This document shows, in pieces, positions 1 to 32,000 of a stretch of 32,000 bases of DNA. The DNA is taken from contig JASBSB010000001.1 of NCBI GenBank assembly GCA_030149205.1, positions 540,001 through 572,000 of the forward strand. Reading direction: 5' to 3'. Positions within the stretch are counted from its first letter, which is position 1. Each line of letters opens with the position of its first letter. A program made the translations under genes and the position numbers. The notes under the pieces were generated by a model that was given only the letters and a program-made list of their open reading frames with translations, had not been told where the DNA came from and searched no databases. Origin of the DNA: Candidatus Heimdallarchaeota archaeon. GTDB taxonomy: Archaea; Asgardarchaeota; Heimdallarchaeia; Heimdallarchaeales; Kariarchaeaceae.

Positions 1-327
1 GATTTAAATGTTAAAGAGATCGAAGCAGCGGCGATCGTCTCAATTGAGGGATTACCTATTGCTGCTCGTATGCCTCCAGAGTATGAGGACGCACTAGTAG
101 CGCCTATGACCGCTGCAATGCTATCATTAGGAGAAAAAATTAGTAATAATTTGCATAGGGGATTGTTACAGAAAATCTTTGTCGAAGGGGTAGAAGGCCA
201 TGTAATTTTTGTAGCCGCAGGTTCAAATGCAGTTTTAACAGTATCAACAACAAAAGATGCAAAATTAGGGTTGATTTTTCTAGAGATGGATGAAGCAGCA
301 AAGAAAATAGCAGAGGTTCTCGGATAG
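1..327 (+). CDS. Roadblock/LC7 (MglB-like) domain protein, 5'-truncated by the window edge
   Basis: Frame 1 is open from base 1: DLNVKEIEAAAIVSIEGLPIAARMP..DALVAPMTAAMLSLGEKI..L.RG.LQKIFVEG.EGHVIFVAAGSNAVLTV. This is the roadblock pattern (S.DGL.I, L..G.L..I.IEG..G). TAG stop at 325-327. Confidence 0.85.
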   Translation, partial: DLNVKEIEAAAIVSIEGLPIAARMPPEYEDALVAPMTAAMLSLGEKISNNLHRGLLQKIFVEGVEGHVIFVAAGSNAVLTVSTTKDAKLGLIFLEMDEAAKKIAEVLG

Positions 328-444
328 ACAATTTCTATCATTCTTTATATCTTATCAGATAATTTCCAAAACATTTCCGCATTTTGTGAAAATAATACGG
401 AGGCTACCTCAAATTCTTACAATTTGAATTGAACAAAGGGATAA

Positions 445-452
445 TTTTATAT
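445..452 (+). promoter_or_regulatory. Candidate archaeal TATA box for the glutamate synthase operon
   Basis: TTTTATAT lies 24-31 nt upstream of the TTG start at 476; position only, in AT-rich DNA. Confidence 0.3.
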
Positions 453-475
453 TTGAAAATATATTCAATGGGATA

Positions 476-2041
476 TTGGAAATCAGAGAAACTAGTCCCA
501 AACAAACCAACTTGCACAAGGTTCTCAAAAACAAAAACATACATCCAGATGGGAAATTAAGTGGGTACCATCGATTTTCTATAGATACTGTCTATACTCC
601 ACCTCGAATTCCGAAACCATTTTCCTTTCTACCAACTGTTAATAAAATTGGATTAACTAAACTTCTTGTGAAGGAGGTATTTCATTATAATTTCAAATTG
701 ATAAAATCAGATTACAGGCAAGCCTTAATGAGTAGACCATGTATTTATGGAGTATTTAGTGGACCGATCGGAGGATTTAATCCAATCAAAGAAAAATGTA
801 CAGGCTGTCTTAGGTGCGTACAAGAGTACCCTGATGTATGCAACGTAGAAATCAATCCTGAGTTTGACCAGTACACAGATTCTTTCTGGAGAAGAAAAGA
901 TCCAATTTACTCCTCTACAAGCCCTTATTCTTTGATTATAAATGAAGCAGAAACTGGAAAAATTCCAGTTAAAGGGATGGGCTATAAGGGTTCATTTGCC
1001 GATGAAGGCTGGGATTCAATATGGACTGACATGTCTGAAATCGTGAGACCTACAAGAGATGGTATATATGGTAGAGAATTCATATCCACAAAAGTTACAA
1101 TCGGCTCTAAGCTTGGCACATATAGGGAGTTATCTGACCCAATCGAGTCATCTCTTCCAATTTTATTTGACCTAACACCAGTTAAAAACAACAAGATACT
1201 GATAGAGACTTTAGCAAAGGCATCTGAAAAAAATGGTACGTATTTTTTAATCAGACCATCTGAGATTTCTGCAATTCCCAGAAAATTTCATAAGAACCTA
1301 ATTTACTCTATCGAGGACATGAAATACACTAATCATAAATCATACCAAGACATTAGAATTATTGAGATTAACATTGTTAAAGCGATTGGGATAGAACAAT
1401 CTATGAATTATAATGATATTTGGAAAAGGCTTAATAGTGAAAGAATAGCAGAAATTGAAAATTTGATAAATAAACTCAAATCTAATGGAAAAAAGATAAT
1501 CCTAAGAATTCCCTTTACTGATGGAATCTTAGAGGGTATAGAAAAACTATCCAAGGCAGATATTGATGGTTTTCATCTTTTTGCGAACTATCATGGTCAA
1601 ACATACGAACATTCTCCAAGATTTATTTCTCGGGTCTTACGTGAGGTTCATGAATTTATGTTGAAGAAAAACATTCGAGATAAATTTACACTTGTGACAA
1701 GTGGAGGAATCATCTTAGCGGAGCATGTGCCAAAAGCAATAATTTTTGGGGCAGATTTAGTTGGAATAGATACAACACCATTAGTTGCTTTACAAATGAG
1801 GTTCAAGGGGGAATGTGTTGACGCAGATTCTGCAGAATTTTACAGAGACAGTTTTGATGTGGAGTGGGGAGTTAACAGGTTAACAAATTTGTTTGGTGCT
1901 TGGCATAACCAAATTCTTGAAATCTTAAGTGCGATGGGGATGAGAGATATAAGAAGGTTAAGAGGAGATATAGGAAGGGCAATAATCAAAGAGGAGATGG
2001 AGGCGGAGGCATTTGAAGGAATTAGGAGGATAACCGATTGA
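476..2041 (+). CDS. Glutamate synthase-related protein: N-terminal Fe-S motif plus a degenerate FMN-type TIM barrel
   Basis: CTGCLRCVQEYPDVC ferredoxin-like motif; IVRPTRDGIYGREFISTKVTIG and C-terminal TSGGIILAEHVPKAIIFGADLVG / LSAMGMRDIRRLRG match GltB FMN-domain segments. Lacks MSFG, TGEGG, K.AQGAKPG and the C-terminal 3Fe-4S Cys motif. TTG start is uncertain. Confidence 0.75.
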   Translation: MEIRETSPKQTNLHKVLKNKNIHPDGKLSGYHRFSIDTVYTPPRIPKPFSFLPTVNKIGLTKLLVKEVFHYNFKLIKSDYRQALMSRPCIYGVFSGPIGGFNPIKEKCTGCLRCVQEYPDVCNVEINPEFDQYTDSFWRRKDPIYSSTSPYSLIINEAETGKIPVKGMGYKGSFADEGWDSIWTDMSEIVRPTRDGIYGREFISTKVTIGSKLGTYRELSDPIESSLPILFDLTPVKNNKILIETLAKASEKNGTYFLIRPSEISAIPRKFHKNLIYSIEDMKYTNHKSYQDIRIIEINIVKAIGIEQSMNYNDIWKRLNSERIAEIENLINKLKSNGKKIILRIPFTDGILEGIEKLSKADIDGFHLFANYHGQTYEHSPRFISRVLREVHEFMLKKNIRDKFTLVTSGGIILAEHVPKAIIFGADLVGIDTTPLVALQMRFKGECVDADSAEFYRDSFDVEWGVNRLTNLFGAWHNQILEILSAMGMRDIRRLRGDIGRAIIKEEMEAEAFEGIRRITD

Positions 2042-3330
2042 GTCTGATCGAACTTAAGATAAATAAACATGGAAAGGCAATAAATAGGGGAATTGACACC
2101 CTAGCACTCTTAAAATCAACAATTCCACCTGCGCTTGGAAATTTCAGATGGACAAAGGATTTAATCCTATCAACTTATTACCAGGCATTAATGGGAGAGA
2201 TACCTCCTGAAACAATGAACTATAAAACTGGAGCGTCTGGTGGGGGGTTTGATAAATTAAAATTTGATTTTACTGAATCTGTATCATATGATTCTATTTC
2301 TCAATCTGAAATTAAATTAAGCTTAGAGCTAAACAAAAGAAGAAATGGAAAAAGTTTAACAATTCAACAACCAACCTATGGTGGAGGGATGTCCTTTGGG
2401 TCAGTCAGTTTGAACTTTATGTTAGCAAGAGCTATTGCAGCTGAAAATCTACAAACGCTAACCTGTACTGGTGAGGGAGGATATCCAACGGAACTCTTTC
2501 CTTATTCAAAAAATATAATTACTCAAGTAGCTACTGGTCTCTTTGGTGTACGTGAGGAGACGATACAAAAATCCCCTATGATTGAGTTCAAGTATGCTCA
2601 GGGGGCAAAACCCGGATTAGGTGGCCACCTACTTGCTGATAAGGTGACAGCATCAGTTGCAAAGATGAGAGATTCAGTGGAATTTTCAAGCTTATTTTCC
2701 CCATCTCCTTTTCATTCTGTATATTCTGTTGAGGATCATAAAAAGCACGTAGATTGGATTAAAGCTGTAAATCCGGAGGCATTGATCTCAGTGAAGGTTT
2801 CAACTCCAAAGGATGTAGAAATGGTTGCAATTGGCTCATACTATGCTGGTGCGAACGTAATTCATATCGATGGTGGATATGGAGGAACTGGAGCTGCTCC
2901 TGAAATCGCAAAGAAAAATATTGCTATGCCTATAGAGTATGCTATCCCCCGTGTACACAAATTTCTGGAACAAGAAGGTGTGAGAGACGAAATTACCTTA
3001 ATCGCAAGTGGAGGTATTAGAACTGCATATGATGTAACTAAAGCTATTGCCCTTGGTGCTGATGGTGTAGTAATTGGTACTGCTGAAAATATAGCTGTAG
3101 GTTGCACACATTGTGGAAATTGTGAGAGAGGAAGAGGATGTCAAATAGGAATTGCAACCTCAGACGAAGAACTTAGCCAATACAGGGATTTGAGTTGGAG
3201 TGTGGAGAGGATCACCAATATGTATAAGGCCTGGAAAAAGCAATATAAGGTAATCCTAGCACAGCTAGGGTTAAAGAGTATTCAAGAGTTACGTGGGAGA
3301 AAGGATTTGCTTTTGTATGGAGGAAAATAA
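2038..3330 (+). CDS. gltB2: FMN-binding glutamate synthase subunit (GltB2-type)
   Basis: GMSFGS, TGEGG, QVATGLFGV, EFKYAQGAKPGLGGHL, DGGYGGTGAAP, ASGGIRT and CTHCGNCERGRGCQIGIAT. TTG start overlaps the upstream TGA (TTGA) and has an AGGAGG SD. Confidence 0.9.
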   Translation: MSLIELKINKHGKAINRGIDTLALLKSTIPPALGNFRWTKDLILSTYYQALMGEIPPETMNYKTGASGGGFDKLKFDFTESVSYDSISQSEIKLSLELNKRRNGKSLTIQQPTYGGGMSFGSVSLNFMLARAIAAENLQTLTCTGEGGYPTELFPYSKNIITQVATGLFGVREETIQKSPMIEFKYAQGAKPGLGGHLLADKVTASVAKMRDSVEFSSLFSPSPFHSVYSVEDHKKHVDWIKAVNPEALISVKVSTPKDVEMVAIGSYYAGANVIHIDGGYGGTGAAPEIAKKNIAMPIEYAIPRVHKFLEQEGVRDEITLIASGGIRTAYDVTKAIALGADGVVIGTAENIAVGCTHCGNCERGRGCQIGIATSDEELSQYRDLSWSVERITNMYKAWKKQYKVILAQLGLKSIQELRGRKDLLLYGGK

Positions 3331-5847
3331 ATGAAAGAATTTGAAAAAATTTTACATTCCCGAGAAAACTTGAGTACTGATATTCCTTTAAAAACACCAA
3401 CAGCTGAAGGAGAGGGAGGCTGTGGTGTAATTGGATTAGCCTCAAGCTCTCTCATCAAAGGGAAACATCTTAAGAAAGCCATTCAACGGATGCTTAACAG
3501 AGGGAATGGTAAAGGAGGGGGTATTGCAGCAGTTGGTTTATCCCATGAAGATTGGGGTGTTGATAAAGAAACTCTTGAGCAGAATTATCTAATAACCGTT
3601 GCTTTCTTAGACAAATCAATTATTGAAGAGGCTGAAAGTAATTTCATTAGAAAAACATTGGACGTGAAACATGAAGGAACCTTAAAGCTCAAAATTAGCG
3701 AAGAATTACAAGTTGACCCACCCTTAGTAAAGTTTTATTTCGCTAGAGTGAACGAACAGAGTCTATCTAACTTTATGACACAATATGAATTAGAGGATAA
3801 ACAAAAAGCTGAGGATGAATTTATTTACCAAAATTCATTTACACTCAATAAAAATTATTATGAGGCACTTGGAGAGAAAAGAGCATTTGTTTTATCACAT
3901 GGTAAGAACATGACGGTTTTAAAGATAGTGGGACATCCACATCAGGTTTATGAAGTTTATGACATAGATGAATTCAAGGCCCATGTTTGGATCGCACATA
4001 CAAGATATCCTACAAAGGGTATCGTGTGGCATCCAGGGGGTGCACACCCCTTTATTGGATTAAATGAGGCTCTCGTTCATAACGGGGATTTTGCAAATTA
4101 TCAAGGTGTTAGAGAATATTTAGCACAACGTAATATATTTCCCTTGTTTCTTACGGATACTGAAGTCGCAGCTCTTCAGTTTGACCTTTACAGCAGAGTT
4201 TACCAATACACTAATGAGGAAATTATAGAAGCTATGGCTCCTACAACAGAAAGAGATTTTCTGATGCTAGAGCATGATAAACAACAGCTTTACAAAAATA
4301 TCCAAAATAAACATCTACATGGGTCTCCTGATGGACCATGGTTTTTTATAGTGGCTCAGAGCAAACCAACTGAATATGCCTATAACCTTATAGGTATTAC
4401 TGACACGTCCATGTTAAGACCACAGGTCTTTGCTCTATATAACGGCGAAGAATCGATTGGAGTTATTGCCTCAGAGAGACAGGCAATAGATGCAGTATTA
4501 GCATCAATAGCATCTGAAGATAACAGGTTCTCAGCTAAAGCAGATAGGTACTGGAATGCAAGAGGAGGAAGCTATGTTGATGGTGGAGCATTCATTTTTT
4601 CTGTGATCAATAGAAATGACAAAAAGAAATTAATTTGTACTAATAAGTTCGGTGAAGAAATCACCCCAATTGCAAAATCAGACAATAAAGAGCTTGACCC
4701 ATTTATTAAATCGATTATTTTATCTTCAAACATCCTTGGTGATGTAGAAGCTACAGAGTTAATCAATAATAACACGTCTATTTTCCAACTGATTGAGAGT
4801 ATTAGAAATCTTAATGAAAATTCACTTGATGATAAATTCAACAAATTTCGTTTGCTTTCACACATCTTGGATCGAAAACATCTCATTCCAAACTCTTTTG
4901 ATGGTCGAATTACAGAAATCTTGGAAACAACAATCAATGGTATACTAGATGAATTTCCGATAATTGGAGAGAAACAGAAAATTGTTAAAATCGATTATGA
5001 TTCAAGAGACAATCTGATTGAACCAACTGACAATGACCAGATGCTAGTTTATAATGTAGCCAAATTCCAATCTGAGGGAGTTGAAAGTGCCTCAAGACAG
5101 CTTGTAGAAATTTATAAAATGGGATGGAAGAAAGTTATCAGTTACAATTGGGAAGGACAGAGATTCTGTGGGGCTGGTTTAGGACCTAATTCACATGGAT
5201 TTGAACTCCATGTATTTGGGAATCCAGGAGATTACCTTGCCTCAGGGTTGGATGGTGCGGAAATTTATGTGCATACATCTGCCCAAGATCAGGTTGCTCA
5301 AATCATGAGAAGTGGTAAATTAGTAATTTATGGGGATGTTGGTCAGACTTTCATGTATGGTGCCAAAGGTGGTGAGGTCTATGTGTTGGGAAACGCTGCG
5401 GGTCGTCCACTAATCAATGCTGGAGGGAAACCACATGTTATTATTAATGGGACATGCCTTGATTACCTCGCAGAATCATTTATGGCTGCTGACCCTCTCA
5501 GAGGTGGTGGATTTGTTTTGTTGAATGGTTTAACTTTTGATAATGAAGGTGACCCAGTCAATTTACCGACGTCTTATTCTGGTGGAAATCTTTTTTCCCT
5601 AGCTGCAGGGGGCGCAATTTACCTCAGAGACCCTTATGACACAGTTCATGAGGATCAACTTCATGGTGGAGAGTTTATTGAACTTTCAATAAATGATTTT
5701 GATTTAATACACCAATACCTGATGAATAATTTAGATTTATTTGGGTTTTCAGTTTCTACTGAGAAAGATGAGACCAATCATGATGTGTATCTGAAAGCGT
5801 ACAAAAAGATAATTCCCCTAAAAAACACTGAACTTACTAAACATTAA
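3331..5847 (+). CDS. Glutamate synthase class II glutamine amidotransferase domain fused to a C-terminal GXGXG domain (GltB1+GltB3)
   Basis: EGEGG-CGVIG (Ntn Cys31 after a 30-aa propeptide), RGNGKGGG, HTRYPT, AHPF, HNGDFAN, TDTE, DGP, LRPQ, ASE; C-terminal GQRFCGAG, GNPGDYLASGLDG, YGAKGG, GNAAGRP repeats. GGAGG SD; ATG abuts the upstream TAA. Confidence 0.9.
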   Translation: MKEFEKILHSRENLSTDIPLKTPTAEGEGGCGVIGLASSSLIKGKHLKKAIQRMLNRGNGKGGGIAAVGLSHEDWGVDKETLEQNYLITVAFLDKSIIEEAESNFIRKTLDVKHEGTLKLKISEELQVDPPLVKFYFARVNEQSLSNFMTQYELEDKQKAEDEFIYQNSFTLNKNYYEALGEKRAFVLSHGKNMTVLKIVGHPHQVYEVYDIDEFKAHVWIAHTRYPTKGIVWHPGGAHPFIGLNEALVHNGDFANYQGVREYLAQRNIFPLFLTDTEVAALQFDLYSRVYQYTNEEIIEAMAPTTERDFLMLEHDKQQLYKNIQNKHLHGSPDGPWFFIVAQSKPTEYAYNLIGITDTSMLRPQVFALYNGEESIGVIASERQAIDAVLASIASEDNRFSAKADRYWNARGGSYVDGGAFIFSVINRNDKKKLICTNKFGEEITPIAKSDNKELDPFIKSIILSSNILGDVEATELINNNTSIFQLIESIRNLNENSLDDKFNKFRLLSHILDRKHLIPNSFDGRITEILETTINGILDEFPIIGEKQKIVKIDYDSRDNLIEPTDNDQMLVYNVAKFQSEGVESASRQLVEIYKMGWKKVISYNWEGQRFCGAGLGPNSHGFELHVFGNPGDYLASGLDGAEIYVHTSAQDQVAQIMRSGKLVIYGDVGQTFMYGAKGGEVYVLGNAAGRPLINAGGKPHVIINGTCLDYLAESFMAADPLRGGGFVLLNGLTFDNEGDPVNLPTSYSGGNLFSLAAGGAIYLRDPYDTVHEDQLHGGEFIELSINDFDLIHQYLMNNLDLFGFSVSTEKDETNHDVYLKAYKKIIPLKNTELTKH

Positions 5848-5874
5848 ACAATTCAAATTCAATATAATTTGATA

Positions 5875-6708
5875 ATGGTGAATTTCCCATCTGAAGAAGA
5901 ATTCATTGAAATGATCGAGAAATCGAAACAGAAATCTCTTGCTAAAGACCCTATAGTCTACATCAAACCGCCCGTGATACTATTAGGGGATATTCACGGA
6001 GATGTTGAAAGTCTAGTAAAGGGGATTAAACTTGCAGAAGATGAAAACATTGAACAAATTATATTGCTAGGTGACGTGATAGATCGTGGTGAATATCAGA
6101 TCGAGGTCTTCTTAGAGGTGCTAAAAAAGAGAGAGAATTTGCAGATTATACATATCAGGGGGAATCATGAGGATCTAAGTATCAGTAATCGATTTGGGTT
6201 CATTGAAGTGATAAGAAAGCATTTTTCAGAAAAGGTTGTTGATAAAATAGGGGAATATTTTTCTTCATTGAGTGTTGCGTGCATTATTGAAGGAATTGCC
6301 TTCTGCGCACATGGCGGGTTTCCTTTGGGAATAAAAGATTTAAAGCAGATTAGAAAAGATGGTCCAGTTGTTGAGAACCAAATTACCAGAGAAATTCTTT
6401 GGAATGATCCAGTTGAAGGATGGAAAAACTACATTGAATTTGAAAATATTGATGATTTCGGTGATTTACGTATTGATAACCCTCGAGGTATAGGTTATCT
6501 ATTCACTAAAAGTCAAGCAAAAAAATTTTTGGAGGAACATCAACTAAAGTACTTAATCAGGGCACATATAGCACTTAGGTCAGGATATATCTGGTATAAT
6601 GATTACACTCTCTCAGTTTTTTCTTCAGCTTCTGGACCATACAAGGGGTTTGAAAGAGCCCAGTTAATCATAAATGAAGAGGGAGAACTGAGATTAAAGA
6701 AATTTTGA
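5875..6708 (+). CDS. PPP-family serine/threonine protein phosphatase
   Basis: GDIHGD, GDVIDRG, RGNHE, HGG, EILWNDP, RGIGYLF, LIRAH, SVFSSA. ATG at 5875 chosen over TTG at 5869. Confidence 0.9.
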   Translation: MVNFPSEEEFIEMIEKSKQKSLAKDPIVYIKPPVILLGDIHGDVESLVKGIKLAEDENIEQIILLGDVIDRGEYQIEVFLEVLKKRENLQIIHIRGNHEDLSISNRFGFIEVIRKHFSEKVVDKIGEYFSSLSVACIIEGIAFCAHGGFPLGIKDLKQIRKDGPVVENQITREILWNDPVEGWKNYIEFENIDDFGDLRIDNPRGIGYLFTKSQAKKFLEEHQLKYLIRAHIALRSGYIWYNDYTLSVFSSASGPYKGFERAQLIINEEGELRLKKF

Positions 6709-6720
6709 ACACTGGATTTA

Positions 6721-8472
6721 GTGATGAGCCACAAAGATAATAACCAACGTGAAAAAAATATATTTGGAAATAGCTTGTCGAAAGGGTTGACTGTAATAAT
6801 TCTGATTGAAATCTTCCTAATTAGCTTAGGAACCTCTTCAAACAGCTTTATCATACCCTCAAGTAGTCATTATCAGAGTCCTATTAATATGAGTGTGAAT
6901 CAAGGCAGTTCAATTGATCTAACACTAAATATATCCAAAATAAACATAGAAAGGGGAAACAATTTTTTCATCCTTTATGGAGTCACGAATAAAACAAATC
7001 CAACCCAGTACTTATCTGGCTACGAGTTTCACCTCTACACAAAAAAAACTTCCAGTAACAGTTCAATTACCCTGTTGAATGGTACCTCTTCTAACTTTTT
7101 AGGAAATTTTACTGTAGAAACTTACTTTTCAGAAAAACCTCTAACAGTTGGGAACTATTCACTGTTTTTAGATGTAAACACAACAAAAGGTATCGTGTCT
7201 AAGAATACCACATATAGTATCTTTGCTAGTCCCCAAGCTAATGTAATTTTCCGATTTTTCCCAGGAAGTAACCTGAATGTAAATTTAAACCAACTCGTTA
7301 ACGTTTCTCTAATCATTGAAAATATAGGGGAATCGAACGCATTCAATGTCTCTAGTATTGTTCAAAGTTTAAACGAACCAATCGGGATAAATGAAACTAT
7401 ATTTCCAGTTAATATGGCAATCCTCACTCCAAATAAAAGAATACAACTCAATTTTACTATCAAACCAACTAGGGTAGGATTAGGCGCTTTAGACCTGCTA
7501 ACCTCTTATTCAACTATAAACAATGTGAAGACGCTGAAAACAATCCAACTATTCATTACAGTTAAACCAAAGTTAGTAGTTGAATTTAACCCAAAAGATC
7601 AACTCCTATTTTCGAACACTACAACAGTATCTGTTCAAATAAGAAACCTTGAGAACTTTTCTGTAATTATTTCGATCTCCTTAACGTCAGACCTAATTAA
7701 CTTTAACCAACCGATTGAAACAAAAGCTCATGAACTTCCAGCTCTTTATACTCAAAATATTGAATTCATTGGAAATGTATTAAAAACTGGAGCCGCGTCA
7801 TTAACACTTACTGTAATTTTCTATGATCAGGACGGGAGTGGCTCAATCCCTATATTTATTATAACAAGAATTGTGCTCATTCAATCCAACCAAATCCCCC
7901 CGTCTCTCTTGACTGATTATTTACTTTTAGTTGTCCAGCTACTTGGTTATATCTCACTCGCAATATTGATTTTAGGGAGTGTATGGCTTTATTTTGACAA
8001 AGAGAACAGGTATAAACTTATTTCAAGAGTTATTCCCAAGAATCCTGCAGATCGACTGAAATTACCAGGTAATTCTATAATTGTAGATGGTTCAAATGTC
8101 GCTTGGGAGATTCCCGAAAAAGGTAGAGCAAATTTGAATAATTTAGACCTAGCAATTAAAACGCTTAAGAATAAGGGATTCAAGGATATTGTTATTGTGG
8201 TAGATGCTGCCCTGAGATATCAGGTTCAAAATAAAGATCAGTTTGACAAATTGGTGAAAGAAGGAAAACTTAAGGTAATGCCTGCGAAAGTTAATGGAGA
8301 CCAGTTTATCTTGAGGTTAAGTGATGAACGGAATGCCTTCATCTTATCTAATGATTTATTCAAAGAGTTCAGAGAAGAATTTACAAACATTGATGATAAG
8401 AGGGTACCGTATACGATTTTAGATGGAATATTATATTTACATCCTCTCGCAACCGATCATAAGAGTGAATGA
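6721..8472 (+). CDS. Single-pass membrane protein: signal/TM, glycosylated beta-rich ectodomain, TM helix, cytosolic Zc3h12a/Regnase-like PIN (NYN) RNase domain
   Basis: Hydrophobic N-terminus (aa ~22-40); many N-x-S/T sequons in aa 60-330; TM DYLLLVVQLLGYISLAILILGSVWLYF (aa 399-425); then IVDGSNVAW (D456), VVDAALRY, NGDQFIL, ILSNDLFKEF. Confidence 0.8.
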   Translation: MMSHKDNNQREKNIFGNSLSKGLTVIILIEIFLISLGTSSNSFIIPSSSHYQSPINMSVNQGSSIDLTLNISKINIERGNNFFILYGVTNKTNPTQYLSGYEFHLYTKKTSSNSSITLLNGTSSNFLGNFTVETYFSEKPLTVGNYSLFLDVNTTKGIVSKNTTYSIFASPQANVIFRFFPGSNLNVNLNQLVNVSLIIENIGESNAFNVSSIVQSLNEPIGINETIFPVNMAILTPNKRIQLNFTIKPTRVGLGALDLLTSYSTINNVKTLKTIQLFITVKPKLVVEFNPKDQLLFSNTTTVSVQIRNLENFSVIISISLTSDLINFNQPIETKAHELPALYTQNIEFIGNVLKTGAASLTLTVIFYDQDGSGSIPIFIITRIVLIQSNQIPPSLLTDYLLLVVQLLGYISLAILILGSVWLYFDKENRYKLISRVIPKNPADRLKLPGNSIIVDGSNVAWEIPEKGRANLNNLDLAIKTLKNKGFKDIVIVVDAALRYQVQNKDQFDKLVKEGKLKVMPAKVNGDQFILRLSDERNAFILSNDLFKEFREEFTNIDDKRVPYTILDGILYLHPLATDHKSE

Positions 8473-8521
8473 ACTGAATTCGTAGTTATTGAAACAAAAA
8501 ACCTAATAAATACCACCAAGA

Positions 8522-10135
8522 TTGTTTCTTGTGAAATTTGAGATTTTAATAGGATTATTGCTCATTTCAGTGCTAAACTCTACATCTACACCTGATATTG
8601 TTACCTCTTTAGAAGATGATTCGTTGATACTTAAACCCAAATCTTCTACAAACAAAAATATTATTTTTATGATAGGAGATGGAATGGGTAGCGAAGAAAT
8701 AAAGCTCGCGAGCTTAATAGAATATGGAATAATTAATGGATCCATTTTTGAAGAGTTCCCTAGTCAGGCATGGTATTCTACTGATGATATTCACGGAAAA
8801 ATAACAGATAGTGCAGCTTCTGGAACTGCTTTGGCAACGGGCCAGCTGACGGCAAATTCGATGGTTGGGATTGACACAAAATCTGTTCCAATCAAGACAA
8901 TTCTGGAATATTTAAAAGATGATTTTAATTATTCTACTGGTATTGTTACAACAACAGAGATTGCTCATGCAACACCTGCTACGTTTGCAGCACATGCAAA
9001 GCATAGAGATTTGAAGACCAAGATTAGAGATCAGCTTCTTTCTCAAAACATAGACGTGGTACTCGGTGGTGGGTTAGGAGGAACCTACATAGGAGGAAGG
9101 TCAGGAGCCCAGAATTTGGCGAATAATCATAATTACACATTAGTTACCAACACTAGTGAATTAAACCAAATCTCAAATTCCACTGATTCCTTATTGGGTT
9201 TATTTGGGTATTATAATATAGATTACGAATTGGAAAGAAACCCCCAGGAAAGTCCATCGCTTCAAGAAATGACTAGCAAGGCTCTTCAATTGTTAGATTC
9301 AAAGAACAAACCCTTTTTCGTAATGATAGAAGGTGGAAGAATAGATCATGCAGGTCATCTGCTAAATTCATTTCAAAACAAAACTATCTACAATGCGTTA
9401 GAAACTATTAACTTCGAAAAATCAGTAAGGGTGGCATATGAATATGCGAAAGCTCATCCCAACACCATATTAATAACAACTGCAGATCATGAAACCGGGG
9501 GATTAAAAGTTCATGACTTTTCAAACCTTGACAAAACACTTCCTGATGATAAAAATAGTAGAAACAAAAATAACGAGATCAGATATAACCGATCATTACA
9601 GATAGATACTAGTTGGTTAACAACATCTCACACAGGTCAAAAAGTGAGGTTTTCAGGGTACGGATTCGATTTTAACACTTCGAAAATCCAAAAGAACACT
9701 GATGTGTTCTGGGCCCTTAATGAGGCGCTAGGTAATTTCCCTGTGATTCGAACAGACTATCCAAAATCTGGACAAATTGGAAAACTTAGTTTTAGAGTTG
9801 TAGGGTCTCAGTTAGAACCAATTAATTATAATTATAGAAGTACTGAAGTTCAAAGTGGTAAAGTTGTAATTGGTAATTGGACTGAGTCTACAAAAAATAC
9901 CACAATTACATTAACCTTTGAAAGTAGTGAAAACACATCAATTGTGGTTCAAATACTAGTTAAGGATGTGGAGACCTCTATTAAAACCAGCTCATTAAAG
10001 TTCCATCTGGCGATTTATAAGGGTCAAGCACCAATCAGTTCAACCAACAATGTATCATATCTAAATTCAATGAATCTTGTTTTAGTTTTAATATTTATTT
10101 CTTTGAAGTTACGAAAAATTAGAGGGACAAGCTAG
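8522..10135 (+). CDS. phoA: Alkaline phosphatase (PhoA family), secreted with a C-terminal membrane anchor
   Basis: IFMIGDGMG, ITDSAASGTALATG (catalytic Ser), HATPATF, FFVMIEGGRIDHAGH, TADHETGG; signal peptide; C-terminal hydrophobic segment plus KLRKIR. Confidence 0.92.
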   Translation: MFLVKFEILIGLLLISVLNSTSTPDIVTSLEDDSLILKPKSSTNKNIIFMIGDGMGSEEIKLASLIEYGIINGSIFEEFPSQAWYSTDDIHGKITDSAASGTALATGQLTANSMVGIDTKSVPIKTILEYLKDDFNYSTGIVTTTEIAHATPATFAAHAKHRDLKTKIRDQLLSQNIDVVLGGGLGGTYIGGRSGAQNLANNHNYTLVTNTSELNQISNSTDSLLGLFGYYNIDYELERNPQESPSLQEMTSKALQLLDSKNKPFFVMIEGGRIDHAGHLLNSFQNKTIYNALETINFEKSVRVAYEYAKAHPNTILITTADHETGGLKVHDFSNLDKTLPDDKNSRNKNNEIRYNRSLQIDTSWLTTSHTGQKVRFSGYGFDFNTSKIQKNTDVFWALNEALGNFPVIRTDYPKSGQIGKLSFRVVGSQLEPINYNYRSTEVQSGKVVIGNWTESTKNTTITLTFESSENTSIVVQILVKDVETSIKTSSLKFHLAIYKGQAPISSTNNVSYLNSMNLVLVLIFISLKLRKIRGTS

Positions 10136-10148
10136 GGCACACCTCAAT

Positions 10149-10180
10149 TCTTCTGTAAATTAAGCACTAATTTTTAATCA
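10149..10180 (+). promoter_or_regulatory. Conserved promoter element upstream of translin copy 1
   Basis: TCTTCTGTAAATTAAGCACTAATTTTTAATCA is 30/32 identical to 21377-21408 while the flanks diverge; TTTTTAAT starts 29 nt before the ATG in both copies. Confidence 0.6.
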
Positions 10181-10199
10181 AACCTCTCAGTGGTTGGAT

Positions 10200-10829
10200 A
10201 TGGAAGAACAACTTGCTTCCCAGATCACCAAGATTGTCGAGGGTATAGTAACTGATTTAGACGAATTGGATGAACTCAGAGAAGATGTTATTGCTTTGTC
10301 TCGAAAGTTAAATAGAATGTCAGGGAAGGCAATAGCAAGGATTGTGAATTTATCTCAAGAGCCCTCATTGATTAAGGGAGCAAGAGAATTCAAAACTGCC
10401 CTTGATATTAAGTTGTCAAAATTTACACCGTTTTTTGGGTGGAACACTGTTAATGATGGACTTGAAGAATTTACTGAGATGGAACTTCTTTATGCGATAA
10501 TCTCGGATCGAGAGCTTCCCTCTCCACAATCATTAAATATACCAAGCTCTATTTGGATAAATGCTTTCTGCGACACTATCGGAGAACTAAGAAGGGTTAT
10601 ACTTCGCTTGTTAATCTCACAAAAGGTTGAGAATGCAAGAAAATACCTTGATATAATGAATCTAATGTTTGAAAATATTATTGGGATAGAGTATGGAAAA
10701 CATGTGGCTGGAAATCTTAGGAAAAAAATTGATTACCTGAGAGTCACTATAGAGAGAACTGAGAGTGATTTCTTACATTCTATGCTAGGGAATCAAATTC
10801 AAGACAGTTTGGATGCAAGCGAGGATTAA
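10200..10829 (+). CDS. Translin/TRAX family protein, copy 1
   Basis: REDVIALSRKL, GLEEFTEMELL, CDTIGELRRVIL, LRKKID; all-helical, 209 aa. ATG at 10200 matches the start of copy 2. Confidence 0.85.
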   Translation: MEEQLASQITKIVEGIVTDLDELDELREDVIALSRKLNRMSGKAIARIVNLSQEPSLIKGAREFKTALDIKLSKFTPFFGWNTVNDGLEEFTEMELLYAIISDRELPSPQSLNIPSSIWINAFCDTIGELRRVILRLLISQKVENARKYLDIMNLMFENIIGIEYGKHVAGNLRKKIDYLRVTIERTESDFLHSMLGNQIQDSLDASED

Positions 10830-10832
10830 AAC

Positions 10833-11225
10833 ATGAAATTGACTGGAGTTGTCCAAGAAGGCAAAGGAGAAGGTGCAAAATTTATTTCACTCCCCACCTA
10901 TGATAAAATTTTTACTAAGCTACTAGGGTCTCAACCATTTCCTGGAACATTAAATGTGAAGATATCTGAAGAAGATGGAAGAGTTGTTACAGAGTTATTT
11001 AACAAAAAGGGTCAGAGATTTGAGGAGCTATACTTTCAAAATAAGAAGATGGGAGACATAATAGTCATCCCATGTGAAATTGGAGGCTTGTCAAATCATA
11101 AATCAGTAATTGTACGACCGCTTTTGACCACTCATCATATCGATATAATTGAGATTGTTTCTTCTGCACATATTCGGGATATTTTAAATTTGAAAGACCA
11201 AGATCAAATCACGGTTGTTGTTTAA
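10833..11225 (+). CDS. ribK: CTP-dependent archaeal riboflavin kinase, copy 1 (intact)
   Basis: GVVQEGKGEGAKFISL, PFPGTLNV, EIVS..HIR..LNLKDQDQITV; 130 aa. Confidence 0.88.
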   Translation: MKLTGVVQEGKGEGAKFISLPTYDKIFTKLLGSQPFPGTLNVKISEEDGRVVTELFNKKGQRFEELYFQNKKMGDIIVIPCEIGGLSNHKSVIVRPLLTTHHIDIIEIVSSAHIRDILNLKDQDQITVVV

Positions 11226-11781
11226 TTAATAAATTACTACAAAATACAAGTCTAGTAGATTTACTTCAGTATCTTTTATCTGTATTCCGTATCCTAGAGA
11301 TGATAAAATATGACCTGAGTTCCCCCCTTATATATTTTTTTGACACCACCTAATGGAGTTAAATGTTTCCAACTATTCCCAGTAATAATGTAACCTGCAT
11401 GAGGAGAACTCCCATCTTTGCCATCTGTTGCCAACCCAATAAAGAACAGGTCCTGTGTTCCTTTCAATTTTTCACTCATAAGTGTTGCGAGAGAGGAAAC
11501 CCTTCCACCCTTATAATTAAACGCTGGACTTGGAAGCATAACTACAGGTTCACCCATCCAGATTAATGTTGTCTTGAGGTTAGTTGAGCTTGAGTCAACC
11601 TTGGTCTTAATTATGTTTATCATGTTCTCAGCAACCGATTCTACATCACCTGATAGATTTACATCAATTACTTCAGATTGAATTTTTAGCTTCGAAAGTT
11701 CATCAATTAAATGATCTGCAAAGATCTGACGAGAACAAATTACCTTGAAATGATGATTTTGAGGTAGCTCAAATTCATATG
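11226..11781 (-). pseudogene. 3' part of the MOFRL/glycerate-2-kinase-like gene, copy 1
   Basis: Reads YEFELPQNHHFKVICSRQIFADHLIDELSKLKIQSEVIDVNLSGDVESVAENMINII..MGEPVV..ATDGKDG, colinear with aa ~259-440 of 22454-23776. A 1-bp deletion at the C6 run (11322-11327) shifts the frame near the end. Confidence 0.85.
11768..11781. repeat. Left att-like imperfect direct repeat of the island
   Basis: CTCAAATTCATATG versus CTGGAATTTATATG at 19302-19315 (11/14); both encode the Y(E/K)F(E/Q) segment of the split gene. Confidence 0.55.
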
Positions 11782-12103
11782 GAAGATAAGCATAAGATGT
11801 GTTTCATGAATCCTCACCATTTTGATTCTGCTCGAAAAACAGAAAGAAATTGTCTCTCCAACCTCTTAGGATTCTTTATCCTGTCCAATTTTTTCATTGA
11901 AATGAACAATAGGTTTGATTTTTCGGTGGTCTTTTACATCCCTGCTTCTGTACCTGTGAACAATGGAGTTCTGTGGAGTCTTTCTAAATCTGCTACTTAT
12001 TTTTCCTCTCAATTTATGCAGATTAATGCGAAATATTTTTCCTGAGATAGGAGATGTGTTAAGTTCGATATGACCCTTCTGAATCATATTGGAAGATAGG
12101 TCT

Positions 12104-12139
12104 GTTGCAACCGTTGTAAAACTCTCTAGGGATTGAACT
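12104..12139 (+). CRISPR. Solitary CRISPR-like repeat (R0), possibly followed by a 38-nt spacer and a collapsed repeat at 12178
   Basis: GTTGCAACCGTTGTAAAACTCTCTAGGGATTGAACT, 31/37 to R1 (13876). GTAGCAAAAGGGGATT begins exactly 38 nt after it. Confidence 0.65.
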
Positions 12140-12233
12140 TTTCATCAGTTACAAATTATTTTGGAACCATATATAATGTAGCAAAAGGGGATTAATATTA
12201 AAACTTATTAAATTTATTTTTACTGATTAAATA

Positions 12234-13364
12234 TTGAAAAGCACACTTTATTCATTAGTTTTCTTATTGCTTTTATTTAACACCACTAATGCAGCATTTA
12301 ATTATAGTCTTTCCCAAAATCACACTATAGGCACTTGGGATAAGGCTGGGAATGGTAACCTACTTAACAATCCAACCTCCATTTTTCAGGATCATATAAA
12401 CGATACCTTTATTGTCTCAGACTCACAAAATGGAAGAGTATTACAGTTTAATTCAAGCACATGGAACAAGATTCATGAAATTACACCCCTTTACCCAAAT
12501 CTAACCAAAGTAAAAACAGTTTATGATACAATACTACAAAGAAATGGAACATTTACCTCTATACTTGCCAAAGGAAGAATTATCTCATATCAACTTGATG
12601 GGAAAATAATTCAATCAATAACTATCCCTTTTCTCCCTGATGATACTGTTTTTTTTCAAAATGGAAAGTATGTTCATTTAGGCTATGACTCAGTTGAAAA
12701 TAAAATATTGGTACAGTTTCCACTTACAATTAATGGTGTAAGAAGAGTTAGAGTTACAACGCTAGAAACAATAAAATTGAATATGTCAGAAAGTAATTTT
12801 CTGACAAAAGACATTTATGCGGAGTCTCAATTTTCATATATCGATGGTTCACCTGCCGCTTTAAGTCAATTCTATTATCAAAACGGAACAGTAGCCTTAC
12901 AAATAAAAAAATTTGGCATGATCAATGGGAAATACAATATAACATCAACTTTCTTAGTCCCTTACGCATCTATAGGGTCAATGACGGGATGGCTAAAATT
13001 GAAAAATGGATACTTGTTTTCCACAGCAAATGGAGTTTTAGTCTATGACCTTATGATGAATCTAGTTAACAAATTTAATGACTTAAATGGTTTTGGCAAA
13101 TTTGACCAAGTAAGTTCCATAGTATATGATCCAATTAGCAACCTAGTTATCTTATCATTGGCTTCAAAAAATTTTGTTATTGGAATTAAGGTTCTTACCC
13201 TTACATTAGATCCCACTGTTTCTAACTCAGCAACACAGACTGAGTTGTTAATTTGGATACCTGTAACTTTGCTTAGGCTAATAGTTTTAGCTGTTATATT
13301 GATAACTATAATACTAGTAATTATAGTTATCAAACGCAGATTTATTGTTAATAGATCTGCTTAA
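12234..13364 (+). CDS. Membrane-anchored surface protein with NHL-like beta-propeller repeats
   Basis: Signal peptide; LLNNPTSIFQDHINDTFIVSDSQNGRVLQF (NHL consensus) and KFDQVSSIVYDP; C-terminal TM plus KRR. Confidence 0.7.
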   Translation: MKSTLYSLVFLLLLFNTTNAAFNYSLSQNHTIGTWDKAGNGNLLNNPTSIFQDHINDTFIVSDSQNGRVLQFNSSTWNKIHEITPLYPNLTKVKTVYDTILQRNGTFTSILAKGRIISYQLDGKIIQSITIPFLPDDTVFFQNGKYVHLGYDSVENKILVQFPLTINGVRRVRVTTLETIKLNMSESNFLTKDIYAESQFSYIDGSPAALSQFYYQNGTVALQIKKFGMINGKYNITSTFLVPYASIGSMTGWLKLKNGYLFSTANGVLVYDLMMNLVNKFNDLNGFGKFDQVSSIVYDPISNLVILSLASKNFVIGIKVLTLTLDPTVSNSATQTELLIWIPVTLLRLIVLAVILITIILVIIVIKRRFIVNRSA

Positions 13365-13875
13365 TTAGACAAATAAATTTATAGTCTCCTCAAATGGTTC
13401 GAAAAACAGTCTGAAGATAGAAAATCTGAATGTTACCCTGTTCAAAAGCTGATCTAAAGGTCGCTTTATTTTATCTGCATATCTTACCCATTCTCAAACC
13501 TTTAGCTTTCAAAGAAAAGGAATCATCATTACTTGAATTACAATTTAGTTTGTTTTTAATTTTCAGATGATACAAATTGTTCATACGAAGAGATTATATT
13601 TTAAAAGGCAAATGTGAAGATAAGGAATGGCTCTAAATAATAAATAGTATTATTTCAGTGAACTGTAGAGGGTGGAAAAATTGTGGAATTCAATAAATTT
13701 AATGATGTTTTATTTTAATAACTCAGATATTTTTCCCACAAAACCGGTAAATATTGTGTAATTCCTTATACATTTTCTGGACCAGAGAATGCCAAAAATT
13801 GAAAATTTCACTGCATTGTTTCTGTGATGAAATTTGAAATACATAAATACAAGGCTTCCTCATGGAAGACACAGG

Positions 13876-14061
13876 GTTGCAACCATTGTAAATCCCTTCT
13901 AGGGATCGAAGTCTGTAACAGTATGTAAGCAGATACTCCTTAGATGCGTTGTTGCAATTGTGTTAGAACCCTTTTAGGGATTGAAACTGCTTGGCTTTAT
14001 ACTTTGCTAAATGTTGACGGATCAAGTTGAAACTGGCTTAGACCCTTGTAGGGTTTGAAAT
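13876..14061 (+). CRISPR. Degenerate CRISPR mini-array: 3 repeats, 2 spacers, no cas genes in the window
   Basis: R1 13876-13912 GTTGCAACCATTGTAAATCCCTTCTAGGGATCGAAGT; R2 13951-13987 GTTGCAATTGTGTTAGAACCCTTTTAGGGATTGAAAC; R3 14026-14061 GTTGAAACTGGCTTAGACCCTTGTAGGGTTTGAAAT. Period exactly 75 bp, both spacers 38 nt; ~510-bp AT-rich region upstream. Confidence 0.8.
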
Positions 14062-14113
14062 TAAAGGGTTGATCTGAAATATTGGTTTAAATCGTTTTAA
14101 TGTTTACGGGATG

Positions 14114-14734
14114 TTATTCAATTCTACCTGGCACAATCCTTTTGTTTTCAATGAGGTAGTGTTTGTGTCCAGATTTATGCAGCGACTTTGAGTGACTAAC
14201 CACAACAATTGTCTTCCCTTGCTCGTGTAGTGAATTTAATATAGAAATGATTAGAGATATATTGTTTATGTCTAAGCTCGACGTGGGTTCATCAATGAAA
14301 AGGACATCTGGAGCATGCATTAGGCTATAGGCGAATGAGGATTTGATGAGTTCACCACCTGAAATCTCATCAGGATAGCTGTTTTTGACAATTTGTAGTT
14401 GAAATTCGCTTAACAGGTTTTCTGCTATACTTGGGTCTTCTTTTACAAACAGTAAGTTTTCATAAATTGTAAGGTAAGGATGAAGAAATGGTTCTTGTGG
14501 AATGTAGATGCATTTTTCTGGGTTCTTCACCACTATAGTTCCAGATACTGGACTTAATTCTTGAATCATTAGTTTGAGAAGGCTGGTTTTGCCAGACCCT
14601 GATGGACCACCAATGCTTATCCAATCATTTTGTTTTACCTTGAAATCAAGATTTTCGAAAACTGTCAAACTTAGATCTTTCCTGATAAAATATCTTAGGT
14701 CAACATTTTTCAAGCTGACAATAGTTTCAGGCAT
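14114..14734 (-). CDS. ABC transporter ATP-binding protein (LolD/MacB-like)
   Basis: GPSGSGKT, ISGGE, LFIDEPT, VSH. Start at 14734 (8-bp overlap with the upstream stop) preferred over 14749. Confidence 0.88.
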   Translation of the reverse strand: MPETIVSLKNVDLRYFIRKDLSLTVFENLDFKVKQNDWISIGGPSGSGKTSLLKLMIQELSPVSGTIVVKNPEKCIYIPQEPFLHPYLTIYENLLFVKEDPSIAENLLSEFQLQIVKNSYPDEISGGELIKSSFAYSLMHAPDVLFIDEPTSSLDINNISLIISILNSLHEQGKTIVVVSHSKSLHKSGHKHYLIENKRIVPGRIE

Positions 14735-15608
14735 TGTCTCCCATCTCATTCTTTTTCGGTGATAACTTTATGAAGCCATCCTTTAGGCTCATGGTGATTA
14801 TGTTTTTTATATCTAGTTTCTCCAGAGCATACTTTGGAAGATAGACCGCACCTTTTGAATCTACGGTTAGATCCACGTGAAGTCCATGCATAAGCTTTAA
14901 AATACCTTCTTCCTTTATTTCTGTGTTTGAGCGATCTATGATCCTGTCAAATCTTCCAAAATAGATTCCAAGTACTAGATTGCTGTACAATGAAATTTCT
15001 GGATCATGTGATGTGTAAACCAGTGTAATATCATTTGATTTGCATGATTCGATTATTTTTCTCATTACTTTGTGCTTTGTTGTTGAATCCAGAGAACTTG
15101 TTGGTTCATCCAGAATCAATATTTTAGAATTTTGCATCAGTCCCATTGCTAGACAGACCAATTGTTTTTCTCCACCCGACAGATGCATCACTGGTTGATC
15201 TATTAAATGAGAAATTTCAAGTTCTCTAAGAGTCTTGAGGATGTCTACGTTTTTATTGATGATAAAATTAACAAGTTCCATATTTTCCCTGACTGTTAAT
15301 TTGAAGATCAGATTTTCTTCCATTTTCTGTTTAACATAAAAGATGTATTCTGAGATGAATCTTTGACGGTCTTGTTGATTCATTTTATAGAGAGAGTTGC
15401 TGAGAATCTCAACGACACCTACATCTGGTTCTAATTGGCCTGCAAGCACGTTGAGCAGGGTTGTTTTTCCTGAACCGCTGTCTCCAGTGATTGTTACAAC
15501 TTCTGAGGATTTTATGACAAAAGACACGTTATTTAGAGCCAACAGATTCTCTTCGGGATGGAGCTTAGGTCCCTTATAGATAACTGTCATATCAGAGATA
15601 TTAATCAT
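14727..15608 (-). CDS. ABC ATPase (LolD-like) with a C-terminal AbrB/SpoVT-like domain
   Basis: GDSGSGKT, LSGGEKQ, ILDEPT, TSHD; C-terminal TVDSKGAVYLPKYALEKLDI..I.M..KDGFIKLSP. GGAGGT SD before the ATG at 15608. Confidence 0.85.
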   Translation of the reverse strand: MINISDMTVIYKGPKLHPEENLLALNNVSFVIKSSEVVTITGDSGSGKTTLLNVLAGQLEPDVGVVEILSNSLYKMNQQDRQRFISEYIFYVKQKMEENLIFKLTVRENMELVNFIINKNVDILKTLRELEISHLIDQPVMHLSGGEKQLVCLAMGLMQNSKILILDEPTSSLDSTTKHKVMRKIIESCKSNDITLVYTSHDPEISLYSNLVLGIYFGRFDRIIDRSNTEIKEEGILKLMHGLHVDLTVDSKGAVYLPKYALEKLDIKNIITMSLKDGFIKLSPKKNEMGDNA

Positions 15609-18468
15609 ACAATTGACCTCCAAAGGTTTGAGAGATGTAAAACACCAGGGTAAAAGAGCCAGTACCTATAAATACTGCTATAATGACTTGGAGGAGATAG
15701 TTAAAGAGTAGAGTGTTCACCATAGTGTATAATGTAACAGTCAAAAGGAGTTGAGTAAATATAACACCAAATAATAGAAAAATCATTACAAAGTTTATCA
15801 AATTCCACTTTATCTGTTGCTTTACTAATTTGTTCCTGATGAATTTATTGTGGTGAATTGCCCATTTAAGCTGCCAGTTCATAGACCTAGTATAAATGAT
15901 TAAATACAGAGTCAGAGGGATCAACATTTCAATCACAATATACAGAATATTGTTTAGATATCCAAATATGGGAAATTCTGGAAAGGTGGGGTGGTTCATC
16001 GATTTTATTGTAGGTACTGAGGATATCTTTAAATCCAGCATGTTGATAAATTTGTTATTGATCCTGTCCACTGTCCGTTCTGCATCCCCTGGGTTTGACA
16101 ACAAAACCTTGTAGATGTTGTTGGTGACGAGTAAAAACTGTTTTGAGAGGGTTTGTAGATTTTCTAATGACATTACAAAAATTGTTGATTTCTCTATTCC
16201 AAGTTCAGTGATAAAAGAGTTAATTCCGAAGAAAGAGTTTGTGGTATACAGCTGATTGATTTTTAGACTGAAGTAATTTGCTCCAAATGGGTCTGTGTTT
16301 TTGATTTGAATCTCTTTTCTGGAGGAATAATAATTTAAGTACTGAAAGTTATTTACCATCAAAATGTTGTTTGAATGCTCACTTAATTTTTTAAGAATGT
16401 TTAGGTCAGATGTCCAACTTCCAGTATTTAGTCTTGAGTTATACCTGATGCTTTGAATATATCTCTGCACATCAATACCTAATATATATCCACCAGTGTA
16501 ACTTTGCGATTTTCCAAGTTCATAGTCCTTAAAATAGAGATAGTTTAAAAGCATTGAATTTTGCACATTAGAGATATTGTCAAGCATCGGGTAAGCGAGA
16601 CTGGTATTAAGGTTCAAACCATGGATGGATATATCTGCACCAAGACTATATAGGTCTCTAGTAGAGATACTGTTTTGTATTCCTGTATTAGAGATAGTAA
16701 TGGCTGAAAATAGACAAAACAAAATTAATAGAAACATAATGACCCGTATTAAATTTGGTGAATTTTGTGAGTATCTGGCAAATGGGTAGACTTTTCCAAT
16801 TCGAGAGTTTGGATTATACTTACGGGGAATTAAAATTAACGAAAGAAGGAGCTTATACACAACAAATCCGTATAGCATCAACAAGAGCAGGCTTAAAATA
16901 ACGATAAGCAATAAATATTCCAAAGTTGATAGATTGAGAATTAAAATTTCTTGACTTGAAATTGTTAAAAAGAAACCAACTATAGTTGATGATAAGACTG
17001 TTAAAATACTCAACATTTGAAAAGGAAACTTTTGATTTAATCTCTCTCTGAACGTTTTCAAGCCTGATCTCTTGTGATTAAAAAATGTGGCTAAATTTAT
17101 AAGTACAAGCAACAGAAAGTAATAACTAAAGATGGATTTATAGGAGATTGAATCTTGTATCTGTAACCCTGTGAAAAGAGCAATTATAACACTTATTACA
17201 TAAATTGGAAGCAAAAAAACACCCAGAGTAAGAAGATCCAAAAGGCTGTTTAATTGATTTATTGAATGACCTTTATTTGTAAAAAATGCAAGGAACTGAC
17301 GCTTGGATTCTTCAAAGTTTGATTGATAAATTAGATATACCGCTGCAAAAATAATGTACAATATAATTGTAACTGTGGAATTAAGAGTCTGAACCTTGTT
17401 TTGGATTTCATTTTGTTTGTTGAGCACTCTTAACAAGGGAGCATCTAACAGAGTGTTTCCTAAGAACTTTAAGAAGTCAGTAGTTTGAGATTTAAATGTC
17501 TTAGAATTTGTAATTTTGTAAAAACTTGTGCTTAGATTAAAATACATTCTTGAGACTTGCTTAAATTTAGTAAAGTAATCTCCTAGACGTCTTGTGCCAA
17601 GTATCTTTTGAAAATCATCGATTGAGGTAAAGATGACCTGACCAGGATTAATGCCCACGGGGGTTAAGATTGAGTTTATTAACCTGTGAAGTGAGGTTCC
17701 ATTCAATTCAGTGGTATTATAAGGAAAAGTAAATTCTTGTGAATTTTTAATTGCTTGAACTCCACTGACTTTGACTTTGCTGTTGTTTGATAAAAACAGT
17801 CCCAAATTATCAGCGTATCTATCTCTTCCTAATCGAAGTATCCTGGCTTGAGTGCCTTCAAGATTTGATCCAGTTAGTTCAAAAAATTGAGCAGGATCAA
17901 TAAGAATCACAGATAGAGAGGTTTGAAGTTTGCTGATATAAGTGTCAGTATTCTGTAATTTTAGGGGTTTTGTTAGATTTAAAATGGCATTTGGTGCTCG
18001 TAAAACCAAAAAATCAAGTGAATAAAGACTTATAGAACCATAATTTGGGTCTTGAATATTGTATTTGTTTTGAGGTTGTAACTTCATTAATTCTTTTGTT
18101 GAGTTTATTTGAAGACCTGATATTTGATCTTGAATTATATTTTCTGTGAAAAAATGTCCAGCGGGAAAATATTCTGGATTTAACTGTCTATGAAAATTAC
18201 TTGTTACCTGATTTTGCGTGTACAAAATTTGAAAGCTGAAAATTAAAATCAAAAGACCTACTAGAACGAGTTTGAGTAAATCTGTACGTGAGTATTTTAA
18301 CAGTATTAAGAAAGGACGTTTTATTGGTTTGCCTCGGCGTAAATATAAGCCCCATAAGATAAATACAACAGGAATTATGAATAGTAAAGCTTCAAGCAGT
18401 AGATTATTTATGAATAAAGCAAGACTCAAAAAAATCAGGATTAAACTTGCTTGTAGATAATTACTCAA
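15601..18468 (-). CDS. FtsX/MacB-like ABC permease with two tandem ectodomain+TM modules
   Basis: 955 aa; N-terminal TMs, large N-rich loop, TM cluster, second loop (LYSLGADISIHG) and a C-terminal TM cluster; co-oriented and overlapping with two ATPases. Confidence 0.75.
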   Translation of the reverse strand: MSNYLQASLILIFLSLALFINNLLLEALLFIIPVVFILWGLYLRRGKPIKRPFLILLKYSRTDLLKLVLVGLLILIFSFQILYTQNQVTSNFHRQLNPEYFPAGHFFTENIIQDQISGLQINSTKELMKLQPQNKYNIQDPNYGSISLYSLDFLVLRAPNAILNLTKPLKLQNTDTYISKLQTSLSVILIDPAQFFELTGSNLEGTQARILRLGRDRYADNLGLFLSNNSKVKVSGVQAIKNSQEFTFPYNTTELNGTSLHRLINSILTPVGINPGQVIFTSIDDFQKILGTRRLGDYFTKFKQVSRMYFNLSTSFYKITNSKTFKSQTTDFLKFLGNTLLDAPLLRVLNKQNEIQNKVQTLNSTVTIILYIIFAAVYLIYQSNFEESKRQFLAFFTNKGHSINQLNSLLDLLTLGVFLLPIYVISVIIALFTGLQIQDSISYKSIFSYYFLLLVLINLATFFNHKRSGLKTFRERLNQKFPFQMLSILTVLSSTIVGFFLTISSQEILILNLSTLEYLLLIVILSLLLLMLYGFVVYKLLLSLILIPRKYNPNSRIGKVYPFARYSQNSPNLIRVIMFLLILFCLFSAITISNTGIQNSISTRDLYSLGADISIHGLNLNTSLAYPMLDNISNVQNSMLLNYLYFKDYELGKSQSYTGGYILGIDVQRYIQSIRYNSRLNTGSWTSDLNILKKLSEHSNNILMVNNFQYLNYYSSRKEIQIKNTDPFGANYFSLKINQLYTTNSFFGINSFITELGIEKSTIFVMSLENLQTLSKQFLLVTNNIYKVLLSNPGDAERTVDRINNKFINMLDLKISSVPTIKSMNHPTFPEFPIFGYLNNILYIVIEMLIPLTLYLIIYTRSMNWQLKWAIHHNKFIRNKLVKQQIKWNLINFVMIFLLFGVIFTQLLLTVTLYTMVNTLLFNYLLQVIIAVFIGTGSFTLVFYISQTFGGQLYD

Positions 18469-18804
18469 CTTTTATCTCTCCATTAGAATTAATTAACTTA
18501 TTAATCTTCCAGATTATAGACAGTTCATAAGTGTATTCAACTTTTAAATATCCATAAAATAGAAAGTCTTGAGATAAAGCCCTATTAATCTTCTGGGAGC
18601 ACTTAAATGTTAATTCTATTTTACCTAATAATTGGCTATATCTTGGAGTATTCAATAGATGAAATGAGTCAAAGTTCAATATAGCAATAAATTAAATTTT
18701 AACTTTTAAAAGATGTTGAAAGCACATTGTAATTTTGATAACCTAAACTTTATTAATTTAATTTTAGATTATTTCTATAAATTTGTGGAAATATTTGAAA
18801 TAAA

Positions 18805-19160
18805 TTAAATTAAGCCTTTCCTAAAATTAGTTTGCTGTTTCCTCAACCTCCTCTGATGGTTTTCCTCCAGTAGATTAACTGCCCTTTTTTTAGCCTGACT
18901 CGTTGAATATGTATACTTGTTAACTGTTGAGGTGTTTCCCATCAATTCTCCGAGTACAATGGGGCTCACCCCAAGGCTGCTGAGATGAGTGGCATAACTA
19001 TGAGCAGAGTAACTGGGGTGGCCTTGGTTTTATCTCCTGTTGTGTTTATTTTAGCTTTTGCCGTATATTTTATGACAATGACACGAATTGTGTTTTATCA
19101 GAAATTTTTTTCTTTTTTTTATATAAATATATCTGAGGGGTGGTTCTATCAATATATAAT
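18805..19160 (-). pseudogene. Frameshifted C-terminal remnant of a tyrosine recombinase/integrase
   Basis: Across frameshifts it reads ..KISDKT/IRVIVIKYTAKAKINTTGDKTKATPVTL/[R]HSYATHLSSLGVSPIVLGELMGNTSTVNKYTY..AKKRAVNLL, matching TPH.LRHS.ATHL...G.....ELLGH......YT. A 1-bp loss sits in the Arg codon; stop at 18807-18805. Upstream limit is approximate. Confidence 0.75.
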
Positions 19161-19301
19161 GAAATTCAATTGGTACGATAATGAAATTGAGATATTAGAC
19201 TCAAAAATAAAGGGGTCTGCGATATGTATGTGTTTCCTCTGATTAAATCATCCCTGATTGAAATTATGGAAAAGATGGAAGATTTTGATCTTTTTACAAA
19301 T

Positions 19302-19315
19302 CTGGAATTTATATG
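19302..19315. repeat. Right att-like imperfect direct repeat of the island
   Basis: CTGGAATTTATATG, 11/14 to 11768-11781. Confidence 0.55.
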
Positions 19316-20081
19316 CAATCTGTACTAACTCATTAAGAAGATGAAATTTATCTGGTAATTCCAGGGCTTCAAAAATAGTCCTTAACCAAATTGACACATA
19401 TTCTGAGATTCTTATTCCAGGGATAGTTGGTCCAGAACCTACATAGCTTGGATCATCATTTAACACATCTGAAACCACCCATGAATAAATGGTTAAATTT
19501 TCTAACCTTGCTGCAAGTTTTCCTCCATTGACAGAATCCAGAAACATTCTTACTTGATTAATCTGAAAAATATCTAACCCATTAATCATCCCTTCTTTGA
19601 CAATTGCATTATAGATTTTTAGATCTAAATCCAATTCTGGGATACTGAAAGCCGCGGACCCACCACCACTTGTCATTACATGTAAGATTGTATCTTGAGA
19701 AAGTTCAGTCAATTTGTTGAGTACTTTTCTCGAGGTTTCGACTGTGTAATCATCGGAAAACGGATGAGAAACAAAATGAACGTCCCAATCACTAGGAAGT
19801 GATAGTGCCCTAGGTTCTTCAACATATCCCCTGGTCTGAAGCACAATGGTTGGAGAAAAACCTGTGTGAGAAATTTCTTGCGCACTTTTCGCCATCTCTA
19901 ATGCGTTCTTGCCAATACAGAAGAGTGCTTGCTTATTTTTATTAAAGACCTCGGAGTTTTCTTTGAACAACATTCTTTTTGGGTGAATCTTTTGAATTGC
20001 TCTGATGAATCCAGATAGATGATCCCTATCCAGAAGCTGTAGTTCCTCAGATAACTCAATTGTTGGACGAAAATTGTACAT
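19302..20081 (-). pseudogene. 5' part (aa 1-260) of the MOFRL/glycerate-2-kinase-like gene, copy 1
   Basis: MYNFRP (ATG 20081) through QIAYKFQ is colinear with 22454-23776; the frame runs on into island DNA to a TGA at 19248. Confidence 0.85.
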
Positions 20082-21363
20082 AAAGACAATTTTAGAATAT
20101 TTAAAAGACGATTTCAACTATTCAACTGGACTAGTTACCACAACTGAAATCGCACATGCAACACCTGCAACATTTGCTGCACATGCTAAGGATAGAGATT
20201 TGAAGGTCAAAATAAGAGACCAGCTTCTTTCTCAGAACATAGACATATTACTTGGAGGAGGTTTAGGAGGAACCTATATTGGAGGAAGAACAGGAGCTAA
20301 GGACTTGGCCATTAAACACAATTACACATTAGTTACCAATACTACAGAGCTAAATGGTATATCAAACTCAACAGATCGATTGTTAGGGTTATTTGGTTAT
20401 TACAACATTGATTATGAATTAGAGAGAAATCCAAAGGAAAGTCCATCACTTCAAGAGATGACAACGAAAGCTCTTCAAGTTTTAGATTCAAAAAATAAAC
20501 CATTCTTTGTAATGATTGAAGGTGGACGAATAGACCATGCAGGTCATCTACTAAATAGCTTTGAAAACAAAACAATTTATAACGCCTTAGAAACAATTAA
20601 CTTCGAAAAATCAGTAAGGATTGCTTATAATTATGCTAAAGCTAACCCAAACACTATTTTAATAACCACTGCAGATCATGAAACAGGAGGGTTGAAGGTA
20701 CATGATTTTTCAAACCTTGACAAGAACCTACCCAACAAAAACTACAGCAGAATAAAAAACAATGAAATTAGGTATAACAGATCCTTACAAATTAATGCAA
20801 GTTGGTTAACGAGGTCTCACACAAATCAAAAAGTGAGGTTTTCAGGGTTTGGACATAACTTTGACACTTCCACAATTATGAAGAACAAAGATGTGTTTTG
20901 GGCTTTGAATGAGGCTTTAGGGAATTTTCCGGTAATACGAACGGACTATCCTGTTTCTGGAGCTGTTGGCAAGCTAAGCTTTAGAGTTATTGGTTCCGAA
21001 TCAGAGGGTATTAGTTATAGTTTTAAGAGAACTGAGCTTTCAACTGGGGAGACGGTAATGGGCAATTGGGTTCAATCTACAAGAAATAAGACAATTGAGC
21101 TAACCTTTGAAAGCGCTAAAAATACTTCTTTTGTTGTTCAAATTTTGGTTCGGGATTCGAAAACCAATCTTCAAACAAGCTCATTAAGGTTACATCTCTC
21201 TGTAATCAAACTTGAGAGTCCTAATTCAAAAACTACATCATCAAAACAAATTTCCCTTTCCACGAGTTCATCAACTAACCGACTACCATTAAATTTCGTA
21301 AATTTCATTGTTATCTTATCAATACTGACTTTATATTTAAGAAAAGAGAATTGGAAGAAATGA
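20080..21363 (+). pseudogene. phoA: 5'-truncated alkaline phosphatase, copy 2
   Basis: Homology to copy 1 starts at IKTILEY (copy 1 nt 8891). It lacks the signal peptide, the GDGMG metal ligand and the catalytic Ser (DSAA); the remaining frame is open. Confidence 0.85.
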
Positions 21364-21376
21364 GTTAAAGATCAAA

Positions 21377-21408
21377 TCTTCTGTTAATTAAGCACTTATT
21401 TTTAATCA
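21377..21408 (+). promoter_or_regulatory. Conserved promoter element upstream of translin copy 2
   Basis: 30/32 identical to 10149-10180, with the same spacing to the ATG. Confidence 0.6.
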
Positions 21409-21427
21409 GCCTTCTGTGTATTTGTTT

Positions 21428-22057
21428 ATGGACAAAGAGCTCCCTTCCCAAGTCACAATGGTTATAGAGGATATCCTAAATAATCTGAATGGGTTGGATA
21501 AACTCAGGGAAGAAGTGATTGCACTCTCTAGAAAGCTAAATAGAATGTCTGGAAAGGCGATAGCAAGGATGGTCAAATTATCAAATGAAAAATCATTGAT
21601 TGAGGAAGCAAGACAAATTAAAAGAACTCTAGATGACCAGTTAAAAAATTTCACACCAATTTTTGGGTGGAATACAGTAAATGACGGTCTTGAGGAATTT
21701 ACTGAGATGGAAATCCTTTTTGCCATCATCATGCAGCAAAATCTACCCTCACCCCAATCCTTGGATATTCCTAGCTCAATTTGGATAAATGCCTTCTGTG
21801 ACACTATAGGTGAACTTAGGAGGGTTATTCTGCGCTTGCTAATCTCAGGGAAGGTTGAGAAGGCCAGAGAGTATCTAGAAACAATGAATGTTATGTTTGA
21901 GAATGTTATAGGAATAGAATACGGAAAACATGTTGCAGGGAACCTTAGAAAAAAAGTTGATTACCTCAGGGTGACAATAGAAAGAACAGAAAGTGATTTT
22001 TTGCATTCAATGTTGGGAAACCAAATTCAAGACAGTTTAGAGACGAATGAGGAATAA
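21428..22057 (+). CDS. Translin/TRAX family protein, copy 2
   Basis: Same motifs as copy 1 (GLEEFTEME, CDTIGELRR); 209 aa. Confidence 0.85.
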   Translation: MDKELPSQVTMVIEDILNNLNGLDKLREEVIALSRKLNRMSGKAIARMVKLSNEKSLIEEARQIKRTLDDQLKNFTPIFGWNTVNDGLEEFTEMEILFAIIMQQNLPSPQSLDIPSSIWINAFCDTIGELRRVILRLLISGKVEKAREYLETMNVMFENVIGIEYGKHVAGNLRKKVDYLRVTIERTESDFLHSMLGNQIQDSLETNEE

Positions 22058-22060
22058 TTT

Positions 22061-22453
22061 ATGAAAATAAATGGAGTTGTTCAAGAAGGTAAGGGTGAGG
22101 GTGCTAAGTTTATATCACTTTCAGTATATGATAAAATCTTTACAAATATTTTGGGGAAGCAACCCTTTCCTGGAACCTTAAATGTCAGAATATCGGAAAA
22201 AGATGGAAAAGATATTTCTATCCTTTTTAATAAAAAAGGTCTAAGATTTGAAAACTTGTTTTATCAAGGGAAAAAGATGGGAGATATCATCATAATCCCC
22301 TGTGAAATTCAAGGATAGTTAGACCACAAATCTGTTATTGTAAGACCTCTGTTGACCACGCATAACATTGATATCATTGAAATTGTCTCAACCGCTCATA
22401 TTCGTATGGCACTAAATCTAGAGAATCAAGACCAAATCACTGTAATTGTTTGA
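22061..22453 (+). pseudogene. ribK: Riboflavin kinase copy 2 with one in-frame TAG (22316-22318)
   Basis: After TAG the frame continues LDHKSVIVRPLLTTHNIDIIEIVSTAHIR..QDQITVIV to TGA at 22451-22453, giving the same 130 codons as copy 1. TAG aligns with TTG (Leu) in copy 1. Confidence 0.8.
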
Positions 22454-23776
22454 TTAATAGAAAACCACAAAATACAAGTCTAATAGATTTACATCTGTAT
22501 CTTTTATTTGAATCCCGTATCCTAAGGAAGACAGAACATGACCAGAATTTCCACTTTTATAGATTTTTTTTACGCCTCCTAGGGGAGCTAAATGTTTCCA
22601 ACTATTTCCAGTTATAATATAACCTGCGTCAGGAGAGCTTCCATCTTTACTGTCAGTAGCCAAACCAATAAAGAACAAATTTTGCGTGCCTTTTAGTTTT
22701 TCACTCATGAGTGTTGCAAGTGAGGAAACTCTCCCACCCTTAAAGTTAAAGGCGGTATTAGAAATCTTTACAACTGGTTCTCCCATCCAAATTAAGGTTG
22801 TTTTCAAGTTAGTAGTACTTGTACTTGCCTTAATTTTAAGCGTCTTTAACATTCTATCAGCAACCTCTTCCACATTACCTTCCAAGTTAAGATCAATTAT
22901 TTCAGAATGGATTTTCAACTTTGAGAGTTCATCCATTAAATACTCAGCAAATATCTTGCGAGAACAGATTAACTTTTGTTTATGGAGCTCTGGGCTTTGA
23001 AACTCATATGCAATTTGAACTAATTCATTTAGAAGATGATAAGTTTCAGACAGTTCTAAGGCTTCAAATACTGTTCTAAGCCAGATTAAAACATATTCTG
23101 AGATTCTTATCCCAGGTATTGTGGGTCCTGAACCTACATAGCTTGGGTCATCATTCAAAACATCTGAGACAACCCAGGTGTAAATATGTAGGTTTTCAAG
23201 ACGAGCAGCTAATTTCCCACCTTTGACGGAATCGAGAAACATCCTTACCTGATTTATTTGAAAGATATCCAAACCGTTAACCATAGCTTCTTTGATAACT
23301 GCGTTGTAGATTTGTAAATCAAGGTCTAGTTCTGGGACACAGAAAGCCGCAGATCCCCCTCCACTAATCATGACATGCAAAACAGTGTCTTTTGGGAGTT
23401 CAACTAGTTTTTTGAGCACCTGTTTCGAAACTTCAACGGTGTATTCATCTGAAAATGGATGAGAAACAAAATAAATTTCCCAGTCATTAGGAAGGGTTAA
23501 TGATCTAGATTCATCAACATAACCTCTAGTCTGAAGAATAAATGACTGAAAGAAACCTGTGTGAGAAATTTCTTGTGCACTTAAAGCCATTTGAAGTGCA
23601 TTTTTCCCTATACAAAACAGTGCTTGTTTTTTTTGATTAAATACTTCTGGATTTTCTTTGAATAACATCCTTTTAGGATGAACCCGTTGAATAGCCCTAA
23701 TAAATCCAGAAAGATGATTTCTCGCTAGTATTTGTAGCTCATCAGGTAACTCATTTGGTGGCCGAAAGTTGTACAT
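22454..23776 (-). CDS. MOFRL/TtuD-family (glycerate 2-kinase-like) protein, intact copy
   Basis: IGKNA..MA, SHPF.D, ISGGGSA, INQVR..L..VKGGKLA, VSDV.NDDPS.VGSGPTIP, GGR, TD.KDG; several motifs diverge from the family consensus. Confidence 0.8.
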   Translation of the reverse strand: MYNFRPPNELPDELQILARNHLSGFIRAIQRVHPKRMLFKENPEVFNQKKQALFCIGKNALQMALSAQEISHTGFFQSFILQTRGYVDESRSLTLPNDWEIYFVSHPFSDEYTVEVSKQVLKKLVELPKDTVLHVMISGGGSAAFCVPELDLDLQIYNAVIKEAMVNGLDIFQINQVRMFLDSVKGGKLAARLENLHIYTWVVSDVLNDDPSYVGSGPTIPGIRISEYVLIWLRTVFEALELSETYHLLNELVQIAYEFQSPELHKQKLICSRKIFAEYLMDELSKLKIHSEIIDLNLEGNVEEVADRMLKTLKIKASTSTTNLKTTLIWMGEPVVKISNTAFNFKGGRVSSLATLMSEKLKGTQNLFFIGLATDSKDGSSPDAGYIITGNSWKHLAPLGGVKKIYKSGNSGHVLSSLGYGIQIKDTDVNLLDLYFVVFY

Positions 23777-23784
23777 GGATACAC

Positions 23785-24624
23785 CTATTTAGAATAGTCA
23801 TACTGCTCGGGTTCAAAATCTGGAGAAAATACATGCTTGACATTACCCGCTTCAATTGAGAATTCTGCTAATATTGCCTCTCGCCATTCTTCTGCGACCT
23901 CTTTTACCTTTTCCTCTGAGACTTTGGTTGAATACAGGTGTAAAGACAACCAATACTTCCCATTTGTTTTTCTTGGGTGTGTCTTGAAATAAATATCTGG
24001 ATATTTCTTCACAAATTTGTTAGTGATGTGAGATATTGTCGATTCTCCTGTACCGAAAAGTTCGAAGCCAAATTCATGAATTTCTGACCTACCAAAAGTT
24101 TCAACAAGAATTGGTATGATTTGGTTTTCTAGGATATCTTTCATTTCTGCGGGTACTCCTGGGAGTGAGAAAATTTTCATAGAATTATATTGGGTATAGA
24201 CGCCTGGGGCTGTCCCCTTTGTGTTAATCAGTGGTATACTGTCTTTTGGAAGGGTGGCCATTTTCATTCTCGATCCACTTAGTCGTCCTTTGCCAACTTT
24301 CTCTTCGATCATACTTATAGCATTTTCATTTGGTTCCAAAGGTCTTTTCATAAAGTCTGCTAAGACCTCTAGTTGAATATCATCATAAGTAGGACCAAGT
24401 CCACCCATTACAAACAATACATCAGGAGACCTTTGTTGAATCTCATTTAGAACCGAAATAATCAGTTTTCTATCATCTCCAATTGTCGTTTCTCTTTGAA
24501 TTGAATATCCTAGCTTAGTAAGTTCTAAGGCCACATAACTGAAGTTAGTGTTAACAGTCCTTCCAATCATCAATTCATATCCCAGACATAATATCTCTAT
24601 TTTTGGGGATGATGTTAAGCTCAT
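23785..24624 (-). CDS. CinA-like molybdopterin-binding-domain protein (competence/damage-inducible family)
   Basis: GYELMIGRTVNTN, ETTIGDD, GGLGPTYDD, NTKGTAPG, SLPGVPAEMK, GTGESTI. Confidence 0.85.
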   Translation of the reverse strand: MSLTSSPKIEILCLGYELMIGRTVNTNFSYVALELTKLGYSIQRETTIGDDRKLIISVLNEIQQRSPDVLFVMGGLGPTYDDIQLEVLADFMKRPLEPNENAISMIEEKVGKGRLSGSRMKMATLPKDSIPLINTKGTAPGVYTQYNSMKIFSLPGVPAEMKDILENQIIPILVETFGRSEIHEFGFELFGTGESTISHITNKFVKKYPDIYFKTHPRKTNGKYWLSLHLYSTKVSEEKVKEVAEEWREAILAEFSIEAGNVKHVFSPDFEPEQYDYSK

Positions 24625-24687
24625 TAACCAACCTTAGGAATACAAAAAACATAAAGATTAGTATACAGTTTATTTGATTTCATTGAA

Positions 24688-25311
24688 TTATAATTTTGCA
24701 TTTCGAATTTTATCCAGTATTGTGGTAGTTGATATGCCATCCAGATCTGCTTTTAATTTAACAAATTCAATTGATTTTAACCCCATTTTATCTAGATCAG
24801 ATTTTAATTTCTCGATAATATGATGTTGATCTGCACCAATGGCTATAATATCAGGATCTATCATTTTAACGCTTTCTAGATGATTTGTCTCGTGACCTAA
24901 AATTGCAATGTCAACCAGCTTTAATGAATTTAGCATAACCAACCGATCGGTTTCACTGTTAATTGGTTTTCTCTTTCTGTTTAAAACTGTAATATCTCTG
25001 GCTACTACTACAACCAGGGTATCTCCAAATTTTCTGGCTTCTTCTAATGTTTTAAGATGTCCAACATGAAGAATATCATAGACACCTCCAGTAAATACAA
25101 CTTTAAATGTTGATCTCCCCAAAGCTGTAAGCTTTATCTCGGAGTTTTTAGTCTTTATGTATCCTTTTTCTTCAAGGTGGCTAAGGTACTTCTCCAAATT
25201 TAGTGGACAACCCTCAGGCATTAATTTTTTTAGCGGAACATCTTGTGATGACAATGAGGAAAGATATATCCTAATTAATATGAATTTGTCAATATCTCTA
25301 ATTTTTGACAC
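24688..25311 (-). CDS. ribL: Archaeal FAD synthase (cytidylyltransferase family) with a short N-terminal helix-turn-helix-like extension
   Basis: VFTGGVYDILHVGH, LVVVVARD, KRKPINSETDRL.ML.SLK.VD.A.LG, PDIIAIG.DQ, ISTT.I. Confidence 0.75.
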   Translation of the reverse strand: MSKIRDIDKFILIRIYLSSLSSQDVPLKKLMPEGCPLNLEKYLSHLEEKGYIKTKNSEIKLTALGRSTFKVVFTGGVYDILHVGHLKTLEEARKFGDTLVVVVARDITVLNRKRKPINSETDRLVMLNSLKLVDIAILGHETNHLESVKMIDPDIIAIGADQHHIIEKLKSDLDKMGLKSIEFVKLKADLDGISTTTILDKIRNAKL

Positions 25312-25495
25312 TTAACTTTTTTTAATTAAATTAAACTTAAGGACGTTGATATTTTCGTATACAATTTTCAGATTCTTATTTGTTTTCAATTTCATAGTAA
25401 AGTTGAACAAAAAATGAAGGTTGGACAGCAACACAATCGGAACTAATAAGAACTAGAGGAAGTTGAGAGATATGCTTATTGATGTGAATAAGTAA

Positions 25496-25582
25496 GCTCG
25501 CTTAGCTTAGTCGGGAGAGCGCACGGCTGAAGAATTTTGTTTTGAAACCGTGAGGTCGCGAGTTCAAGTCTCGCAGCGAGCA
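25496..25582 (+). tRNA. tRNA-Phe(GAA) with a 14-nt intron at 37/38 (25533-25546); CCA not encoded
   Basis: Acceptor GCTCGCT/AGCGAGC, D stem GCTT/GAGC, anticodon stem CACGG/CCGTG with loop CT-GAA-G|intron|A, T arm GCGAG-TTCAAGT-CTCGC. Confidence 0.92.
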
Positions 25583-25601
25583 TTAGTGTTATATCAAACC
25601 A

Positions 25602-25757
25602 TTATTTTTTTTCATTGAGATTTGTTGAGCCCTTTAGATGTTTAGGATAAAATGGACAGTGCCTACAACCACTCCCACAGCAGTATCCTCTTTTTGTGTG
25701 GTAGCTTTCTGTAAATACAACCAATCCAGTTTCCGGATCAAGGTAAGTATCTGTCAA
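25602..25757 (-). CDS. Small Cys-rich DUF5522-like protein (51 aa), absent from the ORF track
   Basis: TTG start; MTDTYLDPETGLVVFTESYHTKRGYCCGSGCRHCPFYPKHLKGSTNLNEKK. RGYCCGSGCRHCP is the DUF5522 signature as I recall it. Confidence 0.8.
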   Translation of the reverse strand: MTDTYLDPETGLVVFTESYHTKRGYCCGSGCRHCPFYPKHLKGSTNLNEKK

Positions 25758-25876
25758 TAATCAAATATTTTGAATGACAATATTAGGTTAATGATAAGGA
25801 TATTTGTGATCTAGAATTGGTATTGTTCCCTGAAGCATAAGAAACCTTTTATTGTTAATTTTTCAAGTTTTATCAG

Positions 25877-27808
25877 ATGATGAAACCACTGTGGAAACCA
25901 ACAGAAGAAAGGGTCAAAAGGTCTCAAATACTTAAATTTATGGAGTATGTAAATACTCAGTACAACAAAGAATTTGATTCGTATAATCAGTTATATGAAT
26001 GGTCGGTGACTGATATAGAAAATTTTTGGAAGTCTGTCAGTGAGTTTACAAAGATTAAGTACATCAAAAGGGGGCATTCTATAGTAGAAAACCTAGATAG
26101 CTTTGCACCTGAAACAAATTGGTTTGAGGGATATTCTCTAAATTTTGCTCAAAATCTGCTGAAAAGACGAGATCAGCATGAAGCTATAATCTATGTTAAA
26201 GAGAATGGATCTATTCAAAAAATAACTTATGCAGACCTATATCTGAAAGTAAACAGTCTTGTTGAAGTCTTAAGATCATTAGGCGTCAAACCAGGGGAGA
26301 GGCTTGTTGGTTACCTTCCGAATTCTCCTGAGACCATTATTGCTATGCTTGCCACAACAGCTTTAGGGGGAACCTGGGCTTCATGTGGAGCAGAGTTAGG
26401 TGCACAAGCAACAATTGACAGATTGGGACAGATTGAACCAAAAGTGCTTTTTACATGCGAAGATTATCTGTATAAAGGGAAAAAGTTTGATTTGAGGAAA
26501 AAGGCAGAAGTTGTTGCCAAATCAATCCCCTCTATAGAAACCACCATTATAAAAACAGGTATGCCCTTAAAAACTGGACAATTACTTTGGGAATACAATT
26601 TAACAGAACAGGAATTAATGTTTACGGAGGTTCCATTTGAACATCCTTTATTCATAATGTTCTCTTCTGGGACAACCGGAAAACCAAAATGCTTGACCCA
26701 AGGAACTGGTGGGGTTCTAATTAATCACCTCAAGGAATTAATGATCCATACAGATCTAACAGAATCAGATAAATTGATGTATCTAACCTCACCTAGTTGG
26801 ATGATGTGGAATTGGCAGGCTACTGCTCTAGCAATAGGAACCACCATCGTATTATTTGATGGGAATCCACTTTACCCAGATTGGAAGACAGTCTTTAACC
26901 TTATAGATCGCCTAGGAGTAACGGTATTCGGATGTTCAGCAACGTATATTTTGACTCTGAAGAATATGGGGCTATCTCCTAAATCAACTTTTGATCTCTC
27001 TTCCTTAAAAGAAATATCTCAAACAGGTTCAGCCTTATCGGAAGAAGGCTTTGAATACGTCTATTCTGAAATTAAATCAGATCTTCATTTTAATTCTATC
27101 TCGGGTGGAACAGATATTAATGGTTGTTTTGCTATTGGATCTCCAATCATTCCAGTATATTCTGGTGAATTACAATCTAGGGGATTAGGTATGAAAGTCA
27201 AAGCTTATGATGAAAATGCGAATCCTGTCTATGATCAAGAAGGTGAATTAGTTTGTGAGCTTCCTACACCTTCGATGCCTATATATTTTTGGAATGACCC
27301 AGATAATCAAAAATATTTTAATGCATACTTCAATTATTTTACACAAAAAAGAGTTTGGAGACATGGTGACTACATTTTGATTGATAGCAAGACTGGTGGA
27401 GTCATTTTCTTTGGGCGTTCTGACTCTGTGTTAAAGCCATCGGGGGTTAGGATCGGAACCGCAGAAATATACAACATCGTTGAAAACTTATCTGAAATAG
27501 AAGACAGTCTTGCAATAGGACAAAGTTATAAGAATGATCAGAGGATTTTGTTATTTGTAAAGTTAAACCCTAGTTTCAGCTTAACTGAGGAGCTGAAAAA
27601 TAAGATTAAGAAAGAATTAAAAATTAGAGCTTCACCAAGACATGTTCCAGCAATTATCCTTGAAACTCCAGATATACCTTATACATTCAGTGGAAAGAAG
27701 GTCGAATCAGCTGTAACGAACATCATAAATGGAAAACCAGTCACAAACCGTGGAGCTTTGAGAAATCCTGAGTCATTGGATTGGTTCTCAAATCTATCAA
27801 TTGAATGA
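25877..27808 (+). CDS. Acetoacetate--CoA ligase (AACS-type ANL enzyme)
   Basis: LWKP..ER, LNFAQNLL, MFSSGTTGKPK, WMMWNW, SISGGTDI, WRHGD, GRSD..L.P.GVRIG, KKVE. Confidence 0.88.
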   Translation: MMKPLWKPTEERVKRSQILKFMEYVNTQYNKEFDSYNQLYEWSVTDIENFWKSVSEFTKIKYIKRGHSIVENLDSFAPETNWFEGYSLNFAQNLLKRRDQHEAIIYVKENGSIQKITYADLYLKVNSLVEVLRSLGVKPGERLVGYLPNSPETIIAMLATTALGGTWASCGAELGAQATIDRLGQIEPKVLFTCEDYLYKGKKFDLRKKAEVVAKSIPSIETTIIKTGMPLKTGQLLWEYNLTEQELMFTEVPFEHPLFIMFSSGTTGKPKCLTQGTGGVLINHLKELMIHTDLTESDKLMYLTSPSWMMWNWQATALAIGTTIVLFDGNPLYPDWKTVFNLIDRLGVTVFGCSATYILTLKNMGLSPKSTFDLSSLKEISQTGSALSEEGFEYVYSEIKSDLHFNSISGGTDINGCFAIGSPIIPVYSGELQSRGLGMKVKAYDENANPVYDQEGELVCELPTPSMPIYFWNDPDNQKYFNAYFNYFTQKRVWRHGDYILIDSKTGGVIFFGRSDSVLKPSGVRIGTAEIYNIVENLSEIEDSLAIGQSYKNDQRILLFVKLNPSFSLTEELKNKIKKELKIRASPRHVPAIILETPDIPYTFSGKKVESAVTNIINGKPVTNRGALRNPESLDWFSNLSIE

Positions 27809-27896
27809 GTTTACTAAAGATTTCAATTTTTAAATACTTAGAAGCAATGATTTGTCTATTTCGCTTTATTCATAAAACTAAAATTAGTTAAAAATT
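27710..27896 (+). repeat. 187-bp direct repeat, copy A (3' end of the ligase gene plus intergenic DNA)
   Basis: Matches 29354-29540 with 5 mismatches; offset 1644 bp. Confidence 0.95.
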
Positions 27897-27902
27897 TTTC
27901 TG

Positions 27903-28892
27903 TTATTTGTTTTTTCTCTTTTTAATTGGAATAATTATGATAAATAAAACAGAAAGCATCAAAAGAAGATTAATTCGCAATTTATTTGTATTCGTAGTAA
28001 TTCTGTTTTTCACCAAAAATAATTCTTGAAATACTGTGGGAGTAAACTGTGCAAGACTGATACCTGATGCAGTCTTTATTTTTGCTGGAACGGTATGTTT
28101 AATATAAACAGGTAATTTAATATTAGAATCCCATGTCATCTCTAAAGATGGCACTGTAACATTATTTAATGCATAGGGTGTTATAGAACTAACCGCTTGT
28201 CCAAAATAGAATTTTATTGAAAATGGTGTTAAGGTATAGTTTCTAATTAAAACACTTTGGGGCTGGTTTGTTGATAACACATATTGATTATCAATTATTA
28301 TTTGGTTACTATAACCATTTGTTTCATTATTTATTGTATCTAATCCAAGTGTTCTAACAAATTTTACACTTTCAGCGGTTGCAAATGCTTTTGCTGGATT
28401 AGTGACAAAAAATTTCTGTTTTGTAATTATGGCAGTATAACTATAATTTGTCCATTCATATTTAGTACTATTGTATCGATAAAAATTCGCTTCCTTATAT
28501 TTTATATATCCAGAATACTTCGCGTTGTCAAAAATCGGGAAACCTCCTTCTTGAGTGAGATATAAACTATCTGACACGCTTTTGTTGATAAATGTCTTTG
28601 CATAAAACAATCGCATTGATTTTATAGTTCCATTTCCCACCACTGATTTATTTGTCAAAATATCAAAATTATATTGAAAATAAACAGTTCGATTGGATTT
28701 AACTTTAGCAAGGGCTAAGGTATCAGTTGATACATACTGTTCAATACCAGTAGCAGTTTCGTTATATGTTTTTCCTATGGTATTTTTATATAACCATGTG
28801 TCGTTTTTCTGTATCTTCAGCCCATAAACAATAGGTGAGTTTACAGAGATAAATAGAAGGGTAAGTAGTATAAATAAAAATGCTTTCTTCAT
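27903..28892 (-). CDS. Hypothetical secreted/surface protein with a C-terminal TM anchor
   Basis: MKKAFLFILLTLLFIS signal peptide (ATG 28892); beta-rich T/Y/N body; C-terminal LLLMLSVLFIIIIPIKKRKNK. Confidence 0.7.
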   Translation of the reverse strand: MKKAFLFILLTLLFISVNSPIVYGLKIQKNDTWLYKNTIGKTYNETATGIEQYVSTDTLALAKVKSNRTVYFQYNFDILTNKSVVGNGTIKSMRLFYAKTFINKSVSDSLYLTQEGGFPIFDNAKYSGYIKYKEANFYRYNSTKYEWTNYSYTAIITKQKFFVTNPAKAFATAESVKFVRTLGLDTINNETNGYSNQIIIDNQYVLSTNQPQSVLIRNYTLTPFSIKFYFGQAVSSITPYALNNVTVPSLEMTWDSNIKLPVYIKHTVPAKIKTASGISLAQFTPTVFQELFLVKNRITTNTNKLRINLLLMLSVLFIIIIPIKKRKNK

Positions 28893-29341
28893 ATAAAACA
28901 ATTGTAAATTAGATATAATTATCTTTCTCTTATTATTTATTCTCAAGTTGTATTATTCTTTTTCCAAACTATTTCGTTTCTTCAATTATATAATACATTA
29001 TTTTATTTGAAGAATATACAATAGGGAGGTCCTTTTTGTCAAAGTATCAACAAGTGACTTATCTAAATACTGTATATCTTCGGTTATATATTCCCAATCC
29101 TTTTTGTTCGTATTTATCCAATAAAAAATTTCAGATTAAATTTATATATAACATTTGTATTATCTAATTGATATAATTTGATATATACTTAAATCTTTTT
29201 GAGAATGTAACATATTTCAAATAACAATTACTATCCCGTGCCAAGGTAGTACCTGTGCCATTAAAATGCTTGAAGATGTTACATTCTCGTTTTATAGCTC
29301 TTAATTCCATATTAGTTGTAATAAGACTGCTTGGGTGATAA

Positions 29342-29452
29342 AGAGTAGAACCTGCTGTAACGAACATCATAAATGGAAAACCAGTCACAAACCGTGGAGC
29401 TTTGAGAAGTCCGGAGTCATTGGATTGGTTCTCAAATCTATCAATTGAATGA
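29342..29452 (+). pseudogene. Duplicated 3' tip of the acetoacetate-CoA ligase gene
   Basis: RVEPAVTNIINGKPVTNRGALRSPESLDWFSNLSIE* versus KVESAVT..RNPESLDWFSNLSIE*; preceded by in-frame stops. Confidence 0.85.
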
Positions 29453-29540
29453 GTTTACTAAAGATTTCAATTTTTAAATACTTAGAAGCAATGGTTTGTC
29501 TATTTCGCTTTATTCATAAATCTAAAATTAGTTATAAATT
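29354..29540 (+). repeat. 187-bp direct repeat, copy B; ends at the thioesterase ATG
   Basis: Matches 27710-27896 with 5 mismatches. Confidence 0.95.
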
Positions 29541-29969
29541 ATGGTTGATGAATTTAGTTTTGAGGTAGAGATAAAACCTAGATTTAGTGATTTTGATCTG
29601 TTTGGACATGTGAACAACGCGATTATTGTGACCTATCTTGAATTCGTAAGAACCCAAATGTTGGAGAGATATGATAAAGAATTTAATAAATATTGGACGA
29701 AATTGTTTCTTATGATAGCTCATTTAGAGGTAGATTTTTTGAAACCTATTACTCCAAGAATAAGTTTAATTGGCTCATTGAGGGTGAGTAAGATTGGCAA
29801 CAAATCCTGGGAGTTTGAGTATTCAATTACTGATAGCACACGGAAGACAATGTTTGTCAAAGCCTCGAGTGTTCAAGTTATTGTAGACCCTCAACTGAAC
29901 AGATCGATTGTGTTACCAGATGATTTACGGACGACATTAGGGAACCTAATGGTAATTGAAAAACGTTAA
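29541..29969 (+). CDS. Hotdog-fold acyl-CoA thioesterase (YbgC/FadM/4HBT family)
   Basis: RFSDFDLFGHVNNA...YLEF.R, VDFLKP, IGNKSWEFEY. Confidence 0.88.
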   Translation: MVDEFSFEVEIKPRFSDFDLFGHVNNAIIVTYLEFVRTQMLERYDKEFNKYWTKLFLMIAHLEVDFLKPITPRISLIGSLRVSKIGNKSWEFEYSITDSTRKTMFVKASSVQVIVDPQLNRSIVLPDDLRTTLGNLMVIEKR

Positions 29970-30024
29970 GAAAATTTAAGTGAACCAATAAAAGGTTAAA
30001 TCATTGAAATATTAGTATAATTAA

Positions 30025-31143
30025 ATGAATATCAAACTCGAACAACAGATGATAAAATTACCATTGGTTCATCCATTTGAAACCAGCTTTGGAATACAAA
30101 AAGACAAATATGCAGTTATCATCAAATTGACAGATGATGAGGGGAATGTGGGGTGGGGCGAAACAATTGCAGATGAATATCCAGGTTATTCTTATGAAAC
30201 AAAAGAGACTGTTTGGTTAATTCAGAGAGATTTTTTGATCCCCCAATTTCTCACAAAGTTTGATCATGATTTTCCTGAAATTGCTGATGTGTATTCTGCC
30301 TTCCAACATGTGAGGGGACATAATTTCGCAAAAACTGGATTGGAGGCTGCATATTGGTCGCTTAGAGCAGATAGAGAGAGAAAAAGTTTAGGGCAGTATT
30401 ACGGGAGCACAAAGAATGAGATCCCTACAGGAGTGTCAATAGGAATTCAAGAGTCAATAAAGGAATTGATCTCACGAATTGAATTTTTTGTTGATCAGGG
30501 ATACAAAAGGATAAAAATGAAAATCAAACCTGGATGGGATATAACGGTTGTAAAAGAGGTGAGAGATGTTTACCCAGATATTCCCATCATGGTTGATGCA
30601 AATTCAGCGTATTCCTTGAAAGATAAGGATAAGACAATAATGAGGTCACTCGACAGGTTTGACCTTATGATGATTGAACAACCTTTGGCTTTTGATGATA
30701 TGTTAGACCATAAGCTGCTACAATCAGAAATTGAAACACCTATTTGCTTGGACGAATCTATTCATTCTGTAAATCACGCTATCCAAGCAATAAATTATGA
30801 TTGTGCAAGAATTATCAATATTAAACCAGCTCGAGTGGGCGGATATTCCAAAGCAATTGAAATCGCAGAAAATCTAGGTTCAGGAAAAGTTTGGCTTGGA
30901 GGAATGTTAGAAACTGGAATAGGTCGCATGCATAACTTATTTGTTCAAGCAAGGGATGAATATTCTATTCCTGGAGACACATCTGGGTCTAACAGATACT
31001 TTGAACGTGATATAATCAATCCTCAGGTTACTGTTAACAAGAATGGAACAATTTCATTACCAAAAGGTAAAAATCTTGGAGTCGAGGTTGATGAAGAATT
31101 CATAAAGCAAAAGCAAACAAGATATGCTGAGTACAGAAGGTAA
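30025..31143 (+). CDS. menC: o-Succinylbenzoate synthase / N-acylamino acid racemase (enolase superfamily, NSAR/OSBS type)
   Basis: PFETSFG, GWGE, KMKIKPG, VDANSAY, IEQPL, LDESI, NIKPARVGG, GGMLETGIG, PGDTSGS. Confidence 0.8.
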   Translation: MNIKLEQQMIKLPLVHPFETSFGIQKDKYAVIIKLTDDEGNVGWGETIADEYPGYSYETKETVWLIQRDFLIPQFLTKFDHDFPEIADVYSAFQHVRGHNFAKTGLEAAYWSLRADRERKSLGQYYGSTKNEIPTGVSIGIQESIKELISRIEFFVDQGYKRIKMKIKPGWDITVVKEVRDVYPDIPIMVDANSAYSLKDKDKTIMRSLDRFDLMMIEQPLAFDDMLDHKLLQSEIETPICLDESIHSVNHAIQAINYDCARIINIKPARVGGYSKAIEIAENLGSGKVWLGGMLETGIGRMHNLFVQARDEYSIPGDTSGSNRYFERDIINPQVTVNKNGTISLPKGKNLGVEVDEEFIKQKQTRYAEYRR

Positions 31144-31163
31144 AGTTTGTTCACAATCTTAAT

Positions 31164-31853
31164 TTACAATGAAAGTTGGTTTAGGAGGTATCTATCGATG
31201 TCAGGTACGATATGGTGGTCAGCACATCGAGGTTCATAGGTTATCTCCTCTGAGCTTCCTTCAATAATTATAGTTGGGCTTAAAGCACTGTCAGGTAATC
31301 CATTTCTAAGCCTCTGAGGGAGCACTCCATCATTATGACAACCACTTATGTTGCAAACACTAAAAACTGACTTTATAGGGGTGTCACTCAGTGCCATAAT
31401 TTGCGGCATAATTCCAAAGGGTTGTCCTCTGAAGTCGGTGTGTAACCCACTTAAAACGATATTATGACCTTTGAACTTTAACAGTTGGACTGCATAAATC
31501 AAACTCTCATCACAAAATTGAACTTCATCAATTAGAATAAGACTTGGGACCCCATTTACAAAATTCAATAATTCACGACCGTTTGAAAACAATGATGCTC
31601 TACGTTCCATTCCATCACGACTTTTGATAAATTCGTCATCTCGTGTATCAACAGTTGGTTTGAAGTATAACACCTTAACATCCCCAAACTCCTCAGCTCT
31701 CATACCTCTATACAGCAGTTCCCTACTTTTCCCTGAAAACATTGTACCAACGATACATTCAATATATCCGGGGTTGAATGTACTGTTCATTCTATAAATT
31801 TGATTTTCTTTTAACATTAGATAGCCACGTTTTCCTTGTTCGAACAAAACCAA
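31164..31853 (-). CDS. tdk: Thymidine kinase (type II)
   Basis: GTMFSGKSRELL, IDEVQF, SGL.TDFRGQPFG, YEPRC..H. True start may be downstream (31817 or 31790). Confidence 0.9.
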   Translation of the reverse strand: MVLFEQGKRGYLMLKENQIYRMNSTFNPGYIECIVGTMFSGKSRELLYRGMRAEEFGDVKVLYFKPTVDTRDDEFIKSRDGMERRASLFSNGRELLNFVNGVPSLILIDEVQFCDESLIYAVQLLKFKGHNIVLSGLHTDFRGQPFGIMPQIMALSDTPIKSVFSVCNISGCHNDGVLPQRLRNGLPDSALSPTIIIEGSSEEITYEPRCADHHIVPDIDRYLLNQLSL

Positions 31854-32000
31854 ATGGAGAGTTCAAAAATATAAGTATATTTGTTATTTAGGGTCATTTA
31901 AATATGGCAAGGACAAAAATATTTAGGTTCCATGTTTCTTTTGCTTAATTATTTCAAAATATTGGGAAGGAGACGATGAAAGTCTAGAATTAATTATTAG

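Follow-up and report, generated by a model that had tools for sequence, protein, structure and literature searches.

Regnase-1/MCPIP1 (ZC3H12A), ZC3H12B-D, KHNYN and N4BP1 are soluble eukaryotic proteins that contain a PF11977 (RNase_Zc3h12a) domain, a Zc3h12a-type NYN/PIN domain of the PRORP group of PIN-like domains. Another endoribonuclease, the eukaryotic ER sensor IRE1, is a type I single-pass membrane protein whose sensor domain faces away from the cytoplasm, where a Ser/Thr kinase is followed by a KEN RNase; it is activated by oligomerisation. In bacteria, RNase Y (N-terminal TM, KH and HD), membrane-bound RNase E and the PIN.COG4956/YacL proteins also hold a cytoplasmic RNase domain at the membrane, through N-terminal or amphipathic anchors and without a sizeable extracellular domain. 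The PIN.COG4956/YacL family is predicted to combine four TM helices with PIN and TRAM, indicating that PIN-like nucleases can be membrane-anchored, and PF11977 itself is found in prokaryotes, in 154 bacterial and 23 archaeal sequences whose function is unknown (PMC5499597).

The window analysed here, a stretch of 32,000 nucleotides from a Candidatus Heimdallarchaeota archaeon, contains a gene in which such a PF11977 domain lies at the end of a receptor-like protein (Table 1). From N- to C-terminus, the 583-aa product carries a predicted signal peptide, a set of three Ig-like beta-sandwiches, a TM helix, a basic linker and the PF11977 domain, an architecture common to 17 full-length homologs; PF11977 was found in all homologs, and the protein gave no PADLOC and no NCBIfam match. 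The Zc3h12a-type RNase family is known, and the receptor-like version of it is new: we found no paper on the single-pass layout of ectodomain, TM helix and NYN domain in the literature searched, in agreement with the first-pass annotation made from the letters of this DNA, which knew of no characterised example. The start codon is GTG 6721 or ATG 6724, the database copy (P0002) beginning at ATG. We reject an artefact of assembly or a frameshift, as over 30 genomes contain the same uninterrupted frame.

Table 1. Features of the membrane-anchored NYN gene and its two neighbours, with positions in the window; aa numbers refer to the 583-aa protein.
Feature	Position	Strand	Basis and remarks
PPP-type metallophosphatase gene	5869..6708	+	PF00149 E 4e-23; ends 13 bp upstream of the NYN gene
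Membrane-anchored NYN ribonuclease gene (predicted)	6721..8472	+	uninterrupted ORF, 583 aa; TGA stop 8470-8472
Signal peptide or signal anchor	6721..6840	+	aa 1-40; hydrophobic core aa 22-36
Beta-sandwich domain 1	6904..7224	+	aa 62-168; AlphaFold2 block, pLDDT mostly 86-95, all-beta
Beta-sandwich domain 2	7243..7563	+	aa 175-281; model; N.G.SNAFNVS motif typical of CARDB-like domains
Beta-sandwich domain 3, membrane-proximal	7573..7884	+	aa 285-388; model
Transmembrane helix	7900..7995	+	aa 394-425; KD up to 2.51, helix in model
Basic juxtamembrane linker	7996..8073	+	aa 426-451; short helix 427-437, then flexible stretch
Zc3h12a-type NYN/PIN endoribonuclease domain (predicted activity)	8074..8445	+	aa 452-575; PF11977, model, invariant residues
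Active-site codons D456, N459, D495	8086-8088, 8095-8097, 8203-8205	+	codons checked
Active-site codons D527, D545, E549	8299-8301, 8353-8355, 8365-8367	+	codons checked
Alkaline phosphatase, N-terminal signal and C-terminal hydrophobic anchor	8522..10135	+	PF00245 E 1.5e-63

The PF11977 match (aa 452-566, E 7.1e-16) is far beyond chance, its score of 58.8 bits well clearing the curated gathering cut-off of 23. The model of the NYN domain (pLDDT 94.6) is closest to the PIN domain of ZC3H12C (7ndj_A; VIA Z 16.0, rmsd 2.4 over 134 aa), followed by PRORP1 (Z 12.2). Foldseek likewise supports the fold (E 1e-9, TM 0.75), its best 23 matches all being ZC3H12B/C, KHNYN or MCPIP1, and the sequence matches of the domain in the PDB are ZC3H12B/C, KHNYN and Regnase-1. 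The PIN/NYN fold, on which the first-pass annotation had made its proposal depend, is therefore borne out by both the family match and the structural matches. We also observe that a C-terminal beta-hairpin extension of the archaeal domain aligns with KHNYN. Identity to the archaeal domain is 20-26% for the eukaryotic PF11977 proteins, which share its family and fold, and 33-44% for the closer prokaryotic stand-alone NYN proteins. The closest sequence relatives are prokaryotic PF11977 proteins, most of them soluble, which share a DGSNVA...DAALRYQ...PA..D.FI...SND.FKE signature with the archaeal protein. Unlike the eukaryotic PF11977 proteins, the archaeal protein is devoid of a CCCH zinc finger, KH, UBA and Regnase C-terminal domain. 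PF11977 is the only Pfam family in its 158-aa cytoplasmic part, with no CCCH or KH, and the protein ends 8 residues past the NYN domain, with no CCCH zinc finger directly after it. The lack of such an RNA-binding accessory domain (CCCH, KH) leaves substrate choice unaccounted for.

The motifs DGSNVA (aa 456-461), VDA (aa 494-496), GDQFIL (aa 526-531) and SND (aa 543-545), which had been read as the acidic active site of Regnase-1, are all present. In 17 orthologs, D456, N459, D527, D545 and E549 never vary; they align with D141, N144, D226, D244 and D248 of Regnase-1, respectively, and the conserved residues line up with the DGSN, D-RF and SND-x3-D motifs of the Regnase family. Nevertheless, one member of the Regnase-1 catalytic set, which is D141/D225/D226/D244/D248 (PMC5499597), is not kept, as D225 is replaced by G526 here and by Ala or Gly in the orthologs. 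The Asp of VDA (D495) is invariant but particular to prokaryotic forms, and aligns with a Pro of ZC3H12B/C. The proposed correspondence thus stands for D141, D226 and D244, whereas D225 has given way to Gly or Ala and the Asp of VDA is no catalytic counterpart. D495 may compensate for the missing D225. Sequence and model together point to an intact Regnase-type RNA-cutting domain that is predicted to be catalytically competent.

Only two hydrophobic segments are seen in the hydropathy profile, aa 18-45 and aa 396-426. The first region has KD values of 1.6-2.0 across aa 16-45 and low pLDDT in the model, and the orthologs start with a short positively charged n-region followed by a hydrophobic core of 15-20 aa. 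In every ortholog (n=17) a hydrophobic segment occupies the place equivalent to the second; the flank that follows carries a net charge of 0 to +6 in all but one of the 17 (P0019, -1), and the preceding flank one of -4 to +1. The 15 N-X-S/T sequons of the protein all fall within aa 56-312, with none past aa 430, and over the 17 homologs we counted 206 sequons in the ectodomains vs 11 in the cytoplasmic tails. The positive-inside charge, the sequon distribution and the helix predicted at aa 394-425 support the type I topology with one TM helix that had been suggested at first pass, in which the NYN domain faces the cytoplasm. Ectodomain sequons are about 2-fold above composition-matched shuffles (p<=0.02 in 14/17 homologs) and STT3/AglB is encoded in the same genome; the ectodomain is probably N-glycosylated by AglB. 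The TM helix and linker show about 20% pairwise identity among orthologs, and the linker carries 6 K/R in aa 428-450, with pLDDT <50 at aa 438-447.

Mean pairwise identity among orthologs is 57% for the NYN domain vs 23-25% for each ectodomain module, yet the three-domain layout and length of the ectodomain are retained. Its invariant residues are few and mostly Gly, Pro and Asn of structural character, so that no conserved ligand site is evident; they include N201 and G203 in domain 2 (17 orthologs), and G351, G357, D369 and G372 are conserved in domain 3. No Pfam family was matched by aa 40-395 at E<=0.01. Whole-model Foldseek gave only generic tandem Ig-like matches (pilins, alpha-2-macroglobulin MG domains, integrin legs), which do not inform on the ligand. 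The atlas features of the ectodomain match CARDB, NPCBM_assoc and COG1361 S-layer clusters with scores under the guide value of 0.9 (0.84-0.88 for the CARDB clusters), so the CARDB-like resemblance is a lead only. A search of the same genome with the ectodomain returned only the gene itself, and thus no paralogous ectodomain on another effector.

Full-length copies are present, mostly as a single copy, in 33 of the 39 genomes of the order Heimdallarchaeales (Kariarchaeaceae and Heimdallarchaeaceae by source names), namely 7/9, 23/26, 1/1 and 2/3 genomes of families f1, f2, f3 and f4, so the fusion is not unique to one assembly; uniqueness was the outcome that the first-pass annotation had named as fatal to its proposal. 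Among the other Asgard genomes searched, no full-length form was found outside the order. A tree of 50 rows, in which the eukaryotic side is represented by two Regnase-like outgroup sequences from metagenomes, unites the Heimdall membrane forms in a single clade with 99% SH-aLRT; the Regnase-like matches P0180 and P0181 carry PF18039 and PF18561. Outside this clade lie the NYN domains of three other TM+NYN proteins, which are Asgard family f24 (L028/P0182), with a PQQ beta-propeller ectodomain, Thermofilaceae P0089, with another, unrelated ectodomain, and P0155, with a further unrelated one. TM+NYN thus acquired unrelated ectodomains independently, in three or more further cases. The P0047 clade, of 205 aa, has an N-terminal TM helix as the sole anchor of its NYN domain, indicating that one such helix is enough for anchoring. 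The view that NYN/PIN RNases of this kind are normally soluble therefore holds for most of them, but several prokaryotic PF11977 lineages are membrane-tethered.

Two phosphatase genes flank the NYN gene in the window. The PPP metallophosphatase gene is probably co-transcribed with it in this genome. However, this gene is not adjacent to the ortholog in the same-genus loci L009 and L010 and is about 4 kb off in L013; as adjacency is lost even inside the genus, a functional link was rejected. Only in L002/L009 and L010 is the ortholog followed by the alkaline phosphatase, and a functional link was likewise rejected, this adjacency being confined to the genus. The orthologs have housekeeping neighbours (proteasome, AlaX, ThrRS and glutamate-synthase genes) in stable synteny. 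Links to the proteasome genes in f2 and to a 603-aa PIN protein and AlaX in the other f1 genomes were rejected, since with their varying orientation and spacing both look like lineage synteny and not like operons. No conserved operon partner, antitoxin or immunity gene was found across the ortholog neighbourhoods compared.

We propose that the protein is a receptor-like, metal-dependent RNase acting on membrane-proximal RNA, at a level set by clustering of its ectodomain, a reading to which we give about an even chance. A Sec signal peptide would direct the export of the three tandem Ig-like (possibly CARDB-like) beta-sandwich domains, the TM helix and flexible basic linker would keep the NYN/PIN domain at a distance of about 25 residues from the membrane's inner face, and this domain would cut RNA near the membrane, for example mRNAs being translated there. 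The ectodomain would cluster the protein in the membrane, raising the local PIN concentration and thereby setting the activity. The poor conservation of the TM helix and linker and the predicted flexibility of the latter argue against conformational signalling, leaving clustering alone. In Regnase-1, the PIN domain needs to form a head-to-tail dimer to be active, and the inactivity of monomeric mutants in vitro (PMC4772114) is a precedent for concentration-dependent activity. Nevertheless, this precedent may not transfer, because the two residues that mediate this dimer function, K184 and R214, are said to occur in Regnase-1 alone (PMC4772114). The absence of D225 and of an RNA-binding accessory domain, the small number of invariant ectodomain residues and the lack of a conserved partner gene that would hint at a pathway also speak against our reading. 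A homodimer prediction with two copies of aa 440-583 and an alignment, run without controls, scored 0.00 and has no bearing on binding. We infer the RNase activity, its substrate, the N-glycosylation and, most of all, that the state of the ectodomain is coupled to nuclease activity.

The likeness to IRE1 is an analogy of working only. The type I single-pass layout, predicted here, with a sensor (a proposed one in the archaeal protein) outside the cytoplasm and an endoribonuclease domain within it, is shared, but the archaeal protein has neither the kinase nor the KEN RNase (PF11977 only in Pfam), the nuclease and ectodomain folds are both unrelated, and the two are not homologs. RNase Y, membrane-bound RNase E and the YacL family differ in their catalytic or accessory domains, and the eukaryotic PF11977 proteins in having no membrane anchor or extracellular part.

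The protein might also serve localisation only, as a constitutive membrane-tethered RNase for the turnover or processing of membrane-proximal RNA, working much as RNase Y or membrane-bound RNase E does; its ectodomain would anchor or space it in the cell envelope or act separately at the surface, without regulating the nuclease, an explanation that we consider possible but rather doubtful. The flexible, poorly conserved linker, the unconserved TM sequence and the lack of conserved ligand-site residues in the ectodomain are all consistent with it, as is the housekeeping-like character of the gene, mostly single-copy, order-wide and located beside genes for the proteasome, AlaX, ThrRS and glutamate synthase; moreover, the short N-terminally anchored forms show that membrane location is itself selected. 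On the other hand, a three-domain ectodomain of about 340 aa has been kept order-wide although one helix would anchor, and the three or more further fusions of TM+NYN to unrelated ectodomains follow a pattern typical of sensor families, which leads us to favour the sensor reading. The outside-in activation, envelope-stress signalling and virus sensing suggested at first pass are hypotheses, to which the analysis adds indirect support through the independent fusions of unrelated ectodomains to TM+NYN.

A sensor of a different kind, in which contact of a virus or vesicle with the ectodomain triggers the destruction of viral or host RNA in antiviral defence or abortive infection, is improbable in our view. 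The ectodomain is only 35% identical to that of the same-genus ortholog, evolving far faster than the NYN domain (68%) or the flanking genes (56-77%), human Regnases are reported to restrict RNA viruses (10.64898/2026.07.06.736706), and in L033, another Heimdall-class genome, an NYN domain is fused to a BrxL/Lon-like module. However, neither the NYN protein nor its two neighbours match PADLOC-DB 2.0, the gene lies in no variable or defence island but in stable synteny with housekeeping genes, it has no conserved antitoxin or immunity partner, and its near-universal, mostly single-copy occurrence in the order differs from the patchy spread usual for defence genes. Least probable of all, and very unlikely, is a C-terminal domain that in vivo does not work as an RNA endonuclease but cleaves DNA or some other phosphodiester, or merely binds nucleic acid or provides a scaffold. 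The absence of D225, one of five acidic positions in Regnase, and the site altered by the invariant D495 would allow this, and PIN-like folds include the DNA flap nucleases T4 RNase H, ExoIX and FEN-1. These nevertheless match the NYN model with Z of 6-8 (7.7 or less), whereas the closest structures, ZC3H12C (Z 16) and PRORP (Z 12), are RNA endonucleases, and all metal-ligand positions are under strong purifying selection.

If the ectodomain gates the nuclease, as in the clustering mechanism that we prefer, the protein would represent a prokaryotic signalling route in which the cell surface acts directly on RNA cleavage and neither kinases nor transcription factors take part. It is possible, though less likely than not, that archaea evolved single-pass "receptor ribonucleases" repeatedly and independently, with a variable ectodomain (triple Ig-like, beta-propeller or other) clustering a Regnase-type PIN domain at the inner membrane face so that an external cue leads directly to RNA cleavage; if true, such signalling would parallel that of eukaryotic IRE1/RIDD and ER-associated Regnase-1 and be carried by a core gene in Heimdallarchaeales. 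Even if only localisation is involved, we know of no earlier archaeal counterpart of RNase Y or membrane-bound RNase E. To our knowledge, very little work has been done on RNA decay in Asgard archaea. The family would correspond to a membrane-localised endonuclease near-universal in one Heimdallarchaeia order, and gives a tangible starting point for studying how these archaea degrade RNA, since its catalytic domain is the same as in Regnase-1, KHNYN and N4BP1. Its close relatives include stand-alone Asgard NYN proteins of about 170 aa and, in the same genome, a 172-aa paralog that combines a zinc finger with an NYN domain.

The gene of the NYN protein is an unbroken plus-strand ORF of 583 codons that covers exactly 6721-8472 in the ORF listing of the window. 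It starts with GTG at 6721, and the next codon is the ATG at 6724 with which the database copy (P0002, 582 aa) begins. By Kyte-Doolittle scan, the protein is hydrophobic at just two places, aa 18-45 and 396-426, and the single Pfam family in the protein, PF11977 (RNase_Zc3h12a), matches aa 452-566 (E 7.1e-16, 58.8 bits, the curated cut-off being 23 bits). The ORF, the type I layout and the C-terminal Regnase-type motifs recorded in the first-pass annotation are confirmed by ORF listing, hydropathy, Pfam and PDB alignments, and the HMM search places the proposed RNase domain in PF11977. The full-length AlphaFold2 model, with 17 homologs as input, has a mean pLDDT of 81.9 and gives the domain boundaries in the table.

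Features of the NYN protein, correspondence of its NYN-domain residues, and neighbouring or related loci
Feature	Position	Strand	Remarks
N-terminal helix	NYN protein N-terminus		AlphaFold2 model; low confidence, taken as signal peptide
Three all-beta domains of ectodomain	aa 62-168, 175-281, 285-388		AlphaFold2 model
Long helix, taken as TM helix	aa 394-425		AlphaFold2 model
Short helix, then disordered stretch	aa 427-437, then 438-447		AlphaFold2 model
Alpha/beta domain	aa 452-573		AlphaFold2 model
NYN-domain residue	D456		Regnase-1 D141
NYN-domain residue	N459		Regnase-1 N144
NYN-domain residue	D527		Regnase-1 D226
NYN-domain residue	D545		Regnase-1 D244
NYN-domain residue	E549		Regnase-1 D248
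NYN-domain residue	G526		Regnase-1 D225; Ala or Gly in orthologs
NYN-domain residue	D495		Pro of ZC3H12B/C; no catalytic counterpart in Regnase-1
PPP-type calcineurin-like metallophosphatase	window 5869-6708	+	PF00149 E 4e-23; ends 13 bp before NYN gene
Alkaline phosphatase	window 8522-10135	+	PF00245 E 1.5e-63; begins 50 bp past NYN gene
P0182, 670 aa, genome G053, family f24	L028:2157-4169	-	Signal peptide, propeller, TM, HKKK, NYN; representative P0052
603-aa PIN protein	L001:6104-7915	+	Also L011, L012, L018, L024
603-aa PIN protein	L003:6034-7848	-

A PDB sequence search with the protein returned ZC3H12B, KHNYN, ZC3H12C and Regnase-1 (E 1e-5 to 8e-3), and in these alignments, on which our residue mapping to Regnase-1 rests, DGSNVA, D-x-F-I and SND-x3-E fall on the matching Regnase-family motifs. 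Modelled alone from 54 sequences (pLDDT 94.6), the NYN domain matches the PIN domain of ZC3H12C with a VIA Z score of 16.0 (rmsd 2.4 over 134 aa); the runner-up is PRORP1 at Z 12.2, with flap nucleases and VapC-type PINs down at 5-8. The best 23 Foldseek matches of this model are all ZC3H12B/C, KHNYN or MCPIP1 (E to 1e-9, TM ~0.75), in agreement with the PIN/NYN fold initially proposed.

Residues invariant in the NYN domain of the 17 full-length homologs include D456, G457, S458, N459, W462, D495, R499, Y500, D527, R532, N544, D545, and E549. The catalytic set of Regnase-1 consists of D141, D225, D226, D244, and D248 (PMC5499597). The equation of the acidic motifs with the Regnase site, made at first pass, stands for D456, D527, and D545, but not for the Asp of the VDA motif, D495, and the position of D225 is occupied by glycine. 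D495 is nearly invariant among prokaryotic relatives too which, together with the residue mapping, marks the active site as intact but of prokaryotic type. R499-Y500 lie in the segment corresponding to W182-R183-K184, which is required for Regnase-1 activity (PMC4772114).

The protein carries 15 N-X-S/T sequons, all at aa 56-312 and none after aa 430, and six of the 23 residues following the second hydrophobic segment are Lys or Arg. Among the 17 orthologs, the 15 residues ahead of the TM helix have a net charge of -4 to +1 and the 20 residues that follow it one of 0 to +6, except in P0019 (-1). The ectodomains together hold 206 sequons and the cytoplasmic tails 11, and those of the ectodomains are about twice as numerous as in composition-matched shuffles (p<=0.02 in 14 of the 17). 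An STT3/AglB oligosaccharyltransferase is encoded in the window's genome. At the N-terminus, most orthologs have a hydrophobic core of 15-20 residues behind a short basic n-region, which is the pattern of a Sec signal peptide. The charge bias after the TM helix and the location of nearly all sequons in ectodomains favor the type I topology that had been suggested, and the prediction puts the NYN domain in the cytoplasm, with or without signal cleavage.

When 251 Asgard genomes were searched with a full-length family profile, end-to-end, stop-free matches appeared in the four families of the window's order (f1 7/9, f2 23/26, f3 1/1, and f4 2/3 genomes), almost always in one copy per genome, and two of the carriers are complete single-contig genomes. 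Outside the order, the families of the same class and phylum that were searched gave matches to the NYN part or the beta-sandwich part alone. The TM-NYN fusion is genuine and conserved, and not unique to this assembly. HMMER, run exhaustively against 1.84 billion cluster representatives, returned 29 matches at E<=1e-30, nearly all of 540-620 aa with a C-terminal NYN domain. Members come from sources named Candidatus Kariarchaeaceae, Candidatus Heimdallarchaeum aukensis, or "Heimdallarchaeota archaeon", and are annotated as hypothetical or "NYN domain-containing protein", nothing more. A maximum-likelihood tree built from 175 NYN domains unites the Heimdall membrane family in one clade (SH-aLRT 99) of 50 rows, 47 classed as full-length and three short or truncated.

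Judging from the 17 orthologs, the NYN domain (57% mean pairwise identity) is much more conserved than the rest of the protein, with ~20% for the TM helix and linker and 23-25% for each ectodomain module. Compared to the same-genus ortholog, the ectodomain is 35% identical versus 68% for the NYN domain and 56-77% for the syntenic flanking genes. The ectodomain matches no Pfam family, and a Foldseek search of the whole model finds only generic tandem Ig-like folds for it. Language-model feature matches point to CARDB/NPCBM_assoc/COG1361 S-layer-like clusters with scores under the trust level, and the N.G.SNAFNVS motif around the invariant N201 and G203 would fit a domain of that type.

The window gene sits in a long co-directional run. 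It is probably co-transcribed with the PPP-type metallophosphatase gene, whose product shows weak NCBIfam similarity to protein Ser/Thr phosphatases; this adjacency is not kept in relatives, even inside the genus. The alkaline phosphatase is probably a surface enzyme anchored C-terminally, judging by its N-terminal signal, its many sequons, and its hydrophobic C-terminal tail with a basic end; it shares 60% identity with its same-genus ortholog, well above the figure for the NYN ectodomain. Synteny with the alkaline phosphatase and glutamate synthase is confined to the genus. Window 3331-5847 (+) encodes an 838-aa protein with a glutamine-amidotransferase-like N-terminal part and a GXGXG domain (PF01493), preceded by two glutamate-synthase FMN-barrel genes in a block syntenic inside the genus. 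Further downstream, 1.7 kb from the NYN gene, window 10194-10829 (+) encodes a 211-aa protein that matches the Translin family weakly (PF01997 E 1.9e-4, under cut-off) and has a homolog close to a homolog of the PPP phosphatase at locus L013. In family f2, the neighbors are a 232-aa winged-helix protein and proteasome alpha/beta genes, and in other f1 genomes the gene adjoins a 603-aa PIN-domain protein and AlaX, in varying orientation. The 603-aa protein, with an N-terminal PIN (PF01850, E 3.5e-7 in L003), is found in several of the order's genomes beside the membrane NYN gene or close to it, with AlaX convergent and downstream. Since there is no conserved operon partner across the loci compared, no mobile-element signature near the gene, and no PADLOC match for the protein, we read the gene as part of the order's core set and not of a defence island.

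The layout of signal peptide, ectodomain, TM helix, basic linker, and NYN domain was found again with unrelated ectodomains. P0182 has a PQQ/BamB-like beta-propeller (PF13570 E 8e-76) and a Gly/Ala-rich TM helix, and its NYN domain falls outside the Heimdall membrane clade; it is a second receptor-like NYN protein, evolved independently. P0089 and P0164 (Thermofilaceae MAGs, 454 aa) have an unrelated ectodomain of ~210 aa between signal and TM-NYN, and P0155 (504 aa) another; these ectodomains match neither that of the window protein nor any Pfam family. The NYN domain of P0089 is 36% identical to that of the window. The other membrane NYN forms branch elsewhere in the tree, whose starred branches require at least four changes of membrane label. 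Short NYN forms with an N-terminal anchor only also occur (P0047 clade, 205 aa).

The HMM match, the fold, the Asn, and four of the five acidic positions place the protein in the PF11977 domain family. A Regnase/ZC3H12 ortholog was rejected, since identity is 20-26% and both the CCCH finger and the remaining Regnase domains are missing. Membrane-anchored PIN-like nucleases with four TM helices and a TRAM domain (PIN.COG4956) were predicted earlier, and prokaryotic PF11977 proteins are listed there as of unknown function (PMC5499597); unlike the NYN protein, PIN.COG4956 proteins have no ectodomain. Our literature searches brought up no paper in which an archaeal Zc3h12a-type RNase is membrane-anchored or receptor-like. 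The NYN protein adds a new, receptor-like variant to a known RNase family. The first-pass annotation had proposed a signal-activated membrane RNase, functionally like IRE1; this is partly supported, in that architecture, fold, topology prediction, and conservation hold, but the likeness to IRE1 would be an analogy of layout alone, the protein having neither kinase nor KEN domain.

All functional statements made here on the protein rest on sequence and predicted structure, which show a conserved, predicted type I membrane protein with an intact Regnase-type PIN ~25 residues from the cytoplasmic face. We give about even chances to a receptor-like function, in which the ectodomain would control lateral clustering in the membrane, clustering would in turn control PIN activity, and the substrates would be membrane-proximal RNAs. 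A constant three-domain ectodomain is kept though one helix would anchor the protein, and unrelated ectodomains were independently joined to TM-NYN, recruitment of this kind being a pattern of sensor families; both argue for this function, as does the flexible, unconserved tether, which would permit clustering, not conformational signalling. In Regnase-1, a eukaryotic relative, the PIN has to form a head-to-tail dimer to be active, but the dimer residues are described as unique to Regnase-1 (PMC4772114). No conserved ligand site is evident in the ectodomain and the protein has no accessory RNA-binding domain, which also speak against receptor-like function. The main rival, a constitutive membrane-localised RNase acting in the manner of RNase Y, is possible but on the unlikely side.

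A receptor-like RNase dedicated to virus sensing would be consistent with the fast-evolving ectodomain, but distribution and genomic context oppose it, and we consider it improbable. The slimmest chance goes to a non-RNase role of the C-terminal domain.

Soluble NYN proteins are also found in Asgard. A second PF11977 gene of the window's genome lies outside the window (L008:1480-1998 (-), NYN match G000:C4 413145-413504 (-)). Its product, soluble and 172 aa long, has a C2H2-like Cys/His motif (C-x2-C ... H-x4-H) at the N-terminus and after it an NYN domain with the motifs VVDGNNVA and ITND. This minimal zinc-finger-NYN protein is reminiscent of the PIN-CCCH pairing of Regnase, in reversed order. 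Stand-alone NYN proteins of ~170 aa are represented in family f10 by NYN matches in 52 of 59 genomes, with a typical open frame of ~165-200 aa. Elsewhere, soluble proteins of 450-1000 aa end in an NYN domain that is combined with TPR repeats, with a BrxL/Lon-like ATPase-protease, or with unknown regions. L033:26-1957 (+), from G211 in family f5 of the same class, combines a BrxL-like ATPase (PF13337 E 2e-100), a Lon_C protease, and a C-terminal NYN domain, an architecture with a defence flavour. Further layouts are TPR-NYN (L036) and HhH-NYN with C-terminal TM segments (L035).

Follow-up and report, generated by a model that had tools for sequence, protein, structure and literature searches.

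At positions 13876-14061, the Asgard (Heimdall-type) archaeal DNA analyzed here contains a genuine CRISPR mini-array that has two spacers and a leader of its own and lacks local cas genes. The analyzed stretch (hereafter, the window) spans 32 kb, C4:540001-572000 of a 3.3-Mb genome in 12 contigs. We give about an even chance to the reading in which the mini-array belongs to the lineage of the host CRISPR arrays, is cargo on a degraded element, and has most likely been retained as a unit with fixed guides that the host Cas6 serves in trans. Arrays of this kind are already known, and what is unusual here is the Asgard host together with a pattern of frozen middle and drifted outer repeats. The strongest evidence of the origin of the locus and of its possible expression is a leader with a preserved promoter-like core, a feature absent from a preliminary description that had been made from the sequence of the window.

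The three repeats (R1 to R3; Table 1) begin at intervals of 75 nt and enclose two spacers of 38 nt each. At 37, 37, and 36 nt, the repeats fall within the 23-50 nt typical of direct repeats separated by unique spacers of like length, and the spacer length lies inside the 36-40 nt range of the host arrays. R1 and R2 are identical at 26/37 positions and R2 and R3 at 29/37, and in all three repeats CCCT-N3-AGGG is followed by 8 nt (tails in Table 1), with changes relative to the canonical tag at 3/8 positions in R1 and 2/8 in R3. Every figure of the geometry reported in the preliminary description (75-nt period, 38-nt spacers, the 2 identity counts, and CCCT-TNT-AGGG plus 8 nt) was reproduced. 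According to folding analysis, R1 forms a 6-bp stem (MFE -8.3 kcal/mol) and R3 a 9-bp stem (MFE -9.7 kcal/mol, z = -2.45); R2 and both canonical host repeats form the 4-bp core stem alone, at about -4 kcal/mol. The array region has no coding content, with no open reading frame (ORF) exceeding 49 aa.

Throughout the 3.3-Mb genome, the hairpin motif with repeat-like flanks occurs outside the canonical arrays solely at this locus and at one site on contig C11. A genome-wide search with a covariance model built on the repeats returned R2 as its top match, recovered a decayed repeat elsewhere on the same inserted island (R0; see below), and yielded no additional repeat-like units. The mini-array was not reported by TRF, and Rfam detected R2 alone (CRISPR-DR5, 26.5 bits, below threshold), in agreement with the earlier guess that standard CRISPR finders would miss the array.

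Table 1. Coordinates of the mini-array, its leader, the island carrying it, and related host loci. Positions without a contig prefix are those of the window.
Feature	Position	Strand	Remarks
Inserted island	11747-19302	.	7.5 kb; splits a glycerate-kinase paralogue
Second, more decayed unit	12104-12195	+	R0 (12104-12139), 38-nt spacer, collapsed repeat
CRISPR leader of the mini-array	13749-13875	+	~127 nt; homologous to both host array leaders
Leader core	13836-13859	+	24 nt identical to the array-1 leader; TATA-like CATAAATA at 13842-13849
Leader-repeat junction	13860-13875	+	Eroded
R1	13876-13912	+	Diverged first repeat, 37 nt; 6-bp hairpin; tail ATCGAAGT
Spacer 1	13913-13950	+	38 nt; unique sequence
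R2	13951-13987	+	Near-canonical middle repeat, 37 nt; canonical 8-nt tag ATTGAAAC
Spacer 2	13988-14025	+	38 nt; unique sequence; sole spacer with a canonical 5' tag ahead
R3	14026-14061	+	Diverged terminal repeat, 36 nt (one deletion); 9-bp hairpin; tail TTTGAAAT
Tyrosine integrase fragment	18865-19140	-	Frameshifted C-terminal piece at the right end of the island (from translation)
Canonical array 1	C8:9-1981, continued C11:30-515	minus (C8 part)	Found by genome search with the mini-array
Canonical array 2	C8:9225-12400		43 repeats
Lone degenerate repeat	C11:2403-2439		R1-like tail ATCGAAGA

The leader ties the locus to the host CRISPR arrays. In a BLAST search, a query extending from the leader through R1 to R2 matched C8:1870-2115 (E 1e-23, 71% identity) and C8:9093-9336 (E 4e-18), so that homology of the leader and of R2 to the host arrays bears out the CRISPR origin that had been proposed for the locus. 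The mini-leader is identical to the array-1 leader at 91/130 positions (70%), compared with 113/130 between the 2 canonical leaders. Within this 70%-identical leader, the 24-nt core is the longest identical run (permutation p = 0.002). Its position ~30 nt upstream of R1, together with the BRE/TATA elements described in Sulfolobales CRISPR leaders (PMC6858448), suggests that the core is an archaeal BRE/TATA promoter, with a predicted transcription start a few nucleotides upstream of R1. The last 17 nt of the leader, by contrast with the canonical leaders, which agree with each other at 16/17 positions, match them at 9/17 and contain a 3-nt deletion, and the spacer-integration signals have probably been lost at this eroded junction.

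When the mini-array was used as a query against its own genome, 73 matches were obtained, located in array 1, in array 2, and in one lone degenerate repeat. The canonical repeats of arrays 1 and 2 differ at 5/37 positions. R2 is identical to them at 35/37 and 34/37 positions, respectively, and each of its bases corresponds to the state in one array or the other, leaving no derived base; the respective values are 27/37 and 26/37 for R1 and 27/37 and 29/37 for R3. The preliminary description, which had the repeats diverged by 25% to 30%, was therefore right about R1 and R3, which have drifted, and wrong about R2. The host cas genes are encoded on other contigs. Between the 2 arrays on C8 lie genes for cas4, a cas2 fusion, a 946-aa protein, a 335-aa protein, and cas1, and beyond array 2 follows a type III-D-like set consisting of Csx7/Csx10-type RAMPs, Cas10, and Cas6 (C8:18718-19812). 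Contig C11 carries a type I-B module with Cas3, Cas5b, and Cas7b (Csh2). The 946-aa protein (C8:3530-6370, between cas2 and cas1) has a weak match to Cas1 alone (PADLOC, E 1e-4). The term Cas-less, as first applied to the locus, holds for the 32-kb window, among the ORFs of which no cas domains were detected, but not for the genome, which on C8 and C11 has a complete set of cas genes together with repeats of the same family. Thus, the class 1 system with a matching repeat that the preliminary description had proposed to look for is present, as I-B and III-D-like systems with Cas6, which makes the use of host Cas proteins in trans feasible.

Divergence from the canonical counterparts is unevenly distributed across the locus. 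The leader, R1, and R3 differ from theirs by roughly 20% to 30%, and the rate of the outer repeats is close to the lineage-specific divergence of the leader. Derived changes affect 9 positions in R1 and 7 positions plus one deletion in R3, compared with 0 in R2, for which the probability of 2 or fewer differences among 37 positions is 2.6e-4 at a rate of 30% and 2e-3 at 25%. Because R2 combines states of array 1 with states of array 2, a recent copy or conversion from either present-day array is unlikely. The 8 stem positions are unchanged in both R1 and R3, with a joint p = 0.0045 that is inflated by ascertainment, since the repeats were recognized through that same stem. The extended stem pairs, which had been described as covarying, amount to 2 single events, and in simulations conditioned on an untouched stem, strengthening of the hairpin to the observed degree had p = 0.29 for R1 and p = 0.034 for R3, constituting weak to moderate evidence. 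All these conservation tests draw on 3 repeats in one genome, at a locus found in no relative. Taken on these terms, the comparison points to constraint on the promoter, R2, and the hairpins during the greater part of the period following divergence from the canonical arrays, past constraint not being proof of present function. The original proposal that selection for processing fits the repeats better than random decay is supported in part by the nonuniform divergence (frozen R2, preserved core, intact stems) and gains weak to moderate support from the stem extensions.

The mini-array resides on an island that is a now-degraded integrative element. Homology to the intact glycerate-kinase paralogue ends at 11746 and restarts at 19303, and the island ends carry imperfect, att-like direct repeats, AAATTCATATG and GAATTTATATG. 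The cargo comprises the decayed R0 unit, a 376-aa ORFan, the mini-array, 2 ABC ATPases, a 955-aa ORFan, and the integrase fragment; the cargo genes are absent from the congeners and have no homologue in a large protein database. No homologue of the 376-aa protein was found, and the 955-aa protein matched only itself in a set of 5.8 billion proteins, with a single 23%-identical match within the order. The split kinase belongs to the first copy of a block duplicated in tandem long ago and encoding a phosphatase (an alkaline phosphatase), translin, riboflavin kinase, and glycerate kinase, the copies of which (8891-11746 plus 19303-20099, and 20080-23796) share ~75% nucleotide identity. The losses in the 2 copies are complementary, with kinase 1 split, phosphatase 2 truncated at its 5' end, and riboflavin kinase 2 shortened.

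R0 and R1 are identical at 31/37 positions and have the leader end TGGAAGA in common, their local alignment scoring 44 against a shuffle maximum of 31. The Cas6-type hairpin of R0 is broken. Given that R0 has the derived 5' half and the leader end of R1, an R1-type unit was duplicated within the island. The derived 5' half common to R0 and R1 folds into a 6-bp hairpin of its own in both, and the R0 unit lies ~40 nt upstream of the 376-aa ORFan (start at 12234).

The sole other genomic copy of the integrase fragment is found at C11:1316-1561, between the array-1 trailer (~0.8 kb away) and the lone degenerate repeat, which hints at a past interaction of this element family with the host array. 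Capture of a leader-proximal piece of an array through such contact is a plausible, if speculative, route by which the island might have acquired its mini-array. The copy lies in a 1.9-kb islet (C11:516-2513) that separates the last perfect array-1 repeat from the degenerate repeat and adjoins the I-B module. Besides the integrase C-terminal fragment, the islet contains 2 paralogous small genes, ahead of which are motifs resembling the 3' half of the repeat (AGGGTCGAAAC, minus strand).

Several further features of the window were recorded outside the island. An 87-nt tRNA called at 25496-25582 (Rfam, 58.6 bits) received no defined type from ARAGORN, which gave it a 4-base anticodon; possibly it is an archaeal tRNA with an intron. 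Direct repeats of 203 and 201 bp (27694-27896 and 29340-29540; 95% identity) surround a 1.4-kb segment that contains a 347-aa ORF without a Pfam match and resembles another small insertion. Finally, positions 6721-8472 encode a 583-aa protein in which a long region without family assignment precedes a C-terminal Zc3h12a/NYN RNase domain (E 7e-16).

A search for the targets of the spacers, as suggested in the preliminary description, returned no protospacer from the host genome, the phylum, viral contigs, phages, or plasmids. Within the host genome, the spacers had chance-level matches only, of no more than 14 nt; no match with up to 3 mismatches was obtained in 400 genomes of the phylum, none in viral contigs (IMG/VR) with four exact 23-mers, and none at the spacers in phages and plasmids. 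Arrays on Pseudanabaena plasmids were rejected as targets, the similarity being confined to the repeat core, and a likeness of spacer 1 to the flank of the lone C11 repeat extended ~2 score units beyond the repeat itself and was taken as chance. These negative results pertain to collections in which Asgard mobile elements are poorly sampled. The unit itself was likewise sought among relatives: the mini-array, its leader, and its repeat family had no match in 40 related genomes, patterns for the leader core and the degenerate repeat family matched no public genome or metagenome contig, and patterns for the R1-type and canonical repeats matched no viral contig. The congeners are distant (44-45% identity between kinases), which renders synteny uninformative.

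Among known systems, the closest kind is the mini-CRISPR array with a host-like leader carried by viruses or other elements, with orphan arrays served in trans forming the broader class. The Sulfolobales portogloboviruses SPV1 and SPV2 carry mini-arrays of 1-2 spacers preceded by host-like BRE/TATA leaders and encode no cas genes (Medvedeva et al. 2019, PMC6858448). The Asgard mini-array resembles them in having no more than 2 spacers, a promoter-containing host-like leader, repeats of the host family, and a carrier without cas genes, host Cas proteins presumably acting in trans. The carriage on mobile DNA that characterizes such mini-arrays is evident here from the gene-splitting 7.5-kb insertion, the end repeats, the integrase fragment, and cargo absent in the congeners. 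Unlike in SPV1 and SPV2, the island that carries the array is integrated and degraded and not an active virus, divergence in the outer repeats amounts to 22% to 30% and the junction is eroded, making spacer turnover unlikely, and the Asgard host has I-B and III-D-like systems, with no target in a related element found in the collections searched. Isolated arrays to which Cas proteins are supplied in trans, as well as eroded arrays borne by plasmids or integrative elements (e.g., Pinilla-Redondo et al., bioRxiv 10.1101/2021.06.04.447074; E. faecalis CRISPR2, PMC4580645), likewise lie distant from cas genes with a compatible system elsewhere in the genome, have a degenerate terminal repeat, and occur in a mobile-element context; in contrast to them, the present array is very short, is degenerate in both outer repeats with the middle one frozen, and has kept a clear leader homologue.

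Two further classes of repeat-derived RNA share individual traits with the locus. CreA of CreTA, CreR, and other crRNA-like RNAs (Shmakov et al. 2023, bioRxiv 10.1101/2023.03.03.530964) are also encoded by short arrays with a degenerate distal repeat in organisms with I-B or composite class 1 systems, but are located inside or beside cas operons and have a single spacer that partially matches a promoter in the vicinity, next to a PAM, whereas the mini-array has 2 spacers, lies on contig C4 away from the cas loci, and has no seed match above chance. Matches to the 5' seeds of 10-12 nt were about as numerous as a crude estimate from base composition predicts, the excess for spacers 1 and 2 reaching ~4-fold at most, with none in the cas loci or the island, in a comparison of low power. 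RNA anti-CRISPRs and solitary repeat units (Camara-Wilpert et al. 2023, PMC10651486) likewise imitate CRISPR repeats, are carried on mobile DNA behind a promoter, and keep the stem-loop with the tag varying; the mini-array differs from them in not being solitary and in its regular spacers and canonical middle repeat. Of the roles considered in the preliminary description, CreTA/CreR-type regulation finds no support, for want of a seed match above chance and of a cas neighborhood, and neither does homing of a CRISPR-associated transposon: the island encodes no transposase, and its ORFs (2 ABC ATPases and proteins without a family) contain no transposase/TnsABC-like domain.

In the reading we prefer, a fixed-guide unit would be transcribed from the retained TATA-type leader promoter, starting a few nucleotides upstream of R1, and the transcript would be cut at the base of the CCCU/AGGG hairpins by the host Cas6 encoded on another contig. 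Spacer 2 would receive a canonical 8-nt 5' tag (AUUGAAAC) from R2 and a stable 3' hairpin from R3, and is therefore the spacer most likely to serve the I-B and/or III-D-like effectors as a guide; in the tag of spacer 1, 3/8 positions would be changed. Owing to the eroded leader-repeat junction, the array probably no longer takes up spacers and would hence be a unit with fixed guides. By analogy with virus-borne mini-arrays (PMC6858448), its role would probably be the exclusion of a competing element or virus.

It is quite possible, if on balance improbable, that the locus is instead an inert relic, a leftover leader with a few repeats of an old array that was carried or captured by the element and is decaying, its conserved parts reflecting chance, mutational heterogeneity, or past constraint. 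Much about the locus is what such a history would leave: the outer repeats and the leader have drifted about equally, by ~22% to 30%, the junction with the leader is eroded, the sister R0 unit on the island has neither an intact hairpin nor a second repeat, the integrase is a fossil, and the spacers found no targets in the host genome, phylum, viral contigs, phages, or plasmids. The degenerate terminal repeat R3 also fits, since such a repeat is usual even in ordinary CRISPR arrays. What uniform neutral decay leaves unexplained is the absence of derived bases from R2 (p about 1e-4 to 3e-4 at the rate of the leader), the 24-nt identical promoter core (p = 0.002), and the untouched stems, and the mosaic of both canonical types in R2 speaks against rescue by recent conversion.

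Alternatively, the locus might make an RNA that does not guide an effector, either element-encoded decoy hairpins (R1, R3, R0) that soak up Cas6 or effector subunits in the manner of RNA anti-CRISPRs or a CreA/CreR-type regulatory RNA repressing a promoter of the host or the element through partial complementarity. The outer repeats keep or strengthen the Cas6-type stem-loop while the tag varies, and RacrIF1 requires its stem-loop but tolerates changes in the tag (PMC10651486); a promoter-like core lies directly upstream, the unit sits on the remnant of a mobile element, and archaeal loci of I-B or composite type often include degenerate mini-arrays that act in regulation (bioRxiv 10.1101/2023.03.03.530964). 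We consider a non-guide RNA rather improbable nonetheless, in view of the regular 38-nt spacers and one canonical repeat in place of a solitary one, the distance of the cas operons (C8 and C11, compared with C4 for the array), the lack of 5' seed matches of at least 12 nt above chance or of any in the cas loci or the island, and the failure to identify a small toxin gene nearby. Moreover, since the element is degraded, counter-defense would no longer benefit it. Chance similarity or a repeat unrelated to CRISPR, such as iterons or operators, has nothing in its favor except the small copy number and is barely credible for a locus that matches the host arrays across leader and repeats with E 1e-23, whose middle repeat is canonical at 35/37 positions, and whose motif with flanks is otherwise confined to CRISPR loci.

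A stronger form of the fixed-guide reading holds that the asymmetry of the array is itself adaptive, in a mini-array of the element that has been domesticated. The outer repeats would have been selected to diverge with the Cas6 hairpin kept or strengthened, thereby blocking recombinational loss and spacer insertion, and R2 would have been held in its ancestral state, the product being one "locked" guide for the I-B or III-D-like effectors or hairpin decoys that modulate Cas6. We regard this version as unlikely; if true, no unit of this sort would have been described before in Asgard archaea.

The integrase fragment past the array-1 trailer links an integrase-bearing element family to the host CRISPR locus. 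An inert mini-array would be nothing more than an orphan array in the usual process of erosion, and even then a useful warning that routine CRISPR finders miss such units. If active, it would represent a natural stabilized array, in which the outer repeats have diverged, a single repeat is canonical, and the integration junction is dead, and would mean that Asgard mobile elements, like Sulfolobales viruses, use the host CRISPR machinery through private leader-bearing mini-arrays.
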